Assembly: GCA_044361555.1 (NCBI GenBank)
Contig: JBIKIO010000001.1
Coordinates: 8,393 to 72,392, forward strand
Direction of reading: 5' to 3'
Origin: Opitutales bacterium
Lineage (GTDB): Bacteria; Verrucomicrobiota; Verrucomicrobiia; Opitutales; UBA953
Length of the DNA stretch: 64,000 nt
The position numbers were made by a program, and so were the translations under genes. Numbering within the stretch: the first letter of the stretch is position 1; each line of letters begins with the position of its first letter. Under the pieces are notes generated by a model. The model ran no database searches and had not been told where the DNA came from. It saw only the letters and a program-made list of their open reading frames with translations. Below are positions 1 to 64,000 of this stretch, one piece after another.

Positions 1-3000
1 AGCCATCCCGAAGGGTTGCCCGATGAAGGCGCATGTCGGACGAACAAGTCGCCGCCAGCCGTCTTGATGGTAAGGACCCGGTCGGACGCTAGCTGATTGA
101 ATCTGATGACATCAAGCCCGACATAACTAACCACGGCCGGACCGCGATCTCGCTCGCGCAATGAGACGCGCATTTCGAAATCTCCCTCCTTATTGGATAA
201 GAATTCCGTTTTCGTGCCGGAGAGCACGCCTGCAGGACGATGGCAAGGTTCACACGTCACCAACATGCGCCTACCGGTGTCATAGGCGAGGTTTTCGGAT
301 TCTCCAAAGTCGACTAACGTGCGCAGGTCCTTGTCAGAGACGGCGAAACGAGCATCGCCCCTAGCCGAACCGTCGACCCTGCCCTGACCGCTCCCCCAAC
401 GGACGGCATCCAGGACGCTCGACGAGGCGACGAGCACGAGCCTGTCATCATTCACGAACATGAGGTTCTGCTCGTAGCCATCAAAACCGATGACGGTATC
501 CACGTAAGGCACCCCCTGTGGATCCAAGACTGATTCCATCCCCTTAAGGACGTCGAATTTTCCATCCTTCCAGACGACCTTCCAAGCTCCGCAATCCCGA
601 TTAAGGACCGGCAGGGAGTCCTCGGGCAGATTGAGCTTCGGCCTGAACACCCGTCCGTCTGCCACGTTAGTGAATGATCCAGATGTCAGATTCCTGATAC
701 CATAGGCGTCCTCCAAAGCCACGACGTCATCCGATAAGGAGACTGCCGTGAAGTCCACGGACGGATACACTCCCAGTTTCATGGGAATGCCCCCTAGGTT
801 GAAGCGGAATAGACCGGCACCTGGACGAACGAGGGAAAGACCACCCTCTACCGGATAGGCTTCCTGCTTATCCGTCACGCTTCCGTCAGAAAGCGACGAC
901 AACTGAAGCACGCGGCTCGCATCAGAGGACTGCAGGACGACCTCCTGGTGAGAACCATCAGCCCAGCGGATTCGCGAACGGTCGGCGGCCTCGATGAAAC
1001 GACCAGCCAAAAGCTCCCCAGCGGCACCGTAAAGGGAAACCCAAGCCCCCCCGCACGACTGCAAGATGAGATCGCCTCCAGCGAGGCGCACCGCAGCTAA
1101 AGGCTCACCTTGAGGCGTCGTCCATCCGTCCAACTGCTCCCACTTGTGCAGAGGAAGGAACACGCCAGGACGGACTTCTATCCGATTTTCTGGAACAAGG
1201 CTGCAACTGAACTTACCACTAACGAAATCTCCGGTGGCGGGATCTACCGGGCGCATTTCCTCCGCTAAGAAGGATGTCTGCCCTAGGAAGACATCACCCA
1301 CGAAAGAGTCCTCAGGGAGCTCATAAAGAGACAGGATGTTCGCTAAAGAGGAGTGTTCGCCCGAAGGCATCACCATGACGCCCTTAAGCGACGAGTAAGT
1401 AGAGAAGGAAAATGTCTTGGCTCTTACGCTCCTTAGGCAGATACGCGCAGGATCATCGATGTCGAAAAGCTTTCCATTCGCATAGCTGCCTATCTGGGCG
1501 AACTTCCGAGTACCGCCAGAAGTCGTCATGCCAAGCACAAGCCCTTCCGAGGCGGACCATGCCACGGAAACCTTGCCTTCCTTTATCCACCATTCCGACT
1601 TGATCACAGGGCCGACAAGACGTGTTGCCGCTGGCGCATCAAGCGTGAGTTCAGGCTTACCTGCATCCTCAGGAACCTTGAGATACAACTGGGACAGAAG
1701 AGATGACTTGCCTGCCTCGAAAAAGATGGCACCGCCGGATACCTTGGGATTCGAAAACTCCCCTAGGTGAGGAAGCCGGGCGCCCTTCTCGACGTACAGA
1801 GAGATCATCTGTTCAGGCGACGTTTTAACCTTAAGGGAATAAGCCTCGGTCTTGGAACGGACGAAGACCATCGAATTACCAAGCGCATCAGACCTGCGCA
1901 GCGTCTCAGCAGGCACGTGCCTGGGAGGTAACGTCGTCTCGTGACGTCGTGGGATCCCGCCCTCGGTGCCGACAGAATACCAAATCTGCTTGGTGCCTTC
2001 CGTCATGCGGGACTTGTAGGCGACCCGCCCGGAAGGCAAAGCCCGATAATCGTCGAACAAAGGCGAAGGCAGGTCGCAGGCTAAGGCGACAGGGTCGCTG
2101 CGGCAGGGAACCTCATCCCATCCTGATCCCGTCGAACTAGAAATCTTGCCACGTTCGAATGCCCAAGAGGCGCCCGCATCCTTGGGAATCTCACCGAATG
2201 AGCGCAAGGGCGACTCCCCCATCTTCGTGGCGGATACGGCACCGGACTTGAAACCTAGGCCATACCAGGTGGAGCCAGCCCTGACGAAGGCCTTCCCGTC
2301 GACCGAAAGAACCATGTCCGCTCGACCGGAGGTGACACCTAGTTCGACCTCCATGAGCGGACCTAAGCCGCCGGTGAGCCAATCCCTGGCGAACACTCTT
2401 CCCGTCTGGGCACTGATGCTGATCAGGAAGTGACGGCCGTCTTCTGAAAGCGTGGCGGCGGATTGATGATGGTCGGCCTCGATGCCTCCCCCGGACACGA
2501 ACGAGATAGGCTTGGCGATTCCGTCATGCCGTACCACCAAAGAACCTGATTGCCAATCAAAGGCATAGCCGCCCGACCGGATGGCCTTGATCAAGGGGTT
2601 TGCTTTGAATCCTCCATCCGGAGCCAGCTCGGCACGCAGCACCCTTCGCTCGCCTTCTGCCGGAACATGCAAGACAGCCTTCTCGGGATCTTTCGCTCGG
2701 TTGAACTGGAGCAGAAGCGAGTCGCCCGATCCGACCTTAAGGACTGGATCCGGTTCCGCATCGTCGATGATCCAACCATCCGGCGAAGCCGACAGCGGAT
2801 ATCTGGATGCCAGCATGAGCGTGAAACCATCAATAAATCGACGCGCCTTTAGGCGATCGATATCGACGGACAGCCTATCGGGAGACTCGGCGTACTGCCC
2901 TTCAGGAGGCGGGAGGGACGCGGGTATTCCGTCAGCATCAAGCAGGCGGCGCCGGCCAGCATCCTCCAAAGCCACAGACAAAACCCCGTCTCCGGAGGGC

Positions 3001-6000
3001 TTGAAATAGACGAAACGCGCGTCTTGACCCACCTTATCCAGATAAGTCCTCACTCCGGAAACAAGGTCCCTCTTCCACACGCCGCCCTGGTCGTCAATCT
3101 GCACGGCGACCGATGACCCGATAACAGCGAGATGCCTTACCAGGTCGGCTTCGGCAGGAACCTCCGCCGCCGTCCTCCTCCGCAGGAGGCGAATTCTCTG
3201 TCCTTTGAAATCCGCATAAACGTGATCTTGGAGGAAGGAAACTGATTCCTCGGGTAGAAGCTTCGTGAAATCGGGGTGAATCAAGGACATCTCCGCAACC
3301 TGCGGACAGTCCACCATGACCGGGACGACCTCTTCTGACACGCCATCAAATGCGACCTTCCTGACCATGATGACAAGCCGGCCGTTATCGATCCGCAAAG
3401 GAGTCCCGGCCGCTGGAACCTGACCCGAAGCATAACCGCTCTCATGCAGATACTCGCCCGCCACCTTGACCCATCCGCGTGGAGCCCGGTCGGGCTTCAA
3501 AGTTCGGCCAAGATAAGAATAATCATAGCCGGAAATTGCCATGGAAACTTCGCCTTCGTCTGAGATAACAATCCTCTGGATGAACGTCGCGGAATCGGTG
3601 ACGACGAAACCTTCCGGCCCTTCGTAGAAATCCAGATCGGAGCGCTTCGCCGGCAAAGGCAGGTCGAAATCATGCCGACGCCCCCTGCTCCTGACATGAA
3701 GGGTCGCCGACTTTGAGCCCGGAGAGGCAAAGAGCAAGGTGGCGTCCTGGCCTAACGAATAAGTCGACGCTTGTTCCGTGAAGACGACCATCCTCCGCGT
3801 CCATCCGTCGATCTCAGACCTGACACTCGTCGCTCCGGAACGAAGCCCCGACTTACCGGACGCATCAGACCTCACCTCGACCAAAGATCCGGAAAGTGAG
3901 ACGCCCATCGCCTGCCCTCTCTGGACAGAACCTGTCGGCAGACCGTCGGCGCCAAGGCCGACGGTATCTGCATTGCGCTCATCAACGAGATAAAGACGAC
4001 CGTCCCTTCCCTTCCGGATGGATGAAGCCGTGAAGGCGGAAGGCAGTTCAGGTTCGGACCATTCGCCTCGATCCAAGTCATAACGATACAGCTTTTCATG
4101 CTCGACATGAGCGAGGTTCCGGGCGCGCACGATGGTAGCGCCCGACGCAAGCAGCAGGTCCTTGCCGGGAGAGGTTCTTACGGAAAAATCAATGGGCACG
4201 TCAGACGACGTGGAAGCGCCTTTGATCCAAGTCCTGCCACCGGTTGCGGTAGGCTTGAAAACAGCCAGATACCCAGGCGAAACAGCCAGCTTGACGGGCC
4301 CGAGCTCCCGTAACGGCGAGGGCAAAGGCACGGTGCCCTCGCCCAGGAAATAGTGGTCATCGGCCTGGGCGGAGGCGGTGACGACGCCGCCTGAGCGCGG
4401 GAACAGCACATCAGCCTGCCCGAACTTAGTGAACTTGTCGGTGCCCAGATCTACGCTCACCAAGGAGCCATCGATATTCATCGCAAGCTTACCTTCGGCC
4501 TTGAGATGGAGGACTCCTGATATCACGCCTTTACGCGAACGCGACAACGAGGGTAGTTCGGTCTTTGAGAGGGAGATGCCACCGAGGGGACTGGCCCCCG
4601 AGACAAAACCGGCTTCAATCCATCGAAGCTGGCCCGCCATGATCACGGGTGAGATGGCGCGCTCGGAAATTACCTCCACATCGCCATGCGTCCTGGAGAC
4701 CCTGCCAAGCACGCGTCCATCCCGGATGAACGGAAGATCGCCAGGCGATTCAGTAGCATACATGAAATCGACGTCCTCACCGAAAGGACGCCCCATAGAC
4801 GTGCCATCCTCCGCCTTGATGAATCCTAGCATCGAATCGACTCCTGACGACGGGTCATAGAACGCGATGCCGGCTCCGGAAGAGCGAGAGAGCACCAGTA
4901 ATCCGGCGTCAAGGGGATGGACCCGTGCCCTCCCCCCGAGAGTCGTCCCTCCCCCGAAGACCTGCCCTTCGCTGCCATCATACGAGACAAGTTTGTTACC
5001 GCCGGCGATTTTGAAGACGGATGACGCCCCACCCGCCGGAACAAATACGGGGACGTCCAGGCCGTTGGTGATCCTGAAACTGGAATCCGGCTCCCTTGTG
5101 ACCAATGAAAACTCCAGCTTATCGGTCAGAGTATAACATCCGAGCCCACCCGCGGGAGCGACCTTACCAAGACTACCGACGGGACGGAACCAATCCGCGC
5201 TGCTCCAGGCGATACGGGTAAAGCCGGGGCGCTGATCCTGACCAGGCGCATCCGGGCGATGATGGATACCACCGTCGACCGAAAGAATGAGATGTCCCTC
5301 ATAGGAATAGGCGGCGACCACTTTCGCCTTCGAGGCAGGCGATTCGCCGCTCCTCGTATCACCGATGATCCTGGCCTGGAGCAATCCTCCGGAGGATCCC
5401 GCCATCCACATGTCACCGGAGTTTGAACTCATCACGGCCATCTCTCCGAGGGTATGAAGCCCGCTGAGACCTTTGCCCACCGGCGCGCTCGCGTCGAATA
5501 CTCCGGCCAGACGGGACTCACCCTTGATATCGGCGATCCCCACGAGACGAGAACCGACGTTGGCGATCACTCCGAACGACGGCCCGTCGATCGATACGAA
5601 CTGATCGTCTTCATCTAAAGTGAGGACCTTACCCCCGCCCATCGGCAGGAATGCGACCCCGGCCTCGCTTTCTTCGATCATGGCTACTCCGAGTCTGACA
5701 CCGTCCGGCTTCACCGGGGCGAATAACCTTCTCGTCGAGCCGTCTCCCAGGCTGAAGGTGAACAGTGCGTTGTTTTCGTTGGTGGCTACGTAGGCCTGTC
5801 CGGAGGCGGCACCGCTCGACAAGGCACCGACCTTGGCGAACTGGGCGGACTTATCTGAGCTGAGTGCGTAGAGATTATGCCGGTCATCAGCCCACCAAGC
5901 GATGCTGGAGGCGCCGGAAGCAGACCTGATTTCATCAGATAATATGCGGTAGCCTGCGAGGTCGCCAGGGACTCGCTCCATGAGCTTATCCCAAGTCCGG

Positions 6001-9000
6001 CTCATGGGGTCGTAAGACCAGAATGAATCCGAAGTCGGAAAAACGAACCCCCTGCCAGCGACCGGCACCACCGCGTCGGGACTAGGCAGGTCGCCCCTTG
6101 GGACGACCGCAGCAGGCTGCCAGAGCAAACGCTCCTGAGGGCCGGCCGAGGACGGAATGATCTGCGATATGCGGAGCACGTCTCCGTCATGCTTCTCCCC
6201 TCCGCGCTGCCGGATGACAGTACCGCCTTCGGCGACGTTGACGATGCTCGTCCACTGTCCCGGGAAGGACGACGTCCTCCAGACATCATCCTCAAGACCA
6301 CGGAAGACAAGGCTGTGAGTATCGTTGAGCGCGACGACGGAGCCGAAAGCAAGCCCGCCGTCCGGCCGATCAATCCGGGAACGTAGCAGGGAGTTGACGT
6401 AGATCCGGCCGCCGACACGTCCCGGCGCCTGCTGCACCCAGCTACTGTCCTGCCTCAGATGATTCTGCAGACGCCAGATCGAACCGAGACGAGGAGCATC
6501 TTCAGGCTGAGAATCCTCCTTGGGTTCCTGGAAATACAGCTCCGGCCCAGTAATCGTGTCGCTCAGGCCGATGGGTTTGGCGCCACCGGAAGGCATCACC
6601 GTCGAGACGGGGAGAATGGCTTTCGCAGGCGTGGATGATACGCCAAGCGAATCCAATGACATCTCGTAGACACCCAAATTTGATGACACCAGGAACTTCG
6701 ACGCATCGCCCGACTGGGAGACATCGCTGATCTTTAAACCCTTGGCTTTCGCCAAGATGTCAGAGGACATTTCTAGAGGCAGCAGCTCCCGGCCCGCGTT
6801 CACGAGACCGTGCCTGCCTTGATCATGCTTCAACCATCGGCCCGCAGAATCGAACTGATATGTAAGGCCACCTGCCTTGGAGACACCTACGACGTCCGCC
6901 AAGTTGAAATCGCTGGACAGGAAAGCGGAGGACTGCACGGGATCAGGCCACTCCGCTCGTATCGTATCGAGCGCAAGACCGACGAATTCACGGAGAGCGA
7001 TGAGGCGCACTTCGGATCTTTCCCCGTCGGCGCTGGCGAGCACTACCTGATGTGAGCCAACATGGATCGAACGAAGGCGCGAATCTGGTTTGGGTAGCTG
7101 CATCTGCCGGGCGGCAGCGGTGGCAGGATCCCGATGCGACAGCAGGTCAATCCTCCCGGCATATGGCACGATGAGATAACCCACTTCGTCCACGCAGAAG
7201 GCATGGATTTCCCCGAGATACCCCTCTTCGACGGAGGTGACTTCCAACCAAGGCATAGGAAGCTCCGCCTGCAGGGAATCCCTGGGTATGGTCCGGACGT
7301 ATATCTTACCGCCTTTCACCATCCAGAGGACGTCATTCAAGGCCGAGTCTGTCCTACGGCTGATGGCCAGAGCCTCCGCGGAGGCGAGTCCTCCGTTGTC
7401 CCTCGCGCCCGGAGGCGAACCAGCCTTGAGGACCCACTTATCATCCACTCCGAAGTGAACGGTGGAACGACTCGCATCCAGACACCAAAGGTGAGCGCCG
7501 TCATGGTAGATACTCGAAGGGGCAACTTGTGTATCCGGATCAAACGACTTGAAGGAAAAGCCACCTCCTGCACCACGGACGACTTCACTTACGACATTCT
7601 TTCCTTCCTTCTTATGAAGAATCCACGCACGACCGGCCACGCTCTTGCTTCCGCAGGCGCCGATGATCTCCGAAGGCGAATTAGCAACGGCGACCAGCAC
7701 TCTCCGCGCGGCATCATAATAAAGCAGACCACGTCTGAACACGAACAAGGCGTCCGAGCCGACGTTGATCATGGTGATGGGCGGCTCGGCGGTAAGCGCA
7801 GCATGGTCGACCGAGGACAGGCCGATGATCGGAGACCCCCTGCCCTCGCGGATGAAATCTAAACCCTTCGCACCGTATAGCCCTTCGGTGGCGGCCACGA
7901 AAGATCCGTCCGACAAAGCTACGACATCGGAGAGTTCATTGGATGAAAGCCCATCAGGCACCCCGATGCGCCGGACCGAGTAGTTCCTCACATCGATGGT
8001 CAGCAGTCCTTGCTGTGCCGTCGCTACGGCGAGCCCGGAACCATCCGAGGAAAGATCGAGGGATCTCGCGGCAGCATGGATGCGCTCGTCAGGCCCGAAT
8101 AGATCGTTGAACGGCTTCTTTAAGGAAAGCCAGAAAGGCGAACTTAGCAGCAGGAACAAGGCGGTCAGCGCGAGGACGAGCGAAGCAAAGGCGTTCGTCA
8201 CGCTGATCCTACCCACCCCAGGCTCGGCATCTTCCGAAAGAGCAACGGTCTGCAGCGACTTGAAGGCTTCCATTCCCTTGGCGAAGTTCTCCCACTGCAG
8301 CGGGGAGGCCTGCATGAGGTCAGCCCATGAGGTTTCGGGGTAATCCTTGGATTTGAATCCTGCCTGGGCCGAGGTCATCAGCAACCTCGCAACGACAGGC
8401 CCCTTCTGCGCCTCACTGAAACCACCAGATTGGAGCTGACGGCGAAAAGCCACGGTGAGGCAAAGGGCCAGTTGCATCGGACTCAGCCCGGATTTCTTCC
8501 ATTCGAGAGCGCCAGTTTTCTCTGACCCGTAGACGGAGGCGAACTCCAGCGGCAGATGCTCGGCCGCCAGCTGGGCGGTGAGCATGAAGGCGAATTGCGA
8601 CTTTCTGGATACGAAACCGGGCTTCCTGAAGCCAAGGACATGACGATCGAAGTCCGATCGCAGGTCCCGAAGTGAGATCTTTGCGTCGGGAGCATACCAA
8701 GAAACTGCGGCCTGCATCTCTTTGCCGCCGGCGGGGTCGTCCCTATGCACGACGAGCATGATGTCCTTGGCGTCGTCGAGAAGAGGCATCAGTACCTTTG
8801 CGCGTAGCGCGAGGACGGATGCCTCGGAAGCCGCCCCTCGGACACGGGACGAAAGCCGGAGGAAAGCCTTCAGGAGCACGGACCAGCGATTATAGAACTC
8901 CGCCGGCCAGCGCTCCGCGACGTCGCGTCCACCGATCTCGCTGTCCTTCGCGCCGGACATCCGCGATGCAAGGATGATACGATGCAAGGCGATCTCGTGC

Positions 9001-9692
9001 GTTAGCGCCGAGGCATAGCGCAGGAAGCCGGCTTCGGAGGGCTGAGCATCACAGTCTGCCCCGAGCCGTTCGGCGACGAATCGGAATTCGACTTCGATCG
9101 CCCGGCTACGTGTACGTCTCAAGCCGAGGATACGCTGGCATCGTTCCCTGACGGACAATATGAGCCTCGCACCGAGGACAGGCGGCGGGAGCTTGGCCCG
9201 AGCGGGGTCGACGTCCAGCATCCGCGCATAGGCGGATAAGAGATGCGTCCGGCCGGTCGGCGCGGCGGCGAGCGACCTGGCGATGGCGGTGATCACGAGG
9301 TCGGCGACGAAAGCGCGTCCGGCGAGGACCGACGCAAAGCATGCGAGCAGTGACAGGTAGGCGCGGTCATCCCGGATCGCCAGGTCACAGAAGGCCAAGA
9401 AGAAGAAGGCGAGCACGACCGCGCCCGATAAGCATATGAGATGGACCGCAGCCCAGAAAGGCGAACGAGCCCTGCTCGGATCGCACAAGAAAAGCGGGCC
9501 GACGATTGATACGACGCAGACGACGAACCAGTCATGCAGGACGATCGTCGCGAGGAATTCGCGGCACGAAGGGATGGACAAGAGCGCAAGCAGCCCGGCA
9601 AGGACCGAAAGCACGGAAAGCAGATAGATCCGAGGCATGACGATGCCCCGTCGTTTCATGAAAGCATCGAACTGGGTGAGATAATGGTTCAT
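1..9692 (-). CDS. Giant membrane-anchored protein, >3,230 aa; C-terminal end runs off the window (partial)
   Basis: Absent from the ORF track because no stop lies inside the window. A minus-strand ATG at 9692-9690 sits 2 nt after the TGA (9697-9695) of the upstream gene. Hand translation begins MNHYLTQFDAFMKRRGIVMPRIYLLSVLSVLAGLLALLSIP. I spot-checked this frame at 1-60, 2100-2160, 3480-3540, 5100-5160, 6780-6840, 8160-8220 and 8700-8760 and saw no stop. The track lists no minus ORF in this frame anywhere in 1-9692, and the other five frames are broken into pieces of <=242 aa. There are hydrophobic helices near the N-terminus (about 9400-9640) and another, AFASLVLALTALFLLLSSPFWLSL (about 8125-8195). 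After that comes a very long G/S/D/V-rich region that looks beta-rich. Confidence 0.75.
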   Translation of the reverse strand, partial: MNHYLTQFDAFMKRRGIVMPRIYLLSVLSVLAGLLALLSIPSCREFLATIVLHDWFVVCVVSIVGPLFLCDPSRARSPFWAAVHLICLSGAVVLAFFFLAFCDLAIRDDRAYLSLLACFASVLAGRAFVADLVITAIARSLAAAPTGRTHLLSAYARMLDVDPARAKLPPPVLGARLILSVRERCQRILGLRRTRSRAIEVEFRFVAERLGADCDAQPSEAGFLRYASALTHEIALHRIILASRMSGAKDSEIGGRDVAERWPAEFYNRWSVLLKAFLRLSSRVRGAASEASVLALRAKVLMPLLDDAKDIMLVVHRDDPAGGKEMQAAVSWYAPDAKISLRDLRSDFDRHVLGFRKPGFVSRKSQFAFMLTAQLAAEHLPLEFASVYGSEKTGALEWKKSGLSPMQLALCLTVAFRRQLQSGGFSEAQKGPVVARLLMTSAQAGFKSKDYPETSWADLMQASPLQWENFAKGMEAFKSLQTVALSEDAEPGVGRISVTNAFASLVLALTALFLLLSSPFWLSLKKPFNDLFGPDERIHAAARSLDLSSDGSGLAVATAQQGLLTIDVRNYSVRRIGVPDGLSSNELSDVVALSDGSFVAATEGLYGAKGLDFIREGRGSPIIGLSSVDHAALTAEPPITMINVGSDALFVFRRGLLYYDAARRVLVAVANSPSEIIGACGSKSVAGRAWILHKKEGKNVVSEVVRGAGGGFSFKSFDPDTQVAPSSIYHDGAHLWCLDASRSTVHFGVDDKWVLKAGSPPGARDNGGLASAEALAISRRTDSALNDVLWMVKGGKIYVRTIPRDSLQAELPMPWLEVTSVEEGYLGEIHAFCVDEVGYLIVPYAGRIDLLSHRDPATAAARQMQLPKPDSRLRSIHVGSHQVVLASADGERSEVRLIALREFVGLALDTIRAEWPDPVQSSAFLSSDFNLADVVGVSKAGGLTYQFDSAGRWLKHDQGRHGLVNAGRELLPLEMSSDILAKAKGLKISDVSQSGDASKFLVSSNLGVYEMSLDSLGVSSTPAKAILPVSTVMPSGGAKPIGLSDTITGPELYFQEPKEDSQPEDAPRLGSIWRLQNHLRQDSSWVQQAPGRVGGRIYVNSLLRSRIDRPDGGLAFGSVVALNDTHSLVFRGLEDDVWRTSSFPGQWTSIVNVAEGGTVIRQRGGEKHDGDVLRISQIIPSSAGPQERLLWQPAAVVPRGDLPSPDAVVPVAGRGFVFPTSDSFWSYDPMSRTWDKLMERVPGDLAGYRILSDEIRSASGASSIAWWADDRHNLYALSSDKSAQFAKVGALSSGAASGQAYVATNENNALFTFSLGDGSTRRLFAPVKPDGVRLGVAMIEESEAGVAFLPMGGGKVLTLDEDDQFVSIDGPSFGVIANVGSRLVGIADIKGESRLAGVFDASAPVGKGLSGLHTLGEMAVMSSNSGDMWMAGSSGGLLQARIIGDTRSGESPASKAKVVAAYSYEGHLILSVDGGIHHRPDAPGQDQRPGFTRIAWSSADWFRPVGSLGKVAPAGGLGCYTLTDKLEFSLVTREPDSSFRITNGLDVPVFVPAGGASSVFKIAGGNKLVSYDGSEGQVFGGGTTLGGRARVHPLDAGLLVLSRSSGAGIAFYDPSSGVDSMLGFIKAEDGTSMGRPFGEDVDFMYATESPGDLPFIRDGRVLGRVSRTHGDVEVISERAISPVIMAGQLRWIEAGFVSGASPLGGISLSKTELPSLSRSRKGVISGVLHLKAEGKLAMNIDGSLVSVDLGTDKFTKFGQADVLFPRSGGVVTASAQADDHYFLGEGTVPLPSPLRELGPVKLAVSPGYLAVFKPTATGGRTWIKGASTSSDVPIDFSVRTSPGKDLLLASGATIVRARNLAHVEHEKLYRYDLDRGEWSEPELPSAFTASSIRKGRDGRLYLVDERNADTVGLGADGLPTGSVQRGQAMGVSLSGSLVEVRSDASGKSGLRSGATSVRSEIDGWTRRMVVFTEQASTYSLGQDATLLFASPGSKSATLHVRSRGRRHDFDLPLPAKRSDLDFYEGPEGFVVTDSATFIQRIVISDEGEVSMAISGYDYSYLGRTLKPDRAPRGWVKVAGEYLHESGYASGQVPAAGTPLRIDNGRLVIMVRKVAFDGVSEEVVPVMVDCPQVAEMSLIHPDFTKLLPEESVSFLQDHVYADFKGQRIRLLRRRTAAEVPAEADLVRHLAVIGSSVAVQIDDQGGVWKRDLVSGVRTYLDKVGQDARFVYFKPSGDGVLSVALEDAGRRRLLDADGIPASLPPPEGQYAESPDRLSVDIDRLKARRFIDGFTLMLASRYPLSASPDGWIIDDAEPDPVLKVGSGDSLLLQFNRAKDPEKAVLHVPAEGERRVLRAELAPDGGFKANPLIKAIRSGGYAFDWQSGSLVVRHDGIAKPISFVSGGGIEADHHQSAATLSEDGRHFLISISAQTGRVFARDWLTGGLGPLMEVELGVTSGRADMVLSVDGKAFVRAGSTWYGLGFKSGAVSATKMGESPLRSFGEIPKDAGASWAFERGKISSSTGSGWDEVPCRSDPVALACDLPSPLFDDYRALPSGRVAYKSRMTEGTKQIWYSVGTEGGIPRRHETTLPPRHVPAETLRRSDALGNSMVFVRSKTEAYSLKVKTSPEQMISLYVEKGARLPHLGEFSNPKVSGGAIFFEAGKSSLLSQLYLKVPEDAGKPELTLDAPAATRLVGPVIKSEWWIKEGKVSVAWSASEGLVLGMTTSGGTRKFAQIGSYANGKLFDIDDPARICLRSVRAKTFSFSTYSSLKGVMVMPSGEHSSLANILSLYELPEDSFVGDVFLGQTSFLAEEMRPVDPATGDFVSGKFSCSLVPENRIEVRPGVFLPLHKWEQLDGWTTPQGEPLAAVRLAGGDLILQSCGGAWVSLYGAAGELLAGRFIEAADRSRIRWADGSHQEVVLQSSDASRVLQLSSLSDGSVTDKQEAYPVEGGLSLVRPGAGLFRFNLGGIPMKLGVYPSVDFTAVSLSDDVVALEDAYGIRNLTSGSFTNVADGRVFRPKLNLPEDSLPVLNRDCGAWKVVWKDGKFDVLKGMESVLDPQGVPYVDTVIGFDGYEQNLMFVNDDRLVLVASSSVLDAVRWGSGQGRVDGSARGDARFAVSDKDLRTLVDFGESENLAYDTGRRMLVTCEPCHRPAGVLSGTKTEFLSNKEGDFEMRVSLRERDRGPAVVSYVGLDVIRFNQLASDRVLTIKTAGGDLFVRHAPSSGNPSGW

Positions 9693-9694
9693 CT

Positions 9695-10120
9695 TCACTT
9701 CGTCCGTAAATAGGTGCCGGCCGGGCCTGCCTCCATCCGAAGCAGCACACGTCTGAGCGCGTCTCTCCGTACGGTCACCTCCCCGGCGGAGGAAAGGACG
9801 GCGGAGGCGGCTGGGGTGGAAGACAAGCGCGAGAGCATGTCACGCTGAAATCGTTCCAACTCAGCCAGCTGGACACAATGAGCCTCGAGCCTCGACACGA
9901 TCAGCTCGCAGTTCTCAGTGATCTGCTCACGGGTCGCGGTGTCGGCTTCATCAATCTGCGCGACATGGGACCACAACGTCTCCTTGTCATCGAGGAAGGC
10001 GAGCCGGAGCTCGGCAAGATGTTCAGACCTATCAGACAGCCTTGCCAGAGAGTTTTCAAGCAAGTCGACCGTATCGCGGGCCTTCTTGATGGCAGCAGCA
10101 AGACTGACCGGGAGAATCAT
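9695..10120 (-). CDS. Hypothetical helical protein, 141 aa
   Basis: ATG 10120-10118 overlaps the upstream stop (ATGA at 10117-10120). Its own TGA (9697-9695) lies 2 nt before the giant ORF start. E/L/R-rich and helical; no recognisable motif. Confidence 0.7.
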   Translation of the reverse strand: MILPVSLAAAIKKARDTVDLLENSLARLSDRSEHLAELRLAFLDDKETLWSHVAQIDEADTATREQITENCELIVSRLEAHCVQLAELERFQRDMLSRLSSTPAASAVLSSAGEVTVRRDALRRVLLRMEAGPAGTYLRTK

Positions 10121-12867
10121 AGCAGTTGCTTCAGCGAGTCGATCGCGGCGTTGATTTCATCGATCAGGGGGGATTCCATCGGGTTACGGCAGCGGAGGTA
10201 GGTGACCCTGGCCGCCGCAAGCCTGCGGGATGCTTCCGACTTGAACTGCCCCCAGGAACGAAGCTTCTCGGCCGCGATCGGATTGGCGCGCAGGAGATCT
10301 TCTCCCGCGAGAGCGTCCTCAAGCGAGTGGATTGCCCGCTCCAGGACCACCACGGCTGCCTCCGTGCCCTTGACCTTAGTCCTGAGGCCATCGATGGACT
10401 GCCCGTCGAGCAACGTATCGAGTTCGGATTCAAGCTTGGAGATTTCAGCATCTCCGTCGGTGAGAAGCCTCCTGGCTTCATTGACCTCGTCGATATCGGC
10501 CCTGATGGCCTTGGCCTCATCGAGGAGAGACCTAGCCAACTGACGGGGGTCGCCTGCTTTGATCATGTCGGCGAGCGCCTTCTCTTCCCTGGCCAAGGCG
10601 CGCGTGAGGTTATCTCGCTCCGCTTCAGCATTCCGCACGTTGACGCCTTCGGCTTTGATCGCCTCACGGCGTCGCGTGACTTCCGCGGCCTGCTCCGCGA
10701 CCAACTTCCTCTTGTCCGTTAGTCCGACGAGCGACCGCTCTAGGTTCAAAAGCTCACCCCGGACCTCCTGCTCATGGACGTCACACTGCGCATAAGCATG
10801 CTGGAGATTCAATGATTTGGTTTCCTTGGCATGCCTGAGGTCGGCAAGCGCCGCCATTTTGGCCGTCAAGGCATCGAAATACGCTACCCTTTCTGCGTCC
10901 AGGGAGATGGATTCGCCCAATCTCTCGATCTCCGCCTCCACCCGGGCGACCTCTCCTTCCAGACGTGACACGAGCTCGGCGGACTTGACGTGAGCTGCGG
11001 CGACCTCCGCCTCAGCCTGTCCGAGTTCTTGAATCCTCCTGACGAGGATGGCTTCCTGCGCCTTGACCCTGGCCAATTCGGCCTGTGCGTTGGAACTGAC
11101 GGTGCCATCAAGCATGCGGGCATAAGACTCGAAGAGCTGAATATGCTGCTGTAGTATTCTCTGCAGGCGCGACCAGTTAGCCGATTTTTCAGCTGAGCCG
11201 CGAATCGCTTCCCGGAAACCGGTTACGGTCTTTTCAAGATCATCCCTTGTCTGCTTGGCCTCGGCATGCAGAGGGGCCGCCATGTCGGTGGTTGACCTGA
11301 CCTCTTCTTCCATGGCCCGAAGGCTTTCATCGAGAGCCTTTGCGCGCTTCGAAAGTTCATCAAACATGCTCTGAGCATTCGCGTCATGAGCGGCCTTCTC
11401 CGCCTCGGCCGCCTGGGTCCAGGCTCCCTCAGCTTGGGCAGAAAAATCAAGATGCCTTTCTTTCTCATCCGCGATGAGTTCAGCCCTGACGACCGGTCCG
11501 AAGACGGCCACATGCTTGCGATACCCCTCGAATGATTTGAATTCAGGGATGATGACCGCTGAGACGCCGGAAAGCCCGTCGTCGCCCTGGGCGCAAGGAT
11601 CGACGAGAGCCCAGCCTGCCTGGTCCTGACCGGAGGCGTCGAAAAGGGCCGACTTGACGGCGCCGCCCCAACCGTCGTCATCAGGCATCTCCGGAACGAA
11701 TCGATAGCCCTGACGGACGGCCAAGCCACGACCTTCCAGTTGGGCCTCGATGATCCGGTAAGAACGTACATCGCGGAAAGATTCGAGTTCAGCGATGAAC
11801 TCAGAGCGGAAGGCGTAGATAGTGGCCCCGTAATCCGCCTCAGTCCAACGAGCGAAGGACAGGTTGCCCTGTCCTGATAACTCGGCTGCGTCCACGATCC
11901 TCGCCAAGGCTTTGAAGAAAAGCGGGGCCTTGTCGCTGATGACGTAAATCCTCCGGTCGTCCGCCAAGGCGCGGTCTTCCTTGGCCAGCCAGACCGGCAT
12001 GTCGACCGCTCCTTCGGCGAGGATGCCGGATGACGATTCTGGCAGAAGCGGCCTGTCCGGAGTATTGAGGCTGAGCTTGATGAACGAGCCGAGCCCGGAT
12101 TCGTCATCCCGGCTCCAACGGCACAGCGCCGTCTCAAGCGAACCATCATCGCCGCGGAAAGTAACCAAAGCCTTGTTCTCATCGGGATGCTCGCGGGCGA
12201 ATACCGGTACGAGGACGACGTCGTTTTCGGGCTCGAACATCCAACGGCAGGAGCTCCCCAGGTGCGTGAAGACCAGGCGGCGAGGATCATCTGACACGCG
12301 GATGACTTCGGCGCTGGGAAAGAGGGATTCAAGGGCTCCGCCTGGGAGACCCTCCTTGCCGAACTCGAGCATGACGCAGGTCATCGGACCCTTGCCGGCT
12401 GCCTCCATGGTGACGATGGCGGCGCGGGCGCCGTCGACGTGGGTGACTTCCTCCAGCAGCGACTCGAACCTACCTCTTCGGGATTCCAACATGAGGTGCC
12501 TCACCTCACCCCCTGCGCCGGGGGCCGGAGAGGCGATCCGATGAAGGGAATCACCTTCGCAGAAAGGAACATCCTCGAAGCCCAAAGGTAACGTCGACTT
12601 GGAGTCGGCTCCGAGCTCCTGAAGCAGATTGTCCCACATCGGGCCGGTCGCGTTGTCCAGACAAGCCTGGTCATTGACCACGAGGCAGTAGCCCTTGGAA
12701 TGGGGCCCACGACCACGGTGCATTTTGATTCCTCTCAGCACCCGCATGCGGTCTTCCAAGGCCAGACTGCGACCCTCGTTCCGGGCAAGCAGACGCTTGA
12801 CTAAGGCGAAGCAGGCTTTCTGCGAAAGACCAGGCCCGTTGTCCCCTTTGGAAGAAAAAGCTTTCAT
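10117..12867 (-). CDS. Uncharacterised 916-aa protein: globular N-terminal half plus long C-terminal coiled coil
   Basis: ATGA overlap with the upstream gene at 12864-12867. The N-terminal ~480 aa show no motif I recognise. The C-terminal ~430 aa are uninterrupted A/E/L/R/K-rich sequence, e.g. AEAEVAAAHVKSAELVSRLEGEVARVEAEIERLGE and RRREAIKAEGVNVRNAEAERDNLTRALAREEKALADM. Confidence 0.85.
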   Translation of the reverse strand: MKAFSSKGDNGPGLSQKACFALVKRLLARNEGRSLALEDRMRVLRGIKMHRGRGPHSKGYCLVVNDQACLDNATGPMWDNLLQELGADSKSTLPLGFEDVPFCEGDSLHRIASPAPGAGGEVRHLMLESRRGRFESLLEEVTHVDGARAAIVTMEAAGKGPMTCVMLEFGKEGLPGGALESLFPSAEVIRVSDDPRRLVFTHLGSSCRWMFEPENDVVLVPVFAREHPDENKALVTFRGDDGSLETALCRWSRDDESGLGSFIKLSLNTPDRPLLPESSSGILAEGAVDMPVWLAKEDRALADDRRIYVISDKAPLFFKALARIVDAAELSGQGNLSFARWTEADYGATIYAFRSEFIAELESFRDVRSYRIIEAQLEGRGLAVRQGYRFVPEMPDDDGWGGAVKSALFDASGQDQAGWALVDPCAQGDDGLSGVSAVIIPEFKSFEGYRKHVAVFGPVVRAELIADEKERHLDFSAQAEGAWTQAAEAEKAAHDANAQSMFDELSKRAKALDESLRAMEEEVRSTTDMAAPLHAEAKQTRDDLEKTVTGFREAIRGSAEKSANWSRLQRILQQHIQLFESYARMLDGTVSSNAQAELARVKAQEAILVRRIQELGQAEAEVAAAHVKSAELVSRLEGEVARVEAEIERLGESISLDAERVAYFDALTAKMAALADLRHAKETKSLNLQHAYAQCDVHEQEVRGELLNLERSLVGLTDKRKLVAEQAAEVTRRREAIKAEGVNVRNAEAERDNLTRALAREEKALADMIKAGDPRQLARSLLDEAKAIRADIDEVNEARRLLTDGDAEISKLESELDTLLDGQSIDGLRTKVKGTEAAVVVLERAIHSLEDALAGEDLLRANPIAAEKLRSWGQFKSEASRRLAAARVTYLRCRNPMESPLIDEINAAIDSLKQLL

Positions 12868-14354
12868 GCGGCTCCCTCCTGTCCGAACAAGGCCTTGACC
12901 ATATCGAAGCCGAGCGCCCCAGGCGCATCATGCTCGCTGACGATCGCTGACCTGACCTGATCGCTGGTGAAGCCGATGACGCGGGCGTTCAAGGTGCAGG
13001 CGCCCGGATCGGCCTGCACGTCGGCCCGGCAGACGTTCTCGCAGTCATCGGAACGCACGGGCGAGGGCTGGCCGAGACTGAGCAGCACCAGCATCGACGG
13101 CTCGGATTCCGGATGCGCGCTACCGCCTGTCTCTTTCAGACGTCGAAGCAGGACGCCCGAAAAGACCTGCGGGAAAGCCATCCAGAGGGCCTCGAAGCAG
13201 GAACGTGGGCTTCGTCTTGCCGCGGCGAGGAAATCCGGCGGCAACTTGCGCGCCATGCGGGCGGTACCGCCAAGGGAAAGGATGACCTTCACGTCGCAGT
13301 CGATAGGACTTTCTTCCATGGATTGGGCGAAATGGTGAAGGAAATAGACCATCGTCGCCCTGAAGAGATTGACCTGTGAGAACTCCCTGCCGTCGGAACC
13401 TACCGGAGGAACAGAACGCGCAAGCCGATCGTCATGCAGGGTCACCCTCACCTCCATCTTTCTGGACCTTTTGAAAGGGTCAGGCTGCGCATGGTATCTC
13501 TGGCTGATGTCGGATTCCACCACCTTGAGGGCAAACCTCAGCCTCAGCCTTTTCTTCAGCTCCTCGTCGACCCTTCCGCCTGCGTTGAGAAGCACGAGGT
13601 CGACGGGCGAGATTCGCGCCAGATTATCGGGAAGCGGACCGGGGGAACGTTCAAAGAAATCGCCCGCATCGCTGCGACGCTGCGAAGGATCCTTGTCCCC
13701 AGGACGGACGGAGACCGGAAGTTGGTTACGATCCCGATAAACCTCGAGTTCTTCGATGAGCGCGTCCAGCTGCTCATCGACGGGCGGGAGATCCTGGAAA
13801 AGAAAGATGTCGTTCATACGACTACGGAAGGAAGAGCTGAAAGGAATGACTTTCTCTCGTCCGGCATCGTCCGCCACGCATTGGTTCAGGTGATCCCAGA
13901 AAGGAGTCCAACGGGCCTTCTTGGCTGACTTGGGGGCCAGTGCTTTGAGCTCCTCGGCGACAAGCCGGTCCACCCCCGACATGACGCACTCCTCATACTG
14001 GGCTGAATTCCAATACTGATGGGCCGTGGACTTGAGATGCTGCGCGGTGGCCATGAGCAGCCCCTGGCCGTGATCAAGATCCCCGATACGTCCGGGAAGG
14101 GCGCGGCGTGCGACGGCCTCGAGCAGCTCCGTCCAACCCTCGCTTGAAGCGCGGCTCGAGTAACCGCCGGGAGTCAGCGCATTGATGGGCTTCGTCACCG
14201 CGACCAGGAGATCGAGCACCAGCAGTGGCGGCAGAAAAAGCCTCGCCGTCAGCAGCTTCTCGTAGAGCTCGGGGAAGGCGGCCACGACCACGCGAGAAGG
14301 CGCGGCCTTGCAATAGTTCCGGCCCAGGGTCTCGATGTCCCTCTGAAGGCTCAT
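12864..14354 (-). CDS. Uncharacterised 496-aa protein immediately downstream of the RavA/MoxR-like ATPase
   Basis: ATG at 14354-14352, 5 nt after the ATPase stop (14362-14360). It occupies the position a vWA partner (ViaA-like) has beside RavA/MoxR ATPases, but I see no DxSxS MIDAS motif. Confidence 0.8.
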   Translation of the reverse strand: MSLQRDIETLGRNYCKAAPSRVVVAAFPELYEKLLTARLFLPPLLVLDLLVAVTKPINALTPGGYSSRASSEGWTELLEAVARRALPGRIGDLDHGQGLLMATAQHLKSTAHQYWNSAQYEECVMSGVDRLVAEELKALAPKSAKKARWTPFWDHLNQCVADDAGREKVIPFSSSFRSRMNDIFLFQDLPPVDEQLDALIEELEVYRDRNQLPVSVRPGDKDPSQRRSDAGDFFERSPGPLPDNLARISPVDLVLLNAGGRVDEELKKRLRLRFALKVVESDISQRYHAQPDPFKRSRKMEVRVTLHDDRLARSVPPVGSDGREFSQVNLFRATMVYFLHHFAQSMEESPIDCDVKVILSLGGTARMARKLPPDFLAAARRSPRSCFEALWMAFPQVFSGVLLRRLKETGGSAHPESEPSMLVLLSLGQPSPVRSDDCENVCRADVQADPGACTLNARVIGFTSDQVRSAIVSEHDAPGALGFDMVKALFGQEGAA

Positions 14355-14359
14355 TCCGT

Positions 14360-15433
14360 TCAGTTGGCCAGGAAAGCCGAAACCTTTTCAGAAAGACCAC
14401 GTCGGCCCTGCCCCGAGCGAGCCACATGCCTGAAGACGAGGAGGTGTCCATCCGCACGCTTCGTATTGGAGGCGGCTTCATAAGGCTGCGTCGGATCCAT
14501 GCCGCGCACGAAATCGAGCGCGGCGGCGAAGAACCACAGCTGGGCCAGGGATCGGTCGGATAGCCGGGCGATGGCACGGCAGTCGTGGTACATGCCGATG
14601 AACTCACTCCATCGTTTGTCAGCGGCCTTGCCCGATGCGTCCCTGAGCATGGCATGAAGGATGGTGCGCCCGCAACGGAAGTGATTCGTCGTGATGACCG
14701 GCGAGGCCGTCTTGACCTTGCCCCGCCCCCACGTGCTCAGCAGTCGTTGACGGTCGCCGCTTACGGCTTTGTCGAGCAAAGGGAGTTCGAACTTTTCGGG
14801 ATTCGGTCTGTCCAGCAAAGGATCCACCCAGCACCGCACCGGGAAGCGGTCGAAGAAGGCCTGCATCTCCTCCTTGTCGGGCGGGTTGTTGGCGGCGCCG
14901 ACGACCGAGAGCAAAGGTACCGGCTTCAGACCCTCGCCGCTGTCATACCTCTTCTCGTTGATGATCGTGAGGAGCGTGTTCAGGATATGGCTTCCGCCAC
15001 GGAAGACCTCATCCAAGAAAGCCACCTCGGCGACGGGCATTTTGCCCTGGGTCACGCGACGCATCTTTCCTTCGACGAGACCGCCCAGGTCCATCGAACC
15101 AAAAAGCTCCTCAGGCATGGTATGGTTACTGATCAGGTAATCGAAGAACTTATCTCCACTGACCCCGGAGGCCTGCGCGACCGAACGGACGAGCAAGCTC
15201 TTCGCCGTACCGGGAGGCCCCATCAGGAGCACTGAAGTGCCCGAGAGAAGTCCAGCGGCGACGACGTCAATCTCCTCATCCCTTGAGACAAGCGTCCCCT
15301 TGACCGCCTTGGTCATGGACGAGATTTCGGACATCACCTTTGGCTTATGAGCCATCAGTTCGGGAGTTCGGGCTGGATCAGCCAGCAAAGCGGCCATCAT
15401 CGCCTCGAATTGATCGGGGGGTAAATCGAACAT
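14360..15433 (-). CDS. MoxR/RavA-class AAA+ ATPase
   Basis: Walker A VLLMGPPGTAKSLLVRS. Walker B and following helix VAFLDEVFRGGSHILNTLLTIINEKRY. Also VVGAANNPP and FFDRFPVRCWVD. The motif order closely follows what I recall of E. coli RavA (LLGPPGIAKS ... [23 protein letters not shown]). The track start 15472 is a TTG overlapping the upstream gene. The first ATG is 15433 (MFDLPPDQFEAMMAA). Confidence 0.9.
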   Translation of the reverse strand: MFDLPPDQFEAMMAALLADPARTPELMAHKPKVMSEISSMTKAVKGTLVSRDEEIDVVAAGLLSGTSVLLMGPPGTAKSLLVRSVAQASGVSGDKFFDYLISNHTMPEELFGSMDLGGLVEGKMRRVTQGKMPVAEVAFLDEVFRGGSHILNTLLTIINEKRYDSGEGLKPVPLLSVVGAANNPPDKEEMQAFFDRFPVRCWVDPLLDRPNPEKFELPLLDKAVSGDRQRLLSTWGRGKVKTASPVITTNHFRCGRTILHAMLRDASGKAADKRWSEFIGMYHDCRAIARLSDRSLAQLWFFAAALDFVRGMDPTQPYEAASNTKRADGHLLVFRHVARSGQGRRGLSEKVSAFLAN

Positions 15434-15464
15434 ACTGACAGTGTTATAGATAACCCTCAGGTGG

Positions 15465-16460
15465 CTATGCAATGGTGCGATTCAGGGTCGATTCCACCCA
15501 TCCGGCCTGTTCGTGAGCACAACCCGCCACGAGAGAGGAAAAATCCGCCAAAAACGCTTCTTTACGTTTGGGCTGAAGGTTTCGCCAGCCCACCCTCAAC
15601 CAGGTCGAGGCCAAGGCGCAGATCGCCAAAGGTACCCCGCCGGCTCCTTGAGCCGGAAGGCGGGCCTGACCTCCCGGAAGATAAGCCGAGATCAGAGGCG
15701 GCCACTCATCTGCCTTGTCCTTGCCGCCCGGTGAATTCCTGACGGCGGCCTGGAGCAGGCCATGGAAGGATTCGCATGAAAGCAAGTCCCTGCGCGTCCC
15801 CACGGAAGTCAGCGGCAACGATTTCGGGAGATTGCCCGACCTGAGGCCGGACAGCGCTTCGCTGAGCTCAACCAGTTCCGACTCAACATCTGTCAGCGCG
15901 ATTTTCTTTTGTTGGGCGAAAAGCGTCAGGTGACTCTTGGCAAAGGGTACGAGGCTCAGCAGCAAGGCGTCCGACAGAGTAGCGGCGGAAGCATGCTCAG
16001 CGACGACGAAGAGCACCGTGGGTGCGTCGAAGAGCGCATCCACGCTTCCGAGCGACGGACCACCCTTGCGGGAATGCTGCAGCGAAGCCTTGTAGAAGAG
16101 ATCGAGCCCAAGAGGGGTGACGTCGGGAAAATCGTTGGCACGACGAGGCATCCCGATGGAGACACCCAGACCGGAAGCGCCATCGATGACGCGGGAAGCA
16201 CGCAAAGAGGCGACCGATAAGAGGTCCGGCTTCAGGTAAAAACTGCTGGCCAGCCAATGGTTCGCGTCAGGTTGCCCTTTCTGGGTCGCCGTCTGCGAGC
16301 CATGGTCGATGCGGGCCAACGCCGCGATGACCGAACGGGGCAAAGCGTCATCGCTCTCTTCCCGGAAGGCGGCCACGATGGCATCCGTGATCACGGAGTG
16401 CTGAGCCAGCAGTTTACGCGACTTCAGCACGCGCTCCTCGATCGGACCGACGCGGCTCAT
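15465..16460 (-). CDS. Hypothetical protein, 331 aa
   Basis: An internal ATG at 16460-16458 forms an ATGA overlap with the stop of the upstream vWA gene (16459-16457). The longer track ORF (to 16637) would overlap that gene by 180 nt. No motif recognised. Confidence 0.7.
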   Translation of the reverse strand: MSRVGPIEERVLKSRKLLAQHSVITDAIVAAFREESDDALPRSVIAALARIDHGSQTATQKGQPDANHWLASSFYLKPDLLSVASLRASRVIDGASGLGVSIGMPRRANDFPDVTPLGLDLFYKASLQHSRKGGPSLGSVDALFDAPTVLFVVAEHASAATLSDALLLSLVPFAKSHLTLFAQQKKIALTDVESELVELSEALSGLRSGNLPKSLPLTSVGTRRDLLSCESFHGLLQAAVRNSPGGKDKADEWPPLISAYLPGGQARLPAQGAGGVPLAICALASTWLRVGWRNLQPKRKEAFLADFSSLVAGCAHEQAGWVESTLNRTIA

Positions 16461-17494
16461 CCCCTTCTCACGCGAAGCGATGTGGCGCCCGCACCTTTGC
16501 CCACGGCGAATTCGACCTCGCACTTGGGACATGCATGAATGAAGCCTTCCGGACCTTGCCTCACGCCTCCGGCGCAGGCGATCGTACCGCACTCGGGACC
16601 ACAGATGACATACTTGTCCACTCCGCAATAGGGACAAGCAGGGGGCGAAGAAACGATGGAGATATCGATGGCCTCGCCGACCCCGGCATCCTGGTCGGGC
16701 TCGATGTCGTCCGGCGAAAGGGCGTGGGAGCGATGAGCCTTGAAGGTCTCCTCCGACTCATCCCACTTGAAGTGCATGATGAAAGGGCGGCGCTTGGCTC
16801 CGCAGACGGCACGGAGATAGAAATCAGCGACGGCGCTGTCATCCGGAAGGTGCTTCGCATCGACCATGGTGACGCCGACCGGAAGACTTTCGAGCATGGC
16901 CCGCCCTCCCCTGTCATCCTGCGATCGGCTGGCCTCGGTGAGCGTCTCGCTCATCCAGAAGAAGAGACGATCAAGCACGCCCGCTTCCATCGACTCGGCC
17001 TTGAGCAGGATGTCTGATATCTTCGATAGCGAACGCAGGTCGGCGTCCTCGCCGCAGCCGACGACGTAGAAGTTGGCGACCAAGTCGCCGATGGTGTCCT
17101 TGTAGACCTTAAGCGACTTCTCGAAATCGTCCGTCGGTTTGCCGTCCGCAAGCAGGATGACGATCGGGCGCCAGTCTCCTCGCTGGACCCGGTCTCGACG
17201 GGACACCTCGTCCCGGATGCGAGCGGCAAGCAATTCCAGGGCCGCCCCCAAGGCGGTGCCGTTGCCAAGCCGCACTGAGGGCATCACCGCGTCGGGCAGT
17301 GCCGTCAGGGGCAGCAGCACCTTGGCGCGGCTGGAGAATCCGATGATCGAGATATGGACGGTCTCAAGCGCCTGAGGATTGACGCTGAGCCTGGAAAGGA
17401 TGCTCCCGATGCCACGCCGGGCGGCGGCCAGACCCTCTCCCACCATCGACTCGGAACAGTCGAGCAGGATGTAGACCGGGAGACGTCGGAGCAT
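16457..17494 (-). CDS. TerY-type vWA protein with C-terminal TerY-C-like zinc ribbon
   Basis: N-terminus MLRRLPVYILLDCSESMVGEGL (DxSxS MIDAS), then GNGTALG and ILLADGKPTDD. C-terminal Cys cluster: SPPACPYCGVDKYVICGPECGTIACAGG...HACPKCEVEF. Confidence 0.9.
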   Translation of the reverse strand: MLRRLPVYILLDCSESMVGEGLAAARRGIGSILSRLSVNPQALETVHISIIGFSSRAKVLLPLTALPDAVMPSVRLGNGTALGAALELLAARIRDEVSRRDRVQRGDWRPIVILLADGKPTDDFEKSLKVYKDTIGDLVANFYVVGCGEDADLRSLSKISDILLKAESMEAGVLDRLFFWMSETLTEASRSQDDRGGRAMLESLPVGVTMVDAKHLPDDSAVADFYLRAVCGAKRRPFIMHFKWDESEETFKAHRSHALSPDDIEPDQDAGVGEAIDISIVSSPPACPYCGVDKYVICGPECGTIACAGGVRQGPEGFIHACPKCEVEFAVGKGAGATSLRVRRG

Positions 17495-17499
17495 GTCAA

Positions 17500-19008
17500 T
17501 CAGGGAATGCGGATCAGGAGAATCCGACCGTCGGTATTCAACTGCAGCTGCATGTTGTTCACCACTTCCACTTTCTCCCCCAAGGGGATGGGCTTCTTGG
17601 CGCCGCGCTCGATCATCGTGTCGAAACCGATGTTCTCGAAAGCCCAGCCGGTCTGGGTGCGGATGAAACGGCCCTTGATGGGGCGACCGGCCGCGCTCAC
17701 GGACATGTTCTCGAAACCGATCTTACTCTCATGCCAGTTTCCAAGGACACGATCATGGACGACCGTAATGCTGGCGCCATCAGGCTCATACTTGCGAGCC
17801 TCTCCGGTACCTACGGGAGAATAGAAGGTACCCTGCGGATAGGAGTAGGAAGTAGTCCCGCAGAACGGGCACTGGTACTTTCCGAAATACGCGAAGGTCT
17901 TCTGCTGGCACTGCTTGTTGTTGCATGGCACCACCATCGCGAGCGTCTGTTCGATGCCCCGGATCCAATCCGTCGCCGATGGACGCTTGTTCGGATCATG
18001 CAGACCTTCGACAAATGCCCGGAGGAAGAGTTTAGCGAGAGGTTCACCACAGGCCGACATCGGTATCTTGTCGGTATCGCAATAGGGCAGGTAGTCGGCG
18101 TTGTCCTGGCTCTTCGCGTTGATGCGATTACGAGTATCCGTGGGATGTTCGACGAACAAGGCATCCGCGCCCATGAGCCTGACCTCATCGTTGCCTGCAT
18201 CCCCAGGATTCAAGGTTCCGGCGAGACGGCCGCGCAAAGGATGCCGATAGAGCAGGTATTGATAGATGAGCACCGCCAAGGCGTGAAGGTCGGTCTTCTG
18301 GCTCGGCTGCTCGCGTCCAGGACTCCCCAGCGGGATGTGCTGGGTCCGGTAGACCTCCGGCGCGATGAAGTCCGGCGTACCTACGACTTCGGGCGGGAAC
18401 ATCCCGACGACGACAAGCATGTCACAATCAATGACGCAGGCGGTTCCACCGACAGGATCAATGAGGACGTTGTTGTAAGATAAGTCCGAGTGAGCCACGC
18501 CCGCCTGATGCATCTTTGAGACCGCACGACACATCTCAAGGCAACAACGAAGATGATTCTCCCAGGTGCCAAGCTCATCGGGGTGCAAGAACTTACGGCG
18601 CAACTTCGAGGAGGCGAACCAGCGGCCTTTCTTCTCCTTGCCCTTGAGTTTCGGGCCGCCTGGCTTCGTGCCTACGCTGAAAAAATAATCCTTCTGATAA
18701 AGCGGTAGGATCACGAACTGCGTATCGTTACCCAGGCGCGGATGCCGTGCATCACCGGTCGTGAAGGGCAATCCCAGCACGCTGCCATAATAGTCCTCGT
18801 TGCCTCGAAGGATGGAGTCACGGTATACGCCGGTGATCTTCTTGAGTCGCAAGAGGTCGCGGGGCTTGAGCGGCGCCTTGAAAAAAGCGGCTACGTTTGC
18901 CTTGTCGTCACAGAACCAGACGTCCTTCATTCGTCCCGACTTCTCTTCAAGGTCGGTATTGATGGTATACTGGCGGCCATCGGCCGCCCTCAAGGTCATC
19001 TTAGGCAT
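17500..19008 (-). CDS. Ser/Thr protein kinase (TerY-P triad type) with zinc ribbon and C-terminal beta-rich domain
   Basis: Catalytic loop VAHSDLSYNNVLID, DFG-equivalent VIDCDMLVV, GTPDFIAPEV. After the kinase domain: CNNKQCQQKTFAYFGKYQCPFCG. ATG at 19008, 2 nt after the PP2C stop (TGACCATG). Confidence 0.9.
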   Translation of the reverse strand: MPKMTLRAADGRQYTINTDLEEKSGRMKDVWFCDDKANVAAFFKAPLKPRDLLRLKKITGVYRDSILRGNEDYYGSVLGLPFTTGDARHPRLGNDTQFVILPLYQKDYFFSVGTKPGGPKLKGKEKKGRWFASSKLRRKFLHPDELGTWENHLRCCLEMCRAVSKMHQAGVAHSDLSYNNVLIDPVGGTACVIDCDMLVVVGMFPPEVVGTPDFIAPEVYRTQHIPLGSPGREQPSQKTDLHALAVLIYQYLLYRHPLRGRLAGTLNPGDAGNDEVRLMGADALFVEHPTDTRNRINAKSQDNADYLPYCDTDKIPMSACGEPLAKLFLRAFVEGLHDPNKRPSATDWIRGIEQTLAMVVPCNNKQCQQKTFAYFGKYQCPFCGTTSYSYPQGTFYSPVGTGEARKYEPDGASITVVHDRVLGNWHESKIGFENMSVSAAGRPIKGRFIRTQTGWAFENIGFDTMIERGAKKPIPLGEKVEVVNNMQLQLNTDGRILLIRIP

Positions 19009-19010
19009 GG

Positions 19011-21209
19011 TCAGCTGAGTTTATGGAAAAGCACTGCGATGGTCCGGTCGTCGTGATGACCCTTCTGATAGGAATCTAGCCAGGCGCAAAGGCCGCCCCG
19101 CTCCTTGAAGGTCTCTACGCGCTCGGTATCATTCTCCGTGAAAGGCTCGCGCTCGACGATGGGTTTTAGTTCTTCAGCAAGAAGATCCCAGATTGCGGGT
19201 TTATCGTCCTCTCCGTGCGGGATCAGCGGGTCGCTGACTCCGTCGCTCATGAGCAACAAAGCGTAGTTCTCGGGAAGCTTCGTATGGACTAGCCTCTTTT
19301 CCGCGTCATTGGCTCCTTTATTAAGGATAAATAGCGTCTGTCCTGCGGATTGGCCGTGATCAGGAACGCACTTAAGTCCTGAGGCGCCTCCGGCGAGACC
19401 AAGTCCGATGGCGCCGTCTCCGGCGGAGTAAGTCAGCAAGACGTCCCCCTCAGGCGTCGGAAGAACCAACGCAGCCAGGAAGGTGGCGTACATCTCCTTG
19501 GCTAGGAAGTCGGGGCGTCGTTCCTTGATGCATTCCGACTCGAACTCGATCTGGGCACTGATGGTCTGCACCAGGGCGGCGAAACCATCTAAGGCCGCCT
19601 GACTTCGCCCCTTCAGGCATTCAGGATTAGCCAGCAGGTCCTCTCCCAGCTTGACGAGAGATCTGACTCCGAAGGAAGCGACGATGCGTGAACCTCGACG
19701 AGAAAGAGGCGCTGATCCTGCGCCGTCGGAGACGATGATCGCGACCGCCTTGCCTTCATGGAAAAAGCGGGCATCGGCATGATCTTCACGGAAACTTCCG
19801 CCCTTCACATGGCTGCGCCCCCTGATTGAAGCGTACGCTAGGTCGAACCCGGCGGACTTCTGCCGACGAGAGACACGGTGGGGCTTGGAAAAAAGATCGT
19901 CCGGTTTTGCGACCTCATAGGAATTAGAAGATGAGCGCACCGCTTCGGCCATCTTCGCTAGACTGGGAACCTCGTCGTCGGAAACAACGGCATCCTTGTC
20001 GGAGTCGGCTTCCTCGATCTGCTTCCAGAGTTGCTCGGCGTCCATATTGCAGGTAAGCAGCAGATCGATTTCATGCGTGAGGCTTTCGCAGCCCCGGCAG
20101 GCGAATATGACGCGTATCTTATTATCATTGCCTACGGTCGGAAGCCCTTTGATGCGCTGCGTCTCGAAGTCAGCCTCCAGGGAGCCCAGACCTTTGGCGT
20201 CTTTCCAGATGAGCCACTGAGCATCAAAAGATAGGATTGATTTAAGGTCATAATCAACCTCCTGCCCCTGCTTGGCATTCTCAAGACGAACGGGTGTAGG
20301 CATCTTGGACTTCCACTCGAAGAACTTTTCGGCGACGGTCGGGAATTCTGCCTGCAAGGTGACCTCCAAGGTCTCAGCCTTGATTTCATCGCGCAGTTCA
20401 GGGTCAGCCGTGATCGCCGGATCCGAAACCTCCAGGACAAACTTGACCTTCCGGTCCTTGAAGAAGGCGTAGGCGTCATTGAGTACCATGACCATCCCCT
20501 CGCGATCCCAGGCCAGATAGGAGCGAAGGGACCCCTCGCGCATCGTCACCTTGAGCGGGGTGGATTTGAATTTTTCCGAAAAATCGAGGGTACCGCCGCC
20601 GATGCTGAGGACGTAGGCAGCCGGAATAGCATTCCTGAACGCAGTGAACCTGACCTTGAATTCCTTTCGGGATTCTTCGACTCGGTCTCGGCGATCCTGC
20701 TCCTGCTTCTTGCGCTCTGCTTCGGCCTTTTTCTTCGTCTGTTCAGGAGTCTCGACACCGACCGCAGGAGCAGCAGGCGCGGACTCGGCGCTTCCGGACT
20801 TCTCCGGGGCGGCGACAGCCCCTTGACCACCCGCCTGGACCGCACATCCGGAATCAGGCACCTTATCAGAGCGTGTGCTTTTCATCATGAAATATAAAAA
20901 AGCCGCCGAGGCGGCGCAAGTGAACGAAGCCCAAAGCATACACACCGTTAACAAAACCCAATCCAAGCACAACTTAAGGAAAGGAACCAATAACCCGCTA
21001 CCGTCAGCGACGAGATCCTTCCCAGAAGGTAATGTTGCAGACTGATGCTCCAAGTAGCTCCAACGGTAGACACCATATGCCGCCACGAACGGCAAGCCCA
21101 ACACGATTATCCACCCCATCACTGAGGCGGCAACATGGAGTATGTAGCCTAACTTGAGCAGATCGGACAAGCCCCATCGATGCTCCTTACCGCCGATTGG
21201 CTCAGCCAT
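19011..21209 (-). CDS. Membrane-anchored PP2C-family protein phosphatase, 732 aa
   Basis: N-terminal hydrophobic helices (ILHVAASVMGWIIVLGLPFVAAYGVY; WVLLTVCMLWASFTCAASAAFLYFMM). A charged linker. C-terminal PP2C_2-like motifs SIRGRSHVKGGSFREDH, AIIVSDGAGSAPLSRRGSRI, LLLMSDGVSD. The ATG at 21209 directly abuts the upstream TAA (TAAATG). Confidence 0.9.
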   Translation of the reverse strand: MAEPIGGKEHRWGLSDLLKLGYILHVAASVMGWIIVLGLPFVAAYGVYRWSYLEHQSATLPSGKDLVADGSGLLVPFLKLCLDWVLLTVCMLWASFTCAASAAFLYFMMKSTRSDKVPDSGCAVQAGGQGAVAAPEKSGSAESAPAAPAVGVETPEQTKKKAEAERKKQEQDRRDRVEESRKEFKVRFTAFRNAIPAAYVLSIGGGTLDFSEKFKSTPLKVTMREGSLRSYLAWDREGMVMVLNDAYAFFKDRKVKFVLEVSDPAITADPELRDEIKAETLEVTLQAEFPTVAEKFFEWKSKMPTPVRLENAKQGQEVDYDLKSILSFDAQWLIWKDAKGLGSLEADFETQRIKGLPTVGNDNKIRVIFACRGCESLTHEIDLLLTCNMDAEQLWKQIEEADSDKDAVVSDDEVPSLAKMAEAVRSSSNSYEVAKPDDLFSKPHRVSRRQKSAGFDLAYASIRGRSHVKGGSFREDHADARFFHEGKAVAIIVSDGAGSAPLSRRGSRIVASFGVRSLVKLGEDLLANPECLKGRSQAALDGFAALVQTISAQIEFESECIKERRPDFLAKEMYATFLAALVLPTPEGDVLLTYSAGDGAIGLGLAGGASGLKCVPDHGQSAGQTLFILNKGANDAEKRLVHTKLPENYALLLMSDGVSDPLIPHGEDDKPAIWDLLAEELKPIVEREPFTENDTERVETFKERGGLCAWLDSYQKGHHDDRTIAVLFHKLS

Positions 21210-21938
21210 TTAGGTAAGCTGAGGAGGGGGCGGAGGCAGCGGAGGGTTTCCGGCGGAGGTCGGTCCAGGCGAAGGGGCACCAGGCGGCGGCGGCGGCGCG
21301 CCACCGGCCATATCATCCGGATTGGCACTCCCGGATACGGCCGCGATCGAGGCGGAGACCCACTTGAAGAAGGCCTGCATTTTCATCGGGTCAGCCGTGC
21401 TGACATGGACCAGATTGGTCACCGATTCGTCGGGGTATCCAGCGGGCGCATCGGAAGCATCAAGGAAACGGACTAGGTTGGATTCGTCGGCGCCATTGAC
21501 GGCGCACGCGACACGCACGCCCCAGCGGAGCTTCTTGAATTCACGGATACCGGCATCAAAGTCATCGGTCGGAACGCCGTCAGTCAGGAAGAACACCATC
21601 GGGCGCCAATCACCGGCGGTACTTCCGGTCTTGGGCACGAGGTCGGCCTTGCGGGTGCGCACGAGCAGCTCTAGCGCCTCCCCCATGGCCGTCGAACCGG
21701 CGGCATCCAGGACGGCAGGCACGTTGAAACTTTCCAAGGAAGTGAGCGGAACCTCGACCTTGGCGGAAGCGCCAAAAGAGATGAGGCAAAGGTGTGCCGT
21801 TTCGAGGGCCTGAGGGTCGGCGCGTAGGCCGTCGATGATGCTGCTCAGCTGGGTACGGACCTGGTTAATCGGATCACCGCTCATCGAACCAGAGGTATCG
21901 ACGAGGAAGTAGATAGGGAGACGGCGGGCGGAGCTCAT
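21210..21938 (-). CDS. TerY-type vWA protein with polyproline C-terminal tail
   Basis: MSSARRLPIYFLVDTSGSMSGDPI (MIDAS), AGSTAMG, FFLTDGVPTDD. The tail is GGAPPPPPGAPSPGPTSAGNPPLPPPPPQLT. Confidence 0.9.
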   Translation of the reverse strand: MSSARRLPIYFLVDTSGSMSGDPINQVRTQLSSIIDGLRADPQALETAHLCLISFGASAKVEVPLTSLESFNVPAVLDAAGSTAMGEALELLVRTRKADLVPKTGSTAGDWRPMVFFLTDGVPTDDFDAGIREFKKLRWGVRVACAVNGADESNLVRFLDASDAPAGYPDESVTNLVHVSTADPMKMQAFFKWVSASIAAVSGSANPDDMAGGAPPPPPGAPSPGPTSAGNPPLPPPPPQLT

Positions 21939-22024
21939 GGGGGTGTGCCTTTGGGATACCCCCTCCCCTCCCCCCCGTCAAGCGTCTGGATTTCTTGTGT
22001 TCTTATACGAACTTTATCGCAAAA

Positions 22025-22690
22025 CTATGCGCTATCGTCTGGCCGCAGGCCAGCCCGCGCGGAGGGGGCCGTCGGACCGAGCCCGCCCGGCAAGGAGGCA
22101 GAATTCCCCCCGGAGTCTTCATTCCCGAGAATCAGACTCAGCATGAGGCAGAACCTGGTGACCGCACCGGCTCCGGCATCCTGACCGAAAAGAGACAGAT
22201 GGGAAGACCTGCACTGCCGTTCGCCGACAAATCTCTCCAGTTGGCCTTCATCCGCACCGGACAAACCCCAAGCGACGCGCGCAGACCAGGACGCGGCGTC
22301 CACGCGACCGATGGCGGCATCGAAATCATCCGTAGCGACACCGTCCGAGACGAGGAGCGCCACGGGAGCAAGGCGACATAGGGAAGGCATCTCAGAAGGC
22401 CTGCTCCGCACTTCAAGCATGAGGTCGATCGCCGCCCCCGTCGCCGTCGAACCAGCAGTCTCAAGGTCCGCCGGGAACTCAATGTCATCGAGAGAGACGG
22501 GCGGAGCCAGAAGCCGCGCCTCGCCGCTGAAACCGACCAAGCAGACGTCCACCCTTCCGTGGATCAGGTCGTTCTTCGACATGGCATCCTTAAGCAGGCG
22601 GAGGTTTCCGAGCAAAGAAGTCATGGGCTCTCCCGCCATCGAGCCAGAAGTGTCGATGAGGATGAAAACTGTCAGTCGGCCCAGGGCCAT
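22025..22690 (-). CDS. Small vWA (TerY-like) protein, 221 aa
   Basis: An internal ATG at 22690-22688 lies 2 nt after the upstream stop (TGACCATGG). It gives MALGRLTVFILIDTSGSMAGEPM, then AGSTATG and LLVSDGVATDD. The longer track ORF (to 22828) would overlap the upstream gene. Confidence 0.85.
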   Translation of the reverse strand: MALGRLTVFILIDTSGSMAGEPMTSLLGNLRLLKDAMSKNDLIHGRVDVCLVGFSGEARLLAPPVSLDDIEFPADLETAGSTATGAAIDLMLEVRSRPSEMPSLCRLAPVALLVSDGVATDDFDAAIGRVDAASWSARVAWGLSGADEGQLERFVGERQCRSSHLSLFGQDAGAGAVTRFCLMLSLILGNEDSGGNSASLPGGLGPTAPSARAGLRPDDSA

Positions 22691-22692
22691 GG

Positions 22693-23232
22693 TCAGATCA
22701 GGCCAAGCCAATTCTCGACGTCCTGAGGAGTCACGCTGAAGACGTCTCCGGCCGGCCTGCGCCCACCCTTCGGCCAGTTCTCGAAATAGGCCAGCGACTC
22801 CCTGCATGAGGCATCCGCGCCGAGGCATATCCTGAGCGCCTTGGAAACCTGAGCGAAGGACCCGGCGACCTCGACGACGTCGTCGACGAAATGACCGTCA
22901 GAAAGCAGCACGATGAGGTCGGATTCCGTATCGCCGTTCTGCGCGATATCTTCCTCAAGAAGGCGCGTGGCCGCACCAAGGGAGGCTCCGCCGAAGGCCG
23001 CCAGCTCGTAGGCGTTCGGGAAGACCAAACTATCTATGTCCAGGTCCTTCGCCAGCCATTCAGCCGAAGTATCGAAGGCAACCAAACTAACCAGCACGTT
23101 TCCGTAAAGATGGCGGTTCGCCCTGAGGGTCGACAGGAGGCTCCACTCAACGAAAGCGCCTGCCTGTCCGGCTGGCGCGCCCGCCATGGAGGACGACCGG
23201 TCCAATAAGAGGGTGATTTTGCGTAGGCTCAT
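22693..23232 (-). CDS. Small vWA-like protein, 179 aa
   Basis: MSLRKITLLLDRSSSMAGAP (DxSxS), then LIVLLSDGHFVDD. ATGA overlap with the upstream gene at 23229-23232. Confidence 0.8.
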   Translation of the reverse strand: MSLRKITLLLDRSSSMAGAPAGQAGAFVEWSLLSTLRANRHLYGNVLVSLVAFDTSAEWLAKDLDIDSLVFPNAYELAAFGGASLGAATRLLEEDIAQNGDTESDLIVLLSDGHFVDDVVEVAGSFAQVSKALRICLGADASCRESLAYFENWPKGGRRPAGDVFSVTPQDVENWLGLI

Positions 23233-24746
23233 GGGCGCGGCGTCGTCAGGTATCCCGCGAGGATACGCACCTCGATGACCACCGTACCCAAGGTAAGCTT
23301 ATTGCCGTTCTTCAGGACATGGATGGTCTTAGACATGTGATTCGTGAGCACGGCCTTGCCGTCCTTGAGCTGGAAACTCGCGATCTCAGCGGGATACCCG
23401 CTCTTGATCGGCAAACGGACGGTAGCATCGCGAGAAGTCCCGATCATCACGAGACGGGACCCAAGGTTGACCGTCGTGGTCTCGTTTTTCGCCCAGTGTA
23501 CCACGAGGTAAGCCTCCCGGGCCACGGCTTCGGCGATTGTTACGGCCAGGGCGATGAACAAGCCCAGGAACGCGGCCCCCATCAGCCGCGAAGCCATGTC
23601 AGCGCCCGACATCGACACGAGCAGGAATCCTCCTACCGCGACTAAACCTCCCAAGGCGCCAAAGATCACGGACCTGATGACGTTCAGGTTCGGCATCGCC
23701 AGCGTGATCGTCAGACCTAGCCCGGCGCCCACGAAAGTCCAAGAGGCGATTCGCGGGAGTTCGCCGTAATCCTTCACCTCACCCAAGGCATAGGTATAGA
23801 GCGCCTGAGCGATGACACCGGCGGCGAAACCGAGCCCAAGGCTGATGGCCATCGTTCTCAGGACGGGCAAAGGCCGGAGTGAGCCACCTAGCAGAACTTG
23901 CTGGAAAGTCTCCACCGCCACGGCGATGCCGAAACAGACCAGGCCGACCCAAAGACCCGCCTGCAACGCGTCCGGCCAGAAATTCTTACGGACCAGGGCG
24001 ACATCGATCTTGGCCCCCGGCACTCCGGTACCTCTCAACACGGAACTGTCCGCCACGGCGACGGCCACCTCCTTGAAGAGATTAGCCAACCCTTCGGACT
24101 GTCGGCCATAGCGGTCCATGGTGAAGGCTTTCCCAGGAGCGGCGGACGAGAGAAAGGCGTAATCATCGGTCAGCGAAGCCAGCGTGACCACGTCAACCTC
24201 GTCGACCTTCGCGGCCTTCAGCTTGGCGACGACATCGTCGGTGGAGAAGATCTCATCATCAGGGATGTCGGTCGTCTCATCGGTGATCAGGATGACCACC
24301 TTACGGGCGTCACGATTGAAGGGCACCCCCGCCGCCACGGCCAGACCGGACAGCGAGCTATCTCCAGAAAAAGCCCTCCCACCTTTGACGAACAAAGGCT
24401 TCATCGCCTCGACGACCTTTCTGACATCAGAGGTCAGAGGATGCGTCACACGTGCGTCGCTGTCGAAAGTCACCAATCCGAAACGACCCTTGATCTTGCG
24501 CGCCTCGAGCTGACCGAGGAACTCGGTCAGACTGTTACGCACCCCTTCGAGCTCTCCCGACATGCTGCCGGAGATATCCAGGACGAAGACGAGGTCCACC
24601 GGCCGCTGATCCTCCGCGACGAGGATGGTCTCGGCACGCTTCTCCCCCACCCACCTCTCGGCGAACAAGGCAAGAAGGAGGCCGCCAAGGAGACCAGCTA
24701 CGCCGAGGACCAGCCATTTGGGAGAGCGCGCGAGCAGAGAACGCAT
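23229..24746 (-). CDS. Signal-anchor + vWA + polytopic TM core + C-terminal FHA-like domain (paralog 1)
   Basis: N-terminal helix WLVLGVAGLLGGLLLALF. vWA motifs VDLVFVLDISGSMSGE and VILITDETTD. Multiple hydrophobic helices follow. C-terminus: YLVVHWAKNETTTVNLGSRLVMIGTSRDATVRLPIKSGYPAEIASFQLKDGKAVLTNHMSKTIHVLKNGNKLTLGTVVIEVRI. Confidence 0.9.
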   Translation of the reverse strand: MRSLLARSPKWLVLGVAGLLGGLLLALFAERWVGEKRAETILVAEDQRPVDLVFVLDISGSMSGELEGVRNSLTEFLGQLEARKIKGRFGLVTFDSDARVTHPLTSDVRKVVEAMKPLFVKGGRAFSGDSSLSGLAVAAGVPFNRDARKVVILITDETTDIPDDEIFSTDDVVAKLKAAKVDEVDVVTLASLTDDYAFLSSAAPGKAFTMDRYGRQSEGLANLFKEVAVAVADSSVLRGTGVPGAKIDVALVRKNFWPDALQAGLWVGLVCFGIAVAVETFQQVLLGGSLRPLPVLRTMAISLGLGFAAGVIAQALYTYALGEVKDYGELPRIASWTFVGAGLGLTITLAMPNLNVIRSVIFGALGGLVAVGGFLLVSMSGADMASRLMGAAFLGLFIALAVTIAEAVAREAYLVVHWAKNETTTVNLGSRLVMIGTSRDATVRLPIKSGYPAEIASFQLKDGKAVLTNHMSKTIHVLKNGNKLTLGTVVIEVRILAGYLTTPRP

Positions 24747-24760
24747 GGTGGCGAAGGGAA

Positions 24761-26266
24761 TCAGTGGATGATCCGGACCTCGATGACGACCGTGCCGAGC
24801 GTCAGCTTGTTGCCGTCCTTAAGGACGTGGGTCGTGTGGGACATGTGGTTGATCAAAGTCGGCTTACCGCCCACGACCTTGAAGGTGGCGACGGCCCCGG
24901 GATAGCCGGTCTTGGGCGAGATCCGGACGGTCGACTCGACGCTGGTGCCGACGAGGACCGGCGCGCCGCCGATATTGACGGTGGATTTCTCGTTCTTCGC
25001 CCAATGCACGATAAGGTAGGCCTCCCGGGCGATCACCTCAGCCATCGCCACCGCGATGCCGACCGAGAAACCGATCAGCAAGGCGCCGACGACCCGGCCG
25101 CCGAAGTCGGAAAAGCGCATCCCACCGACGATGAGCATGAACGCCACGCAGCCGACGAAACCGCCGGCGGAAGCGCAGAGCAGCGCGTTCAGTTTCGAGA
25201 TATTGGGGATCACGAAGGTCATCGCGAAGCCGAGCCCGGCGCCGACCACGACCCATGAGATGATCTTACCCAAGGCATCGGGCGTGCCTAAGGCATCAAG
25301 GCCGAAGAACAAGGTCTGCCCAAGGACGCCGGAGGCGGCGCCGATCAGGGTCCCGAGCAGCATCGACTTGAGCAGACCGGGCACACGCAACGAACCCGTC
25401 AGCATGTACTTCTGACCAGCGACCAAGGAAAGTCCGACGCCGATCGAAACCATCGAAAGCCAGAGACCCACGGACATGACACCCTTGAGATAAGAGGTGA
25501 AGGAGTGGTCCTTCTGAGCATCCTCCGCGACGCTGCCCAACATGGAGGGGCTGACCACTTCCCGTGCGACCCCCTCGAAGATACGCGCAAGGCTGCTTTC
25601 GGTCCGCCCGGAGGCATCCAGGACGAAACGCTTCCCGGGGACCTGCTCCTTGAGGAAATCGAAGGTGTCGATGATCCCTGAAGAAGCGACGACATGGACG
25701 GATTCGATGCCGCCAGCGCGAAGTTCCGAGGCCAGGCCTGAAGCCGAAACAATCTGCCCATCCGGTTCGTGCCAGGTTTCATCGGTGATGAGGACGACGA
25801 CCCGGCGCGAAGCGGGGTCAAAAGCGAGACCGGCGGCGACCTTCAATCCGTCCAACGAACTCTCCCCGCTATTGTCGCCACCGCCCGAAGCCCGGAGCCT
25901 TGTCATGCCAGAAGAGAACACCATCGGATCCGATGTGAAAACTTGGATCACTTCAGTCCCCTGGTCATAGGTGAGATCACGGAAAGTCACCAAGGCGAAG
26001 CGCATCGGCACGCCGGAGGCCTTCGACTGTCGGGTGAATTCGACGATGCTCGACCTGACGCCGTTGATCTCCTTCTGCATGCTGCCGCTGACATCCAGCA
26101 CGAACACGAGATCCACCGGCGATTTATTGGGCTGAGCGGCGGCCACCGGCACAGATTCGGTCAAAGCTGCGGCCGGTTCGCCGAGCAGCGAAAATAAGAG
26201 CCCTCCCGTCATGCCGACGACGCCGAAGACCAGCCACTTGGGCGCACGATTGAGGAAGGAACGCAT
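24761..26266 (-). CDS. Signal-anchor + vWA + polytopic TM core + C-terminal FHA-like domain (paralog 2)
   Basis: Same architecture as 23229-24746. vWA motifs VDLVFVLDVSGSMQKE and VVLITDETWHE. C-terminus: YLIVHWAKNEKSTVNIGGAPVLVGTSVESTVRISPKTGYPGAVATFKVVGGKPTLINHMSHTTHVLKDGNKLTLGTVVIEVRI. Confidence 0.9.
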   Translation of the reverse strand: MRSFLNRAPKWLVFGVVGMTGGLLFSLLGEPAAALTESVPVAAAQPNKSPVDLVFVLDVSGSMQKEINGVRSSIVEFTRQSKASGVPMRFALVTFRDLTYDQGTEVIQVFTSDPMVFSSGMTRLRASGGGDNSGESSLDGLKVAAGLAFDPASRRVVVLITDETWHEPDGQIVSASGLASELRAGGIESVHVVASSGIIDTFDFLKEQVPGKRFVLDASGRTESSLARIFEGVAREVVSPSMLGSVAEDAQKDHSFTSYLKGVMSVGLWLSMVSIGVGLSLVAGQKYMLTGSLRVPGLLKSMLLGTLIGAASGVLGQTLFFGLDALGTPDALGKIISWVVVGAGLGFAMTFVIPNISKLNALLCASAGGFVGCVAFMLIVGGMRFSDFGGRVVGALLIGFSVGIAVAMAEVIAREAYLIVHWAKNEKSTVNIGGAPVLVGTSVESTVRISPKTGYPGAVATFKVVGGKPTLINHMSHTTHVLKDGNKLTLGTVVIEVRIIH

Positions 26267-26271
26267 AGTTT

Positions 26272-27198
26272 TCAGGAGAAGAGATGGATTTCGATCACCA
26301 CGCTGCCCAAGGTCAGTTTGTTGCCGTTGCGAAGGGCATGCGTCGAGCGAGACATATGGTTCACCATCGTGGCCTGGCCTCCCTGCAGGCTGAAGGTCGC
26401 CACGATCGGAGGATAACCAGCCGAAGAAGCCATGCGGATGGTCGATTCGCGCGAACTTCCGACGGTGACCGGCTTTTCGCCCAAGTTGACTCGGGTGAAC
26501 TCACCCGGGCCCCAGACGACGCGAAGGTAACCCTCCTTGGCCGTGGCCTCCGCCACCGCGACGGACAGGCCGATGAAAAGCCCTATGATACCAGTCCCCA
26601 CGAGACGGGCGCCCACATCCGCGAGACCTTCGCCACTGGCTGAACTGCTAGAATCCATGACTGCACGTATGACCGTGTTGACAAAGATAAAGCCAACGCC
26701 GCCGGCCACACCGCCAGCAAAACCAAAAAGAGCTGACCTCGTGCTTTTGAGATTCGGCACTACGAAGGACAACGTTAGGCCAAGCCCGCCACCGGCGAGA
26801 CCCCACGCAATCGCCCTAAGTGTTTCAACGAAAAACACTCCGGAAAGAGGCCCGATGGCGACCTGAAAAAGGCACTCAGCCAGAGCTCCGGAAAGAAAGC
26901 CCAGGAACACGCCTACAGCCAGAGGACGAAGCAGGTCGGCGAAGAAATTTTCTGAATCGGAACCAAGAAGAACGCGCTGGCAACTAAAGATCAAAAAAGC
27001 CACTCCGACAGACGGACAGCAGAACCAAACACCCGTATGAAACATCCGCACAAGCAAAGGGATGTTCCTGCGAGTGTCATCCGCTGCGGCAATAATGAGG
27101 TTAATCAGTTCATAGGCCGCATTGAATAAGCCCGCCCCCAGTAATCCTGCCAAGGCGAAGACCAACCATTTCGGATATGCGGAGAGCAGTTTGCGCAT
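26272..27198 (-). CDS. Polytopic TM core + C-terminal FHA-like domain, no ectodomain (paralog 3)
   Basis: 308 aa. Hydrophobic helices run through the first ~220 aa. C-terminus: YLRVVWGPGEFTRVNLGEKPVTVGSSRESTIRMASSAGYPPIVATFSLQGGQATMVNHMSRSTHALRNGNKLTLGSVVIEIHL. Confidence 0.85.
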   Translation of the reverse strand: MRKLLSAYPKWLVFALAGLLGAGLFNAAYELINLIIAAADDTRRNIPLLVRMFHTGVWFCCPSVGVAFLIFSCQRVLLGSDSENFFADLLRPLAVGVFLGFLSGALAECLFQVAIGPLSGVFFVETLRAIAWGLAGGGLGLTLSFVVPNLKSTRSALFGFAGGVAGGVGFIFVNTVIRAVMDSSSSASGEGLADVGARLVGTGIIGLFIGLSVAVAEATAKEGYLRVVWGPGEFTRVNLGEKPVTVGSSRESTIRMASSAGYPPIVATFSLQGGQATMVNHMSRSTHALRNGNKLTLGSVVIEIHLFS

Positions 27199-27205
27199 GG
27201 GTGTA

Positions 27206-28639
27206 TCAGGAGAAGAGCTTCACCTCGATGGTGACGGTTCCGAGCGGCAGCTTGTTGCCGTCCCGCAGCGGGTGCGTCGCACCGGTCATGTTATGGTACA
27301 TGGTCGCCTTACCGTCCCGCATGGTGAAGGTCGCGATCGTGGCGGGGAAGCCACTGGACTTGGGAATCCGGACCGTGGATTCAGAACCGGTACCGACGAT
27401 GACCGGGGTCGCGCCGAGATTGACGGTGGTGAACTCGCCAGGCCCCCAGATCACGCGGAGATACCCTTCCCGGGCCAGCGCCTCGACGACGGCGACGGAG
27501 AGCCCGACGGCGCCTCCGAGCACCAGACAGGCGATCAGTCGACCAAAGGTCAGCGAACCGACCAGTAGGAAGGACAGCACCAATCCAGCGAGAACGCCGC
27601 CGGCAAGTCCGCCCAAGATGGCCTTCACGCGATCAAGATTCGGGATGATCAATGAAAATGCGAAACCCAGCATCCCCCCGACGACGACCCAAGCGACGAC
27701 TTTGAGCATCTTATCCGCCAAGGCTCCGTTGCCACTCGAGAAGGCGGACAGCATGCCCTGCCCCACCAATCCGGCGAAGATGCCGGCGCACAAGCTCAGG
27801 AGCAGTACCTTTCCAAACTGTGCAGGAATCCAAGAATCTGCCCCTAGCATCCTGCGCTGGGCGACGGAAATCGCGAATGAGGTTCCTAGTGCAAGACATC
27901 CTAAGGTCAGGCCGACGGATGCCACGCCAAGCAGGAAGGCGGAAATGCTCGTCTTTCGGACGACCCCGGAGGCTCGCTGGTACTCGAATTCGCAGACGAC
28001 GACGCCGCTGGTCGTGCTGGATGACACGTTCGAGACCGTGGCTGACCTCCTGATGACCTGATCCCCGATCAGCACATCAAGCTTGAAGGGAATGTCGCGC
28101 AAGTTTGAGCGACGGGTGAATAGCTGCACCTTGAACAAATACTTGCCTTCAGGAGCCTGACCTGTGGGCCAGAAGATGTGCTCGACCGGATCGAGCCGCA
28201 GGGTCGCTCCGGCGTTCTGATCTACGTCGAGCTCGCCATGAGTCGGCGAGCGGCGTCGGCCGAAATAAATTTGAGCCCCTGTGGGGTCGATACAATGGAG
28301 GTCCAAGTCATCCAAGGTCTCCCAGCTCAAGGCCGTCCGGATATCCCCTGACATACTGGCGCCGGCCGCCGCCAACCTGCTTTGGACGGCGGAGTCGAAC
28401 AACAGCGAGGGCGACGAAGAGACCTCGGCATCATTCCGCCGATAGACGCCCGGCGAGACCTCCTCCACCAATGGGCCGGAGGCGGAGCTTGCAACCGACT
28501 TTGCGGCAAAAAACTCTCCGGCACCCCAGCCTAGCAAGGCGCCGGCCGAACCGAGCAGGAAGAACAGCAGAGGCTTGGGGAGTGAAAGCAGTCTCACGCC
28601 GCCAGAGATAATGGGACCACCTGAGGTGGCAAGCCACAA
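27206..28639 (-). CDS. Signal-anchor + DUF2135/YfaP-like beta domain (tentative) + polytopic TM core + C-terminal FHA-like domain (paralog 4)
   Basis: The start is uncertain: TTG at 28639 or GTG at 28597, with no ATG before the first TM helix. N-terminal module: LSWETLDDLDLHCIDPTGAQIYFGRRRSPTHGELDVDQNAGATLRLDPVEHIFWPTGQAPEGKYLFKVQLF. C-terminus: YLRVIWGPGEFTTVNLGATPVIVGTGSESTVRIPKSSGFPATIATFTMRDGKATMYHNMTGATHPLRDGNKLPLGTVTIEVKL. Confidence 0.85.
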   Translation of the reverse strand: MWLATSGGPIISGGVRLLSLPKPLLFFLLGSAGALLGWGAGEFFAAKSVASSASGPLVEEVSPGVYRRNDAEVSSSPSLLFDSAVQSRLAAAGASMSGDIRTALSWETLDDLDLHCIDPTGAQIYFGRRRSPTHGELDVDQNAGATLRLDPVEHIFWPTGQAPEGKYLFKVQLFTRRSNLRDIPFKLDVLIGDQVIRRSATVSNVSSSTTSGVVVCEFEYQRASGVVRKTSISAFLLGVASVGLTLGCLALGTSFAISVAQRRMLGADSWIPAQFGKVLLLSLCAGIFAGLVGQGMLSAFSSGNGALADKMLKVVAWVVVGGMLGFAFSLIIPNLDRVKAILGGLAGGVLAGLVLSFLLVGSLTFGRLIACLVLGGAVGLSVAVVEALAREGYLRVIWGPGEFTTVNLGATPVIVGTGSESTVRIPKSSGFPATIATFTMRDGKATMYHNMTGATHPLRDGNKLPLGTVTIEVKLFS

Positions 28640-28672
28640 GCAGGGATAGAAGAGGTGAACTAGAAACCTTCT

Positions 28673-29551
28673 TCAGACCGAAGAACCAAGCCAGGAAAGT
28701 AACCGTTCATGCTCCTCCATGTGCCGGCGACAATCGGCCATACGTTCACTCCGCCGCTCTCCCGCCGGATCATCCCGCAGCGCGATCAGCCTCTGCCGAA
28801 AGAAAGCATGCATGCGGCGGAGATGCGCGACTTTGGACGGTCCTTGTTCGAGGAAATCGACCTCAAGCTTGCGCTCGAGCAGCGAACGCTCGTGCTCGTC
28901 TGTCGACGAGGTGTCGTGAAGACCGAAGATTTCGGCGACCGCGAGGCGGTCGGCCAACGCGACGATGGCATCATGCACGGGAGAACCAGCCCGGGAGGCG
29001 GCGAAGGCTTGTCCGCAGAAATGGACGAGGTCGGCCATCTCGGCGTAATTCGCTTGGGATGCGAACTGACCAAGGACTCCGTCATAGGCCGCGTCGTCCT
29101 CAGGAATCAGGCGCAAGGCCTCACCCAAGGATTGCTCGGAATCGACTCCGCAGACGGCGCTGACGGCAAGCCAGCGCGCCTCGTACCATTCACGGAAAAG
29201 ACCCAGCGGGAAACCGGTGGGATTTCCGGAAGCGATGCGGCCTACGATCCGGGCGCACAACCCAAGCCGGACCACATAGCCACGAAGCGCGATCTCGTCG
29301 CACGAGGCCATATCTGGTGCTTCCTTGAGCTTCGGCGGACGAGGCGCACCCGGCCGGAAAGAAGGTGACACCATGGCGACGGGGTCGGCGGAGGTAACGG
29401 ACGCGGTGGGCGCGGCGGCCGAGGGTACGAAACCTAGGGCCTGCCAAGCCTTCGCCAAAAGCGGAGACCATAACTTCGCGGTTAAATAGAGTCCGGCGAT
29501 GATCAGGACATAGATCAGCACGAATACCTGGACTGCCTCGGAGACGTTCAT
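28673..29551 (-). CDS. Hypothetical membrane-anchored helical protein, 292 aa
   Basis: ATG at 29551. N-terminal helix VQVFVLIYVLIIAGLYLTAKLW, a short Pro-rich linker, then a helical region with no recognised motif. Confidence 0.7.
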   Translation of the reverse strand: MNVSEAVQVFVLIYVLIIAGLYLTAKLWSPLLAKAWQALGFVPSAAAPTASVTSADPVAMVSPSFRPGAPRPPKLKEAPDMASCDEIALRGYVVRLGLCARIVGRIASGNPTGFPLGLFREWYEARWLAVSAVCGVDSEQSLGEALRLIPEDDAAYDGVLGQFASQANYAEMADLVHFCGQAFAASRAGSPVHDAIVALADRLAVAEIFGLHDTSSTDEHERSLLERKLEVDFLEQGPSKVAHLRRMHAFFRQRLIALRDDPAGERRSERMADCRRHMEEHERLLSWLGSSV

Positions 29552-29626
29552 CTGTAACTTTTTAATCCAAAGAAGATGAAGGCACCCGACAAGCGGACTT
29601 TATCTCAAATCTTACGAAAACCCTAA

Positions 29627-30607
29627 TCACTTTGAGTATGGCAACTGGCCAGCCTTCATGAGGTCATTTGACGCCCTGATGGCAAAATCATCGAAGCGCT
29701 CAGGTATCTTGTGGAAATTCAGGGAGCCGTAATGGAGCGTGTAGTCGTAATCATTCGTTGTCACCCATGCTCTCTTCTGGATGCCGCCACCAGACAACGA
29801 CACGTATTGCATCACCGTCAAACTAAGCTGCCCTGAAATTTGGTCTGTGTCCTTGGGGTCGGCGCATTTCAGCGAAGCAATCAGGATGGTACCGGCGAAT
29901 TCGCTGGTATCCGATTCAGTGATTACCTGAAATCCGTTCCTGCGAAGAACAGATTCCACCCTGGCACGGACGGTATCCACGCTTACCGCATCTTCGGCCA
30001 CTAGGGACCTAACTACCACCCTTACTTTCTTATCGAAGACAGGGATCATGGACGTCGCAGCCCAGCCGACTTCACGCTTGTTGGCATCATCCCTAGCTCG
30101 GGCAAAATCAATAGCCTCAATCTGAGCTGGACTTAGCATTGCAGGCACCTCCACCCTCTTCTCTAAGGTCCTTACCACCTCCACGGGTTTCTCGACGATA
30201 CGGTCCACCGGCCGGTCTACCATCACGACATTCGGGAAAAGATAGGTGATCAGCAGTCCGATGATCGCTCCCAGGGTGACGCCTCCGGCGATCCAGCCCC
30301 AGCCGGCGACGCTCGAGGAAGAGGCCGGCGACGAGGACGGCTGCGGCACAGGAGGCTGCGCACGACGACGAGCGGAGGCCAAGGGAACAGGCATGGCGGC
30401 GACGGGCGGGAAGGCTTTCGCCGCGGCGACCTCGCCTCTCAGCTGAGTCAGCGGAGCCCAGCCGGACATCCCTTGCGTCCAGCAGAGATCCGTCCAGAGG
30501 AACTCACCGGAGTCCAGCAGCTCGACGATGCGGTCGATATCGAACTCGCCCATGACATGTCCGTTACGCGAGACGCGATATACGATGCTTCGATCGGGAG
30601 GGTTCAT
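29627..30607 (-). CDS. GYF_2 (DUF4339) domain - Pro-rich linker - TM - C-terminal alpha/beta domain protein
   Basis: SIVYRVSRNGHVMGEFDIDRIVELLDSGEFLWTDLCWTQGMSGWAPLTQL fits the GYF_2 pattern. Then AFPPVAAMPVPLASARRRAQPPVPQP and the TM helix WGWIAGGVTLGAIIGLLITYLF. Paralog of 30631-31596. Confidence 0.85.
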   Translation of the reverse strand: MNPPDRSIVYRVSRNGHVMGEFDIDRIVELLDSGEFLWTDLCWTQGMSGWAPLTQLRGEVAAAKAFPPVAAMPVPLASARRRAQPPVPQPSSSPASSSSVAGWGWIAGGVTLGAIIGLLITYLFPNVVMVDRPVDRIVEKPVEVVRTLEKRVEVPAMLSPAQIEAIDFARARDDANKREVGWAATSMIPVFDKKVRVVVRSLVAEDAVSVDTVRARVESVLRRNGFQVITESDTSEFAGTILIASLKCADPKDTDQISGQLSLTVMQYVSLSGGGIQKRAWVTTNDYDYTLHYGSLNFHKIPERFDDFAIRASNDLMKAGQLPYSK

Positions 30608-30630
30608 GAAGTTGAAAGTAAGTGAGTCGG

Positions 30631-31596
30631 TCAGCGGGGCTGAGAAGATCGCTGCAACGCGGTCGAGACTTCGGCGGATAGCTCATCGGTGAGCAATGGA
30701 AGCAGCGATAGCGTGTCAGCGTTGTATCCCGTGAAATACTTGGAACGTCGCCACACCGGATAGTCCCCTCTTCGCCAGGTCCTGTCCTTGCCGGCATGGA
30801 TATTCTGGCTGAGGGTCATGCCAATGTGACCTGAAATGTCGTCCTGCGGCCCGAAAAGCTGGATTTCCAAGACCAGACTGGTCTCGCTGTCTTCGCCAGA
30901 CGCGGCGACCCGGAACCCCTTGGAAACGAGAAGTTGCTCCACCCTAGCCCTGACCTTCTCTTCCGGGACCCCGCCGTTCGCGACGCTCCCCGTCACCTTG
31001 ACGGCGATCCGGATCACTGAACCCGCGAAATGGGGGAAAATCATATCCTCGTCACTACGCGCCATGCGTGCGGCCTCGACGGCGGCACCGAGGCCGAGGC
31101 GACGGATATCATCCGCCGTGATGGCTGAACCTGCCGAAGTCGCGACCACCCTTTCGTAGGGGACATCGACGACCCGATTGACGATGACGGTTTTCTCCCG
31201 AGGGAACATGACGGTCCAGAGGTAACCGCTGACAAGTCCGATGATCACCGGAAGAATAAGTGCGGTCAAACCAGCCGATGGCGCGGACTGCGATTGGCTT
31301 CGTCCAGCCGTCTTGGTCGCCTGACGTTTACGCGGCGGAGGGGTCTTGATCTTGGGTCTTGGGGCGACCGGCTGCGGAGGATGTGCCTTCGAAGGCGGGA
31401 AAGCTCTGGCGGCTTCGACCTCCTTCTTAAGGGAAGCCAAGACATCCCAATCGGCCATCCCGTCGGTGTAGTACAGATCCGCCTCCGAGAACTCACCGCA
31501 AGCCAGCAGCTCGGCGATGCGATCGATCTCGAAATCGCCCATGACATGGCCGTTACATGATATGCTGTAACTTATGTTGCGGTCAGGAGGTTTCAT
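30631..31596 (-). CDS. GYF_2 domain - Pro-rich linker - TM - C-terminal domain protein; first gene of the minus-strand array
   Basis: The track start 31617 is a TTG. The ATG at 31596 gives MKPPDRNISYSISCNGHVMGDFEIDRIAELLACGEFSEADLYYTDGMADWDVLASL, which parallels the paralog's start MNPPDRSIVY. Then AFPPSKAHPPQPVAPRPKIKTPPPRKRQ and a TM helix. Confidence 0.85.
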   Translation of the reverse strand: MKPPDRNISYSISCNGHVMGDFEIDRIAELLACGEFSEADLYYTDGMADWDVLASLKKEVEAARAFPPSKAHPPQPVAPRPKIKTPPPRKRQATKTAGRSQSQSAPSAGLTALILPVIIGLVSGYLWTVMFPREKTVIVNRVVDVPYERVVATSAGSAITADDIRRLGLGAAVEAARMARSDEDMIFPHFAGSVIRIAVKVTGSVANGGVPEEKVRARVEQLLVSKGFRVAASGEDSETSLVLEIQLFGPQDDISGHIGMTLSQNIHAGKDRTWRRGDYPVWRRSKYFTGYNADTLSLLPLLTDELSAEVSTALQRSSQPR

Positions 31597-31707
31597 GCTC
31601 GGAGGACAGGCATCCAATCAAAGAAGTCCTTGCCCCTTGTCGAGAACAGCCACCCGGGCGGTCTCTTTTAGATTGCCTGTAAGCGAAGGAAGAAGGCATC
31701 TTCGGGC
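31597..31707. promoter_or_regulatory. Divergent intergenic region; probable promoter region for the minus-strand array and the plus-strand GYF gene
   Basis: This is the 111-nt gap between divergently oriented starts (31596 minus, 31708 plus). No convincing -35/-10 boxes were identified by eye. Confidence 0.3.
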
Positions 31708-32616
31708 ATGACCCTGCCCGTCGCAGAACCAAGATACGATGTGGCCCGAAAAGGGACGGCGCTTGGCTCCTTTAGGCTCCTTGAAATCGCCACCGAAATC
31801 GACTCAGGCAATCTACGCTGGACCGATGATTGCTGGACCGAAGGGATGGAATCCTGGGCCAAGCTAGGCGACATCAGGGACCTGCTCGAATCTATCGGCA
31901 CGTCCGGAAAGCCGGCGACCGGCATGAGCCGCCTTCCGCTTTACGTCGGTATCGCTGTCCTGAGCCTTTTTCTGGTCGGCGCCTCGGCCTATCTTCTGAT
32001 GTCCGCTGATTCGACGGAAGTAACTGCGGACACTCCCGCTGCTCCCTTAGCGAGCGCTACGTCGCCGGCGCGCGTCGCCCTGGACAAACCACTGCAAAGG
32101 AGCCTGAGCGAAGCTCAGGACAAGATCTCGATGCTAGTCTCGGCCTCCTTCCAGACGAACAAGAGCGTGACCGGGACGGCGACCTTCACCCACCGCTACT
32201 ACAAGGAAATCGGCAATCGCATCCCGCTCCGGGTCGACATCGACGCCGATGGCCGGTGTCACCTTCTGACCTTCTATCAGGGAAGGAACTGGATCTTCCA
32301 CCGACAGCTTCGGTTCGTCATCGGCCAGCAGACCCTGGAGACAGGCGTCATCGAACCCCACCTGCGCAGCCGTTCAATCGGAGAAGATAACACGGTCAGC
32401 GAATCATGCCGCTTCGTGGGCCCTGCTGACGCCAAGTTGGTCGGACGCCTTGCGGCCGCCGCCGACTCACCGATCGCCTTCCAAATGGTCGGCCTCAAGC
32501 CGCTCGAAGTACCTCTTTCCTACGAGACGAAAGTCGCGATCAGGGAGTCGCATGAACTCGCCGAGCTCCTGGCGCAACGCCGCAAACTCCTCGCCGACCT
32601 CGGAATCAGACCCTGA
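31708..32616 (+). CDS. GYF_2 domain - TM - C-terminal domain protein
   Basis: YDVARKGTALGSFRLLEIATEIDSGNLRWTDDCWTEGMESWAKLGDI. TM helix LPLYVGIAVLSLFLVGASAYLLM. GGAAGAAGG lies about 12 nt upstream of the ATG. Confidence 0.85.
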   Translation: MTLPVAEPRYDVARKGTALGSFRLLEIATEIDSGNLRWTDDCWTEGMESWAKLGDIRDLLESIGTSGKPATGMSRLPLYVGIAVLSLFLVGASAYLLMSADSTEVTADTPAAPLASATSPARVALDKPLQRSLSEAQDKISMLVSASFQTNKSVTGTATFTHRYYKEIGNRIPLRVDIDADGRCHLLTFYQGRNWIFHRQLRFVIGQQTLETGVIEPHLRSRSIGEDNTVSESCRFVGPADAKLVGRLAAAADSPIAFQMVGLKPLEVPLSYETKVAIRESHELAELLAQRRKLLADLGIRP

Positions 32617-32619
32617 AGC

Positions 32620-34347
32620 TCAGGGACGGCGTCCGCACTGGAGAGGAAATTCGCCGAACCGGGCCGAACCGGCGGATAAAAACATCAAGACGGGCGGTGA
32701 ACTCAGATCGTTCAGCTTGAAGCAGAGCGTGTAAGGAGCGACTTCGCGGCGTGACGTCTCATCGGTGAATGTGACGATACCCGATACGGAATAAAAACGG
32801 GTGATGCCGTCGTCCCAGCACTTACGCACCACGGACACGTCCTCTTCGGCTATTTCAATGACGCGCAATTTCTGCATCAGCAAGGTTCGGCTACGGTTGA
32901 AGACCTCAGGCTTGGAGAGAGGCCTCTCCTGGCTTGTCGCCGTATCGAAGGGTTTGGCGGAAGCCGGCGCCGCGCCGAGCGACCGCAGGGTGCGATACAA
33001 GGAGAGGTCGGCCAGCTGACGGAACATCATCGGCGGAATATTGCCTGTCTGGAAATGATCGAAAAGGACCTCAGGCGCGCCTTCCCAATCCGCGGCGATC
33101 TCGGTCTCGGCGAACATCCGGAGCCTTCTTCCGGCGTAGGGCTCCGTGGCGCCGGCACGAGCCGCCACCGCATAATAAGCCCAGGCCGTGGCCGGCGAAG
33201 CCGGATAGACCCTGCCGGCGTCGAAATGCATGCCCAACAGCAACAAGGCGTCGGCGTCTCGTTTGCCGGCGGCGATCTCGAAGAGCCGGAGGGCCTCTTC
33301 TTTGTCCGGCTTAGAGAAGCCAAAGCCGAAATAATAGGCGACAGCTCTCGCATAAGCCGCCCGGGCGTCGAGCACGGTATCGGCAGCGAGGGGGGCCTTG
33401 GCAGGGAAAGCGATCCGCACCGTATCAGGCATCAGGACTTTCTCGGCTAGCGCCTTGTCCCGGAGACCCTTGGCAATCAATGGCGCCAGAGCTCCGGCTT
33501 CGAGGACGTGCAGATGGCGGATCAGACCCGCCTCAGGTAAGGACGCTTCATTGGCCTCGTCCTTTAAACTGACGAAATCAGCCCCCGCTACTTGCACCGC
33601 TTCAGGCAATGCGAGGGCACGCAGGGCGAGGCCGAAAGCGCGATCATGAAATGAATTGGCGTCATCCAGATAAAGCTGCGCCAGCGGGGCCAGCGCGGCC
33701 TTCTCGCCTTGTATCGCGGCTTTGGTGAACCACTGCCGGGCACTTTCAAGGTTCTTAGGTACGTGTTTCCCGTCCATATAACCTGCTCCCACCTCCAATT
33801 GAGCGGCCGAGCTGCCATCGCCTGCGTCTCGAAGCCTGCCACGGAAAGCCATCACCCTGGGCGAATCCCACTTCTGAGGAAGCTCGCCGCTGTACACCAC
33901 CCGACGGCTCAAAGTCTCCGAGTATGTCGGGCGACCATTGCAGGCCTTGCACACCCAGTGCACTTGGTATCCGAGATTCGCCCCCTCGCGCCCCTCGAAA
34001 CGGACGCCACTTCCGACCCCGGAGCAGGTGGAGCACTTGCGCGTGACCACGAAGGTGACGGTGGGATTCTGCTTCGCTATGTAGTGGATCAGGGCGATCC
34101 GCGTGGCGTCGTTGTAAGGAAGGCGCTTGCCGGTGGACACGACGATTTCACCGTCTGCGGTATACTCAAGACCCTCGGCGAGCTGATTGAAAACCGCAGA
34201 GTACTCCCCCGCGGTTGCCGTCTTCAGATCAAGATCCTCCGCCTCCAAGGAGCACACCCTCGCCGACAAAAGCAAGAAGCCGGCAAGGAGGATGGAGTAT
34301 GCCCGGGAAAGAGCGCCTCGGCTTGGGGCATATCTGTGCTCGTGCAT
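32620..34347 (-). CDS. Secreted Sel1-repeat protein with CxxC zinc-knuckle module
   Basis: Signal-peptide-like N-terminus SILLAGFLLLSARVCSLEA. CSTCSGVGSG...WVCKACNGRP. Sel1-type repeat GKHVPKNLESARQWFTKAAIQGEKAALAPLAQLYLDD. Convergent with 31708-32616, with 3 nt between the stops. Confidence 0.85.
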   Translation of the reverse strand: MHEHRYAPSRGALSRAYSILLAGFLLLSARVCSLEAEDLDLKTATAGEYSAVFNQLAEGLEYTADGEIVVSTGKRLPYNDATRIALIHYIAKQNPTVTFVVTRKCSTCSGVGSGVRFEGREGANLGYQVHWVCKACNGRPTYSETLSRRVVYSGELPQKWDSPRVMAFRGRLRDAGDGSSAAQLEVGAGYMDGKHVPKNLESARQWFTKAAIQGEKAALAPLAQLYLDDANSFHDRAFGLALRALALPEAVQVAGADFVSLKDEANEASLPEAGLIRHLHVLEAGALAPLIAKGLRDKALAEKVLMPDTVRIAFPAKAPLAADTVLDARAAYARAVAYYFGFGFSKPDKEEALRLFEIAAGKRDADALLLLGMHFDAGRVYPASPATAWAYYAVAARAGATEPYAGRRLRMFAETEIAADWEGAPEVLFDHFQTGNIPPMMFRQLADLSLYRTLRSLGAAPASAKPFDTATSQERPLSKPEVFNRSRTLLMQKLRVIEIAEEDVSVVRKCWDDGITRFYSVSGIVTFTDETSRREVAPYTLCFKLNDLSSPPVLMFLSAGSARFGEFPLQCGRRP

Positions 34348-34431
34348 CTTCGCAGACTAAGATCGCCGGACGTCCCGCCACAAGCAACTAAACGGGGTTT
34401 GAGTTTCTTGATTAATATCATAGCAAATGGC

Positions 34432-35178
34432 ATGGACGACAAGATTCACGTGAGCCGCAACCGGGATTCCTTGGGAGTCTTCACCGAGGAGCAGTTGAAG
34501 ATGGCGCTCGGCAGGGGCAGCGTCTACGCCGGCGATTTTTGCTGGAAGGCGGGCATGAAGGAGTGGGTCACGATCAGCCAGGCCTACCCTCACCTCATTC
34601 CCGCGACCCCTTCGGCCCATCAATCCCACCCTCCCTTCCCCTCCGCCAGGACATCGCCGCAGCCGCCCGTCCACAACAGCCTGCCTCCGGCGCCCCTTTC
34701 GCCTACAGGCTCCTTGCAAAGCACGGTCGGACTGCCGACCGGGGGCGATCGGTTCTGCGCCTACCTGCTGGACAGCCTCTTCATGATGCTTCTCTGCTGC
34801 CTCTTCATGGTGCCGGCCGTCGTCTTCCTCGCGGTCATCTCCGAAGCCGGCAGCATGCGCTCGAGCGTCATGCGGTCCTACGTCCAACTGCTGACCTATG
34901 GATGCGGCTTCTTCGGCCCCTTGCTCTATTACGGAATCATGGGCAACACCTCGCAGAACGCCACCTGGGGTCAGCGCATCATGGGATTCAAGATGGTGGA
35001 CGCACGCACGGGAGCGGCTCCGGATAGTGGACTGGTCTGGAAGTGGGCCCTCTACCGCGGCCTCATCACCTCCTGCTGCGGATGCATCGGACTGCTCTTC
35101 TTCATACCGATCCTGAACGATGCCCGGAAACAATCCGCCTTCGACAGCTGGGCGGACATCCTGATGGTCAAACGATAA
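34432..35178 (+). CDS. GYF_2 - Pro-rich linker - RDD-family membrane domain protein
   Basis: The true start is taken as ATG 34432 (MDDKIHVSRNRDSLGVFTEEQLKMALGRGSVYAGDFCWKAGMKEWVTISQAYP). RDD-like GDRFCAYLLDSLFMMLL and GQRIMGFKMVD. The upstream 241 codons of track ORF 33709-35178 are antisense to the Sel1 gene. Confidence 0.85.
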   Translation: MDDKIHVSRNRDSLGVFTEEQLKMALGRGSVYAGDFCWKAGMKEWVTISQAYPHLIPATPSAHQSHPPFPSARTSPQPPVHNSLPPAPLSPTGSLQSTVGLPTGGDRFCAYLLDSLFMMLLCCLFMVPAVVFLAVISEAGSMRSSVMRSYVQLLTYGCGFFGPLLYYGIMGNTSQNATWGQRIMGFKMVDARTGAAPDSGLVWKWALYRGLITSCCGCIGLLFFIPILNDARKQSAFDSWADILMVKR

Positions 35179-35197
35179 GCCCGCGGCCGCCGCCCGA

Positions 35198-36094
35198 TCA
35201 AGGCGTCAGCGGGACGACATTAGGCCTGAAGAAAGGCCCCAACACCCATCGGATGAGATACCAGGCGGCGATAGGGACGAGGCTAAGCGAGAACCCGGCC
35301 ACCAAGGACATGTTGAGCAACCCCGCGGGCTGCACCCATCGGGGCAAGTCGAGGATAAGGTCAGCGTAGGCCGCGTGCTGGACGGACAGCCATTGGAGCG
35401 AGAGCAAGTAGGCGAAGCTGAAGGAAGCGACGACGCATGCCGGAGCCCAAAGGCATGCACGGTAGATCCTGTCGCGCAGCCTGACGCTTGTTGGAAATAC
35501 CAGCCAGGCGGCGATGAGCGGTAAGGTCAGGATCGCCCACGTCGCTCGGAAAAAACCGGTCAGCTCATGCCAGCTCGAGGGCGCGAAGTCTTCCGGCATG
35601 AGCGTCGGCTTGGCACTCGGAGGAGAGGCCGTGCGCCCATTATACTGCCATTCGACCGGAAGACCGGAGACGCTGACCATCTCATTCGAGTTCCAGGTCT
35701 GGATCAGTGTTTCGGCGTCTAATTTTCCCGGACCGTAGACTACCTTGGGGTCTTTGGGGGCGAACCGAGTCAGCACGGCCTCAAGCGAGGCCTTTTCATA
35801 AGAGTAGTTGTTGTAAGAACTGACCCGGTACGCGCTGGGCATCCCCACTAAGGCGTATTCTTTCCTTAGGAATGGCCTGTCTTCGTGCAGATTCCAGCAC
35901 ACCACCCCGGCCGCGACGAGGGATCCGATGAAAGCCAGCCGGAGGCATGCCTCGAAAGACTTGTTCAGAAACGCGAACATCCCGGCGCTGAACAGGGCAC
36001 TGAACAGGCGACCGATGGACCGGAACACCCAGCCGATACCACGGAAGAAAAAGAGGGTGAGGCGGACGAGGGGCACGCGGGACAATTGCTCCAA
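35198..36094 (-). CDS. Polytopic membrane protein, unknown function
   Basis: Several hydrophobic helices (LAFIGSLVAAGVVCW; ILTLPLIAAWLVF; WAPACVVASFSFAYLLSL; LLNMSLVAGFSLSLVPIAAWYLI). The start is uncertain: TTG at 36094, TTG at 36085 or GTG at 36076. Confidence 0.65.
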   Translation of the reverse strand: MEQLSRVPLVRLTLFFFRGIGWVFRSIGRLFSALFSAGMFAFLNKSFEACLRLAFIGSLVAAGVVCWNLHEDRPFLRKEYALVGMPSAYRVSSYNNYSYEKASLEAVLTRFAPKDPKVVYGPGKLDAETLIQTWNSNEMVSVSGLPVEWQYNGRTASPPSAKPTLMPEDFAPSSWHELTGFFRATWAILTLPLIAAWLVFPTSVRLRDRIYRACLWAPACVVASFSFAYLLSLQWLSVQHAAYADLILDLPRWVQPAGLLNMSLVAGFSLSLVPIAAWYLIRWVLGPFFRPNVVPLTP

Positions 36095-36183
36095 GGCCCA
36101 AACACTGTAAAGAATTAAGAAAACGGCCGGCCACGCGGACGGCTTATCATTGACCCGATCGCCTCCTCGGAGGAAAATTCAAC

Positions 36184-36843
36184 ATGAATTATCATGTCAG
36201 TCAAAGGGGCGTTAATATAGGTAAATATAGCGAGACGGACATTCTCAACAACCTATCCATCGGTACCTTCACTTACGCTGATCATTACTGGGCCGTAGGT
36301 ATGCCCGGGTGGATGCCGCTCTCACAGTTCAGGCCTGACTCCGCCGCCGGCGCAACCCGCCGACCGTCGTCTCAACAACCCGCTGCGCAGCCCGCCACGC
36401 ATGCGACCGGCGGCCGCCCATCGCATGCCACCGGCCACGCGCATGCCCCGTCCATAGCGACACCATCCTCGAACGCGCAGGTATTTGGTCTGCTGGGCGG
36501 CGGGCTTATGGCGCTGGGTGTATTCGGTCCGGCGGCCGAAATGGGCAAGTTGGAATTCTCCATCATTGCCAATGGAAACACCAAAGGAGTCATCCTGCTC
36601 GCGCTCGGGTGCGTCGGTGCCCTGCTTGCCATGGTTCGCCTGCACGTCTTCACGTGGATACCTGCGGTCGTCATCGCACTGGTCCTAGGGGACATGTGCC
36701 TCAAGCTTGTCGATGCGCCTTCCGCCACGCTGTTCGGCACCACGATCCGCCTCACGCCGGGATGGGGGCTCATAGTCATGCTCGCCGGCAACGCCTTATT
36801 GTTTTGCGCGGCATGGGTGGGGTCGAATGAAAAGAAACCCTGA
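36184..36843 (+). CDS. GYF_2 - Pro/Ala-rich linker - multi-TM protein
   Basis: MNYHVSQRGVNIGKYSETDILNNLSIGTFTYADHYWAVGMPGWMPLSQF. GGAGGA lies about 10 nt upstream of the ATG. The C-terminal half is hydrophobic helices. Confidence 0.85.
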   Translation: MNYHVSQRGVNIGKYSETDILNNLSIGTFTYADHYWAVGMPGWMPLSQFRPDSAAGATRRPSSQQPAAQPATHATGGRPSHATGHAHAPSIATPSSNAQVFGLLGGGLMALGVFGPAAEMGKLEFSIIANGNTKGVILLALGCVGALLAMVRLHVFTWIPAVVIALVLGDMCLKLVDAPSATLFGTTIRLTPGWGLIVMLAGNALLFCAAWVGSNEKKP

Positions 36844-36870
36844 CCGTCATTACATATACCAGTATCAGTC

Positions 36871-37644
36871 ATGAACCGAATCCGCCTTCCGCTCTTTGCT
36901 TCCTTCCTTTTCCTGGTCGGGTGCGTATCACCCTGGGAGAAGTTCTACTCCGGCGTCGAGACGCCTGCGGACTATGCCTACGGAGGCTCGACCCTCTGTC
37001 GTCGCGTGGATAACCCAGAGGAAGTAAAAGCATACCTGCGGGAAGGCTATCTGGTCTTCGGCGAATCCAGCTTCAACGCCGGCGGAGGCGTCTCCCTGGA
37101 CAACCTTCAGACCCAAGGGGAAAAGGTCGGGGCAGATATCGTGCTCTTCTGGGCCGGCAACGCCCAGACCAGCCAGAGCGCCATGGTGATCCCGCAGTTC
37201 AATCCTGGGACGCAGCAGACCACCTACGTCAACGGCTACGGCAGCGGCGGCTCGTTTTCGGGCACTGCCACGACCTATACCCCAGGAACCTACAGCACCC
37301 AGGTCGTACCGGTCACCGTCACCCGGATGGACTATTCGGCGATCTTCCTGCGCAGACGCATCACCAAGCCCGCCCTCGGCGTCAGTGTCCGCGAGATGAC
37401 GGCAACGGAAGCGTCGGCCCTCGGCACCAACTCGGCGGTGGCCATCGAACTCGTGATCCGGAACACGCCGGCATTCGAAGCCGACGTCATGGAGGGAGAC
37501 TTCCTGCTGGAGATCGACGGAACCAAAGTCCCCGACGTCCGCTCGTTTCTGGAGATCATCGCATCGAAACGCGGCCAGACCATCCGCGCGCTCATCTCGC
37601 ACCGAGGGACACGCCTTTACAAGATGATCAGGACCAATCCCTGA
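36871..37644 (+). CDS. Lipoprotein with C-terminal PDZ-like domain
   Basis: Lipobox-like LFASFLFLVGC. C-terminal LGVSVREMTATEASALGTNSAVAIELVIRNTPAFEADVMEGDFLLEIDGTKVPDVRSFLEII resembles a PDZ domain. Confidence 0.8.
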   Translation: MNRIRLPLFASFLFLVGCVSPWEKFYSGVETPADYAYGGSTLCRRVDNPEEVKAYLREGYLVFGESSFNAGGGVSLDNLQTQGEKVGADIVLFWAGNAQTSQSAMVIPQFNPGTQQTTYVNGYGSGGSFSGTATTYTPGTYSTQVVPVTVTRMDYSAIFLRRRITKPALGVSVREMTATEASALGTNSAVAIELVIRNTPAFEADVMEGDFLLEIDGTKVPDVRSFLEIIASKRGQTIRALISHRGTRLYKMIRTNP

Positions 37645-37650
37645 GCACGC

Positions 37651-38157
37651 TCAAGGACGGCTGAGAAGGTTCTGTCCGGTCGGCGAATTGGCCGGCACCA
37701 GACGGTCGCTCTTGCAGGCGCGGCAGACCTGACCGCGGGTCGTGAGACGCCAGATCGAATAGATGAGGCCGGGCACGCACATGAACAGCCAGAGGACGAC
37801 TTCGATCAGGAAGCTGCCCTTGGTATGGCTCTCGGTGCCCGTGCTGCCGCACTGAGCGCAGACCATCATATCCGCTGGATAGGTTCGGACCGGACGGTTG
37901 ACCGGCGGAGGGAGGGCCGAGCCGGCCGTCGGCGGCGGCGGAGCCACCTGGTTCCGCACGGCGGCTTTCGGCACATGCCGCATCCACTCTTCATGGGCGC
38001 TCACCCGGGCCCACGCCGCCATCCCCGCCGTCCAATAGTAGTCGGTCGGCAGGACCTGCCCCGTCGCCACCTTCGCGATCATCTCATTGCTGTCAAAGGT
38101 GCCGATGACCTGGCCGTTGCGAGATACCTGATACCTGCCCGGAGTAGTCATGGCCAT
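37651..38157 (-). CDS. GYF_2 - Pro-rich linker - zinc-ribbon-flanked TM protein
   Basis: RYQVSRNGQVIGTFDSNEMIAKVATGQVLPTDYYWTAGMAAWARVS. VAPPPPTAGSALPPPVNRP. CAQCGS...FLIEVVLWLFMCVPGLIYSIW...CRACKS. Confidence 0.85.
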   Translation of the reverse strand: MAMTTPGRYQVSRNGQVIGTFDSNEMIAKVATGQVLPTDYYWTAGMAAWARVSAHEEWMRHVPKAAVRNQVAPPPPTAGSALPPPVNRPVRTYPADMMVCAQCGSTGTESHTKGSFLIEVVLWLFMCVPGLIYSIWRLTTRGQVCRACKSDRLVPANSPTGQNLLSRP

Positions 38158-38277
38158 GGCGCTTTAATCTATGATTACATTGGGATATCAATATAAATAA
38201 CCCCATGGCAGCCGCTGGTCGAGGGTTGGCATGCAATTTACATTGATGGTGTCTGACGCTTACGCAGGCTCATCGAG

Positions 38278-39033
38278 ATGTCCGTCCTCTCCGTGTTCGA
38301 TGGCCCGGTTGTCTGGCTCCTGTTATGCTTCATCTGCCCGGCTGTGACGGTCTTGCTCATCCTCAAAAGCATACGAAAAGCTCCCCCGCAAAGCCCCGCC
38401 CTCCAGATGACCAACCCCCAGTCCGCTCAAGGTGGCACGATCGCCGACCATCAGGTTTCACGCAATGGTTCGATGCTCGCCACTCACAGCGAGGCCGACC
38501 TCCGCCGGCTGCTCGCATCGGGTCAATATCACCCCACGGATTTCTATTGGAAGCCTGGCATGGCCGCCTGGGCTCCGCTTTCATCGCTACCCGCTCCAGC
38601 GCCCGGAACAGCCGCCACCCCTTCAGCGAGCCAGCCCGGCCAACGGCTCGCCATCAGAGGCACCGTGATCAGCTTCAATATCCAGAGCGGTACAGGCCTG
38701 ATCAGCGGCTTGAACGGCATGCGCTACAACTTCGTCACTGCCAACTGGGGCTCGCCGACCGTGCCGCCCTCCACCGGACTGCAGGTGGAGTTCGAGGTCA
38801 ACGGCTCCCACGCCGAACATATCTTCCCGGCGAACGGACACTCCGGTGGCACGAGCTCGAGCGAATTCTACCGCAGTAGCGACAACGTCTTGGTCTCAGG
38901 AGTCTGCGCCGGCCTAGCTCATAAGTGGAATGCCGACCCCGTGCTCATCCGCATCGCCATGCTCTTCATCCCGCTCGGCTGGATCTTCTACCTCATCGGG
39001 AGCATGAGCTGGTCGGCCCGCCCGACGCGCTGA
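38278..39033 (+). CDS. TM - GYF_2 - cold-shock/OB-like - PspC-domain protein
   Basis: HQVSRNGSMLATHSEADLRRLLASGQYHPTDFYWKPGMAAWAPLSSL. GTVISFNIQSGTGLISGLNGMRYNFVTANW...LQVEFEVNGSHAEHIF is CSD-like. FYRSSDNVLVSGVCAGLAHKWNADPVLIRIAMLF matches the PspC signature. Confidence 0.85.
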   Translation: MSVLSVFDGPVVWLLLCFICPAVTVLLILKSIRKAPPQSPALQMTNPQSAQGGTIADHQVSRNGSMLATHSEADLRRLLASGQYHPTDFYWKPGMAAWAPLSSLPAPAPGTAATPSASQPGQRLAIRGTVISFNIQSGTGLISGLNGMRYNFVTANWGSPTVPPSTGLQVEFEVNGSHAEHIFPANGHSGGTSSSEFYRSSDNVLVSGVCAGLAHKWNADPVLIRIAMLFIPLGWIFYLIGSMSWSARPTR

Positions 39034-39064
39034 ACCTCGGAGCAGGCTAAAGAGACGGTAAACC

Positions 39065-39889
39065 ATGTTCGACCCGCTCATTGAAAGAGACCTAGCCGTC
39101 AGGCTAGGGGAAGAAGCCGTCGCCATCTCTCAGAATGGCGGCTACGCTGGCCCGTCTGGCCAGGTCGACATCTCCCTGCAGCTGGCGGAGTCTTTAAGGC
39201 TGACACGATACTACGGACCAGACCACGAGCATGCGCAAGCAAAGCCCGGGACTTTCCCTACTCGCTTCGAGGTCACCAATGAAACGACCCTCTCAGCCCA
39301 TCGTCGCCATCAGACCAAAGGCCATGTCGCGGTCTCCCTGAATTTCGCCTCGGCCACCCATCCCGGCGGCGGCTTCCTGCGCGGCGCACGGGCGCAAGAG
39401 GAGTATCTCTGCCGTTCCAGCGGCCTGTATCTGGCGATCAAGGACTGCCCGATGTACGCTTACCATCGGGCCCAAGGTGAGCATCTTTACACCGATGCCA
39501 TGATTTACTCGCCGGACGTTCCAGTCTTCCGTGACGATGAGCACGCGCTGCTGCCCTCCCCCTTCCAAGCTTCTTTCATCACCTCCGCCGCCCCTTTGGC
39601 CAGGCTGTTACGCGATGAAGACTTCGAACACCTGAATGAGGTGCTTTATGTCAGAATCATCAAGATTCTTTCGGTGGCTCAGCTCCATGGGCACGACTCT
39701 TTGGTCCTCGGAGCATGGGGATGCGGGGCCTTCGGAAATGACGGCCATCAGGTCGCCGGCCTCTTTCACCGGGCACTGAGCGCAGACTTCGCCGGCGCGT
39801 TCAAGGAGGTCACCTTCGCGATCGTGGACACGACGACCGAACGGCGCTTCATCGGGCCGTTCGCCAAGCGCTTTTCACCGGGCCCCTGA
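39065..39889 (+). CDS. TIGR02452 / microbial PARG-like macro-domain protein
   Basis: LNFASATHPGGGFLRGARAQEEYLCRSSGLY and LVLGAWGCGAFGND match the signature I recall for the DUF2263 / microbial-type PARG family. Confidence 0.8.
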   Translation: MFDPLIERDLAVRLGEEAVAISQNGGYAGPSGQVDISLQLAESLRLTRYYGPDHEHAQAKPGTFPTRFEVTNETTLSAHRRHQTKGHVAVSLNFASATHPGGGFLRGARAQEEYLCRSSGLYLAIKDCPMYAYHRAQGEHLYTDAMIYSPDVPVFRDDEHALLPSPFQASFITSAAPLARLLRDEDFEHLNEVLYVRIIKILSVAQLHGHDSLVLGAWGCGAFGNDGHQVAGLFHRALSADFAGAFKEVTFAIVDTTTERRFIGPFAKRFSPGP

Positions 39890-40945
39890 CGCGTCCCCGT
39901 CGCCAGCGGCCCGAGGGTTCGGGCCGAATTTGTTCGCCCCTTCTTGTCCCGGTGCGAAGAGAAGCCAGAGATTCAAGAAAGGCACCAGAACGAACCACCC
40001 GGAGAGACCGACATCATGGGCACGCTTGATCAGGCCGATCAGGAAAATCCAGAAGCCGATCGTAAGCAGGCCAAAAGCAAGGCCAGTGGATAGAATGCTG
40101 ATGAAAGCGGCGATCGCCATCAGTACGAAATTGAGAACGTAGTAGCCGAAGAGACCCCTCCTCGTAAGCCGACCATCCGTACTGAGATTTCCAAGATCAA
40201 CGGTGAATAAATTACCGGGCTTAAGCTCAGTAATCTGCGGTCGTGAAACATCCCCGCGTTCCGTCGCAGAAGGGGTATCATCGGCCACACTCCTTGCATT
40301 TTGGTTAACTTGGGAATCAAAGACCACAGGGGGCGGCGGTAAAGGATAAGCAGGCGCCGGAGCAGCACGCCAATCATTCGGCTGCGTAATCGCCTTATAA
40401 AGCACCTCTGCCCATGCGCGACCCGAGCCCCAATCAGGCCCAGGCTCGACGACGCCATCGGCAACGTCGATCAAATCGAATCCGCCGTCCGTCAGTCTGG
40501 CGCGAGATAGCGGCGAGACGGCGGCGCCGACAAAAGCCAGCCTGTAGCCGCATCTGCATCCATTGATGACCTCAAGACCCACGCTTAGATCGCCCTGCGG
40601 ATTAGCGCCCAAAAAAAGCACCAGTATCGGACGCCAATCACCTTTGGTGGTCGCGGTGGTCTTTCGTAGGTTAGCATTAACATCGGACTCGAAAAGAGAA
40701 AGGCCCCCTCTAAGGTCAGGAGCACCTGCCGCCACCTCAGCGGCGCCGACATTACCGATGGCCTCGATTTCAGTCAGCGGAACGGTCTGTTTCGCACTTC
40801 CAGCCAAGGAAATGAAGCTGAGCCATACTGTTTCCAATGCATAAGGATCAGACCTCAGCCCCTCGACCAAAGCCGGAAACCCTCGATGCGCATCCGCCGA
40901 GCCGTCGTGCAGGACATAGACAGGAAGCCGGCGCGATGAGTACAT
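39875..40945 (-). CDS. TerY-like vWA with degenerate MIDAS fused to a C-terminal DUF805 membrane domain
   Basis: The ATG at 40945 gives MYSSRRLPVYVLHDGSADAH. Compare MSSARRLPIYFLVDTSGSM at 21938: here DxSxS is replaced by HDGSADA. C-terminal GRLTRRGLFGYYVLNFVLMAIAAF...IKRAHDVGLSGWFVLVPFLNLWLLFAPG fits DUF805. The track start 40981 is a TTG. The 3' end overlaps 39065-39889 by 15 nt (convergent). Confidence 0.8.
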   Translation of the reverse strand: MYSSRRLPVYVLHDGSADAHRGFPALVEGLRSDPYALETVWLSFISLAGSAKQTVPLTEIEAIGNVGAAEVAAGAPDLRGGLSLFESDVNANLRKTTATTKGDWRPILVLFLGANPQGDLSVGLEVINGCRCGYRLAFVGAAVSPLSRARLTDGGFDLIDVADGVVEPGPDWGSGRAWAEVLYKAITQPNDWRAAPAPAYPLPPPPVVFDSQVNQNARSVADDTPSATERGDVSRPQITELKPGNLFTVDLGNLSTDGRLTRRGLFGYYVLNFVLMAIAAFISILSTGLAFGLLTIGFWIFLIGLIKRAHDVGLSGWFVLVPFLNLWLLFAPGQEGANKFGPNPRAAGDGDASGAR

Positions 40946-41185
40946 TATGTACAATAGCATACTCCTAGACTTACATGCCAACCTTAATCCCTCGTGGCAG
41001 CCTTACATCCGGCGTCCTATTGTCGCCCTTCGTTCGCAGGACCATCCAGCCCCTCCGTGGCCGCAGCTCATTCAGTCCTCAACAATCCGCGGGCTCCAGA
41101 GCCAGTCAGTGTTAGCCATCCATCAGTCCATCGGACCTTTCGTCTGAAGGCCTAGCCCACGTGTCAACTTGCCCACGTGCCCACT

Positions 41186-41218
41186 GCGCGAAATCAGCTT
41201 CGCTTGATGATTTCGCGC
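41186..41218. repeat. Perfect 11-bp inverted repeat spanning the SNF2 stop codon
   Basis: GCGCGAAATCA (41186-41196) and TGATTTCGCGC (41208-41218) are separated by 11 nt. The SNF2 stop (41196-41194) lies in one arm. No U-tract follows on the minus strand. Confidence 0.5.
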
Positions 41219-43362
41219 AACTCCGCCATCACCGCGCTCCCCGGATCGATGGCCATCCCGCTGGCATCCTTGACGGAACTCTGGTGCGCGTAGTCGGCGA
41301 AGATCTGCGACTTCTCAGCGACGAGCTTAACTAGCATTTCGTCGACGGTTCCTTTGGCGATGAGACGATGGGCGTTCACTTTGCGGGTCTGACCCATGCG
41401 CCGCACGCGGGCGATGGCCTGACGTTCGGTGGAAGGCTTGAACTGAGGCTCCATCAGGATGACGACCTGGGCGCATTGCAGGTTGATGCCGACTCCGCCG
41501 GCTTCGATCTGGAGTGCAAGGACGCCAAAACCTTCCAGCGTCCCGAAGCGATCAATAACGAGTTGCCGTTCCTCGGAGCTCACCCCGCCATGAATTTGCG
41601 CACAACCACCCACCATCGTACTCACGTCGTCGAGCACCTGCCGGAAATACGAGAACACCGCGACCTTACGTCCATCCTCCTGATATAACTCAAGCAGCTC
41701 CCTGAGCCGGTCGAACTTGGCCGACTGCAAGCCGCCCGCCCCGATGGTCGCAGCGAGCCGCTTATGCATGAGATTGTCCGCGCTGGCCCGGTAAGCTTCG
41801 ACATCCGCCGGCTCCAACGGGACGATCTCGTCGGTCTCGGTGATATCCGGCAGTTCGGTCAGGACGTCCGCCTGCGTGCGACGCAGGTAGACCGGCGCCA
41901 GTTTGGTCCGCACCTCAACCGGCGCAGGCCGCACTTGCTTGAGGAGCGTCGAGACTTCCGCGCCGAGTTCAGGCTGGACGGACGTGACGAGAGTCTGGAG
42001 CTCGCTGAGTCGGTTCTCCAGCGCGGTGCCGGACATGAATGCGACATGCTTGGCCAGGCTGGTCAGGCGCATGACGGCCTGAGTGCGTTGCGCCTGCTTG
42101 TTCTTGACCGAATGAGCCTCGTCGACCGCGAGCAGATCGACCTCGGTGATGCCGTCGACCAACCGGCTGAGGGTGGTATAGGTCGTGATCGCCACCCCGC
42201 CCTCCCGCCGCCACTGGTCCAGCTCGTCATCACGGTCGGAACCGTGGACGACGATGGCGCTGAGCTTCGTATGCTTCTTCACTTCGCGCTCCCAGTTGAT
42301 GAGCACGCTGTTCGGCGCGACCACGAAGAAATGCTTCTTCCCTTGGGCCGCGAGATGACACATCGCCGCCAGCACCTGCATGGTCTTACCCAAGCCCATG
42401 TCGTCGCCGAGCAGGACACGTTTCTGGCAGATGATGTATTGCGTCCCGAACTGCTGATAACGGCGCAAGGTGGCCGTGAGCAGGCGAAGGTCGACCTGGG
42501 TGGCCTCGACCGCGTCGGCGATCTCGGCCGGCAAGCCACCCCGCAGGTCCGGTCCGGCCAAAGCCCCCCTGGCGACCACGCGAGCAGGCAGGATACTCTC
42601 CAGCAACGCGATGAAACTGGCGGAGTTATCGCCATAGCGCCGCCACACCGCCTCTGGCGCGAACCCTAGGCGCTGGGCATAGTCAGCCAGACCACGGGCT
42701 TCCTCGGCCACCCAGCGTAGTTCCGCGGCCAGATTGCCATCCCGTCGGGCCAGCTCCTGATGGGCGTCGACAGAGAAGAGATGATCTCGGACCTTGGTCT
42801 GCGCCCGAAAGACACGCAGACGTTCGACGGCATCATCGAAACGGATCTGGGCCTCCCGAGGACGTGTCCCCAGGTCACGGACCAAGGTCTCATACTTCAC
42901 CAAGGCCACCAGCAAGCGGGTATCCGCCGGACGACGATGATCCGGATCAGGAAGCAGACGCACTCGTGCCCGGGCCGATTCCTCGAAAGTCCGGTAAGCC
43001 TGCATAGTGGCCGCGGCCGTCACCTCGCCGATGCCGCGATAACGTTGCACAGACAGCTCGGTCTGACCGGCCAACTGAGCTACCTTCCGGAAACCGGCCG
43101 ACTGCAAAGCTCCGACCGGTGCGCCGAAATCCTTAAGCTCGTCGATGTCCGTCGCCTTCATCTCGGCCAGGGCAGCTTCCGCCACGATAGCCTCCGCCGC
43201 CGCGATGACCTCCGCCTGGGCCGCCGGCAGCACCTGCTCGATCCGACGCAGTTCCCCGTAAGCCTTCAGCCTCTCCGCCTGAGCACGCCCCTGCCCCGCC
43301 CGGACCTTCATGGCCAAGCCTACCCCCGCCAGATAATCTGCAATGCCTTTGAACACTGCCAC
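41194..43362 (-). CDS. SNF2-family helicase/ATPase
   Basis: Motif I LLGDDMGLGKTMQVLA. Motif II LLAVDEAHSVKN. FMSGTALENRLSEL. Motifs V-VI LMEPQFKPSTERQAIARVRRMGQTRKVNAHRLI. The start is GTG at 43362 or ATG at 43311. Confidence 0.9.
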   Translation of the reverse strand: MAVFKGIADYLAGVGLAMKVRAGQGRAQAERLKAYGELRRIEQVLPAAQAEVIAAAEAIVAEAALAEMKATDIDELKDFGAPVGALQSAGFRKVAQLAGQTELSVQRYRGIGEVTAAATMQAYRTFEESARARVRLLPDPDHRRPADTRLLVALVKYETLVRDLGTRPREAQIRFDDAVERLRVFRAQTKVRDHLFSVDAHQELARRDGNLAAELRWVAEEARGLADYAQRLGFAPEAVWRRYGDNSASFIALLESILPARVVARGALAGPDLRGGLPAEIADAVEATQVDLRLLTATLRRYQQFGTQYIICQKRVLLGDDMGLGKTMQVLAAMCHLAAQGKKHFFVVAPNSVLINWEREVKKHTKLSAIVVHGSDRDDELDQWRREGGVAITTYTTLSRLVDGITEVDLLAVDEAHSVKNKQAQRTQAVMRLTSLAKHVAFMSGTALENRLSELQTLVTSVQPELGAEVSTLLKQVRPAPVEVRTKLAPVYLRRTQADVLTELPDITETDEIVPLEPADVEAYRASADNLMHKRLAATIGAGGLQSAKFDRLRELLELYQEDGRKVAVFSYFRQVLDDVSTMVGGCAQIHGGVSSEERQLVIDRFGTLEGFGVLALQIEAGGVGINLQCAQVVILMEPQFKPSTERQAIARVRRMGQTRKVNAHRLIAKGTVDEMLVKLVAEKSQIFADYAHQSSVKDASGMAIDPGSAVMAELREIIKRS

Positions 43363-43440
43363 CTACTCTGCCCACCCGCCAGCCTCCCGCCAGCGCTAAC
43401 CTTAAAGGTAGGGATGCGATGAAATCGCATCCGTTGTCTC

Positions 43441-43473
43441 TAGGTAGGGATGACCGGCCCGGTCATCCTTAGG
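43441..43473. repeat. REP-like palindrome GGTAGGGATGACCGG-C-CCGGTCATCC, overlapping the stop of the phosphoesterase gene
   Basis: Arms GGATGACCGG (43448-43457) and CCGGTCATCC (43459-43468). The same element recurs at 62437-62457 and, with one mismatch, at 63426-63446. Confidence 0.7.
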
Positions 43474-44197
43474 CGCCCAGATCCCTCAGCAACTTCGTCT
43501 CCACGACCGGATCATGCCGGAGATGCTTGATGGTCCGGATGACTTCTTGGACATCGTAGTCGGTCCTCCGCAAAGTCACCTCGCGCGCTGACTGATCATA
43601 GGTAGCCCAGGAGGCCCGTTTGTCGTCCCCGCGAGGCAGACCCACGCTACCGACGTTGATGACCGTCTTGCGGCCCGCCTCGGGGCGATAGACCCCTGAC
43701 TTAGGACATGGTACGGGGTCTTCACTTCCCTCCGTCCAGATTTCCGGAACATGGGTATGTCCGACGAAGCATAGCGGAGCCTTCTGAGCGGCGAAGTGAG
43801 CCTTCAGCGCCCGAGGAGTCAGCAGGTAGTCGAAGACCGCATCGGGATTCAGGGAAGCATGAGCCAGCTCGATACCCTCAAACTGTCCGGTTGGGCGCCA
43901 CTTTGCGATCAGCTCGCGGTCCGCATGGTTCATTTTCTTACGGGTCCATTCGATCGCACCCCTGGCCGCATCATTGAACCATTGCTCGCCCAAGGCACCG
44001 ATCACGCCCGCTTCGTGATTCCCCTGCAGGCAGACCTCGGCCTTGGCGATCATCCGTAGGCAGTCATTCGGAAACGGCCCGTAGCCGATCACATCGCCCA
44101 GCACCAGCATCCGCTTCACGCCCAACGTCTCCATCTCCGCGAACACCGCCTCCAGCGCTGGACGGTTACCGTGGATGTCGGAAAGAATGGCGAACAC
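43469..44197 (-). CDS. Calcineurin-like metallophosphoesterase (YfcE/MPP type)
   Basis: FAILSDIHGN, LVLGDVIGYGP, LQGNHE, FVGHTHVP. GTG start at 44197. Confidence 0.85.
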   Translation of the reverse strand: MFAILSDIHGNRPALEAVFAEMETLGVKRMLVLGDVIGYGPFPNDCLRMIAKAEVCLQGNHEAGVIGALGEQWFNDAARGAIEWTRKKMNHADRELIAKWRPTGQFEGIELAHASLNPDAVFDYLLTPRALKAHFAAQKAPLCFVGHTHVPEIWTEGSEDPVPCPKSGVYRPEAGRKTVINVGSVGLPRGDDKRASWATYDQSAREVTLRRTDYDVQEVIRTIKHLRHDPVVETKLLRDLGA

Positions 44198-44277
44198 GGC
44201 GTGCAGGATGCATCCCTCCCGTGAGGCGACTCAATCTTAATTGGCTCAGCCAAGTTTGTAATTTTATTGTAAAAACA

Positions 44278-44889
44278 ATGAAGACCTTTGACGGATGGCC
44301 GACGATGGCCGAGCGTCGGCGAATGAGTTCGGACAATAACAACTGCGGCTGCATCATCATCCTGGCCGTCATCATCGGCGTCGGTAGCATCATCAGCAGC
44401 TGCAACGATAAGCATTCCTCGGCGCCCAAGGTCAGCCAACCCTCGACCGGCTATGTCGAGCCTGCTCCGAGCAGACAAGCCACCTCAAGGCCTACCGTAC
44501 CGACCGTGGCCGAACCATTCGGCCAGCTGCAGAGCGGCGGAGTCGTCGGGGCCAGCGCGGCCTTGAAAATGACCAACAACATGAGCAAGCCGGCTTACGT
44601 CAAAGTCTACGATTCGAACCGTAACCTCAGGGCGACCATCTACCTCCGGGCTAGCGAAAGCTACGAACTTGGGGTGCATCCGGACAGCTACCTGATCAAG
44701 TATGTCACCGGCCCGAGCTCCGAATGGAGAGGTACGACCCACTACTTCGGCTCCAGCTCGACCTTTCATGCGGACAAGGAAGCCACCTACATCGGTACGA
44801 ACCAGAGGCTGAGCGTCACGTTTTTCACCAGGGTGACCCGAGGTGGCTACAGCGGCAGCACCACTAAGATCGACGAGGAAGATTTCTAA
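44278..44889 (+). CDS. Hypothetical membrane-anchored or lipoprotein
   Basis: ATG at 44278 (the track start 44221 is a GTG). Hydrophobic segment CGCIIILAVIIGVGSIISSC ending in Cys, then a Ser/Thr/Pro linker and a beta-looking domain. The start is uncertain because there are two further in-frame ATGs. Confidence 0.55.
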   Translation: MKTFDGWPTMAERRRMSSDNNNCGCIIILAVIIGVGSIISSCNDKHSSAPKVSQPSTGYVEPAPSRQATSRPTVPTVAEPFGQLQSGGVVGASAALKMTNNMSKPAYVKVYDSNRNLRATIYLRASESYELGVHPDSYLIKYVTGPSSEWRGTTHYFGSSSTFHADKEATYIGTNQRLSVTFFTRVTRGGYSGSTTKIDEEDF

Positions 44890-44906
44890 AAAAACAGGGG
44901 TACTTT

Positions 44907-46310
44907 TCAGACGCCCTTAGAAGGATATTCATCCAACCAAGAATTGCCGCCGGCTTCGTCCGCGAAGACGCCTTCCAGCTGGGCCTCGAAGGCCGCATCC
45001 AGGATACGTTTGAAATCCTTACCAGGCTTCAAACCGCGGGCGACCAAGTGTCGGCCCTGCAGGATCGGCTTCGGCACGCCCTTATCCAGGTTCATGCCCT
45101 GCGCCTTGGCCAGCAGCCAGACGCCATGCTCGGTGGTGTCGCCGACGACCAGCGGCGGGCGGCCCTGACGGTCGGCTAGGTCTACGCGCAGCAGGCGATC
45201 GATACGCCCTACCCTCAGGGCCAGACGACGGACGGCATTGTCGCCCGACTGGGCGCGGAACAGCGCCGACGGCTTATCGTGATTGGCGACGTGCGGGACG
45301 ATCTCCTCGATCAGAGCCTGCTCGCGGGTCAGGCGACCCAGGAACTGACGGGCGATCGGGACGCCGGCCTCCTCGTGACCCAGCGCCCGCCAACGGCCTT
45401 CGGACATGACCGTGGTGACAGCCTTCCCCATGTCATGGCACAGGACGGCCAAGCCGACGACCAGGTCTTCGCGCGGATCGCCGATGTGCTTCTTCGCGAA
45501 AGCGTCGAGGCAATGCAGGGTGTGCGTCCAGACGCAGCCTTCCGGATGCCAGATCGGGTCCTGCGGGACGTCGACGATGGCGGCCAGTTCCGGGAAGTAC
45601 TGCAGCCAGCCGCATTCCCGCAGGAAGTTCAGTCCCAGCGACGGCTTACGGCCCTTCAGGATCAGCTTCGTCCATTCCTCGTACAGGCGCTCGGCCGGCA
45701 GGTCCTTCGGATGCAACGTCGCGCAAAGGGCGACCGTCTCCGGGGCAACCGTGAACTCGAAACGGGCGGCGAACTGCATGGCGCGCAGGACACGCAGCGG
45801 ATCTTCGGCGAACTTTTCGGAGACATGGCGGATCACGCCGGCCTGCAAGTCGCGCTCGCCGTGGTAGAAATCCAGCAGCTCGCCGTTCTCATCATTCCAA
45901 CCGATGGCGTTGATCGTGAAGTCACGTCGCTCCGCGGCTTCCTTCGGGGTCAGCGTTGAATCGACGAAGACCTCGAAATCGCGATGCCCTGCCCCGATGC
46001 GATTCTCGCGACGCGGGACCGAAACATCGACCGGCAGATCTTTCAGCTTGATGACGCCGAAGGCGGCGCCGACCGAGATGATCTCGAATCGTACGGACAG
46101 CGCCGTCTGGATCTGGGCCACGCTCAGGCCGAAGACCTCGATATCGAAATCCTTGGAGCCGATGCCCAGGAGCGCGTCACGGACGCAGCCGCCCATGAAG
46201 AACGGACGGCCGCCGGCGGCACGCAGGAGCGCCAGGACCTCATTGACCGGAGACAGTTCGCCCTCGAACTTCAGCAGTCCGGGACGGAATTGAGAGGTGT
46301 GGGCGTTCAT
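44907..46310 (-). CDS. cca: CCA-adding tRNA nucleotidyltransferase with HD domain
   Basis: FFMGGCVRDALLGIGSKDFDIEV (nucleotidyltransferase head), RRDFTINAI, HD motif LAVLCHDMGK. Confidence 0.85.
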   Translation of the reverse strand: MNAHTSQFRPGLLKFEGELSPVNEVLALLRAAGGRPFFMGGCVRDALLGIGSKDFDIEVFGLSVAQIQTALSVRFEIISVGAAFGVIKLKDLPVDVSVPRRENRIGAGHRDFEVFVDSTLTPKEAAERRDFTINAIGWNDENGELLDFYHGERDLQAGVIRHVSEKFAEDPLRVLRAMQFAARFEFTVAPETVALCATLHPKDLPAERLYEEWTKLILKGRKPSLGLNFLRECGWLQYFPELAAIVDVPQDPIWHPEGCVWTHTLHCLDAFAKKHIGDPREDLVVGLAVLCHDMGKAVTTVMSEGRWRALGHEEAGVPIARQFLGRLTREQALIEEIVPHVANHDKPSALFRAQSGDNAVRRLALRVGRIDRLLRVDLADRQGRPPLVVGDTTEHGVWLLAKAQGMNLDKGVPKPILQGRHLVARGLKPGKDFKRILDAAFEAQLEGVFADEAGGNSWLDEYPSKGV

Positions 46311-46479
46311 GGGATTTTGCCGTTAATCGGCCTTAATGGGTCATTTTCAGATAGAAACGCCGACGAGACCCCGATGTCAACATAATGTTAACACTTGTAA
46401 GTATCTATTTAACAGCGCTCTTCTTTTTAAGCCGCCCAACCCCTTGCTCCTGGGTCACCCAATACCCATACCTACGGAA

Positions 46480-48369
46480 ATGTCCGCTCCCGCTCTGTCC
46501 AAATCCCTCTTCAAGCTGGGGCTGACGTGTCCGATCAAGCTGAAGTACGCGCTGGCTCAGCCCGCGTTGCCGCGCCAGGCGGACGGGAACGATTATATGC
46601 AGCAGCTAGCGCGGGGCGGCTACATGTTCGAAAAGCTGGTGAAGGTCTATCACCCCGGAGAAGACATGTTCGTCGCGAAGGAGAGCCATACCGAGGCCTC
46701 CGCGAGGACGCTAGCCAAGATCAAGGCTGGCGATTGCACCCTGCACGAGGCGACCTTCGCGGTCGGCAGCCTGATGGCGCGTTGCGACATGGTCCGCGTG
46801 ACGGGCGGCACCCTCGACCTGATCGAGATCAAGTCTGCCTCCGTCGACGCAGAATCCAAGTTACAGGCCGACCCGAAGGAACTCCTGAAGAAGAGCTGGG
46901 AGCCTTACGTCGTCGACTTGGCCTACCAGGTGCACGTCGCCCGACAGGCCCTGCAGGCCGCCGGCATCAACAAGACCATCCGGGCCTGGTTCTATCTTCC
47001 CAACAAACTGGGAGTCGCCTCCCCGGAGGAGGTCCGCGGGCTCTTTACCCTCACCGAGAATGGCCCAGGAGGACGCCCGACGGTCGAGTACAAGGGCAAG
47101 GCCCGTCCAGGCGACGAAACGTCCCTGATCGCCATCCTGGAGGCCACGGAAGCCGTCTCCCAGGCCTACCCCGGCGAGGAATCCATCGCCGAGGCGACCG
47201 AGCGCATGACGGGGTATGTCGCCAGCGGCCACTGGCCGAATCCGGAGATCGGCATGAAGTGCAAGGCCTGCGAGTTCAACGTCCCGGGGCAGACTTCGGG
47301 CTACGACCTCTGCTGGGGCACCCAAGCCCGCGCCGAACACCACCTCTTCACGCTATGGCATCTGGGCAGCATGGAATACCGCCAGCCGGGAACCGTCCGT
47401 CGCATCGTCGAACTGACCGCGCCGCGGGCACCGCGCATCACTGACCTACAGGACGAGGACGTCGCCGGCGATGGCGAACTCCAGCGTGGCTGGAAACGTC
47501 AGATCATGGCCGTACGCACCGGACGTCCGTTCATCTCACCCGAAATCGTGCGGGATGCGGCGACCCTCCTGCGCTGCAAGCCGGAGAATTATCCGTTGTT
47601 CTTCCTGGATTACGAAGGCACGCGCTGCGCCCTGCCCTCTGCGCAGGGAAGTCGTCCATATGGGCAGGTCGCCTTCCAGTGGAGCTGCCACGTCATCGAT
47701 AACCCCGGCGCTTCGCCTCGGCATGTCGAATGGCTCGATACCGAGAACGACAACCCCAACCTAGGCTTCCTCGAATCCCTGCGCAAGCTGCTCGGCGAGC
47801 AAGGTACCATCTACCATTGGGCCGAGTACGAAGTCGTCGTCACCCAAGAACTCGCGAATGAGCTCCGCGGCGACGAATCCAAGGCCGACCTCGTCTCATG
47901 GGCGGATCGTAATTGGGGTACGAACGCCAAAGCCAAGAAGCTCGCCGTCAAGAGCGAGCGTTGCCTCGACCTGCTCGAGATCTCACGCGGGCATTTCTAC
48001 GACCAGGACATGAAGGGGAGCCATTCGATCAAGAAAGTCCTCCCCGTCGTCTGGAAGAACCCGGCTATCCAAAAACTCTTCCCAAAGTACGCCGTCGACC
48101 AGCACGGCCAGCCCGTGAAGAGCCCTTACGATGCCCTCCCCGCCCTCACCTTACAGGATCCTGCCCTCGGCAGCCTCGATCTCTCCCAGCTCGACGACCT
48201 CGACGTCGTCAAGAACGGGCCAGGCGCCATGCGGGCCTACGAGCACATCCGCTATGGCCTCGCCGCCGGCGACCAAGCTGCCCGCAAGTCCATGCGCCGC
48301 CAACTCATGCGCTATTGCGAACTGGATACCGCGGCCATGGTGATGGTGTGGAAGTATTGGTTAGGCTGA
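46480..48369 (+). CDS. DUF2779-like protein (Cas4/PD-(D/E)xK-type nuclease-like N-terminus with Cys cluster)
   Basis: The ATG at 46480 gives MSAPALSKSLFKLGLTCPIKLKY, which resembles the N-terminal signature I recall for DUF2779. Cys cluster KCKACEFNVPGQTSGYDLCWG. The family assignment is from memory only. Confidence 0.7.
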   Translation: MSAPALSKSLFKLGLTCPIKLKYALAQPALPRQADGNDYMQQLARGGYMFEKLVKVYHPGEDMFVAKESHTEASARTLAKIKAGDCTLHEATFAVGSLMARCDMVRVTGGTLDLIEIKSASVDAESKLQADPKELLKKSWEPYVVDLAYQVHVARQALQAAGINKTIRAWFYLPNKLGVASPEEVRGLFTLTENGPGGRPTVEYKGKARPGDETSLIAILEATEAVSQAYPGEESIAEATERMTGYVASGHWPNPEIGMKCKACEFNVPGQTSGYDLCWGTQARAEHHLFTLWHLGSMEYRQPGTVRRIVELTAPRAPRITDLQDEDVAGDGELQRGWKRQIMAVRTGRPFISPEIVRDAATLLRCKPENYPLFFLDYEGTRCALPSAQGSRPYGQVAFQWSCHVIDNPGASPRHVEWLDTENDNPNLGFLESLRKLLGEQGTIYHWAEYEVVVTQELANELRGDESKADLVSWADRNWGTNAKAKKLAVKSERCLDLLEISRGHFYDQDMKGSHSIKKVLPVVWKNPAIQKLFPKYAVDQHGQPVKSPYDALPALTLQDPALGSLDLSQLDDLDVVKNGPGAMRAYEHIRYGLAAGDQAARKSMRRQLMRYCELDTAAMVMVWKYWLG

Positions 48370-48626
48370 CTTGACGTCTCCGGACTTGACGACCGCCACG
48401 CGGACGCGGGCACCTCCACGGCCGGACCGGACCATAAGGCCAAGCATGGTGCTTAGCCCCCGTGATCGCTCGAAGCTGCGGGTTTGCTTCGCCTGTCCCG
48501 CCGCCGGCTGGCCTGACGGACGTCGCCACGGAGGGGGCACCCCCTGCCTATCCTTAAATAATACAAATAAAACGAAAGTTGGCTTGAATCCTTCATTCCC
48601 CCGAACTGGGATATCGCACCCCCAAG

Positions 48627-49391
48627 ATGAGGAACTATCTGATTATCGTCGCATTGCTGGTCGTCGCTGCGCTCGCCTTCCTGGCCGGCCTGAAATACGC
48701 CGCAGCCGACGGCCAAGGCGGCGAAGTCAGATCGATGGCCCTCATGTTCGTCGCGCTGGGAGGCTGCCTGCTCGGCTACCTTAAGTACGCGGAGATCGAA
48801 GACCAGAACACCGAGCTCATCAAGGCCGGAGGAAACCGTTCGTCCCCATTGCTCCTCACCGAAATCGGCGCGGTCAAAGATGAGCTGCTACGTCTCGGCA
48901 ACCGGGCCTCGGAACCCGCCGCAGACGCGGCGACGCCGCCTGCGTCTGGTGATTTCAACGGCGCCATCGCGGCCTTGGCCAAAGACCTCGGCCTCCGGGA
49001 GAAGGAAACCCAGCGCCTGCACGAGGTTCTCATCCGTCGCGATCATCGCAACGTATTGGCAAGGCTCGCGACCATACGTGAGACCGCCGAGTTCACCCGC
49101 AAGATCAACGCCGCCGGGAAGATCGCCGACAAGGAGGCCCTCAGCCAGGTGATCATGGAGATCGAAGCCGCCCTCGACGACCTCGGGCTCGAGATCATGC
49201 ACGTCTCCGCGGGTACGCGCATCGCCGACCTGCCCAACGGCAGCTTCTCGATCCTCAGCGCCACGCAGGCGGAAGCCGGCGAACAACCGGGCACCGTCAA
49301 AGAGGCGGTCACCGAAGCGGTCTTCGTGCGTGATGCGGATGGCAAGCAAGTCTTCATCGCGCCCGCCAAGCTCAGGGCTTACAAACTCTGA
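48627..49391 (+). CDS. Two-TM-anchored GrpE-like protein (copy 1)
   Basis: N-terminal helices LIIVALLVVAALAFLAGL and MALMFVALGGCLLGYL. A helical stalk. C-terminus ALDDLGLEIMHVSAGTRIADLPNGSFSILSATQAEAGEQPGTVKEAVTEAVFVRDADGKQVFIAPAKLRAYKL resembles the GrpE C-terminal dimerisation/beta domain. Confidence 0.7.
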   Translation: MRNYLIIVALLVVAALAFLAGLKYAAADGQGGEVRSMALMFVALGGCLLGYLKYAEIEDQNTELIKAGGNRSSPLLLTEIGAVKDELLRLGNRASEPAADAATPPASGDFNGAIAALAKDLGLREKETQRLHEVLIRRDHRNVLARLATIRETAEFTRKINAAGKIADKEALSQVIMEIEAALDDLGLEIMHVSAGTRIADLPNGSFSILSATQAEAGEQPGTVKEAVTEAVFVRDADGKQVFIAPAKLRAYKL

Positions 49392-49393
49392 AA

Positions 49394-50077
49394 ATGACCC
49401 GCTGGCTTGCCTCCCTCCTCTTCGGTGCGATCGGCCTGGGCTTGTCAGGCCTGCTCGGTTCCGAACTCGGCCTAAGCTCCGGAATCTGGATCTCCCTGGG
49501 ACTCGTGCTCTGGTGGGCCGCCGGACTATTCTTCAACGACACGAATCAGTTCGCCGAAGATGTCAGCGAGCCGGCGACCATCTCCCCGCGACAGGCTGAC
49601 CCCCGCCCTGCGGACCCGACGGTGCCGGACGACCAGTCGCTGCAAGCCGCCGTCATCGAACTGACCAAGCAGCTGCGCGGCAAGGAGGCCCTGATCGACA
49701 ACCTGCAGGTCAAACTCACCGAACGAGAGTTCCGCCGTAGCCTTTCCCGCCTCGCCAGCGTCAACGAGACCCTGTCCTTCACGCTCAAGCTCCTCCAAGA
49801 CGGCAACCTCACCCATGCGGCCGCCGTCGAACAGCTCCGCCAGGAAATCGAGTCCGCCGTTGGCGACCTCGGACTGGAGCATCACTCGATCCAGGTCGGC
49901 GCCGCCGTCTCCACGCTTCCGGCCGGCTCCTTCGTGATCCTCCGCTCCGAGACCGCGCCGACGCCGGAACTCGCCGGCACCGTCAAGGAAGTCGTCAATT
50001 CAGGCCTGTACGCCAAGGACGAAGCCGGCCGACCCCATTTCATCTCACCCTCCAAAATCAACGTCTACAAACTCTGA
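49394..50077 (+). CDS. Two-TM-anchored GrpE-like protein (copy 2)
   Basis: Paralog of 48627-49391. AVGDLGLEHHSIQVGAAVSTLPAGSFVILRSETAPTPELAGTVKEVVNSGLYAKDEAGRPHFISPSKINVYKL. The start lies 2 nt after the upstream stop. Confidence 0.7.
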   Translation: MTRWLASLLFGAIGLGLSGLLGSELGLSSGIWISLGLVLWWAAGLFFNDTNQFAEDVSEPATISPRQADPRPADPTVPDDQSLQAAVIELTKQLRGKEALIDNLQVKLTEREFRRSLSRLASVNETLSFTLKLLQDGNLTHAAAVEQLRQEIESAVGDLGLEHHSIQVGAAVSTLPAGSFVILRSETAPTPELAGTVKEVVNSGLYAKDEAGRPHFISPSKINVYKL

Positions 50078-50079
50078 CC

Positions 50080-51618
50080 ATGGCTAACATCATCGGCATC
50101 GACCTCGGCACCTCGACCACCCTGCTCGCCCACCTGAGCAATTCCGGCGAGGCCATCATCTACAAGAACAAGGACAACGAACTCCTCACCCATTCGGCCG
50201 TCTGGTTCGAAGGCGAACGCTCCGTCATCGTCGGGACCGAAGCCAAGAAGATGTTCGGCGTCGCCAAGGCAGACGAGATCTTCATCGAATTCAAGCGGGA
50301 CATGGGCGACGCCACCGTGGTCCATAAGATCCACGGCAAGGATTGGCATCCGCGCGATTTCAGCGCGCTCGTCCTCCGTCAGATCCGGGAGCATTTCGAA
50401 GCCAACAACGGTCCGGTCGATGCCGTGATCATCACGATCCCCGCCAACTTCTCCGACGAAGCCCGCGTCAACACGATCAACGCCGCCAAGGAAGCCGGCT
50501 TCAACCTAGGCAACGACGCGCTGGTCAACGAACCCACCGCGGCGGCGATCTACTACGCCAGCACCTCCCCCTCGAAACTCAAAGGCAAATACCTGATCTA
50601 CGATTTCGGCGGGGGCACGTTCGACGCCACCATCCTCGACGTCGATGGCGATGACATCAAGGTGCTCACCAGCATGGGCGTCCAGCGCCTCGGCGGCAAG
50701 GATCTCGATGAGAAGCTCATCGGGCTCATCGGCCAGAAATACACGAAGCTCATCGGTGGCGAATTCAAGGGCAAGGAGACGATGAGCGAGATCCAGCTCA
50801 CGCGCTGGGAGGTGGAGCAGGCCAAGCTGACCCTCTCCTCCCGCGAACGCGTGTCGGTCGCCATGAAGACGCAGGACCGCGGTATCGTCCGGGCCGAGAT
50901 CACGCGTAACGAATTCAACGAAGCCATCTCCACGCTGATCACCCAGGCCGAGCTGGCCGTCGACACGGCGCTCGACAACGCCAAGCTTGAGGCCAAGGAC
51001 CTGGCCGGCGTCTTCCTCGCCGGGGGCTCCACCCTCGTCCCCGCCGTCGCTCAAAGCGTGGAACGGCACCTGGGCATCAAACCCATCAGCCGCGACCCCG
51101 TCGGTTCCGTCGCGCTCGGCGCCTGCATGTACGCCGCGATCCGCAACAAAGCCAAACTCTCCGGAGCCCAGACGGTCGCCGTCGGCGCCAAGAAGGTGCA
51201 GGACGTCACCCCGCACTTCTTCGGCACGACCTACCGCGACCGGGCCTCCGGCAAGCTCATGGTCGACACTATCATCGCCAAGGACCGCCCGCTGCCGTGC
51301 ACCGAAAGCAAGAGCTTCTCCCGCGGCGTGAACCAAGGCGACAGCATCAAGATCCAGATCACCCAGTCTGGAAGCGAACAGAGCGACCCGGATTTCGTGG
51401 ACATCATCTGGACCGACCACCTCAAGGAGCTCCCCATCGTGACCGATGATACCGAGATCAAAGTCAGCTACACCTATGACACGAACGGCATCATGCAGTG
51501 CACGATCCTCGACATCCTTTCCGGGAAATCACTCAGCGTGACCCTAGATAAGAAAGCCTCGACCAGCGCCAAGAAGCCGGCTGGCGGCGTCAACATCAAG
51601 GATTACACCCTCGAGTAA
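50080..51618 (+). CDS. Non-canonical short Hsp70 (512 aa, no helical lid)
   Basis: IIGIDLGTSTT, ALVNEPTAAAIYYA, YLIYDFGGGTFDATIL, VFLAGGSTLVPAV. The protein ends shortly after a beta-rich substrate-binding-like region. Canonical DnaK is about 640 aa. The start context is TGACCATGG. Confidence 0.92.
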   Translation: MANIIGIDLGTSTTLLAHLSNSGEAIIYKNKDNELLTHSAVWFEGERSVIVGTEAKKMFGVAKADEIFIEFKRDMGDATVVHKIHGKDWHPRDFSALVLRQIREHFEANNGPVDAVIITIPANFSDEARVNTINAAKEAGFNLGNDALVNEPTAAAIYYASTSPSKLKGKYLIYDFGGGTFDATILDVDGDDIKVLTSMGVQRLGGKDLDEKLIGLIGQKYTKLIGGEFKGKETMSEIQLTRWEVEQAKLTLSSRERVSVAMKTQDRGIVRAEITRNEFNEAISTLITQAELAVDTALDNAKLEAKDLAGVFLAGGSTLVPAVAQSVERHLGIKPISRDPVGSVALGACMYAAIRNKAKLSGAQTVAVGAKKVQDVTPHFFGTTYRDRASGKLMVDTIIAKDRPLPCTESKSFSRGVNQGDSIKIQITQSGSEQSDPDFVDIIWTDHLKELPIVTDDTEIKVSYTYDTNGIMQCTILDILSGKSLSVTLDKKASTSAKKPAGGVNIKDYTLE

Positions 51619-51624
51619 GCCGCC

Positions 51625-52839
51625 ATGGAATTCGTCTGCGGCTTCTTCATCCTCATGGGCATCATCGGAGCAATCAAAGGCCTGTTCGCGGGCGACAGCT
51701 CCTCCGCCAGTTCCTCCGCCTCTACCCCCTCCTCCGGCGGCGGCTACGGCGGCGGACGAAGCGGGTCGAACATGGGTCGGTTCGAGATCCGGGCGGCACA
51801 GGTCATGCGAGGCACCAAGAAGGACCTGCGGGCGATCGCCATCGAAGGGCGGGGGCTGCTTCCGGTCAGCCGGAGGATGGAGATCCAGTTCGTGACCTGG
51901 GCGGAGGACATCACCGACGACTCCTCCGGCGAGCCGATCTTCTGCAGTCTTTCCAATTTTCAGCATCACGAACACCCGACCTATCAGAACGTCCAGGACG
52001 CCGGCGACCTTGCGCCGAACCAAGGCTTCACCGATTGGGTCGAACTCGGCGTGGCGCCCCTCGACGCGCTCACCTTCCCCCGGAGCGGCGCACGCAACAT
52101 CCGCTTCTACTGCTACATGGCCGAGAAGACTTCGCCCAGCCTGCGCAAGAGCCTGCTCGGAGACAGCTGCAACCTACGGCTGACCGTCGATGAGACCGGC
52201 TACAAGGAATGGAAGGAAAAGCGCGTGGAAGCCCTCACCCTCTCCCTCCGGCTGGGTATCGCCATGGCGCACGCCGACGGCGAATTCGCCCGCAGCGAAG
52301 CCGCCGCCATCAAGCACTGGCTCAAAGAACGCGTCGAGCTGCTGGATGACGCGGAGCAGGCCTCCGCCAAGGCCAAGCTCAACGCCGCGATGGCGGCCGC
52401 CGTGGCGGAAGCCGGCGCCCGCACCCTCAACGTGTCCTCCGCCACGGCCACCCTCCGCGCGTCCCCGGTCCGTAACGCGCCTTATGACGCCTTGGAGCTC
52501 TGCACCATCATCATGGCCGCCGACGGGGTCATCGACCCCGCGGAGATGCGCCTGCTGCGCGAGATTGGCGATAAGATGGGCATCCCGGCGCAACAGATCC
52601 AAGGTCTGACCGACAAGCACACGCCCGAGGCCACCACCGCGGGCGATGACGGCGAGCTGAGCGACGAGCTGCTCGTCGGGCTCGACCCGAAACTGCCTCC
52701 CGCCGAAGCCAAGCGTAAGCTGCGCGAGATCTTCGCCCGCTACAATAGCATGCTGACGACCGAGCGCGACGCCTTCAAGCGCCAGCGCTACCAGGACTGC
52801 ATCGACGCGGTCGCCCGCCTCCGCAAGAAATATGGATGA
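51625..52839 (+). CDS. TM-anchored TerB-domain protein with J-like C-terminal tail lacking HPD (DjlA-like layout)
   Basis: N-terminal helix FVCGFFILMGIIGAIKGLF. TerB-type pairs LGIAMAHADGEFARSEAAAIKHWL and IIMAADGVIDPAEMRLLREIGDKMGI. Tail LVGLDPKLPPAEAKRKLREIFARYNSMLTTERDAFKRQRYQDCIDAVARLRKKYG. Confidence 0.85.
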   Translation: MEFVCGFFILMGIIGAIKGLFAGDSSSASSSASTPSSGGGYGGGRSGSNMGRFEIRAAQVMRGTKKDLRAIAIEGRGLLPVSRRMEIQFVTWAEDITDDSSGEPIFCSLSNFQHHEHPTYQNVQDAGDLAPNQGFTDWVELGVAPLDALTFPRSGARNIRFYCYMAEKTSPSLRKSLLGDSCNLRLTVDETGYKEWKEKRVEALTLSLRLGIAMAHADGEFARSEAAAIKHWLKERVELLDDAEQASAKAKLNAAMAAAVAEAGARTLNVSSATATLRASPVRNAPYDALELCTIIMAADGVIDPAEMRLLREIGDKMGIPAQQIQGLTDKHTPEATTAGDDGELSDELLVGLDPKLPPAEAKRKLREIFARYNSMLTTERDAFKRQRYQDCIDAVARLRKKYG

Positions 52840-53971
52840 CGCTGCCGCCATGGTGAAGCTCTGCCGCGAGCGCCTCACCCCTTGCCTGTTCCGCCTCCCG
52901 TCGACCAGCCTGAGCAAGGAACTCTCCGTCACGGCGACGCCGCGGGACGGCTCCTACTCCTCGCACATGCTGCGGGTGACCGCGGAACTCACCCCCACGA
53001 TGGAGGATGCGGTGCAGCTCGCCTGCCATAACCTCGGTTTCCCCCGGGAGATCCTGGACGTCTACGTGCGACCGAAGAACGAGAACAACGCCTTCAGCAG
53101 CCTGGACGGCGGCCGGGCCAAGCTCATCTTCAATTCCTATCTCGTCGAGATCTCGGACCGTGACGAGCTCGCCTACGTCGTCGGCCATGAACTCGGCCAT
53201 TACCTCTTCCCGGAGGCCAACGTCCGGCAGCTGACCCCCAACCTGGAAGGCTGCATGATCTCGCGTTACAGCGAGTTCACGATGGACCGTATCGGCCTGA
53301 TCGCCTGCCGTAGCGTCGACAAGATGGTCTCGGCCGAGCTCAAAAGCCTGAGCGGACTTTCCAGCAAGCACCTGCGCATGGACGCCACCGCCATCATCGC
53401 GCAGTGGCGGGAAGCCTCCAAGGCGGCCGATACCACCTCGATATGGCTCCGCTCGACCCACCCGCCCACGGGCATGCGCGCCAAGGCGCTCATTCAGTTC
53501 TACGGGTCGGACGCCTACCGCGCCGCCATCGGCCAGTCCGGCGGCGAACCCATCGACCAGGTCAACGCCTCGCTGGGGACCGAACTTGACCGCCTCCTCG
53601 ACAATCACGCCCATCAGCTGATCGCCGAAAAACTGAACAAGCTGAGCGGCTGGCTTTGCGCCTTTGTCGCCTCCCGCGGCATCAAGCTGCGCCTGTCGAA
53701 CCTTCGCCATGGCCTCTGCTCGGCCCCCGACGAGATCATCAAGCGCTGCCTGAGCATCGTCATCGAGGAGACCCCTGAGCCCGAGCGCGAGAAAGTCAGC
53801 AACGAAAAACTGCTGCTCGCCCTGCAGGAAGCCTGCGAACTGGCCCCGGGACATACCCGAGTCTACCTGCAGTCGGTGGCGGCCACGAGTGATGAGATCA
53901 AGCCGCTGCTGCAGCAACTTGACGGACTGAGCCGGCAGCAAGGCATCATGATCGTCCCCCCGGCCGCCTGA
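52832..53971 (+). CDS. Soluble M48-like zinc metalloprotease
   Basis: HExxH in YVVGHELGHYLF, and the downstream M48-type WLRSTHPPTGMRAKAL. No TM helix is evident. Alternative start at ATG 52850 (context GCCGCCATGG). The ATG at 52832 overlaps the upstream stop by 8 nt. Confidence 0.8.
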   Translation: MDDAAAMVKLCRERLTPCLFRLPSTSLSKELSVTATPRDGSYSSHMLRVTAELTPTMEDAVQLACHNLGFPREILDVYVRPKNENNAFSSLDGGRAKLIFNSYLVEISDRDELAYVVGHELGHYLFPEANVRQLTPNLEGCMISRYSEFTMDRIGLIACRSVDKMVSAELKSLSGLSSKHLRMDATAIIAQWREASKAADTTSIWLRSTHPPTGMRAKALIQFYGSDAYRAAIGQSGGEPIDQVNASLGTELDRLLDNHAHQLIAEKLNKLSGWLCAFVASRGIKLRLSNLRHGLCSAPDEIIKRCLSIVIEETPEPEREKVSNEKLLLALQEACELAPGHTRVYLQSVAATSDEIKPLLQQLDGLSRQQGIMIVPPAA

Positions 53972-53984
53972 GGCTCCGGACTTT

Positions 53985-55316
53985 TCAGAGATAGCGCTGC
54001 CTCAGCTTGGCGATGGCTTCGAGCTGGCGCGTGATCATGGCTCGGTCAGCGGCATCCTTCGGGTGGCGGGAATTCCACTTCATGAACTGATCCAGCAGAT
54101 GGCGGCGGATGCGGCGGGTATCCCAGCCGAGGTCCAAGCCCACGAGCTCCGCGTATTCCTGGTCACGCCCCGCTCCCTCCCCTTCGTTCGCCGCATCGAT
54201 ATGACGATGCAGTTCCTCCAGTCCGAGGCTCAGCTCACGACACAGGCCCTTGAGTTCGGCCATGACCTCGGCGGAAACGGCGCAATCGACCCTGCCGACC
54301 TCGACGCAAAGAGCCAGCGCCTCCTGCGGCATGCCGGCGACTTCATAGGCCAGGAGTTCGCGACAGACCACCCCGAGGTCGGACCTCGCCCCCCTGGCCA
54401 TAGTCGCCGCCGCTTCCAGCGAGGCCTGGGTCTGCGCGACCAATCGGGCGTCTTCGCCTTTCAACTGATCAAGGTGCCGGCGCATCCATGCCTGGGCGGC
54501 GGGCCCTGCCTGCAGCGGTTCACGTCGCACGCGCGCCGCGAACGCATAGCCCAGGCATACGACCAACCCCGCCGCGTTCTGACGGGCGTAACGTTGCTCG
54601 ACGTAACCCTTGCGGACAAGCGTGACCTCGAACTGGGTCGTCGCCGCCGCCAGCATACCTGCGCGCAGGCGCTCATCGATGACGGTAAGCCCCGCCAAGG
54701 CGGCAGGGACTGCCACGCAACTGAGTCTTAGCGTGCGCTGCCCGGATTTCGGAGCCCGGATATTAGCGAAAGGGATGATGCCGACCGAAGTCCAGCCGGA
54801 GTCAGGCCGGCCCGGCGACGACACCTTGCCGAGAGTGCTCCGGACGACGAACTGGCCAGTCTGGTCATCCTGATACCTCTCCATCGTGGCATAGACCGGC
54901 TGGGATGATCCGTCGCTCACGTCCTCCATCGTCACGACCAGGTCGACGATCGTCTCTCCCATCACCTCGATGCCGCCGCTCACGTCGATCCGGAAACCCG
55001 GCTGCTCCTCCCCGGTCTTCTTATCGCGCAATTGGCAGGCTTCGGCCTGCAGGCGGAAGGGCTTGCTCGAGATTGGCGCGAAGCGGACTCCGGGGAAAGC
55101 TTCGCGAAAAACCTGCTCGGCGCTCTTCGCCGAAGGGGGCTTTGCCTGGGAAGCGGACGAGGGTGGCGGACGATGGTTGGTCCGAGGAGGCGGCGGGGGC
55201 GGCGTATCCTTTCGCGGCGGTGGCGCCGCTTCCGCCTTATCCTTACGCCACAGGTACAGATAGACGCCACCTCCGGCGAGGACCATGGCGGCGGCGATGT
55301 AGACGTAGGCGTTCAT
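53985..55316 (-). CDS. TM-anchored, Pro-rich paralog of 51625-52839 with J-like tail carrying HPKD
   Basis: N-terminal helix YVYIAAAMVLAGGGVYLYLW, then EAAPPPRKDTPPPPPPRTNHRPPPSS. The middle domain aligns by eye with 51625-52839 (VTMEDVSDGSSQPVY vs VTWAEDITDDSSGEPIF; PKSGQRTLRL vs PRSGARNIRF). Tail YAELVGLDLGWDTRRIRRHLLDQFMKWNSRHPKDAADRAMITRQLEAIAKLRQRYL. Confidence 0.8.
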   Translation of the reverse strand: MNAYVYIAAAMVLAGGGVYLYLWRKDKAEAAPPPRKDTPPPPPPRTNHRPPPSSASQAKPPSAKSAEQVFREAFPGVRFAPISSKPFRLQAEACQLRDKKTGEEQPGFRIDVSGGIEVMGETIVDLVVTMEDVSDGSSQPVYATMERYQDDQTGQFVVRSTLGKVSSPGRPDSGWTSVGIIPFANIRAPKSGQRTLRLSCVAVPAALAGLTVIDERLRAGMLAAATTQFEVTLVRKGYVEQRYARQNAAGLVVCLGYAFAARVRREPLQAGPAAQAWMRRHLDQLKGEDARLVAQTQASLEAAATMARGARSDLGVVCRELLAYEVAGMPQEALALCVEVGRVDCAVSAEVMAELKGLCRELSLGLEELHRHIDAANEGEGAGRDQEYAELVGLDLGWDTRRIRRHLLDQFMKWNSRHPKDAADRAMITRQLEAIAKLRQRYL

Positions 55317-55381
55317 GCCGGGACGAAAGGCAGATGATGCTCCCTCAGGCCCACCCTACTGCCAATCTCATAAACTGGCGG

Positions 55382-55900
55382 CTATCCCTCCACCTGCCAC
55401 GCGGCCAGATCGGCGAACAAGACGGCGTGACGCGGATCGGCACAGGCCGGCTTGAACCATCGTTGCCGCGGAGCCGACGGCGACAGGTCGTCATACCAGG
55501 CGACGACCGCGGGCATCAAGGGGTGCGGCGCCCGCCAGAGCTCGATGCCCTTGTGGCCCTGGGTGACTTCGGCCCACGTCGCGAAAGCCTGCGTCTCTTC
55601 CCTGAGAAAATCCAGCAACAGACCGGACAGGTCATCCGGGCCGCCGAAACCGACGTCGTAATCGTAGAGGTAGGCGCCGGCGAGCTGCTTGGCGAAGGCG
55701 GCGACATCCGTGTTCTCCCGGCGAAAACCGGCCCGGAAAGAGTACCGGTCAGGCAAGGTGGCCAGCATCGTCTCACGGACGATTGCGAAGTAAGTCCAGG
55801 CCATCATGACGCGGAATTGGGCTTCTTGGTCGCCCCGTTGCATCGCCGCCGTGATGCGCCGGCGCGTCGAGAACTCTAGGTAAGCGGGATTGGGAGCCAT
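55382..55900 (-). CDS. Hypothetical protein, 172 aa
   Basis: An internal ATG at 55900 lies 2 nt after the stop of the small upstream ORF (TGACCATGG). The track ORF extends to 55972 with an alternative start. No motif recognised. Confidence 0.6.
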   Translation of the reverse strand: MAPNPAYLEFSTRRRITAAMQRGDQEAQFRVMMAWTYFAIVRETMLATLPDRYSFRAGFRRENTDVAAFAKQLAGAYLYDYDVGFGGPDDLSGLLLDFLREETQAFATWAEVTQGHKGIELWRAPHPLMPAVVAWYDDLSPSAPRQRWFKPACADPRHAVLFADLAAWQVEG

Positions 55901-55902
55901 GG

Positions 55903-56082
55903 TCAGAACAGCGCCTTGCAGCCCTTGATGACGAGGCCGAGGACGAACAGCACTCCCACGCCGACCAGGCATCCGCCGAGATAGTTACCCCAGCCGCCCG
56001 CCCGTTCCGCCTTGGCGTTGATCACGAAAAGGACGAAAGCGCCAGTCAACAGCATGCAGATCAATTGACCGGGGTCTTTCAT
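55903..56082 (-). CDS. Small two-TM membrane protein, 59 aa (below the ORF-track cutoff)
   Basis: Hand translation: MKDPGQLICMLLTGAFVLFVINAKAERAGGWGNYLGGCLVGVGVLFVLGLVIKGCKALF*. ATG at 56082-56080, TGA at 55905-55903, coupled to the next gene by TGACCATGG. Confidence 0.5.
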   Translation of the reverse strand: MKDPGQLICMLLTGAFVLFVINAKAERAGGWGNYLGGCLVGVGVLFVLGLVIKGCKALF

Positions 56083-56224
56083 GAATGAGGTGATAAGCGC
56101 GGCCGCGCGGGGGTCAACCTCGCCCGAACAGGCCGATGATTTTCACGAATTCTTTACAAAGGAAAGTAGTATACATTTGCGGCCGACCCGGACTTGCGAA
56201 GAATCCGCGACCTCCCCCACCCTG
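56083..56224. promoter_or_regulatory. Divergent intergenic region between the small-TM operon (minus) and Hsp70 module 2 (plus)
   Basis: A 142-nt gap containing a locally AT-rich stretch (gattttcacgaattctttacaaaggaaagtagtatacatttgc). No confident -35/-10 assignment. Confidence 0.3.
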
Positions 56225-56623
56225 ATGCGAGACTATAACGAATACTACGTCTTCCTGAACGCCACCCCCCAGAGCAGCCAGGCCGACATCGACCGGGCGT
56301 ACCAATCGGTGATCGGCGAAGCCCGGCGCCAAGGAGGGTTCATGCTGGACATCGTGGAAGAAGGCTACCGCTGCCTCTCGGATCCGACCACCCGCGCCCA
56401 ATATCATGCCGGCACCTACCGTCATGATATTCGCGTGAGCATGCTGCGCGAATCTCATGACCGCGAAGGCCGCACCGCCCAGTTCGACGCGTTTCCACGG
56501 CTCAAGAAGATCCAGTTCTACCAGTATATCTTCGACTCTGACGAAGTGAACGTGACCTTCGAGATGCTACCCAACGGGAAGTTCCGCAATACGAAGACCG
56601 GCGAGATCGTCGACCAACTCTGA
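56225..56623 (+). CDS. J-like domain protein lacking the HPD motif, 132 aa
   Basis: The ATG at 56225 gives MRDYNEYYVFLNATPQSSQADIDRAYQSVIGEARRQGGFMLDIVEEGYRCLSDPTTRAQYH. This follows the J-domain helix I-III pattern (YY.lLgv....s..eI..AY......HPD.....f..i.eAY.vLsD...R..Yd), with EARRQGG where HPD is expected. Confidence 0.6.
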   Translation: MRDYNEYYVFLNATPQSSQADIDRAYQSVIGEARRQGGFMLDIVEEGYRCLSDPTTRAQYHAGTYRHDIRVSMLRESHDREGRTAQFDAFPRLKKIQFYQYIFDSDEVNVTFEMLPNGKFRNTKTGEIVDQL

Positions 56624-56628
56624 CCGCC

Positions 56629-57087
56629 ATGGGTCTTTTCGACGCACTCTTCGGGCCTTCGGTCAAGGAACGGATGCTGCCCTATTTCCAAGGGCGTGGA
56701 AAACCGATGCATGAGCGGATCAGCCGCTGCGTCCGGGAGCTCTACCCCACCCTGGAGCTGAGTGACATCACTCCTTTCCATGAGGCCGGGAGCGAGCTGA
56801 CCGCTTCGGCCGACGGCTCGAACGAAGCACAGGCGATCTTCTCGGCCTGCGCCGCCCGGGCCGGCATGAAGGTCATCGCCATGACCATGCAGAAGGGCGC
56901 CGACCCTGACTGGCGCGTGATCATCAACAGCGAAAGCGTGGGTGTCTCCGCTCGGCCGTCCGATCTCCTGCAATTCGGCAAATACCGTAACGTCCGCACG
57001 CGCGTCCAGATCTGGATGTGCCTCCATGACGATGACACCCCGATGATGGACATTGTCACCGGCCCGGATTGGGAGAGACTTACCTGA
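56629..57087 (+). CDS. Hypothetical protein, 152 aa
   Basis: ATG in the context ACCGCCATGG, 5 nt after the upstream stop. Ordinary protein-like composition. No motif recognised. Confidence 0.6.
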   Translation: MGLFDALFGPSVKERMLPYFQGRGKPMHERISRCVRELYPTLELSDITPFHEAGSELTASADGSNEAQAIFSACAARAGMKVIAMTMQKGADPDWRVIINSESVGVSARPSDLLQFGKYRNVRTRVQIWMCLHDDDTPMMDIVTGPDWERLT

Positions 57088-57091
57088 CTCC

Positions 57092-57715
57092 ATGCGCGAC
57101 CCTGACTTCAATTACACCAAAGCCACGCTGAGCGAGCTCCAGACCCAGGCGGCCAAGCATGACGCCTATGCGATGAATGCGCTCGCCTGGCGTCTCGCGC
57201 ATGGCGAAGGCGTCGCCGTGGATGGCGCCGAATCCCGCCGGTGGTACGCCCGCTCGGCCGCCCTCGGCAACGCCGAGGGGCTTTACAACCTCGGGGTCTG
57301 CCATGTGAACGGCGACTTAGGAAAGATCGACCCTGTCGAAGCCTGTCGGCTTTGGCGATTGGCCGCGGCCAAGAACCACTACGCCGCGCTCGGTAATCTT
57401 GGGATTTCTTATTACTACGGGAACGGCGTACCCCAGGACTACGTGCAAGCCCGCGAATGGTTCCTCCGTTCGGCCAACACCGACGAACCTCGCGCCATGG
57501 GCATGATGGGGCAATTCTACCATCTCGCACGGGGCGTCCCCGAGGATAAGATCGAGGCGTTGGCGTGGTATCTTCTCGCCGCCGAAAAATCTGACGAGAC
57601 GGCCGTTCCGAGGACGAACCTCCTGAGGGAACTCACCGCGGCGCAGCAAGCCTCCGCCCGGACCCGCGCCGAAGTCCTGCGCCAGTCGATCAAGCATACG
57701 CCCTACCTCGACTGA
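57092..57715 (+). CDS. Sel1-repeat protein
   Basis: ATG at 57092, 4 nt after the upstream stop. Repeats such as AMNALAWRLAHGEGVAVDGAESRRWYARSAALGNAEGLYNLGVCHVNG. Confidence 0.85.
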   Translation: MRDPDFNYTKATLSELQTQAAKHDAYAMNALAWRLAHGEGVAVDGAESRRWYARSAALGNAEGLYNLGVCHVNGDLGKIDPVEACRLWRLAAAKNHYAALGNLGISYYYGNGVPQDYVQAREWFLRSANTDEPRAMGMMGQFYHLARGVPEDKIEALAWYLLAAEKSDETAVPRTNLLRELTAAQQASARTRAEVLRQSIKHTPYLD

Positions 57716-57723
57716 GCCTTCCC

Positions 57724-58416
57724 ATGGATTACTACTCCAAGATGGATGACAGCGCCGTCGAGGCCAAGGCCGCGGCCGGCGACCCTGTCGCCCAGACTCG
57801 GCTCGGCGTCCTCCATGCACGCGGCCAAGGCCGTCCGAAGGATTTCGCGCAGGCCCTCCATTGCTGGCAACTGGCGGCCGCCCAGGGGCACGCCGACGCG
57901 ATGTGCAATCTCGGCAACCTCTATGACCTGACCGACGATCACCCCCGTGATGACGTCGAAGCCGCCCGCTGGTATCGGGAGGCGGCCGAGCGCGGACATC
58001 TTAAGGCCCAGTTCAACCTAGGAATAAAATATTCCCACGGACAGGGGCTGGTTCGGGACATGGCCCAGGCCGCCCGCTGGTTCCGCGCCGCGGCGGACCA
58101 AGGCGACTCCATGGCGCAGTTCAACTTCGCGCTGCAATGCGTGCATGGGGAGGGCGTGCCGAAAGACGCCGGCCTCGCCGCCCGCTACCTCAAACTGGGC
58201 GCGGACCAAGGCGACGTCCAATGTCTGAACAGCTTGGCGATCCTCCATGCCACCGGCGACGGCGTCCCGCATGATCTCGTGCGGGCCTATGCGCTCTGGA
58301 CGGTCGCCATCCGCAACGGCGGCACCCAGTCGGAAGGCAACCTCCGCCACCTCACCACCACCATGACCCCGCGCCAGATCGAATTGGGCGAACAAGCCGC
58401 CGCGCAGATCCGCTGA
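57724..58416 (+). CDS. Sel1-repeat protein
   Basis: Repeats: AQTRLGVLHARGQGRPKDFAQALHCWQLAAAQGHADAMCNLGNLY; AARWYREAAERGHLKAQFNLGIKYSHGQG; and further units. Confidence 0.9.
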   Translation: MDYYSKMDDSAVEAKAAAGDPVAQTRLGVLHARGQGRPKDFAQALHCWQLAAAQGHADAMCNLGNLYDLTDDHPRDDVEAARWYREAAERGHLKAQFNLGIKYSHGQGLVRDMAQAARWFRAAADQGDSMAQFNFALQCVHGEGVPKDAGLAARYLKLGADQGDVQCLNSLAILHATGDGVPHDLVRAYALWTVAIRNGGTQSEGNLRHLTTTMTPRQIELGEQAAAQIR

Positions 58417-58420
58417 TCCT

Positions 58421-59002
58421 ATGACGCACCCGCTCATCGATCTCTTCGCTATGCCGACGCTTCCCATGGCGTTCTCGAGCGTGATCCGTAACCTCCCCGT
58501 CCCCTTCACCCGCAAACTCACCAAGCGACCCAAGAACGGCTGCCTGCTCGCCAACGATGAGTTCTACGTCGTATTCGAAACCTACCCGCTGGCCGTCAAG
58601 CAGATGACCCAGATGATCGGCGAGCAGCAGATCGACCCGATCCCCGTCGAGTACCTTTACGCCGCGTCCGTCTTCTATCGTAAATCGCGTAATCCGCACG
58701 GCCCTTCCTCCCGCCCGATCTACGTCTTCTGCCTAGAATACACCGAGTTCACCTGCGATATGAGATCCCGCGGACTCTGGGATACGCTGACCGGCAAGCC
58801 CAAGCATCCCGCCGAAGTCTTCTCCGCCGTCTTCTTCGCCGACGGGCGCACCAACCATGGCAAAGTGCCGAACGACTTCACGGATGCCTCGGCGCGCGAA
58901 TACCTCATGCTCGGCGTATGTGAGCGGCTAGGCCTGACGCGCGGCGACTTCCGGGAGATCGGCCCGCTGTCGCTCGGAGCCGACTGCCCCGAAGTCGCGT
59001 AA
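58421..59002 (+). CDS. Hypothetical protein; paralog of the C-terminal domain of 61278-62105
   Basis: Shared blocks, first from this gene then from 61278-62105: DEFYVVFE vs DDFYVIVE; SVFYRKSRNPHGPSSRPIYVFCLEYT vs SCFYRESRSPHPRARRHPIAIFTLEHS; GLWDTLTG vs GFFDRLLG. Confidence 0.7.
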   Translation: MTHPLIDLFAMPTLPMAFSSVIRNLPVPFTRKLTKRPKNGCLLANDEFYVVFETYPLAVKQMTQMIGEQQIDPIPVEYLYAASVFYRKSRNPHGPSSRPIYVFCLEYTEFTCDMRSRGLWDTLTGKPKHPAEVFSAVFFADGRTNHGKVPNDFTDASAREYLMLGVCERLGLTRGDFREIGPLSLGADCPEVA

Positions 59003-59012
59003 GACTCCGGAT

Positions 59013-60491
59013 ATGGCGAACGAGATCAATAAGCCGATTGGCACCCCGGTCCTGATCGGGATCGGGCTCGGTGTCCACGAAACCACCGTCGCCAGGCTCA
59101 ATGAAGCGGGTAAGCCTGAGCTTGTCCGGAATATCGACGGCGAAGAATCTACGCCCTCCGTCGTCCTGATCGACGATGGCGGCGCAGTTACGGTCGGTCG
59201 CGAAGCCAGTAAGTTCATCGGAACAGGCATGCCAGGGGTCTTCGCTGAATTCACGCGCGACCTGGGCAACCCCTCGGCCTGCGGCGGACTTAACCGCACG
59301 CCCACGCCGATGGCCCTGACCACACTACTCCTCCGGCAGGTCGTCCAAGGAGTCACGGAATCGTTCGGCCGGTTGACCGCGGTCACGATCGCCATACCCG
59401 CAGATGCGACTAGCCACTTCAGGGTAGCCGTGCATGCGGCCGCCCGTGAGGCGGGCCTTCCCGATGTCAAGTTGACCGACGAAACTACGGCCGCCGCGCT
59501 ACAACTGACTTCGCAGGAAGAGCTCCGCGGCAAATACCTCTGGTATCGAATGGCGAAAAGTACCTTCGACGCAGCCATCTTCGAGTCCACCGCCCGTACG
59601 GTCAGCATTCTGGCCAACTTCAGAATCCAACGGCTGGGTTCGAAAGATTTCGATCAAAAACTCCTGAACCTTATCCATCAGAAATACCTGCGGATGACGG
59701 GCGACACGAAAAGCGCCCAAGACTTTCAGGTAGATTGCAGCCTCACCCGGCTGGATCTCGAGAGCGCACGGGAAACCTTGAGCACAAGGTCGAGGACAGC
59801 CTTGCGGCTCGTCTCTGGAGACCATGGCCCGTTGAAGATCGAGCTCACCCAAGAGGACTTCGGCTCCGCTGTCCGCCCTCTTCTGGAACAAGCTGCGCTG
59901 GCTGTCGACATGGCACTGGATCAGGCCAATCTCAGACCTCAGGAGCTCACCGGCGTCTTCTATACCAGCGACGACGACCTCGGGCACGTCATCCAAACGC
60001 ACCTGGCCAGTCATACTGGTCAGCGCGCTCGTCCGACCGCGCCTCAGGTCGTCGCGCTTGGCGCCGCCTTAGTCTCGGCGAAAAAGGCGAATCCAGAAGA
60101 TCTTAACGCCCTGCAATCAATAAGCGCACAGTACCTGAAAATTACGGATATAGCGCCGCACTACCTAGGACTTATCGATCGTGATTGGCTGACAGGAACC
60201 TTACAGAACCGGATCATCATCAGGAAAGGCGAACCCATCCCTTGCGCCCGCCGCTTCGAGGTCCAAGCCGACGGCACCGGCTTCTTTCCAGCGATCGGAC
60301 TGACCCAATCCGGCTCCGAACAGACCGACCCCGATTTCGTCGCTATCATCGGGAATATTTCGTCCTCCCAGTTTCGGCCACATGCCAAAATCCTGCTCAC
60401 GATCGGCTACGACGTTAACGGCGTAGCCTATGCCAAACGGGAAAACATCGATGAGGGCGGCCACCAGGAAATCCGCGTCGGGCCAGGGTAG
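59013..60491 (+). CDS. Hsp70-fold paralog with eroded nucleotide-binding motifs (probable pseudo-ATPase)
   Basis: Collinear with 50080-51618, but the motifs differ, first from this gene then from 50080-51618: VLIGIGLGVHETT vs IIGIDLGTSTT; LTDETTAAALQL vs VNEPTAAAIYY; YLWYRMAKSTFDAAIF vs YLIYDFGGGTFDATIL; VFYTSDDDLGHVI vs VFLAGGSTLVPAV. The shared C-terminal block (I/L)TQSGSEQ(S/T)DPDFV confirms paralogy. Confidence 0.85.
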   Translation: MANEINKPIGTPVLIGIGLGVHETTVARLNEAGKPELVRNIDGEESTPSVVLIDDGGAVTVGREASKFIGTGMPGVFAEFTRDLGNPSACGGLNRTPTPMALTTLLLRQVVQGVTESFGRLTAVTIAIPADATSHFRVAVHAAAREAGLPDVKLTDETTAAALQLTSQEELRGKYLWYRMAKSTFDAAIFESTARTVSILANFRIQRLGSKDFDQKLLNLIHQKYLRMTGDTKSAQDFQVDCSLTRLDLESARETLSTRSRTALRLVSGDHGPLKIELTQEDFGSAVRPLLEQAALAVDMALDQANLRPQELTGVFYTSDDDLGHVIQTHLASHTGQRARPTAPQVVALGAALVSAKKANPEDLNALQSISAQYLKITDIAPHYLGLIDRDWLTGTLQNRIIIRKGEPIPCARRFEVQADGTGFFPAIGLTQSGSEQTDPDFVAIIGNISSSQFRPHAKILLTIGYDVNGVAYAKRENIDEGGHQEIRVGPG

Positions 60492-60648
60492 GCCCCTGAA
60501 AATCCTCCGCCACTCAGGTTCGCCCGCGGAGAAGCCGGCCGAGCCCGTTGAAATTGTAAAATAAGTTTAAAACATCGGATTAGCGCCACGGATAAAGAGT
60601 GGATGATCGACACTCCGGACGGGCCACTTAGCGTCTGCCCCCTTCCTC

Positions 60649-61170
60649 ATGGCATTGCGCATCAGCACAGTCATCAGCGTCGTCAGCTGGTTGTTCGAAA
60701 CGTGCAAGGAATTGTCAACGCCGCCGCCCCATCGCGCAGTCGCCTCCCCTACCCCGGTCTGGGACGAGGTCGAAATGCAGTCCAGTGGGCTGATCATCCG
60801 ACAGTGGCATGCGCAGGCCTTCGCCGCTCATCACTCCAAGCGCGGCCTGAGCGCAGCGCTCCGGAAAGAACTACGGCGACAAGCCGACCACCTGTCGAAG
60901 ACGCCATACGAGGACCGAGACACCGTCATGCGCTTGAGGCGACATCTTGACGCTGCGCTGAAGGTGTCGGCTGACGATGAAGCCACGATCAAGGCGGCCT
61001 TCCTGCACGTCTACCAATTCTTGCCTCATCTGAACAAAGAGTGGCTCCAGGATATCATCGACGACTGCCAGGTCTTGGCGCGCGTCCACCCCCCGACGAG
61101 GGCGTGCCACGCGCTGGTACGGCAGATGGCCAAGCACCTCGGCGTGAAGGTCCGCCGACTGCGCCGCTGA
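60649..61170 (+). CDS. Hypothetical helical protein (start uncertain: 60649 or 60775)
   Basis: Only ORF evidence and plausible composition. Competes with short antisense ORFs. No motif recognised. Confidence 0.4.
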   Translation: MALRISTVISVVSWLFETCKELSTPPPHRAVASPTPVWDEVEMQSSGLIIRQWHAQAFAAHHSKRGLSAALRKELRRQADHLSKTPYEDRDTVMRLRRHLDAALKVSADDEATIKAAFLHVYQFLPHLNKEWLQDIIDDCQVLARVHPPTRACHALVRQMAKHLGVKVRRLRR

Positions 61171-61277
61171 CAACTTTCAGCCATGCGTCTTGCACCCCTG
61201 ATCGAATTGCACGCCGAGTGGCACGATGGAGGGCAATTCGCCTAGGGCTAATTCACGCGACTCCCTGTCACAATCCT

Positions 61278-62105
61278 ATGCCCAACAAGCCAAAGCACTC
61301 ATCGTCCACCCGCCGGAAGCCCGCCGGAAGCAAAAGCCCGGGCAAGCATGACCTGACCAAGCCCCGCCAAGCCGGGAAGGCGCGAAGCGCGGGGTCTAAA
61401 TTCAGCCACCGTCCCTATAAGCCCCGGAAACCCACGCCCAAGAAGCCCCGCTCCGCGGAGGCGATCTTGCAGGAGGCACGTGCCACCCGGAAAGCCCTGA
61501 TCCGTAAGGCCAGCCGGCGCCCGAGCATTAAGGCCGTCTCCCGGCCTTCGCCGACCAGCGCCGCCCACCCCAAGAGTTCCGCTAGCCGGGTCTTCCCGCC
61601 GCTCTTGGAGGCCATCGGCAACCCTCCGGTCATCGCCAGCGGTCATGGGCAATACGACGCACGACCCGAGGTATGGGCCGCCGACGATTTCTACGTCATC
61701 GTCGAAGCCGAGCCGGCATGCGTCGGGGCCTTCGCCCGGGAGCTGATCGGTTTCCGCTACGTCATGTCGGCGAGCTGCTTCTACCGTGAAAGCCGCAGCC
61801 CGCACCCCCGGGCGCGCCGTCATCCGATCGCTATCTTCACCCTCGAACACTCGAAAGCGCTTCCCCATTCGGACCCAGGCTTCTTCGATCGCCTGTTGGG
61901 AGAGGAAGCCAAGCCGCTCAGCATGGTCGTCGGCGGGTTCGTCGCGGACGCTCGCCTCAGATTCGATAGCGTCAGTTACGACGAGGACTTCCCGCGCGGT
62001 AGACAGCGTCTGCTTGCCATGGCCCGAGAGCATGTCGGCATCAGACCCCATTTCGATTTCTACGGCTATCTCACCCAGGGAGAGATCCTCCCGGCCATGA
62101 GGTAA
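61278..62105 (+). CDS. Hypothetical protein: basic K/R/P-rich N-terminal region + domain paralogous to 58421-59002
   Basis: The ATG at 61278 gives MPNKPKHSSSTRRKPAGSKSPGKHDLTKPRQAGKARSAG.... The C-terminal domain shares the blocks listed under 58421-59002. The track ORF start 61041 overlaps the previous ORF. Confidence 0.65.
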   Translation: MPNKPKHSSSTRRKPAGSKSPGKHDLTKPRQAGKARSAGSKFSHRPYKPRKPTPKKPRSAEAILQEARATRKALIRKASRRPSIKAVSRPSPTSAAHPKSSASRVFPPLLEAIGNPPVIASGHGQYDARPEVWAADDFYVIVEAEPACVGAFARELIGFRYVMSASCFYRESRSPHPRARRHPIAIFTLEHSKALPHSDPGFFDRLLGEEAKPLSMVVGGFVADARLRFDSVSYDEDFPRGRQRLLAMAREHVGIRPHFDFYGYLTQGEILPAMR

Positions 62106-62296
62106 GCAGGCCAAGCCGAGTTGATCCGGTGATCGGTTGGCAAAAGAGACAAAGATGCCGTGCAAAGGTGCAAATCGGCTTAGGTCTGTGCAAAAGTGCA
62201 AAGGTGAGATGACCACGCCTCGGGTGGCAGGTGGCGAGCGTCCGTGTATCTAGGTAGGGGCAGCACCGCGTGCTGCCCTAGCTACCCCTCTGCATG

Positions 62297-62545
62297 CCCA
62301 ACCGCTAACCGCTATAACCTCGCGGCTCCACCGCGCTGGGTAGGGTCGGGACCGCGTCACGACATAGTTGTCTCTCTGTGTTCCCAACCGCCAACCGCTT
62401 ACCGCTAACCGCTCGCGGCATAGCCGCGGTTGGTAGGGATGACCGGCCCGGTCATCCTTGGTCGCGACACCGTCGCGCCCCTACCCAATGACCTAGGGGC
62501 TTTTCTGGCTTGAGGGTAGTCTGGCAAGAGACACATTAGATTATG
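62297..62545. repeat. Structured direct repeat, copy A (about 245 bp), 3' of a DUF3800 gene
   Basis: Aligns by eye with 63291-63535 over almost its whole length, with a few substitutions and one short indel. It contains AACCGCY heptamer runs, the hairpin CGCGGC-ATA-GCCGCG (62414-62428), the palindrome GGATGACCGG-C-CCGGTCATCC (62437-62457) and flanking GGTAGGG ... CCCTACC. Confidence 0.85.
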
Positions 62546-62617
62546 CAATGGGGTCTGGCATGAAAGGTAGCCTCACCATGGGCGGCTTTCCGCAAGGATA
62601 GTCCAGACCTCGCCCCT

Positions 62618-63187
62618 TTACCTGCACCACCAAAGATTCGCTTCTAGGTGGTGCAGGCCTTTGGGGACATTACGCCAGCCCTCACGCCATGCGTAGGCGT
62701 GGAAGCCGACAAGCATGTCAGCCATCTGTAACTGCGGACAGGCGTGGGACCGTTCCATGCGGACCTCCCTGGCACCTAAAGCGGCTCTTATCTCCGATGA
62801 GCGAAGGCGGTCCCGCTCGCCGTCGATGACGATCCTGACAGCCGGCTTATGAAAGCCGAAGGCATCGTAACAATGAAGCATCACCGCCACCTCGGGGCGA
62901 TACCCAGATGGCAATGGACCACGTTGCTTATCCCAGATCGCCACGCGGTGCGCGACAAGTAACCGCGCCATAGCTGTCAGGTAAGCCATTCTCACATCGG
63001 ATGGCATCTTCGACCACTTGAACTCGCCTGACCATCTGAGCCCGACGCGGGTCTTTTCCTGAGCCTCGGCAAGCCGAGCCGCGGTTTCTCCGTCAGCACA
63101 GTGCAGCATAGCTATGGCGAAGTAAGACGACGAACCTGATTTGGTCGACAGCCCCGGATCGCCGCTTTCGTCACAAAAAATCAACAT
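62618..63187 (-). CDS. DUF3800-family protein, 189 aa
   Basis: The ATG at 63187 gives MLIFCDESGDPGLSTKSGSSSYFAIAML (DUF3800-type start) and a later LQMADMLVG. The track start 63295 is a TTG inside the repeat. Confidence 0.7.
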   Translation of the reverse strand: MLIFCDESGDPGLSTKSGSSSYFAIAMLHCADGETAARLAEAQEKTRVGLRWSGEFKWSKMPSDVRMAYLTAMARLLVAHRVAIWDKQRGPLPSGYRPEVAVMLHCYDAFGFHKPAVRIVIDGERDRLRSSEIRAALGAREVRMERSHACPQLQMADMLVGFHAYAWREGWRNVPKGLHHLEANLWWCR

Positions 63188-63290
63188 ACACCATTGCCTT
63201 GATTGGAATCGGTTTCGGCAACCCGACCTCATTGGTGACTTAACTTCAGATGCAGCTGAGCGGTTAAACTGCCTATAGCCAAATCCCTCC

Positions 63291-63535
63291 CCCAACCGCT
63301 AACCGCCAACCGCTTCCACCTAACCTGGGTAGGGTCGGGACCGCGTCACGACATAGCTGCCTCTCTGTGCTCCCAACCGCCAACCGCTTACCGCCAACCG
63401 CTCGCGGCATAGCCGCGGTAGGTAGGGATGACCGGCTCGGTCATCCTCGGGCGCGCGGGCCGCACGCCCCTACCCTACGACATAGGGGTTTTTCCGGCTT
63501 GAGGGTAAATGGACATCAGACACTCTTTAGTTATC
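63291..63535. repeat. Structured direct repeat, copy B, 3' of the second DUF3800 gene
   Basis: See copy A. The offset between copies is 994 bp. Confidence 0.85.
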
Positions 63536-63614
63536 GGTCGAGAGGCCGATGAGAAAGGTCCCTCCTCGGTGACAAGAGCTCTCGGGAGCTCTTCCGTCAG
63601 GATAGCCGAGGAGG

Positions 63615-64000
63615 TCAACCTTCACCAATCACCGCGAGGTGGACGATGGGATTACCCAACGCTTCCATCGGCCTGATGTCTTGGCTCACGATCTGACGCC
63701 AGACCGCCCAAGTACAGTAATCTGCGATCTGCAGTTCGAGACTCGAAGCAGACGAGTGGAAGTGAACCGAACGATGTCCGGCGCCCTGACGGACGGCCTT
63801 CATGATGGCCTTACGAGAACGCTGCAAAGGCACGCGATCGGCGTAGACGGGACAATCGCCTGAGGCAGGCTGAGACAACGACAAGACCAACTTGAAGAGG
63901 TCGACGTAAACTTGAGATAAATCCTCAGGCGGCTTCGTGCAGGTCGACTTATCCAGGACGATGGCGAAGACTTGGGAGCCGGCACCCGTTGCCGCCAAAC
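63615..64000 (-). CDS. DUF3800-family protein, N-terminus beyond the window (partial)
   Basis: The C-terminal part has LQIADYCTWAVWR, which parallels LQMADMLVGFHAYAWR in the neighbouring gene. The track start at 63998 is a TTG, and the frame is open to the window edge. Confidence 0.55.
   Translation of the reverse strand, partial: LAATGAGSQVFAIVLDKSTCTKPPEDLSQVYVDLFKLVLSLSQPASGDCPVYADRVPLQRSRKAIMKAVRQGAGHRSVHFHSSASSLELQIADYCTWAVWRQIVSQDIRPMEALGNPIVHLAVIGEG

Follow-up and report, generated by a model that had tools for sequence, protein, structure and literature searches.

Seven membrane-tethered GYF-domain proteins beside a conserved TerY-P/6TM-FHA/MoxR array in Opitutae: a possible cytoplasmic-adaptor layer of an envelope signalling apparatus

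Experiments have established that the GYF domain of Myxococcus GltJ binds a proline-rich sequence, with an affinity in the micromolar range, and its binding surface is the most conserved one among bacterial GYF domains (PMC11135422). Proteins that pair an N-terminal GYF domain with a membrane or receptor module at the C-terminus, in some cases with a zinc ribbon alongside, have been published (Attia et al. 2024, PMC11135422), and this architecture is over-represented in Planctomycetes-Verrucomicrobia (PMC11135422). In Myxococcus, an FHA head (GltG) and a GYF head (GltJ) belong to one envelope machine (PMC11761067). The window analysed here is the whole stretch of 64,000 nucleotides; its host is a freshwater Verrucomicrobiota (Opitutae) genome. 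Between positions 29627 and 39033, seven of ten consecutive genes carry a GYF domain, and every one of the seven ORFs claimed in an earlier note was found at its coordinates (g1-g7; scores from Pfam unless stated):

29627-30607, minus strand: g1, GYF_2 34.7 bits
30631-31596, minus strand: g2, GYF_2 15.1 bits, below the gathering score
31708-32616, plus strand: g3, GYF_2 28.3 bits
32620-34347, minus strand: Sel1-repeat protein (Sel1 46.7 bits) with an N-terminal hydrophobic segment
34432-35178, plus strand: g4, GYF_2 30.0 bits, RDD 42.6 bits
35198-36094, minus strand: multi-TM protein of 298 aa with hydrophobic segments, no Pfam or NCBIfam match
36184-36843, plus strand: g5, GYF_2 19.1 bits, below the gathering score
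36871-37644, plus strand: PDZ-domain protein (PDZ_2 29.7 bits), N-terminus lipoprotein-like by eye
37651-38157, minus strand: g6, GYF_2 38.9 bits, weak zinc-ribbon matches
38278-39033, plus strand: g7, GYF_2 30.3 bits, PspC 45.5 bits (NCBIfam PspC 34 bits)

The GYF_2 assignment held at the gathering score of PF14237 (25.8 bits) for five of the seven, with g2 and g5 below it. These two sub-threshold domains align with the other five across the full domain length and are kept in their orthologues (72-89% conserved for g5). When the window was translated in all six frames and searched with an HMM built from the seven domains, exactly g1-g7 matched (85-98 bits; next best 7.7 bits), with no further GYF domain in the remaining ~54 kb. 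Searched against the PDB, the seven-domain profile gave a single significant match, the GltJ GYF domain 7z3c (E=1.6e-5), and Foldseek paired the N-terminal domain of the g1 AF2 model (mean pLDDT 78) with the same structure at probability 1.0. The domain is a genuine GYF of the bacterial kind, and its closest solved relative, by sequence and by fold, is the Myxococcus GltJ domain. Metagenome gene callers place the start of g2 18 codons late, which truncates its GYF domain; the gene also has an alternative TTG start at 31617.

Pairwise identity among the seven GYF domains is 18-37% (55% for the g1/g2 pair), against 70-98% and 53-91% between orthologues in lineages L010 and L011. Since related Opitutae MAGs carry conserved orthologues specific to each of the seven, the domains are old paralogues and not the product of recent local duplication; of the two histories that the earlier note had left standing, the ancient set is the one borne out. 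Just seven positions are conserved in six or more paralogue groups, and within each set of orthologues a conserved signature particular to that paralogue is retained. Such paralogue-specific conservation would suit specificities that have diverged no less well than a single shared ligand, and appears to count somewhat against the common ligand that had been suggested.

The picture of membrane-tethered proteins in which one small adaptor domain is set on diverse membrane modules is supported. A proline-rich linker, which the earlier note saw behind almost every one of these GYF domains, is present in six of the seven (Pro 14-26% versus 4.9% background), the exception being the short linker of g3 (6%). 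Since signal peptides are lacking and basic residues lie ahead of the TM segment, the GltJ-type GYF domains of all seven are predicted to lie on the cytoplasmic face. In g1, a disordered Pro-rich linker connects the GYF domain (9-65) to a TM helix (104-123), beyond which come a second linker, of (V/I)(E/D)(K/R)PV repeats, and an alpha/beta domain (160-318) for which Foldseek returned LptE/PelC/PqiC/DUF330 (E 3e-4, TMt 0.42-0.56). The proposal that g2 shares this layout was correct: the two are full-length paralogues (32% identity), and g2 likewise runs from GYF through a Pro-rich linker and TM to an LptE/PelC-like C-terminal domain. Equally, g3, divergently transcribed from g2, does have a different C-terminal domain; it shares only the GYF domain with g1, and the ~200 aa that follow its short linker and TM had no Pfam or PDB sequence match. 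Its orthologues occur in L010, L015, L016 and L026. The RDD module behind the Pro-rich linker of g4 was confirmed by Pfam, and g4 is represented by 31 orthologue clusters with identity down to 45% (alignment A1). In g5, a P/S/T/A/Q-rich linker leads to about four hydrophobic TM segments. In g6, a PPPP/PPP linker precedes a CxxC, a hydrophobic helix and a second CxxC, which make a zinc ribbon split by a membrane segment; linker and cysteines are kept in L010 and L016. The exception to the N-terminal placement claimed for the domain is g7, in which an N-terminal TM, kept at protein level in L010 and L016, is followed by GYF (~58-110), a linker, a beta-rich segment and the PspC domain, so that the GYF domain sits between the conserved N-terminal TM and the PspC TM segments. 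PspC was likewise confirmed by Pfam; the 'CSD-like' label once given to g7 was not, with no Pfam match at E<=0.1 and no PDB sequence match.

The earlier note had placed two of the GYF genes at the head of a large TerY-P/MoxR array, and g2 and g1 are indeed the first genes of an uninterrupted co-directional run of 19 genes, with intergenic gaps of 0-75 bp in the window. The run begins with g2 and continues through g1, X292, four 6TM-FHA-fold proteins, vWA proteins, the PP2C phosphatase, Ser/Thr kinase and TerY that make up the TerY-P triad as defined in PMC11090510, and MoxR, to a giant ORF (scores from Pfam):

28673-29551, minus strand: X292, always directly downstream of g1; N-terminal TM, RPGAPRPP motif and helical domain; no Pfam or NCBIfam match
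23229-28639, minus strand: four paralogous proteins with 6TM and a C-terminal FHA fold, the module 40-41% identical between paralogues, as in the next four lines
27206-28639, minus strand: T477, 6TM-FHA fold with an additional domain of ~190 aa inserted behind the first TM helix
26272-27198, minus strand: T308, 6TM-FHA fold
24761-26266, minus strand: vWA501, 6TM-FHA fold with a vWA domain (VWA) inserted after the first TM helix
23229-24746, minus strand: vWA505, 6TM-FHA fold with a vWA domain (VWA) inserted after the first TM helix
22693-23232, minus strand: u179, small soluble protein, weak vWA
22025-22690, minus strand: vWA221, small soluble vWA-type protein
21210-21938, minus strand: vWA242, small soluble TerY-like vWA protein (Pfam) with the C-terminal tail GGAPPPPPGAPSPGPTSAGNPPLPPPPPQLT
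19011-21209, minus strand: PP2C phosphatase (PP2C_2 78 bits), N-terminal TM segments
17500-19008, minus strand: Ser/Thr kinase (Pkinase 39 bits)
16457-17494, minus strand: TerY, vWA + TerY_C (VWA 55 bits; TerY_C 24 bits, below the gathering score)
15473-16456, minus strand: conserved ORF of ~327 aa in an apparent gap
14360-15472, minus strand: bpMoxR AAA+ (170 bits)
within 3-16456, minus strand: distal ORFs of 496, 916 and 141 aa in the same co-directional run
within 3-16456 and running off the window, minus strand: giant ORF of >3232 aa, last of the run, no Pfam match

The AF2 model of T308 (pLDDT 81, pTM 0.69) has six TM helices and a beta domain, and its top 28 Foldseek matches in the PDB are all FHA domains (TMt 0.6-0.74). 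The canonical phosphothreonine-binding residues are not conserved in the FHA-fold domains of the 6TM proteins.

The link between the GYF genes and the array is real and conserved across lineages. All seven GYF genes are present in L010, six of the seven types in L016 (with a single g1/g2-type copy) and five in Coraliomargarita sp. Ww55. The 298-aa multi-TM gene within the cluster is syntenic in L001-L007, L010 and L016. The order g(2)-g1-X292-T477-T308-vWA(TM)-u179-vWA-vWA242-PP2C-STK-TerY-MoxR is kept in L015, L016, L022, L025, L027 and L031, and the distal order in L022, L025, L027 and L031; array order persists in lineages where g1 is merely ~47-56% identical. By contrast with g2 and g1, which head the run, g3-g7 lie on both strands with other genes interspersed and are tied to the array only by conserved proximity. 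The alternating strands, together with the tandem duplicate g1/g2 and the widespread, independent occurrence of GYF-RDD, GYF-PspC and GYF-zinc ribbon fusions in bacteria (PMC11135422), are what would be expected of a mere paralogue cluster, built by ancient tandem duplication and domain shuffling, whose members are functionally linked neither to one another nor to TerY-P. We consider this very unlikely: gene order, if neutral, should decay over such divergence, yet five to seven GYF genes remain syntenic with the array at 55% identity for g4 and 47% for g1, and g2/g1 stand in an operon-like pack together with X292 and the genes for the FHA proteins. A fusion of independent origin also adjoins vWA-PP2C. 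In P0192, from a distant metagenomic organism, a single protein has GYF_2 (25.8 bits) joined through a Pro-rich linker to a 6TM-FHA module, and its gene is followed immediately by vWA and PP2C genes; such fusions are rare (one in 118 representatives scanned).

In L026 the g1-like proteins lack GYF and are placed after the kinase gene while the array is still present; at least part of the system can therefore do without GYF. The retention of GYF-less g1-like copies would also suit an envelope-spanning structural or transport machine, in which g1/g2 would be TonB/GltJ-type tethers to outer-membrane partners, the other GYF, Sel1 and PDZ proteins parts for envelope biogenesis or export, and the kinase, phosphatase and FHA proteins regulators, with GYF mainly localising. 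The C-terminal domain of g1 resembles LptE, PelC and PqiC, periplasmic lipoproteins of outer-membrane machines, on a TonB-like (V/I)(E/D)(K/R)PV stalk and in a part order identical to that of GltJ (PMC11135422, PMC11761067). Exported Sel1 and PDZ proteins are interleaved and conserved with the GYF genes: Sel1 is syntenic in L007/L015, L016 and L026, and PDZ in L001-L006, L010 and L016. We nevertheless judge a machine of this kind unlikely. For g1 the structural similarity is of moderate quality (TMt 0.42-0.56, rmsd 5-9 A, 10-16% identity), the window contains no gene for a transporter, a secretin, an ExbBD/TolQR-type motor or polysaccharide synthesis, and GYF on seven different small membrane modules is left unexplained.

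If the GYF domains are instead adaptors, their partners may be proline-rich. Beyond the two candidates described next, polyproline motifs are rare among the window's proteins. The near-invariant Pro-rich tail of the TerY-like vWA242 is a candidate ligand: the protein, tail included, is 92-96% identical where g1 is merely 47-55%. A ~30 aa extension of this tail is confined to the GYF-linked clade, where tails from 16 close loci have 14-16 Pro in the last 45 residues, compared with ~5 in most of 39 distant TerY-like tails (4-9 overall). A terminal LPPPPPE motif is universal in the distant TerY-like vWA proteins, near which no GYF_2 gene was detected, and the motif therefore has another, GYF-independent role. 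In vWA242-type tails only the extension is clade-specific, and it represents one phylogenetic event. The second motif, RPGAPRPP of X292 (R66-P73), is invariant in four lineages that are 54-80% identical overall (alignment A3).

The right flank of the locus differs between strains and species. Beside g7 stands a variable insert of two genes, both missing there in L010 and L016:

39065-39889, plus strand: microbial PARG (PARG_cat_microb 151 bits, Pfam)
39875-40981, minus strand: TerY-like vWA - PLPPPP - DUF805 membrane protein (DUF805 38 bits, Pfam), its vWA half 32% identical to vWA242 (E 3e-21)

This variability, and the presence among the neighbours of PARG, HSP70-TerB-M48 and a DrmD/DpdE-like SNF2 helicase (403 bits), raises the possibility that the TerY-P/vWA/MoxR array is an anti-phage or stress-triggered system with the GYF proteins as membrane effectors, the RDD, PspC, split zinc ribbon and 4TM proteins being recruited or set free by GYF-peptide contacts and then perturbing the membrane in the style of abortive infection. 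Fusions of GYF pairs with trypsin or with TM-rich regions have been linked to planctomycete GAP1-N2 conflict systems (Kaur et al. 2020, PMC7159879), the source that also defined the bpMoxR type found here (170 bits); TerY-P-like modules are stand-alone anti-phage systems according to Gao 2020, as cited in PMC11090510; and one 6TM-FHA family member has a TIR domain. A role in conflict or defence is nonetheless doubtful. Vertical stability and strong conservation set the array apart from typical defence islands, which turn over fast: vWA242 is 92-96%, STK 84-88% and TerY 83-95% identical in lineages where g1 is 47-78%. The array proteins have no PADLOC match except for generic kinase similarity; no recognisable effector domain, nuclease and toxin domains included, was found in g1-g7; and the window has no mobile-element markers or tRNA genes.

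We regard it as about an even call that in Opitutae a conserved signalling apparatus is embedded in the envelope and that this locus is its cytoplasmic-adaptor layer. In such an apparatus, each GYF domain would be joined through a disordered Pro-rich linker to one of several different modules in the membrane or periplasm. For g1 and g2 the module would be the LptE/PelC-like domain, set in the periplasm on a repeat stalk; for g3 it would be an unassigned periplasmic domain, for g4 RDD, for g5 4TM, for g6 the zinc ribbon that a membrane helix divides and for g7 PspC. By analogy to the GltJ GYF domain with the proline-rich sequence of AglZ, the GYF domains may bind proline-rich sequences of array partners, the best candidates being the polyproline tail of vWA242, which is near-invariant and bears the clade-specific extension, and RPGAPRPP of X292; the Pro-rich linkers of one another are further possible partners. 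This binding would bring the envelope modules, with their different anchors, together with the kinase/phosphatase/FHA switch on a single platform at the membrane, through which signals may pass from the periplasmic and membrane modules to the TerY-P phospho-switch, or in the opposite direction. We infer the co-transcription of g2/g1 with the array, the GYF-polyproline pairing and the signalling direction.

Compared with the described systems, g1 reproduces the GltJ order of parts, namely GYF, linker, TM, stalk and C-terminal domain (PMC11135422, PMC11761067), and g6 agrees with the published pattern of 'ZnR C-terminal to GYF in the PVC clade' (PMC11135422). No description of a dense, conserved coupling of GYF genes to a TerY-P module was found in the literature searched. 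The architecture of the individual proteins is already known; what this locus adds is how densely the GYF genes cluster and that their coupling to a 6TM-FHA/TerY-P/MoxR array is conserved.

The seven ORFs that the earlier note had described as GYF_2 (DUF4339) genes are all present, and are numbered g1 to g7 by coordinate:

29627-30607 (-): g1, GYF_2 34.7 bits
30631-31596 (-): g2, GYF_2 15.1 bits, under the cut-off
31708-32616 (+): g3, GYF_2 28.3 bits
34432-35178 (+): g4, GYF_2 30.0 bits; RDD 42.6 bits
36184-36843 (+): g5, GYF_2 19.1 bits, under the cut-off
37651-38157 (-): g6, GYF_2 38.9 bits
38278-39033 (+): g7, GYF_2 30.3 bits; PspC 45.5 bits

The Pfam GYF_2 profile (PF14237/DUF4339; gathering score 25.8 bits) matches g1, g3, g4, g6, and g7 (28.3-38.9 bits), whereas g2 and g5 fall below the threshold, so the proposed family membership stands at the profile level for five of the seven. 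We accept g2 and g5 as divergent GYF members because they align to the other five over the whole domain and are 72-89% conserved in orthologues. Metagenome gene callers place the g2 start 18 codons late (303 aa; L001 16616-17527 and equivalents); this start cuts into the GYF domain, and public annotations consequently give g2 no GYF_2. The clustering is local: the domain is found in seven of ten consecutive genes and nowhere in the other ~54 kb of the window, and a seven-domain HMM retrieves exactly seven matches from the six-frame window translation (85-98 bits), with a runner-up of 7.7 bits. Proline-rich linkers, said to follow almost every GYF domain, are seen in six of the seven proteins (14-26% proline versus 4.9% in the window's other proteins), the g3 linker being short, with 6% proline. 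The suggested common layout of g1 and g2 reflects paralogy over the full length (32% identity), and g3 shares the GYF domain alone with g1; its different C-terminal domain gave zero matches in Pfam, NCBIfam, and PDB sequence searches. Pfam also confirms the RDD domain of g4 and the PspC domain of g7. Two details of g7 did not hold: its 'CSD-like' segment finds no support in Pfam, NCBIfam, or PDB sequence searches, and its GYF domain is not N-terminal, being preceded by a conserved TM segment at the N-terminus and followed by the TM segment of PspC.

In the AF2 model of g1, the sole member modelled (overall pLDDT 78), residues 9-65 form the GYF domain and residues 104-123 a TM helix, the two being joined by a disordered linker; a repeat stretch then leads to an alpha/beta domain (160-318). 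The N-terminal domain adopts the GYF fold, taken as a four-stranded beta sheet plus helices, and runs strand-strand-helix-strand-helix across residues 9-65 (pLDDT 82-92). In Foldseek, it matches the NMR structure (PDB 7z3c) of the GYF domain of GltJ, an Agl-Glt gliding protein of Myxococcus xanthus (Attia et al. 2024, PMC11135422), with a probability of 1.0 and a TMt of 0.55; the same structure is the only significant PDB match of the seven-domain profile (E 1.6e-5). For the alpha/beta domain, the matched structures are lipoproteins of the LptE, PelC, PqiC, and DUF330 families (E ~3e-4, TMt 0.42-0.56). Between TM helix and alpha/beta domain, a disordered stalk (residues ~128-155; window 30150-30250), periplasmic in the predicted topology, is built from (V/I)(E/D)(K/R)(P/I)V repeats. 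The stalk copy in L026, a lower-GC relative, weakly matches Pfam IMCp, the alveolin 'EKIVEVP' repeat (14590-14680; 19 bits).

Pairwise identity among the seven GYF domains is 18-37%, with the exception of g1/g2 (55%), against 53-98% between orthologous domains. Only seven positions are conserved in six or more of the seven groups of paralogues, and each paralogue keeps its own signature across its orthologues. The low identity between paralogues, the high identity between orthologues, and the paralogue-specific signatures together point to an ancient, maintained set of distinct paralogues. The same contrast in identity rules out recent local duplication of the set, of which g1/g2 are the sole comparatively recent duplicate. 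Orthologues of g4 come from Verrucomicrobiota/Opitutae, in freshwater and wastewater MAGs. The nearest species representative (L010, JBEGSF010000002.1; g4 86% identical) has all seven genes in unchanged order; L016, with a g1 homologue 47% identical, has g1 and g3-g7; in Coraliomargarita sp. Ww55 (GCA_024638885.1; L007/L011/L015), whose g4 is 55% identical, g1, g3, g4, and g5 are found along with another g1-like gene. In L026 (14462-16071), two g1-like proteins without GYF are encoded downstream of the kinase gene instead of TerY, so GYF is accessory to at least that module, and the g3 homologue carries a degenerate GYF whose W..GM..W core is gone. Strain variants contain an eighth GYF-like fragment beside the SNF2 helicase gene (L003 4579-4710, minus strand; L004 925-1053, minus strand), a stretch of 44 aa between stops that scores 30.5 bits and is probably a gene remnant. 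Called ORFs are shortened in the same contigs (g4 and g5 in L003, g4 and g1 in L004).

While g3-g7 lie on both strands, among Sel1-repeat, multi-TM, and PDZ protein genes that are all three conserved together with them, g2 and g1 head the large TerY-P/MoxR array, as had been proposed: they open an uninterrupted run of genes that are all read in one direction on the minus strand. Next come X292 (an unfamiliar TM protein), the paralogues T477, T308, vWA501, and vWA505, the small soluble vWA-type proteins u179, vWA221, and vWA242, then PP2C, a Ser/Thr kinase, and TerY, followed by a ~327 aa ORF, bpMoxR, three unknown proteins, and a giant ORF. The features located within the run are:

3-9698 (-): giant ORF, >3232 aa, at the array end; runs off the window
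15473-16456 (-): ~327 aa ORF in what looked like a 1 kb gap between TerY and MoxR, conserved in L022, L025, L027, and L031 (tblastx 2e-59)
16457-17494 (-): TerY; Pfam VWA and TerY_C
17500-19008 (-): Ser/Thr kinase, 502 aa; Pfam Pkinase
19011-21209 (-): PP2C phosphatase; Pfam PP2C_2, with N-terminal TM segments
22025-22690 (-): vWA221, 221 aa; Pfam VWA 29.8 bits

The measured intergenic gaps are 0-75 bp, and the run is presumably co-transcribed; a promoter and terminator scan was uninformative on operon boundaries. The order is repeated in L015, L016, L022, L025, L027, and L031. A TerY-like vWA, a PP2C, and a Ser/Thr kinase gene are adjacent and form a TerY-P triad whose order is kept in relatives. 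vWA221 occupies an apparent gap between u179 and vWA242, and a paralogue sits at the same site in relatives. The bpMoxR ATPase is a 170-bit Pfam match; the downstream 496, 916, and 141 aa proteins and the giant ORF match no Pfam vWA or propeller family, the giant ORF has zero Pfam matches at E<=0.001, and the ~327 aa ORF matches no assigned family.

T477, T308, vWA501, and vWA505 have a C-terminal module in common (40-41% identity). The AF2 model of T308 (pLDDT 81, pTM 0.69) consists of six TM helices and a beta domain, and every one of its best 28 PDB matches is an FHA domain (probability 1.0, TMt 0.6-0.74), including Rv0020c, GarA/OdhI, CT664, and YscD. On this model, the FHA beta-sandwich fold of the 6TM-protein C-termini is established as a prediction. 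Pfam FHA leaves the window proteins unmatched and matches four of 118 family representatives. The canonical phosphothreonine-binding residues (Arg of GR, Ser/His of SxxH, Asn of NG) are not obviously conserved: by eye, no conserved GR or SxxH is seen in 14 sequences, in which T253, R255, H287, and N293 are invariant instead. The 6TM-FHA family numbers 1635 cluster representatives at E<=1e-3. Among the 118 scanned, 30 carry vWA domains, and TIR, kinase, DUF2510, zinc ribbon, and GYF_2 occur once each. The GYF_2-bearing representative, a distant metagenomic protein (P0192), joins a GYF domain (25.8 bits) through a Pro-rich linker to 6TM-FHA, with vWA and PP2C genes directly downstream. At one in 118, such fusion is ruled out as a recurrent theme; P0192 is a rare, yet independent, tie between GYF_2 and the 6TM-FHA module. 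Both this fusion and the deep synteny disfavour the idea that the seven genes are a functionally unlinked paralogue cluster, which we consider very improbable.

To our knowledge, GltJ has the sole characterised bacterial GYF domain. Its ligand is the proline-rich sequence in AglZ, bound at micromolar affinity by the beta-sheet face that bacterial GYF domains conserve most strongly (PMC11135422). On account of this interaction, we searched for proline-rich motifs, which are rare among the window proteins and concentrated in the array. Four kinds of candidate ligand emerged. First, vWA242, a TerY-like protein, ends in the tail GGAPPPPPGAPSPGPTSAGNPPLPPPPPQLT; it is 92-96% identical, tail included, in lineages whose g1 and X292 are 47-55% and 54-55% identical, respectively. 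Second, X292 has an invariant RPGAPRPP motif, replaced by LPPPLPPPLP in its L026 homologue. Third, a TerY-like vWA-DUF805 protein contains PLPPPP. Fourth, the linkers of the GYF proteins themselves are candidates. Outside the array, a 443 aa protein (53985-55316, minus strand) that has no Pfam match contains the window's one further polyproline run, PPRKDTPPPPPPRT, near residue 40.

The vWA242 tail is only partly peculiar to this clade. A terminal LPPPPPE is present in distant TerY-like vWA tails (39 tails from 64 distant loci), and the arrangement FFKWVS.SI...(~20 aa)...LPPPPPE(I/V)xVV is C-terminal in L033-L096 and in the window (21210-21300, vWA242); the motif appears to be universal in TerY-like vWA proteins across TerC, StiP, PRTase_2, and TerY-P contexts. 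No GYF_2 was found near distant TerY-like vWA genes in the 64 loci by a regex prefilter followed by Pfam (E<=0.0035); the prefilter recovers nine of nine known positives and passed 56 of 473 ORFs, and atypical domains may escape it. The seven-domain HMM fails as a general GYF detector, missing the Pfam-positive GYF_2 of P0192, so its negative at the distant loci is invalid alone, and regex and Pfam were used instead. Since LPPPPPE also occurs at loci without detected GYF_2, the whole vWA242 tail is in part ruled out as a GYF-specific ligand. Only the ~30 aa tail extension is clade-specific and correlated with GYF, a correlation that counts as a single phylogenetic event. We know of no described partner of the TerY-like C-terminal polyproline motif.

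We propose that the seven GYF proteins form a layer of adaptors in a conserved apparatus for envelope signalling, a reading we regard as evenly balanced. Their GYF heads, predicted to be cytoplasmic, would dock proline-rich segments of array partners, and docking would bring membrane and periplasmic modules of different kinds to the FHA/kinase/phosphatase/vWA/MoxR machinery; the GYF-ligand pairings and the direction of signalling are both putative. A bolder version, which we hold to be doubtful, is that the array is an unrecognised kind of envelope signalling platform, in which the diversified GYF battery reads proline 'address tags' on X292, on the linkers, and on the lengthened tail of the TerY-like vWA protein. 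Several membrane and periplasmic modules would in this way be coupled to a single vWA/FHA/kinase/phosphatase/MoxR switch. If true, the platform would do in bacteria what polyproline-adaptor (GYF/SH3/WW) scaffolds do at eukaryotic membranes, and TerY proteins would gain a first proposed partner for their universal polyproline tail. As an alternative, a structural or transport machine that spans the envelope is distinctly unlikely.

The right flank bears on another explanation, in which the GYF proteins would be the membrane effectors of a conflict or defence system:

39065-40981: PARG and TerY-like vWA-PLPPPP-DUF805 membrane protein, an insertion adjoining g7
41194-43362 (-): SNF2 helicase; PADLOC DrmD 403 bits (full length), DpdE 357 bits
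50080-53971 (+): HSP70-TerB-peptidase M48 block

The DrmD-like helicase, PARG, and the HSP70-TerB-M48 block are defence-like neighbours, and such a system is consistent with Kaur et al. 2020 (PMC7159879); it is hard to square with how strongly the array is conserved and with PADLOC-DB v2, where array proteins show generic kinase similarity only and no defined system is matched. We consider it unlikely, though it deserves weight. The PARG/vWA-DUF805 insertion is missing at the same position in related species (L010 13850-17000; L016); its vWA half, which shares 32% identity with vWA242, has a degenerate MIDAS motif. A DUF2779 protein (46336-48369) and a metallophosphoesterase are encoded close to the helicase. 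In the window, CCA/poly(A) polymerase, DUF2779, and two unknown genes separate the helicase from the HSP70-TerB-M48 block, which directly adjoins it in strain variant L003 (1-3526).

The locus is a compact, conserved test bed, in which seven diversified GYF domains lie beside a few strongly conserved proline-rich motifs and a kinase/phosphatase/FHA-fold switch could serve as read-out. It makes directly testable what bacterial GYF domains and TerY tails bind. A true GYF-polyproline pairing would give a mechanism for PVC DUF4339 proteins and suggest membrane docking of TerY-type vWA proteins; if the pairing is false, the cluster would be a tidy, unexceptional case of domain shuffling among small membrane proteins. 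We know of no function for TerY-P triads or the conserved polyproline tails.

Several elements are already known: the GYF-membrane architecture (PMC11135422), GYF-TM proteins near conflict NTPases (PMC7159879), and TerY-P triads. A search that did not extend to the supplementary survey of PMC11135422 or to the 2012 Ter paper found no published account of a conserved battery of five to seven GYF genes heading and flanking a 6TM-FHA/vWA/TerY-P/MoxR array, nor any description of a GYF-6TM-FHA fusion. In the bacterial GYF_2 class, an N-terminal GYF precedes a membrane-associated module, an architecture enriched in Planctomycetes-Verrucomicrobia and frequent in conserved operons with receptor-like TM proteins; ~44% of the proteins carry a zinc ribbon next to GYF, placed on its C-terminal side in PVC bacteria (PMC11135422), and g6 follows this PVC pattern. 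The text of that survey mentions neither batteries of five to seven GYF genes nor linkage to TerY-P/vWA/FHA/MoxR. In planctomycetes, GYF fused to TM-rich regions is a linked component of NTPase conflict systems (Kaur et al. 2020, PMC7159879); the MoxR-vWA-beta-propeller ternary system of that paper combines bpMoxR with dedicated vWA and beta-propeller components. The array shares the bpMoxR-type ATPase with the GAP1-N2/MoxR-vWA systems; it differs in that no GAP1 GTPase, beta-propeller, or recognised effector-associated or Death-like domain was detected, and its sequences are highly conserved, not diversifying. The TerY-P triad unites TerY vWA, PP2C, and Ser/Thr kinase (Anantharaman et al. 2012, summarised in PMC11090510), and its definition includes a zinc ribbon or OB fold at the kinase C-terminus. 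Here, too, the three components are adjacent and co-directional, the window TerY has the TerY_C metal-binding region, and vWA242 retains the family's C-terminal LPPPPP motif; however, this triad sits inside a larger array that adds four 6TM-FHA proteins, more vWA, MoxR, and GYF, its PP2C has N-terminal TM segments, and the 64 loci around distant TerY-like vWA genes are without detected GYF_2.

The closest structural parallel is GltJ, which consists of a cytoplasmic ZnR-linker-GYF, a TM segment, a periplasmic stalk, and a TonB-C-like domain (PMC11135422). None of the seven is a GltJ orthologue: NCBIfam NF033761, for which we asked at least 450 bits and an Agl-Glt context, gave 17.3 bits over the GYF region only, and the window has no Agl/Glt, MglA/MglB, or AglZ genes. 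The C-terminal domain of g1/g2 is LptE/PelC-like, whereas that of GltJ is TonB-C; g1-g7 have no zinc ribbon N-terminal to GYF; and there are seven GYF proteins instead of one, with TerY-P/vWA/MoxR genes as partners. Nevertheless, g1/g2 repeat the order of cytoplasmic GYF, disordered linker, single TM, stalk, and periplasmic domain, and g1-g7 lack the canonical eukaryotic G-Y-F residues, as do nearly all bacterial GYF domains. In Myxococcus, moreover, GYF stands beside a paralogue's FHA in one envelope machine (PMC11761067), just as GYF and FHA-fold proteins are co-encoded here, and the GYF/FHA layer that we propose would be analogous to GltJ (GYF) and GltG (FHA) in that gliding complex.

Follow-up and report, generated by a model that had tools for sequence, protein, structure and literature searches.

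Here we describe a widespread, apparently undescribed operon of uncultured bacteria whose conserved core is four genes, encoding a GrpE-like protein with two transmembrane (TM) helices, a lidless Hsp70, a membrane-anchored TerB adaptor and an M48-type protease; among curated models and in the literature, we found no description of this gene set. The operon is self-contained, accessory and sporadic. Based on its parts and its gene neighborhood, we propose, with about even confidence, that it encodes a membrane-docked Hsp70 machine of a "capture and cleave" type that would serve in conflict with phages and mobile elements or against the envelope stress that these cause.

A conserved four-gene operon

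The operon was encountered in a 64,000-nt stretch of DNA from an Opitutales bacterium (the window), where positions 48627-53971 hold five co-directional genes on the plus strand (Table 1). All ORFs, coordinates and spacings reproduce those of the preliminary description, the first three intergenic gaps being 2, 2 and 6 nt and the last two genes overlapping by 8 nt. The GC3 of the five genes (0.80-0.87) is that expected of real genes in DNA of 60% GC, the value of the window, and each of the five products has conserved homologues.

Table 1. Features of the operon and of the adjoining region (window positions).
Feature	Position	Strand	Characteristics
GrpE-like nucleotide-exchange-factor paralogue 1	48627-49391	+	254 aa; two N-terminal TM helices, linker, long helix, C-terminal beta domain
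GrpE-like nucleotide-exchange-factor paralogue 2	49394-50077	+	227 aa; TM hairpin and GrpE-like fold
Specialised lidless Hsp70	50080-51618	+	512 aa; complete NBD, altered linker, SBD-beta, short tail
Membrane-anchored TerB adaptor	51625-52839	+	404 aa; Pfam TerB 4e-11 at residues 210-326
Soluble M48-type zinc metalloprotease	52832-53971	+	379 aa; conserved C-terminal helical domain
Convergent paralogue of TerB adaptor	53985-55316	-	443 aa; BLASTP to adaptor 25% over 327 aa, E 3e-21
Second Hsp70-derivative block	56081-60491	+	probably related to the module; outside the five-gene unit
J-like protein without HPD	56081-56623	+	Pfam DnaJ 0.0015; hhalign 62% over 57 columns
152-aa ORF	within 56081-60491	+	second Hsp70 block
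Two Sel1-repeat proteins	57053-58416	+	Sel1 by Pfam
193-aa ORF	within 56081-60491	+	second Hsp70 block
Hsp70b, catalytically degenerate Hsp70 paralogue	59013-60491	+	35% identity to module Hsp70, E 4e-82

The gene unit is syntenic elsewhere, far more widely than the author of the preliminary description could know, but its core has four genes rather than the five proposed, the additional GrpE-like gene (paralogue 1) being a lineage-specific duplicate. Gene order, [2TM-GrpE]-Hsp70-TerB-M48, hardly varies across 80 metagenome loci: the Hsp70 gene is adjacent in 56 of 57 loci, the M48 gene in 50/53, and a GrpE-like ORF in 39/46. These loci range in GC from 0.34 to 0.59, and beyond the operon genes no neighbor recurs among them, the flanks being otherwise unrelated. 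Of 185,579 species genomes searched with a probe of the close family, only 2 yielded the operon.

The window lineage has duplicated both its exchange factor and its adaptor. GrpE-like paralogue 1 shares 36% identity over 165 aa (E 1e-30) with paralogue 2, encoded by the next gene, and is found in loci L003-L007 and L011-L014 while missing from L001/L002 and the marine loci. The adaptor paralogue has an N-terminal TM segment, a Pro-rich linker, a beta-sandwich, a degenerate TerB region and the C-terminal hairpin that it has in common with the adaptor (KWNSRHPKD...RQRYL), and has no Pfam match. Its orthologues occur in L003 and L006, and also as P0311/P0426, and are missing from L001 and most marine loci; the paralogue is a lineage-specific accessory outside the conserved core.

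The Hsp70 and its partners

The central protein had been described as a lidless, 512-aa Hsp70 with intact ATPase motifs, and alignment to DnaK and the Pfam HSP70 match (E 1e-64) agree, the latter covering profile positions 1-505 of 599 and hence stopping short of the helical lid. All Hsp70 family members are 494-538 aa long and thus lidless as well, and the ATPase residues D8, T11, K70, E171, D194 and T199 are retained in 60/60 of them. Arg167, the residue of DnaK that touches the HPD motif of J proteins, is kept by E. coli DnaK, HscA and HscC and by none of the 60 family members, the position being Ala in the window protein (alignment to DnaK) and Tyr, Phe, His or Asn in the others. In the interdomain linker, the VLLL of DnaK is replaced by KKVQ, and the tail terminates in NIKDYTLE, a motif kept across the family. 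The altered linker and missing Arg167 could make for weak allosteric coupling and, hence, weak true unfolding activity. Further, the DnaK loop named in reviews as the GrpE signature (PMC8215388) is five residues shorter in the alignment of the window Hsp70 to DnaK, so that the canonical interface with the exchange factor cannot be assumed. Hydropathy indicates no TM segment in this protein.

The window Hsp70 scores 221 bits with the DnaK equivalog profile (cut-off 822) and shares 27-28% identity with each of E. coli DnaK, HscA and HscC; together with synteny, these values uphold the view that the Hsp70 belongs to a membrane-tethered module apart from the housekeeping system, with exchange factors of GrpE type, TerB and M48. 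It seems very improbable that a housekeeping dnaK-grpE-dnaJ locus, or a phage chaperone set for virion assembly, was misread as something special. Source annotations do call the Hsp70 "molecular chaperone DnaK" and some phages encode DnaK-like proteins; however, the low equivalog score, the 27% identity to DnaK and the absent lid speak against this reading, as does the lack of any J protein with HPD throughout the window. In addition, neither the GrpE-like nor the TerB proteins have relatives in IMG/VR, GenBank phages or plasmids, and the window has no tRNAs and, among the ORFs scanned, no structural phage genes. On this evidence we regard a housekeeping or phage chaperone locus as all but refuted.

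Both GrpE-like proteins have two hydrophobic segments, as previously described: residues 4-22 and 34-52 of paralogue 1 by hydropathy, and a TM hairpin (5-23 and 29-47) in paralogue 2, where a disordered linker, helices 80-135 (the long one) and 141-158 and a beta domain (162-225) follow. Direct Pfam, NCBIfam and PDB-profile searches with the window proteins failed to support the GrpE-like label, but fold and a transitive profile link do support it. The AF2 model of paralogue 2 (pLDDT 79.5; above 90 for residues 90-227) has GrpE/GrpEL1 as all of its top five PDB matches by Foldseek (3a6m, 2.5e-5), the next non-GrpE match having an E value above 1. The window proteins align by hhalign at 97.4% with the ORFs upstream in marine loci, of which 13/40 match Pfam GrpE (best 3e-8), and the L066 orthologue has a full-length Pfam GrpE match (residues 225-379). 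We consider the assignment established by the predicted fold and this link through marine orthologues. One orthologue carries a LysM domain between TM1 and TM2, which would put the loop on the extracellular side and the GrpE domain within the cell.

Clustered at 50% identity, the TerB adaptor family comprises about 1,020 clusters, and almost all of these are full-length proteins of about 400 aa. The window member has a single N-terminal hydrophobic segment by hydropathy (TM 3-21), a Ser-rich disordered linker, a beta-sandwich (54-188), TerB (about 196-332) and, at the C-terminus, a helical hairpin (346-403) that bears the motif F-x-[KR]-[WY]-N of the family. Its AF2 model (pLDDT 82) matches the TerB-like structure 2h5n at probability 1.0 by Foldseek, and C2/Ig-type sandwiches weakly. 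The absence of the HPD tripeptide, reported earlier, is correct and extends to the family (0/141 representatives); a J-like, DjlA-type co-chaperone, however, is not supported, as the hairpin has no J-domain match in Pfam or PDB profiles, its hhalign probability to helices I-II of the J domain is weak (only 43-65%), and the NCBIfam DjlA score is 17.5 (cut-off 162). The loss of Arg167 from the Hsp70 points the same way, and we treat the J-like assignment of the hairpin as not established.

For the last gene, Pfam (Peptidase_M48, 1e-10, 41.9 bits, cut-off 20.3), hydropathy and motifs agree with a soluble HExxH/THPP protease of M48 type. HELGH, SRxxEFxxDRxG and THPP are present and invariant across the family (H119, E120, H123, E148, D152, H210 and P211), and TM segments are lacking in the window protein and in 61/63 family members. 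PDB-profile matches are weak and almost all to HtpX, Ste24 and BepA. The M48 relatives HtpX, Oma1 and BepA are quality-control proteases. Its remote relatives are M48+TerB fusions, which link the two parts of the operon by domain fusion and stand alone amid ordinary metabolic genes.

Genomic surroundings and proposed function

In an unnormalised count of neighbors, the flanks of operon loci hold four integrases, two resolvases, HNH, McrBC, methylases, Drt6 (1e-151), Drt4 (3e-113), ShosA (3e-66) and several PDC candidates. By class, the flanks of metagenome loci include integrases, restriction-modification systems, DRT reverse transcriptases and Shosta. The window itself encodes a MoxR ternary-type system, a kinase/PP2C/vWA cluster, a Cas4-like nuclease and an SNF2 helicase. 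No PADLOC defence model matches any of the five proteins with a meaningful score, and the operon has no toxin-like effector gene. That variable flanks are rich in integrases and known anti-phage genes suggests that the operon takes part in conflicts with phages or mobile elements, or in the envelope stress that these bring about. This defence flavor was absent from the preliminary description, whose "triage or signalling machine" was a reasonable inference.

Under the capture-and-cleave model, the adaptor and a GrpE-like dimer would be anchored in the inner membrane, their folded domains facing the cytoplasm, and would jointly keep the Hsp70 at the membrane surface. The beta-sandwich and TerB domain of the adaptor may bind clients or sense a membrane or ligand cue, and its hairpin would dock the Hsp70 without the canonical HPD-Arg167 contact. 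The ATP-competent, lidless Hsp70 would then grip and unfold a membrane-proximal polypeptide, the tethered GrpE-like factor would reset it, and the M48 peptidase, having no unfoldase of its own, would cut the substrate so held; that is, the set would act as a split ATP-dependent protease. A precedent is provided by defence modules in which EACC1-protease units, with cysteine-protease and pore-forming effector fusions, are joined to DnaK-like domains that lack the lid and share about 50% identity with DnaK (PMC12642450). These similarly pair a lidless DnaK-like unit with a protease in a defence-type setting, but have no GrpE-like, TerB or M48 parts.

Alternatively, the operon might be a system of membrane-protein quality control or envelope stress with no phage link, a soluble-protease counterpart of FtsH/HtpX in which damaged proteins of the inner membrane are extracted or held by the tethered Hsp70 and degraded by M48, while TerB senses metal or membrane stress. 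The HtpX and BepA profile matches, the isolated M48+TerB fusions and the PspC and GYF_2 membrane-stress-type proteins also encoded in the window would fit, as would the link of TerB and DjlA to envelope stress signalling (PMC11709261). However, so sporadic an operon, found with integrases and defence genes in contexts that bear no relation to one another, would be unusual for core quality control, and we judge this alternative unlikely, if well worth keeping in mind. Still more doubtful is a signalling switch by regulated proteolysis, in which M48 would cleave the adaptor or its paralogue under the control of Hsp70 binding, and the output would be a released fragment or altered membrane state, comparable to the activation of the Rcs relay by DjlA-DnaK (PMC11709261). 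The adaptor's long disordered juxtamembrane linker could be an exposed, cleavage-prone segment, and the strongly conserved motifs of the Hsp70 tail and adaptor hairpin would suit docking; yet conservation of the operon extends to no transcription factor, kinase or other output component, and cleavage of the adaptor is hypothetical.

Relation to known systems and the second Hsp70 block

The operon shares with DnaK-DnaJ-GrpE an Hsp70 with complete ATPase site and SBD-beta and an adjacent gene for a GrpE-fold exchange factor. It differs in an Hsp70 with an identity to DnaK of about 27-34%, the missing lid and Arg167, the altered hydrophobic linker, the two-TM anchor of the exchange factor, the lack of an HPD J-domain partner, the inclusion of a protease and its sporadic, accessory nature, the canonical set being universal. 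DjlA of E. coli (TM, TerB-like and J domain) resembles the adaptor in its single N-terminal TM, cytoplasmic TerB and short C-terminal helical module, and in the presumed role of bringing an Hsp70 to the membrane, but the adaptor has an extra beta-sandwich before TerB, a C-terminal module lacking both HPD and a significant J-domain match, a DjlA score far under the cut-off, and, as predicted, a dedicated Hsp70 rather than DnaK as its partner.

Only in outline, and as an analogy, the mitochondrial presequence translocase motor (mtHsp70, Mge1, Pam18, Pam16, Tim44) is also similar, with anchored partners holding Hsp70 at the inner membrane face and, besides a GrpE-type exchange factor, a J-like protein that lacks HPD (Pam16). 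Its tethering parts are not homologous to those of the operon, Mge1 is soluble, no protease is included, and the operon has no translocon. FtsH and HtpX, the latter an M48 member like the operon protease, couple a zinc HExxH peptidase to the energy-dependent handling of substrates near the membrane, as proposed here; in the operon, however, ATPase and peptidase are separate proteins, the peptidase is soluble, and the proposed unfoldase is an Hsp70 instead of an AAA+ ring.

HscC-DjlB/DjlC-YbeT and HscA-HscB are, like the operon, specialised non-housekeeping Hsp70s with dedicated partners encoded nearby, but HscA and HscC keep a shortened lid and Arg167, work with HPD J proteins and are each only about 28% identical to the window Hsp70. 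Neither is considered to depend on an exchange factor (PMC8215388), whereas the operon has a dedicated one and no HPD partner. A Sel1-repeat protein is encoded at the E. coli hscC locus, a feature found also in the second Hsp70 block of the window. This block is kept in L003, L006 and L011-L014, and its Hsp70b reads IGIGLGV, DETTAAA and YRMAKSTFD where the ATPase motifs should be.

Parts of the operon and anchoring of its GrpE-like proteins

The five ORFs at 48627-53971, whose positions agree exactly with those of the preliminary description, are spaced by 2, 2 and 6 nt, and the last two overlap by 8 nt. Given this spacing, their third-position GC of 0.80-0.87 (window GC is 60%) and the conserved homologues that homology searches recovered for each of the five products, we take them to be real genes in an operon-like array and dismiss the possibility of chance ORFs. 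The identity of the parts is near certain, and together they constitute an Hsp70 chaperone system of a new make-up, not a member of the described ones.

Coordinates, strand and main characteristics of the operon genes and of other features in the window
Feature	Position	Strand	Characteristics
Stop-free frame	1-9839	-	at least 3,279 codons; continues past the window start
Likely ternary conflict system	10117-16637	-	MoxR gene and three co-directional genes (916, 496, 390 aa)
MoxR AAA+ ATPase	14360-15472	-	bpMoxR, 4e-50
Kinase-phosphatase-vWA cluster	17500-26266	-	includes four vWA-domain proteins in a row
Protein kinase	17500-19008	-	
PP2C phosphatase	19011-21209	-	
GYF_2/Sel1/PARG gene group	29627-39889		PARG 3e-44
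Genes just upstream of the operon	41194-48369		
GrpE-like protein 1	48627-49391	+	254 aa ORF
GrpE-like protein 2	49394-50077	+	227 aa ORF
Lidless Hsp70	50080-51618	+	512 aa ORF
TerB adaptor	51625-52839	+	404 aa ORF
M48 protease	52832-53971	+	379 aa ORF
Adaptor paralogue	53985-55316	convergent to operon	25% identity, E 3e-21
Second Hsp70 block	56081-60491	+	J-like protein without HPD, two Sel1-repeat proteins, Hsp70 paralogue
J-like protein of second block	56081-56623	+	180 aa
Hsp70 paralogue	59013-60491	+	35% identity to the operon Hsp70; ATPase motifs destroyed

The Hsp70 matched Pfam PF00012 with an E-value of 1e-64 over profile positions 1-505 of 599, and, when aligned to solved structures of DnaK and to the E. 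coli protein, it covers a full nucleotide-binding domain (NBD), the linker and a beta-sandwich substrate-binding domain (SBD). The SBD-beta is alignable to DnaK until about residue 504, and ~20 more residues lead to the protein end. That is, the protein stops after a short tail behind the SBD-beta and the helical lid is missing; all family Hsp70s are similarly 494-538 aa long. The actin-like NBD residues Asp8, Lys70, Glu171, Asp194 and Thr199 (DnaK numbering) are kept in the window Hsp70 and in 60/60 family members, which bears out the earlier characterization of a lidless Hsp70 with intact ATPase motifs, and the protein is catalytically competent at the sequence level.

The textbook bacterial Hsp70s are DnaK, HscA and HscC, and the operon protein shares 27-28% identity with each of the three (BLASTP) vs. 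35-60% identity inside the operon family. It scored 221 bits against the NCBIfam equivalog for DnaK (cut-off 822.55) and 208 bits against that for HscA (cut-off 708.55). Missing both cut-offs and having a different architecture rule out a housekeeping dnaK locus, and the reading of the operon as a housekeeping or phage-chaperone set is considered refuted and highly improbable.

Arg167 of DnaK pairs with the HPD aspartate of J domains, and DnaK genetics and the DnaK-DnaJ structure identify this residue, together with the hydrophobic VLLL linker, as the receiver of the HPD signal. Arg167 is present in all three of E. coli DnaK, HscA and HscC, whereas in the alignment 60/60 members of the operon family have no Arg at this position (Ala in the window Hsp70, Y/F/H/N elsewhere), and the linker reads KKVQ in the window Hsp70 and [ILV]-K-V-[SAT] across the family in place of VLLL. 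The loop called the GrpE signature in DnaK is also 5 residues shorter in the window Hsp70 (alignment). Both the lid and the J-domain receiving residues have been lost from the operon Hsp70, which appears freed from the HPD-Arg167 switch. At its extreme C-terminus, the last 8 residues are NIKDYTLE in the window and the marine relatives carry I-[DE]-[KR]-F-x-V-E, a conserved motif that, we presume, resembles the EEVD docking tail of eukaryotic Hsp70.

The two GrpE-like proteins are paralogues of each other (36% identity over 165 aa, E 1e-30). Neither gave a GrpE match in Pfam, NCBIfam, PHROGs, PADLOC, PDB phmmer or PDB profile searches, and hence structural and transitive evidence was needed. 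In the AF2 model of GrpE-like protein 2, a TM hairpin and a disordered linker precede a 56-residue helix (80-135), a further helix (141-158) and a C-terminal beta domain (162-225), with pLDDT >90 at residues 90-227, which make up most of the folded part. The top five Foldseek matches of this model in the PDB were all GrpE or GrpEL1 (E 2.5e-5 to 2e-3; the next at E >1), among them T. thermophilus GrpE (2.5e-5), human GrpEL1 and the E. coli GrpE of a complex with DnaK. Further, the orthologues encoded upstream in marine loci aligned with the window GrpE-like family (hhalign 97.4%, E 1.4e-11, 149 columns), and 13/40 of these orthologues matched Pfam GrpE PF01025 (best 3e-8), one of them, in marine locus L066, at full length. 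The predicted fold and the transitive sequence link thus establish GrpE homology for the two-TM proteins; the earlier GrpE-like assignment stands on these two lines, while direct profile searches gave it nothing.

Hydropathy revealed two TM-like segments in each GrpE-like protein and one in the TerB adaptor, as had been noticed before. One GrpE-like orthologue carries a LysM domain between TM1 and TM2, which puts the loop on the outer side of the cytoplasmic membrane and the GrpE domain on the inner side. Two of the operon components are accordingly anchored in the membrane, with this as their likely topology. The TM1-TM2 loop measures a few residues in the window proteins but reaches ~300 residues in other loci (L091 5128-6357; L093 1476-3134; L035 627-1982). 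Such a variable loop, with LysM in one case, suggests a changeable periplasmic sensor module on the putative exchange factor.

The TerB adaptor and the soluble M48 protease

The adaptor matched Pfam TerB PF05099 over residues 210-326 (4e-11, 43.5 bits vs. a cut-off of 24.4). In its AF2 model (pLDDT 82), an N-terminal TM helix is joined through a Ser-rich disordered stretch to a well-predicted beta-sandwich (54-188), which is followed by the TerB helices and, at the C-terminus, by a short helix and a two-helix hairpin; the TerB helices match the TerB-like structure 2h5n with a Foldseek probability of 1.0. The TM and TerB layout noted previously is therefore sound, and so is the lack of HPD: the tripeptide is absent from the adaptor, from its paralogue (HPKD instead) and from 141/141 family representatives, and no J-type HPD occurs anywhere in the window.

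The preliminary description had gone further and read the adaptor as a J-like, DjlA-type co-chaperone, and this part we do not retain. The Pfam J domain (PF00226) matched neither the last 67 residues of the adaptor nor any of 13 C-terminal segments scanned, and J-domain matches of the C-terminus in a PDB profile search reached E ~0.7 only. Aligned by hhalign with 10 J-domain sequences, taken in part from E. coli and L003 (another contig with the operon) records, the hairpin scored 65% (13 sequences) or 43% (142 sequences), over helices I-II only and with RYN over KYH. In the AF2 model helix II of the hairpin continues beyond the HPD position, and Foldseek with the whole adaptor model reported no J domain. 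Against the DjlA NCBIfam model NF006948 the adaptor scored 17.5 bits (cut-off 162). We keep the adaptor out of the J-domain/DjlA class because HPD is absent, the profile matches are sub-significant, and Arg167 and VLLL are lost in the partner Hsp70. Should the hairpin be derived from a J domain, the HPD-Arg167 switch would be gone from adaptor and Hsp70 alike. The motif conserved in the hairpin across the adaptor family is L-L-G-I-D...F-x-K-W-N-x-R...A-Q-x-M-L...A-R-K-K-Y.

The last gene product exceeded the gathering score of Pfam PF01435 (41.9 bits vs. 20.3) and carries the motifs HELGH, SRxxEFxxDRxG and THPP, with H119, E120, H123, E148, D152, H210 and P211 invariant in 18 diverse relatives; judged from these residues, it should be catalytically competent. 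Hydropathy showed the window protein and 61/63 family members to be free of hydrophobic segments, in agreement with the soluble HExxH/THPP protease proposed earlier. Its weak PDB-profile matches are nearly all to HtpX, Ste24 and BepA, and its scores of 14-19 bits against the HtpX equivalogs (cut-offs 275-422), together with the missing TM segment, led us to reject an HtpX/Ste24-type integral membrane protease.

Remote M48 relatives in other phyla (e.g., Vicinamibacteria) have Peptidase_M48 fused to TerB in a single protein. Such fusions argue for joint action of protease and TerB domain and suggest that the Hsp70-GrpE pair was a later addition to their partnership. The fusion proteins (clusters P0286-P0303; loci L095-L098) are 399-498 aa long, some also scoring for DUF533. 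Their genes have ordinary metabolic genes as neighbours and no Hsp70 close by, and we rejected them as a compact version of the system.

Distribution, gene order and surroundings

Word-indexed searches recovered 64-89 clusters per component, all of them metagenomic or MAG and annotated as hypothetical, and the species-genome collection contributed two Opitutae (Verrucomicrobiota) MAGs. An exhaustive profile search with the adaptor gave 1,020 cluster representatives (50% identity) at E <=1e-3, of which 357 reached E <=1e-30, nearly all ~400 aa long and matched at full length. This family of ~1,000 clusters comes nearly entirely from marine and freshwater bacteria that are uncultured, and this may explain why the operon has been overlooked; one marine cluster corresponds to a protein of a Bacteroidetes Order II MAG.

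The unit is kept in contigs at 39-92% identity, and the distant contigs L001 and L002 have a single GrpE-like gene instead of two and another neighbourhood. Scanning metagenomes with a 12-sequence alignment of the marine adaptor subfamily yielded 80 loci (GC 0.34-0.59), in which ORFs were called and then searched with HMMs from the window family. The gene order first noticed in this window recurs in these sequences: the Hsp70 lies directly upstream of the adaptor gene in 56/57 loci, the M48 gene directly downstream in 50/53 (in the three exceptions the adaptor is duplicated in tandem, the order is rearranged or the M48 gene is truly absent, once each), and the Hsp70 is preceded by a related two-TM GrpE-like ORF in 39/46, a count that rose in a looser check. 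No further neighbour family recurs around the metagenome operons, and the flanks of separate marine operons are unrelated to one another. Four genes are strictly co-inherited amid variable surroundings rich in mobile elements and defence genes.

Relatives of the GrpE-like and TerB proteins were absent from IMG/VR (two alignments), GenBank phages and PLSDB plasmids (tblastn), where the window Hsp70 found ordinary DnaK only (<=31% identity). Phage or plasmid origin is rejected based on this absence.

The 110 neighbour proteins of marine operons include four phage-type integrases, two resolvases, three HNH nucleases, McrBC and DNA methylases, and PADLOC matches on the marine flanks include Drt6 (1e-151), Drt4 (3e-113), ShosA (3e-66), several PDC candidates and parts of type I/II/IV restriction-modification systems; as raw, unnormalised neighbour counts, these link the operon to defence and mobile elements through guilt by association. 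Conflict-type genes likewise crowd the window (MoxR ATPase, kinase-PP2C-vWA cluster, microbial PARG, SNF2 helicase, Cas4-like nuclease, CCA-adding/HD enzyme). For the operon proteins themselves, PADLOC-DB 2.0 gave only marginal matches (PDC-S48 at 0.0015 to the TerB domain, capP at 0.011 to the HExxH region).

With these surroundings, it is tempting to hypothesize, if only tentatively, that the operon encodes an immune or conflict system built on an Hsp70, widespread but so far unrecognised, chaperone-driven and J-domain-independent. The membrane-docked lidless Hsp70 would sense foreign or membrane-inserting proteins, e.g., phage proteins, with the trigger set by the dedicated GrpE-like factor and the TerB adaptor, and the M48 protease, as the effector, would destroy a protein of the invader or a target in the host. 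Alternatively, the operon might serve envelope or membrane-protein quality control with no phage connection, a somewhat unlikely reading.

Proposed mechanism, related systems and further Hsp70 modules

We propose a capture-and-cleave mechanism, which, as a whole, we consider to have an even chance of being correct. The adaptor and the GrpE-like dimer would keep the Hsp70 on the cytoplasmic side of the membrane; the adaptor would pick the cue or client, with its hairpin docking the Hsp70; the lidless Hsp70 would grip and unfold a membrane-proximal polypeptide and be reset by the tethered exchange factor; and the M48 peptidase, itself lacking an unfoldase, would cleave the polypeptide that the Hsp70 presents. 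The Hsp70 would thus be wired to the membrane on two sides and coupled to a protease. If true, this would represent a new build of ATP-dependent protease, an Hsp70 plus an M48 peptidase, and the operon could represent a new type of defence against phages or of envelope surveillance. The same parts could also form a signalling switch that works by regulated proteolysis, with the adaptor as the M48 substrate, which we regard as improbable.

By analogy, the operon may work most like a cross of the DjlA-DnaK and HscA/HscC systems and FtsH/HtpX quality control. It resembles DjlA-DnaK in that an Hsp70 would be recruited to the membrane through a TM-TerB protein, HscA/HscC in having a specialised Hsp70 with dedicated partners, and FtsH/HtpX in energy-dependent proteolysis at the membrane. 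A looser analogy is the mitochondrial import motor, with its membrane-tethered Hsp70, GrpE-type factor and HPD-less J-like subunit. The operon belongs to none of these since the DnaK, HscA, DjlA and HtpX thresholds are missed and the J-domain hallmark is absent. Unlike HscA and HscC, which probably do not need an exchange factor (PMC8215388), the operon Hsp70 appears to keep a dedicated one. A recent report describes lidless DnaK-like domains in fusions with protease-effector defence modules (PMC12642450), but their parts differ from those of the operon. No NCBIfam or PADLOC model describes the operon, nor does the full-text literature searched. Among the DnaK derivatives that are still unexplored (PMC13580251), the operon is a concrete and testable example whose parts list is fixed.

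Downstream of the operon, the adaptor paralogue has a degenerate TerB region and the same C-terminal hairpin as the adaptor. The second Hsp70 block is like the E. coli djlB-ybeT-djlC-hscC locus, where HscC is found with DjlB, DjlC and the Sel1 protein YbeT, in that a J-like protein stands beside Sel1-repeat proteins and an Hsp70. Residues 52-108 of its first protein are J-domain-like, with the HPD loop replaced (YYVFLNATPQSSQADIDRAYQSV...GYRCLSDPTTRAQY). Its Hsp70 paralogue has lost Asp8, Asp194 and the glycine loop and is thus probably an ATPase-dead 'pseudo-Hsp70'. L001 encodes a tandem Hsp70-like pair (1977-4940), the first of which keeps NEPTAAA and DxGGGTFD while the second does not. This pair and the second block of the window indicate that several Hsp70-derivative modules lie side by side in these organisms.

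Elsewhere in the window, the translated frame at its start had no Pfam match at E <=0.001. The MoxR AAA+ ATPase is of the 'MoxR-vWA-beta-propeller ternary system' type and its three neighbours lack Pfam matches; the whole is likely a ternary conflict system. The kinase/PP2C/vWA layout recalls, as we see it, the TerY-phosphorylation triad. Four GYF_2-domain proteins (one PspC-fused), a PDZ protein, a 575-aa Sel1-repeat protein and the microbial-type PARG form a group that we read as a membrane-stress or ADP-ribose-related cluster. Just upstream of the operon lie genes for an SNF2 helicase, a calcineurin-like phosphoesterase, a CCA-adding/HD nucleotidyltransferase and a DUF2779 PD-(D/E)XK (Cas4-like) nuclease, and the CCA-adding/HD and DUF2779 genes are found upstream of the operon in the related contigs L003-L005 too, at 48% identity.

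Follow-up and report, generated by a model that had tools for sequence, protein, structure and literature searches.

The locus examined here raises the question of what an Hsp70 with destroyed ATPase motifs and a J-domain protein without an HPD motif could be doing together in one bacterial gene cassette, beside a second Hsp70 whose motifs are intact. In this study, we followed up a reading made from the sequence alone of a 64,000-nucleotide stretch of DNA from an Opitutales bacterium (the window), using domain, profile and structure searches as well as comparison with related loci. The cassette, referred to here as module 2, proved to be conserved and more than a chance assembly, as its gene order is kept in several lineages and every gene tested is under purifying selection (dN/dS 0.03–0.30). 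We tentatively propose, with somewhat less than even confidence, that module 2 serves as an accessory without enzymatic activity, an adaptor or receptor cassette for a membrane-tethered system of freshwater Opitutae that comprises a lidless Hsp70, TerB proteins and an M48 peptidase.

Organization of the locus

Module 2 consists of six plus-strand genes (56225-60491) separated by gaps of 5, 4, 8, 4 and 10 nt, and these ORF coordinates agree with the initial description of six co-directional genes with 4–10 nt gaps that diverge from a minus-strand operon. Encoded in order are an HPD-less J-domain protein (132 aa, 56225..56623), a soluble orphan (152 aa, 56629..57087), two cytoplasmic Sel1-repeat proteins (207 aa, 57092..57715, and 230 aa, 57724..58416), a 193-aa member of a family of ~182-aa proteins (58421..59002) and a lidless pseudo-Hsp70 composed of a nucleotide-binding domain (NBD), linker and SBD-beta (492 aa, 59013..60491). 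ORF and domain searches thus bore out the gene content claimed for the module. The start at 56225 is backed by orthologs called at 132 aa and by the 142-bp intergenic region that remains between module 2 and the divergent minus-strand set, and the start of the 207-aa Sel1 gene (57092) is called likewise in identical contigs. All six products are soluble, with no transmembrane (TM) segment predicted, and membrane anchors come from the proteins of module 1 and the divergent operon.

The divergent set (53985..56082, minus strand), which sits between the two modules in all full-type loci, has three genes, for a TM/TerB-like paralog of 443 aa (53985-55316), a 172-aa protein (55382-55900) and a 59-aa protein with two TM segments (55903-56082). 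Module 1 (48627..53971, plus strand) has five genes, whose products are paralogous TM/coiled-coil proteins (254 and 227 aa), an Hsp70 (512 aa), a TM-TerB protein (404 aa) and an M48-type metallopeptidase (379 aa). The TerB proteins of module 1 and the divergent operon have an N-terminal TM segment, a TerB domain and an extra beta-rich middle domain, and one of them has a weak NCBIfam DjlA match over its TerB part (E 0.0025). They resemble DjlA in combining a membrane anchor with a TerB-like domain, but DjlA has a J domain, whereas none is detectable in their C-terminal tails and they carry the beta-rich domain; they also lie outside module 2 itself. As the C-terminal tails of both TerB proteins gave no J-domain signal, only one of the three J-like proteins first proposed for the region was confirmed. 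The proposal of two GrpE-like proteins was not supported: the 254- and 227-aa proteins had no Pfam match, a profile of nine orthologs found no GrpE in the PDB at E values up to 10, and hhalign against E. coli GrpE aligned 16 residues, C-terminally as expected, with a probability of 0.5%.

No match was obtained with the PADLOC-DB 2.0 HMMs for the six module-2 proteins, the sole PADLOC match in the region being a weak one of the module-1 TerB protein to PDC-S48 (E 0.0015), and no McrBC, HEPN, GTPase, tubulin or vWA-MoxR components were found at the locus.

The J-like protein

The first product of module 2, which has no TM segment, consists of an N-terminal J fold (approximately residues 5–63) and a conserved C-terminal domain of ~65 aa. 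Its identification as a J domain without HPD was upheld by the family profile and by structure comparison. All 11 family members matched PF00226 below threshold (best E 8.3e-6), with the window protein scoring 20.2 bits against a gathering threshold of 27.8 bits. When the family profile was searched against the PDB, 26 of the 27 matches were J domains (best E 0.0014, residues 5–63). Almost all of the top ~45 Foldseek matches to the AF2 model (pLDDT 80) were also J domains, the leading ones with a probability of 1.0 and target TM values of 0.6–0.74, and profile and model together place the protein in the four-helix J fold with a helix II–III hairpin.

The HPD motif, which is required for triggering ATP hydrolysis by Hsp70, is replaced in 11 of 11 aligned members by a shortened loop, GEARRQGG (IGEARRQGG or a variant), and the gene has a dN/dS of 0.03–0.08. 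The 12-kb region as a whole yielded no canonical HPD J domain. A comparable case is mitochondrial Pam16/Tim16, a J-like protein without HPD that regulates the J protein Pam18. In both, the J fold is kept and the HPD lost, which by analogy would imply regulation or scaffolding rather than ATPase stimulation. However, there is no detectable specific sequence relationship between the two, the cassette protein is bacterial with an extra conserved C-terminal domain, and an HPD-bearing partner J protein was not found in the locus.

The pseudo-Hsp70 and its active paralog

The last product of module 2 matches PF00012 (E 5e-23) and aligns with DnaK and HscC across the NBD, a DVTP-type linker and SBD-beta. 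As the sequence-only reading had it, this protein is a degenerate Hsp70 paralog: it is 35% identical to the module-1 Hsp70 (E 4e-82), with which it belongs to the same narrow lidless subfamily, and its ATPase motifs are destroyed. In DnaK numbering, D8 is replaced by G, K70 by T and D194 by R, DxGGG has become RMAKS (GGG to AKS), and the adenosine GG loop reads SDDD. Orthologs at 40–89% identity are all degenerate in the same way. The linker and SBD-beta are kept, including the family motif TQSGSEQxDPDF. Every catalytic or nucleotide-binding residue lost from the pseudo-Hsp70 is retained by the module-1 Hsp70, which is predicted to be active from its intact motifs. Both proteins end just past SBD-beta and have no C-terminal alpha-helical lid, and an HscC-type gap in NBD lobe I (DnaK residues ~76–101) is present across the whole Hsp70 family aligned.

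The pairing is not confined to this architecture, as a second, helicase-containing one again has an active core Hsp70 with a more or less degenerate paralog, and degenerate accessory paralogs recur in type-B loci. It is plausible that the dead paralog acts as a regulator or receptor for the active Hsp70.

The 182-aa family and the other cassette proteins

Module 2 had been described as Hsp70-centred, a description that did not survive comparison with related loci, since two of them (L017 and L073) have no pseudo-Hsp70 and the 182-aa family also occurs without Hsp70. The constant element of the cassette, common to all of its variants, is the 182-aa domain rather than the Hsp70. This unannotated family comprises 66 clusters (154 representatives at 50% identity) and has a near-invariant loop, ASVFYRKSRNPHGPSxRPI. 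The 193-aa window protein was modelled with high scores (pLDDT 92, pTM 0.88), and the model had no fold match in the PDB or BFVD. Membership of DUF1266 was rejected, as there was no match to PF06889 and hhalign against YbeU gave a probability of 1.5%.

Fusions of the 182-aa domain include those to HPD-less J-like (DjlC-like), GYF and TM+PG_binding_1/SH3_3 modules, and in P0146 and P0197 a J-like domain, a helical region, the 182-aa domain and a TM segment are joined in a single protein. Family members are also found with two further Hsp70-TerB sets of different arrangement, one with Sel1, J-like, 182-aa, SF1 helicase, TerB, Hsp70 and M48 genes (the P0109 contig) and one with a J-like TM protein, Hsp70, kinase, FHA, 182-aa and TerB genes (L020). 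Elsewhere the family occurs alongside Sel1 genes and J or J-like genes where no Hsp70 is present. Tail-anchored J or J-like proteins are present in related loci, and in L022 the family is linked to a canonical tail-anchored HPD J protein. Within the window, a paralog of the 193-aa protein forms the C-terminal 150 aa of a 275-aa protein (61278..62105, plus strand; BLASTP E 2e-14), possibly an associated second copy of the domain. In L014, an ortholog of this 275-aa protein is encoded directly upstream of a 182-aa family member.

Both Sel1 proteins have tandem repeats that score above the PF08238 cut-off of 30.7, in keeping with the initial assignment, with four repeats in the 207-aa protein (E 7.5e-27, 93 bits), in which a TM segment is absent, and five in the 230-aa protein (E 1e-37, 128 bits), which is 34% identical to E. 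coli YbeT over 115 aa. The 152-aa orphan had no sequence match in Pfam, NCBIfam, PADLOC or the PDB. Its orthologs are 75–88% identical (dN/dS 0.08–0.30) and are seen only in full-type cassettes, being missing from L027/L029 and L009. By hhalign the orphan showed no relationship to DUF1266 (probability 0.1% against YbeU) or to the 182-aa family.

Conservation and distribution

Cross-genome comparison showed that module 1 is followed by module 2 in the same order in six arrangements (the window with L001-5; L006/7; L026; L027/29; L009; L017/L073), down to ~40% identity. Module 1, the divergent operon and module 2 keep their order and orientation where components have diverged to 40–60% identity, and the placeable hosts of the linked modules are freshwater Opitutae (Verrucomicrobia). 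The expected linkage of the modules was therefore found, although it is not obligatory, as module 1 occurs alone in three loci of one lineage (L013, L074, L075). Reduced forms of module 2 also exist: L017 and L073 keep the J-like, 152-aa, both Sel1 and the 182-aa genes, and L009 keeps only the 182-aa gene and the pseudo-Hsp70.

The site is a variable hotspot beside a PolyA_pol/DUF2779 gene pair, with other cargo in related genomes, and neighbours in related loci include type I RM, Srf (SrfB/SrfC) and Z1/HATPase genes. The 182-aa gene is carried by 3 of 185,579 species representatives and shows allele swapping between close strains; it and the pseudo-Hsp70 gene evolve faster than the remaining cassette genes. 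Because of the patchy distribution, the hotspot and the RM, Srf and Z1 neighbours, the role is most likely one in conflict, defence or an envelope-stress response rather than in general proteostasis, an assignment made through guilt by association.

Comparison with known systems

The closest known analogue of module 2 is the E. coli hscC/djlB/djlC/ybeQ/ybeT/ybeR/ybeU locus, which in K-12 comprises ybeQ (Sel1), ybeR (DUF1266), djlB, ybeT (Sel1), ybeU (DUF1266), djlC and hscC. Both have a non-DnaK Hsp70 clustered with J proteins, two Sel1 proteins and two small proteins, with a small-protein gene directly before its partner gene. Their Hsp70s have the deletion in lobe I that in HscC corresponds to DnaK residues 76-101 (PMC8215388), both are associated with the membrane, and the functions of both are poorly understood. 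HscC is part of a membrane system with tail-anchored J proteins and a preference for basic peptides (PMC8215388). There are also differences. Sequence identity to HscC is only 28%, the cassette Hsp70 is catalytically dead by sequence and lidless at 492 aa versus 556 aa, and neither window Hsp70 (492, 512 aa) matches the HscC-type length of 550–580 aa with a shortened lid. DjlB and DjlC are cognate tail-anchored HPD J proteins, whereas the window J-like protein is soluble and without HPD. Moreover, the small proteins of the E. coli locus are DUF1266, unlike those of the cassette, and it has no second active Hsp70 with TerB and M48 peptidase.

Degenerate or additional Hsp70s are also part of predicted multi-gene defence loci. 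CnuD in type III CoCoNuTs is a degenerate Hsp70 NBD/SBD unit of a conflict system (PMC11090510), and GAP1-N2 GTPase systems have Hsp70, GrpE and a second, NBD-only Hsp70 (PMC7159879). These systems are similar to the present locus in having weakened-ATPase or extra Hsp70s with J-domain or TPR-type adaptors nearby, but differ in their partners, which here are TerB, M48, Sel1 and the 182-aa domain.

Possible function of module 2

In the adaptor or receptor model that we tentatively prefer, the pseudo-Hsp70 would be an ATP-independent client-binding subunit, either a holdase or a receptor, and the 182-aa protein its translationally coupled partner. The J-like protein and the two Sel1 scaffolds may bridge this pair to the active Hsp70 and the TerB membrane proteins, with ATP-driven remodelling provided by the active Hsp70 and proteolytic output by the M48 peptidase. 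Hsp70 paralogy, selection, synteny of the modules, the links of the 182-aa family to other Hsp70-TerB sets, the fusions and the hscC layout count in favour of this model. Counting against it are the loss of the pseudo-Hsp70 from L017 and L073, module 1 alone, the Hsp70-free 182-aa loci, and the lack of a PADLOC family match and of a canonical HPD J domain in the 12-kb region.

An alternative is that module 2 is an independent J-like/Sel1/182-aa system, working with housekeeping DnaK or alone, and that module 1 is merely fellow cargo of the hotspot. The 182-aa family with Sel1 and/or J(-like) genes and no dedicated Hsp70, TerB or M48 in L014, L018, L019 and L022 is consistent with this, as are the loci with module 1 alone and the different cargo in the same hotspot of related genomes. 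We nonetheless consider it fairly unlikely, given the order conserved across six strongly diverged arrangements, the single lidless subfamily of both Hsp70s, a pseudo-Hsp70 that adjoins a module 1 in every contig long enough to show its neighbourhood, and the 182-aa family's association with two further Hsp70-TerB sets. It is also possible to envisage an HscC-type specialised proteostasis or stress system, acting on cytosolic domains of membrane proteins or in metal or UV stress, with no role in conflict with phages or mobile elements. The layout analogous to the hscC locus points in this direction, as do the Cd2+ and UV sensitivity of hscC and djlB/djlC deletions and the tail anchoring of DjlC in the plasma membrane (PMC8215388), the association of TerB domains with tellurite and stress resistance (Pfam name) and the absence of matches to known defence families. 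Such a system is unlikely in view of the narrow, patchy distribution, the hotspot location, the swapping of 182-aa alleles, the relatively fast evolution of this gene and the pseudo-Hsp70, and the RM, Srf and Z1 neighbours.

Very improbable, in our estimation, is that the pseudo-Hsp70 is a decaying, functionless duplicate and that cassette function resides in the other five genes only. Although it is missing where these five are kept (L017, L073) and is the fastest-evolving component (54% identity, against 92% for the active paralog when the same two genomes are compared), its orthologs from 89% down to 38% identity have an intact, full-length frame, common inactivating substitutions and a conserved linker and SBD. 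In addition, dN/dS is 0.25 at a dS of 0.22, and the gene is always directly downstream of the 182-aa gene with a gap of ~10 nt or less. A more speculative and quite improbable possibility is a decoy or guard function, in which the cassette would mimic the Hsp70/J machinery of the host without catalytic activity and binding by an invader would trigger an abortive response. The mimic would be made up of the pseudo-Hsp70, the J protein without HPD, both Sel1 scaffolds and, as a bait of new fold, the 182-aa protein, whose invariant hydrophobic-basic loop would serve as a built-in Hsp70 client segment. Proteins with which phages or other invaders hijack or inhibit DnaK/DnaJ would attach to the decoy, and the membrane-tethered module of active Hsp70, TerB and M48 protease would thereby be released or activated. 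Were this so, the 182-aa domain would represent a new class of Hsp70-linked immune adaptor, including its J-like, GYF and PG-binding fusions.

Significance

Module 2 provides a natural pair of pseudo-enzymes, as its dead Hsp70 and its J protein without HPD are both kept under purifying selection beside an active paralog. It also brings to light a new domain, the confidently modelled and unannotated 182-aa domain, which is linked to J and Hsp70 components in genomes and is sometimes part of a fusion with them. The parallel with the hscC/djlBC/Sel1/DUF1266 layout points to a possibly general design that combines Sel1 proteins, a small adaptor, a J protein and a specialised Hsp70. Should the system turn out to act in defence or to sense stress, with the M48 protease as its output, prokaryotic immunity would gain a sensing principle based on chaperones, and there would also be a handle on the function of HscC.

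Composition of the module 2 cassette

In this part of the study, module 2 emerged as a real, conserved and uncharacterised cassette, a variant on the type of specialised Hsp70/J-protein system exemplified by HscC. The six-gene composition proposed in the sequence-only reading proved accurate. All six genes lie on the + strand (56225–60491) and encode a J-like protein of 132 aa (56225–56623), a 152-aa orphan protein (56629–57087), Sel1 proteins of 207 aa (57092–57715; Pfam Sel1 repeats, E 7.5e-27) and 230 aa (Sel1b, 57724–58416; E 1e-37), a 193-aa protein (58421–59002) and a 492-aa Hsp70 (59013–60491; Pfam HSP70, E 5e-23), separated by gaps of only 5, 4, 8, 4 and 10 nt. Neither the 152-aa nor the 193-aa protein had a Pfam match. 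A longer ORF from 56081 was excluded as the J-like gene; annotated orthologs are 132 aa long, and the start for that length leaves a divergent intergenic region of 142 bp. Across that region the cassette is divergent from a minus-strand set whose products have 59 aa (with two TM segments), 172 aa and 443 aa, the largest being a paralog of the module-1 TerB protein (25% identity). All six module-2 proteins are soluble, the membrane anchors being found in module 1 and the divergent operon. Counts from promoter and terminator scans equalled shuffle expectation and so carried no information, PADLOC returned nothing for any of the six proteins, and PADLOC and NCBIfam scans of all components did not find a known system.

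A J fold without the catalytic switch

The first product of module 2 keeps the fold of a J domain but has lost its catalytic switch. Single-sequence PDB searches with this protein, and with the 152-aa protein, gave no matches, and in Pfam the DnaJ match of the window protein is sub-threshold. The family to which it belongs is small (15 clusters, 55–100% identity), and its profile searched against the PDB gave 27 matches, 26 of them J domains (best E 0.0014), with residues 5–63 aligning to whole J domains except for a 4–7-residue deletion at the HPD loop. PF00226 was matched by 11 of 11 members. HPD, the J-domain tripeptide, is missing in every aligned member, the shortened conserved loop IGEARRQGG standing in its place, and the C-terminus is a conserved domain of ~65 aa. 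In the AF2 model (pLDDT 80) helices occupy the expected positions, and almost all of the top ~45 Foldseek hits were J domains, the leading ones with probability 1.0 and target TM up to 0.74. The protein therefore does model as a J domain, as first read from the sequence, with its HPD gone.

Two further counts in the earlier reading fared less well. Its "two GrpE-like proteins", the TM/coiled-coil proteins of module 1, are paralogs of each other in which Pfam, profile searches against the PDB and hhalign against E. coli GrpE gave no significant GrpE signal, leaving the claim unproven; the sole trace, from hhalign, spanned 16 residues at the C-terminal location where a match would be expected, with a probability of 0.5%. 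Only one of its "three J-like proteins" is established. The C-terminal tails of the two TerB proteins are J-like by eye, and that of the 443-aa TerB-like paralog (53985–55316, minus strand) has a conserved ...KWNSRHPKD..., that is, HPD with a Lys inserted, which is kept in the related loci L006 and L017 and not in L009. A profile of these tails against the PDB, however, found no J domains and only unrelated weak matches.

A maintained pseudo-Hsp70

The module-2 Hsp70 aligns along its entire length with the module-1 Hsp70 at 35% identity (E 4e-82). Alignment with E. coli DnaK and HscC revealed that both window proteins share the HscC-type deletion (DnaK residues ~76–101) and end after SBD-beta, so that neither has a lid. 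In addition, the linker and the SBD motif TQSGSEQxDPDF are conserved in both. The active site separates them: D8, T11, K70 and D194 (DnaK numbering), the GGG loop and the adenosine-binding GG loop are all kept in the module-1 copy, whereas the module-2 copy has G, V, T, R, AKS and SD(DD), respectively. The losses at K70, D194 and the GG loop are common to pseudo-Hsp70 orthologs at 89, 54–57 and 38–40% identity, a pattern suggestive of a single ancient inactivation after which the gene was retained. In comparison with L103, the closest strain, the pseudo-Hsp70 has a dN/dS of 0.25 at a dS of 0.22, compared with a dN/dS of 0.07 for the active Hsp70; the gene is therefore a pseudo-enzyme that is being maintained rather than a copy in decay. 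The pseudo-Hsp70 gene always begins no more than ~10 nt downstream of the 182-aa gene.

The 182-aa family

The 193-aa protein belongs to an unannotated family whose members are typically 182 aa long. Clustering at 90% identity gave 66 clusters, and at 50% identity 154 representatives were found among 1.84 billion proteins. The family has a nearly invariant loop, ASVFYRKSRNPHGPSxRPI (FYRKSRNPHGPS loop). Although the AF2 model of the window member is confident (pLDDT 92, pTM 0.88), Foldseek searches of the PDB and BFVD gave no match with TM >0.4 or an E-value <0.06, and low-probability Hsp70-SBD matches scattered in that output were judged meaningless. Homology of the 193-aa and 152-aa proteins to DUF1266, or to each other, was ruled out by hhalign, and a phage origin was rejected as no relatives were present in IMG/VR or GenBank phages. 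When a distant fusion member was used to search plasmids, matches were confined to its PG-binding domain.

Distant members of the family are fused to other domains. In representatives P0146 and P0197 the partners are a J-like domain lacking HPD, an extended helical region and a TM segment at the C-terminus, a layout like that of DjlC, and in P0116 they are GYF domains. In six others (P0143, P0145, P0156, P0167, P0180 and P0194) an N-terminal KRGFxGLSxL motif is present and the 182-aa domain is followed by a TM segment and then a periplasmic PG_binding_1 or SH3_3 domain; one of these, P0156, has sigma-70 region 1.1 at its N-terminus. The window itself encodes what may be a second, associated family copy, a 275-aa protein (61278–62105, + strand) with a Lys/Pro/Ser-rich N-terminus, whose C-terminal 150 aa are paralogous to the 193-aa protein (E 2e-14). 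Its 60%-identical ortholog in locus L014 is directly upstream of a 189-aa family member.

Linkage and divergence of the modules

Related loci were gathered by tracing exact and related proteins to contigs and by scans of GTDB species representatives and metagenomes, and were annotated with HMMs built in this analysis. The only organism-labelled loci were the three from the GTDB scan, all uncultured Opitutae MAGs. In module 1 the order is TM protein, TM protein, Hsp70, TerB and M48, and the divergent operon and module 2 then follow. Module 2 has all six genes in the window and in L001–5, L006/7 and L026, and lacks the 152-aa gene in L027/L029. It is reduced to the 182-aa gene and pseudo-Hsp70, plus a GYF protein, in L009, and retains five genes without the pseudo-Hsp70 in L017/L073. 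Module 1 stands alone in L013/L074/L075, with 5–8 kb of unrelated genes downstream. The linkage of modules 1 and 2, for which the earlier reading proposed a check across genomes, is thus real, but facultative.

The 182-aa family occurs in further contexts. It is found with Sel1 and tail-anchored HPD-less J-like proteins without an Hsp70 (L014), with Sel1 alone (L018), without any of the recognised cassette partners (L019), and adjoining a canonical tail-anchored HPD J protein (L022). Two other Hsp70-TerB contexts also contain it, one on the P0109 contig, where an SF1 helicase and M48 adjoin a type I RM system, and the other in L020, which combines a kinase, FHA and TerB with an 835-aa Hsp70. 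The latter region (L020:3181–11178) encodes a tail-anchored, J-like 516-aa protein lacking HPD, a 193-aa protein whose C-terminus looks GrpE-like, the 835-aa Hsp70, the Ser/Thr kinase, a 152-aa TM protein, the FHA protein, a family member of 183 aa and a TerB protein of 144 aa. A frequent "type B" architecture consists of M48, a 328-aa protein, Hsp70, TerB, a minus-strand SF1 helicase (AAA_11/AAA_12, ~1,090 aa) and then two more Hsp70 paralogs in tandem, the last with variably degenerate D8 and GG loop; this architecture was seen in L011, L028, L032, L035, L038–L047, L050–L054, L057, L058 and L060. It is the 182-aa domain, rather than the Hsp70, that stays constant in module 2.

Divergence is uneven along the modules. 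Between the window and L006, identity is 92–95% for the active Hsp70 and M48, 83–89% for the J-like and Sel1 proteins, 70% for the 182-aa protein and 54% for the pseudo-Hsp70. Against the close strain L103, dS varies sharply, from 0.07 in the downstream 173-aa gene and 0.22 in the pseudo-Hsp70 to 0.53 in the C-terminal part of Sel1b and 1.21, with an 11-aa indel, in the 182/193-aa gene. The latter (L103:626–1174 versus window 58421–59002) is 69% identical between the strains, and its neighbours, the pseudo-Hsp70 and the downstream gene, are 89 and 95% identical. This unevenness indicates that the 182/193-aa gene has apparently been replaced by a different allele between close strains. From these patterns we infer that the pair of 182-aa protein and pseudo-Hsp70 behaves like a specificity determinant.

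Genomic surroundings

A PolyA_pol(-)/DUF2779(+) gene pair (44907–48369) belongs to a conserved backbone (L014, L017, L018, L019 and L006), as does a gene for a 722-aa SNF2-family helicase (41194–43362, minus strand; also in L018 and L019) upstream of the cassette. Also upstream are a further 575-aa Sel1-repeat protein (32620–34347, minus strand) and a long co-directional minus-strand operon (10117–28639) with several large proteins without a Pfam match. Within that operon, the stretch at 17500–26266 encodes a Ser/Thr kinase (17500–19008), a PP2C phosphatase (19011–21209) and two vWA proteins (23229–24746 and 24761–26266), a set resembling the TerY-P triad. Between the cassette and the housekeeping sigma-70 gene are two minus-strand DUF3800 genes (62618–63295 and 63615–63998), and further downstream in identical contigs (L001:13606–18612), also before the sigma-70 gene, is a Y1 (IS200-like) transposase.

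Comparison with HscC and possible role

The best analogue of module 2 is the E. coli hscC locus, annotated in the order ybeQ (Sel1), ybeR (DUF1266), djlB, ybeT (Sel1), ybeU (DUF1266), djlC and hscC, which likewise combines a specialised Hsp70 with J proteins, a pair of Sel1 proteins and two small proteins of unknown function. HscC has tail-anchored partners, DjlB and DjlC, at the membrane, prefers positively charged peptides, does not depend on GrpE and gives only Cd2+ and UV phenotypes when deleted (PMC8215388). Module 2 departs from that locus in having a dead Hsp70 with no lid, a soluble J protein that lacks HPD and small proteins outside DUF1266, and in being attached to an active Hsp70-TerB-M48 operon. 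The CoCoNuT and GAP1-N2 conflict systems also have degenerate Hsp70 units, but their partners are unrelated. Our literature search found no description of an Hsp70/TerB/M48/Sel1 defence system, nor of hscC in phage defence.

We tentatively favor the interpretation, at somewhat less than even odds, that module 2 is an adaptor cassette. The pseudo-Hsp70, paired with the 182-aa protein, would serve as a subunit that binds clients independently of ATP; the HPD-less J protein and Sel1 scaffolds would link that pair to the active Hsp70 and TerB proteins, and the M48 peptidase would be the output. This retains part of the two-tier system proposed earlier, in which an inactive Hsp70 served the active one as regulator or substrate receptor, with three corrections: the centre of the cassette is the 182-aa domain, some lineages do without the pseudo-Hsp70, and the GrpE and extra J-like components are unproven. 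The loci with module 1 alone, and those with the 182-aa family away from an Hsp70, speak for the possibility that module 2 is independent co-cargo, and the recurrent arrangements that join the two modules speak against it; we regard this as the strongest competitor, though unlikely. Stress proteostasis of the HscC type is slightly less probable again: the layout is like that of the hscC locus, and the patchy distribution, hotspot location and allele swapping count against it. That the degenerate Hsp70 is a functionless duplicate seems very improbable; its absence from L017/L073 would suit such a view, and its low dN/dS and shared inactivating substitutions speak against it.

Both sides of the PolyA_pol/DUF2779 pair carry differing cargo in related Opitutae genomes, identifying a variable hotspot. 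Because of this location, the patchy distribution, the allele swapping and the RM/Srf/Z1 neighbours in related loci, the biological role is probably in conflict, defence or envelope-stress sensing and not in bulk proteostasis.
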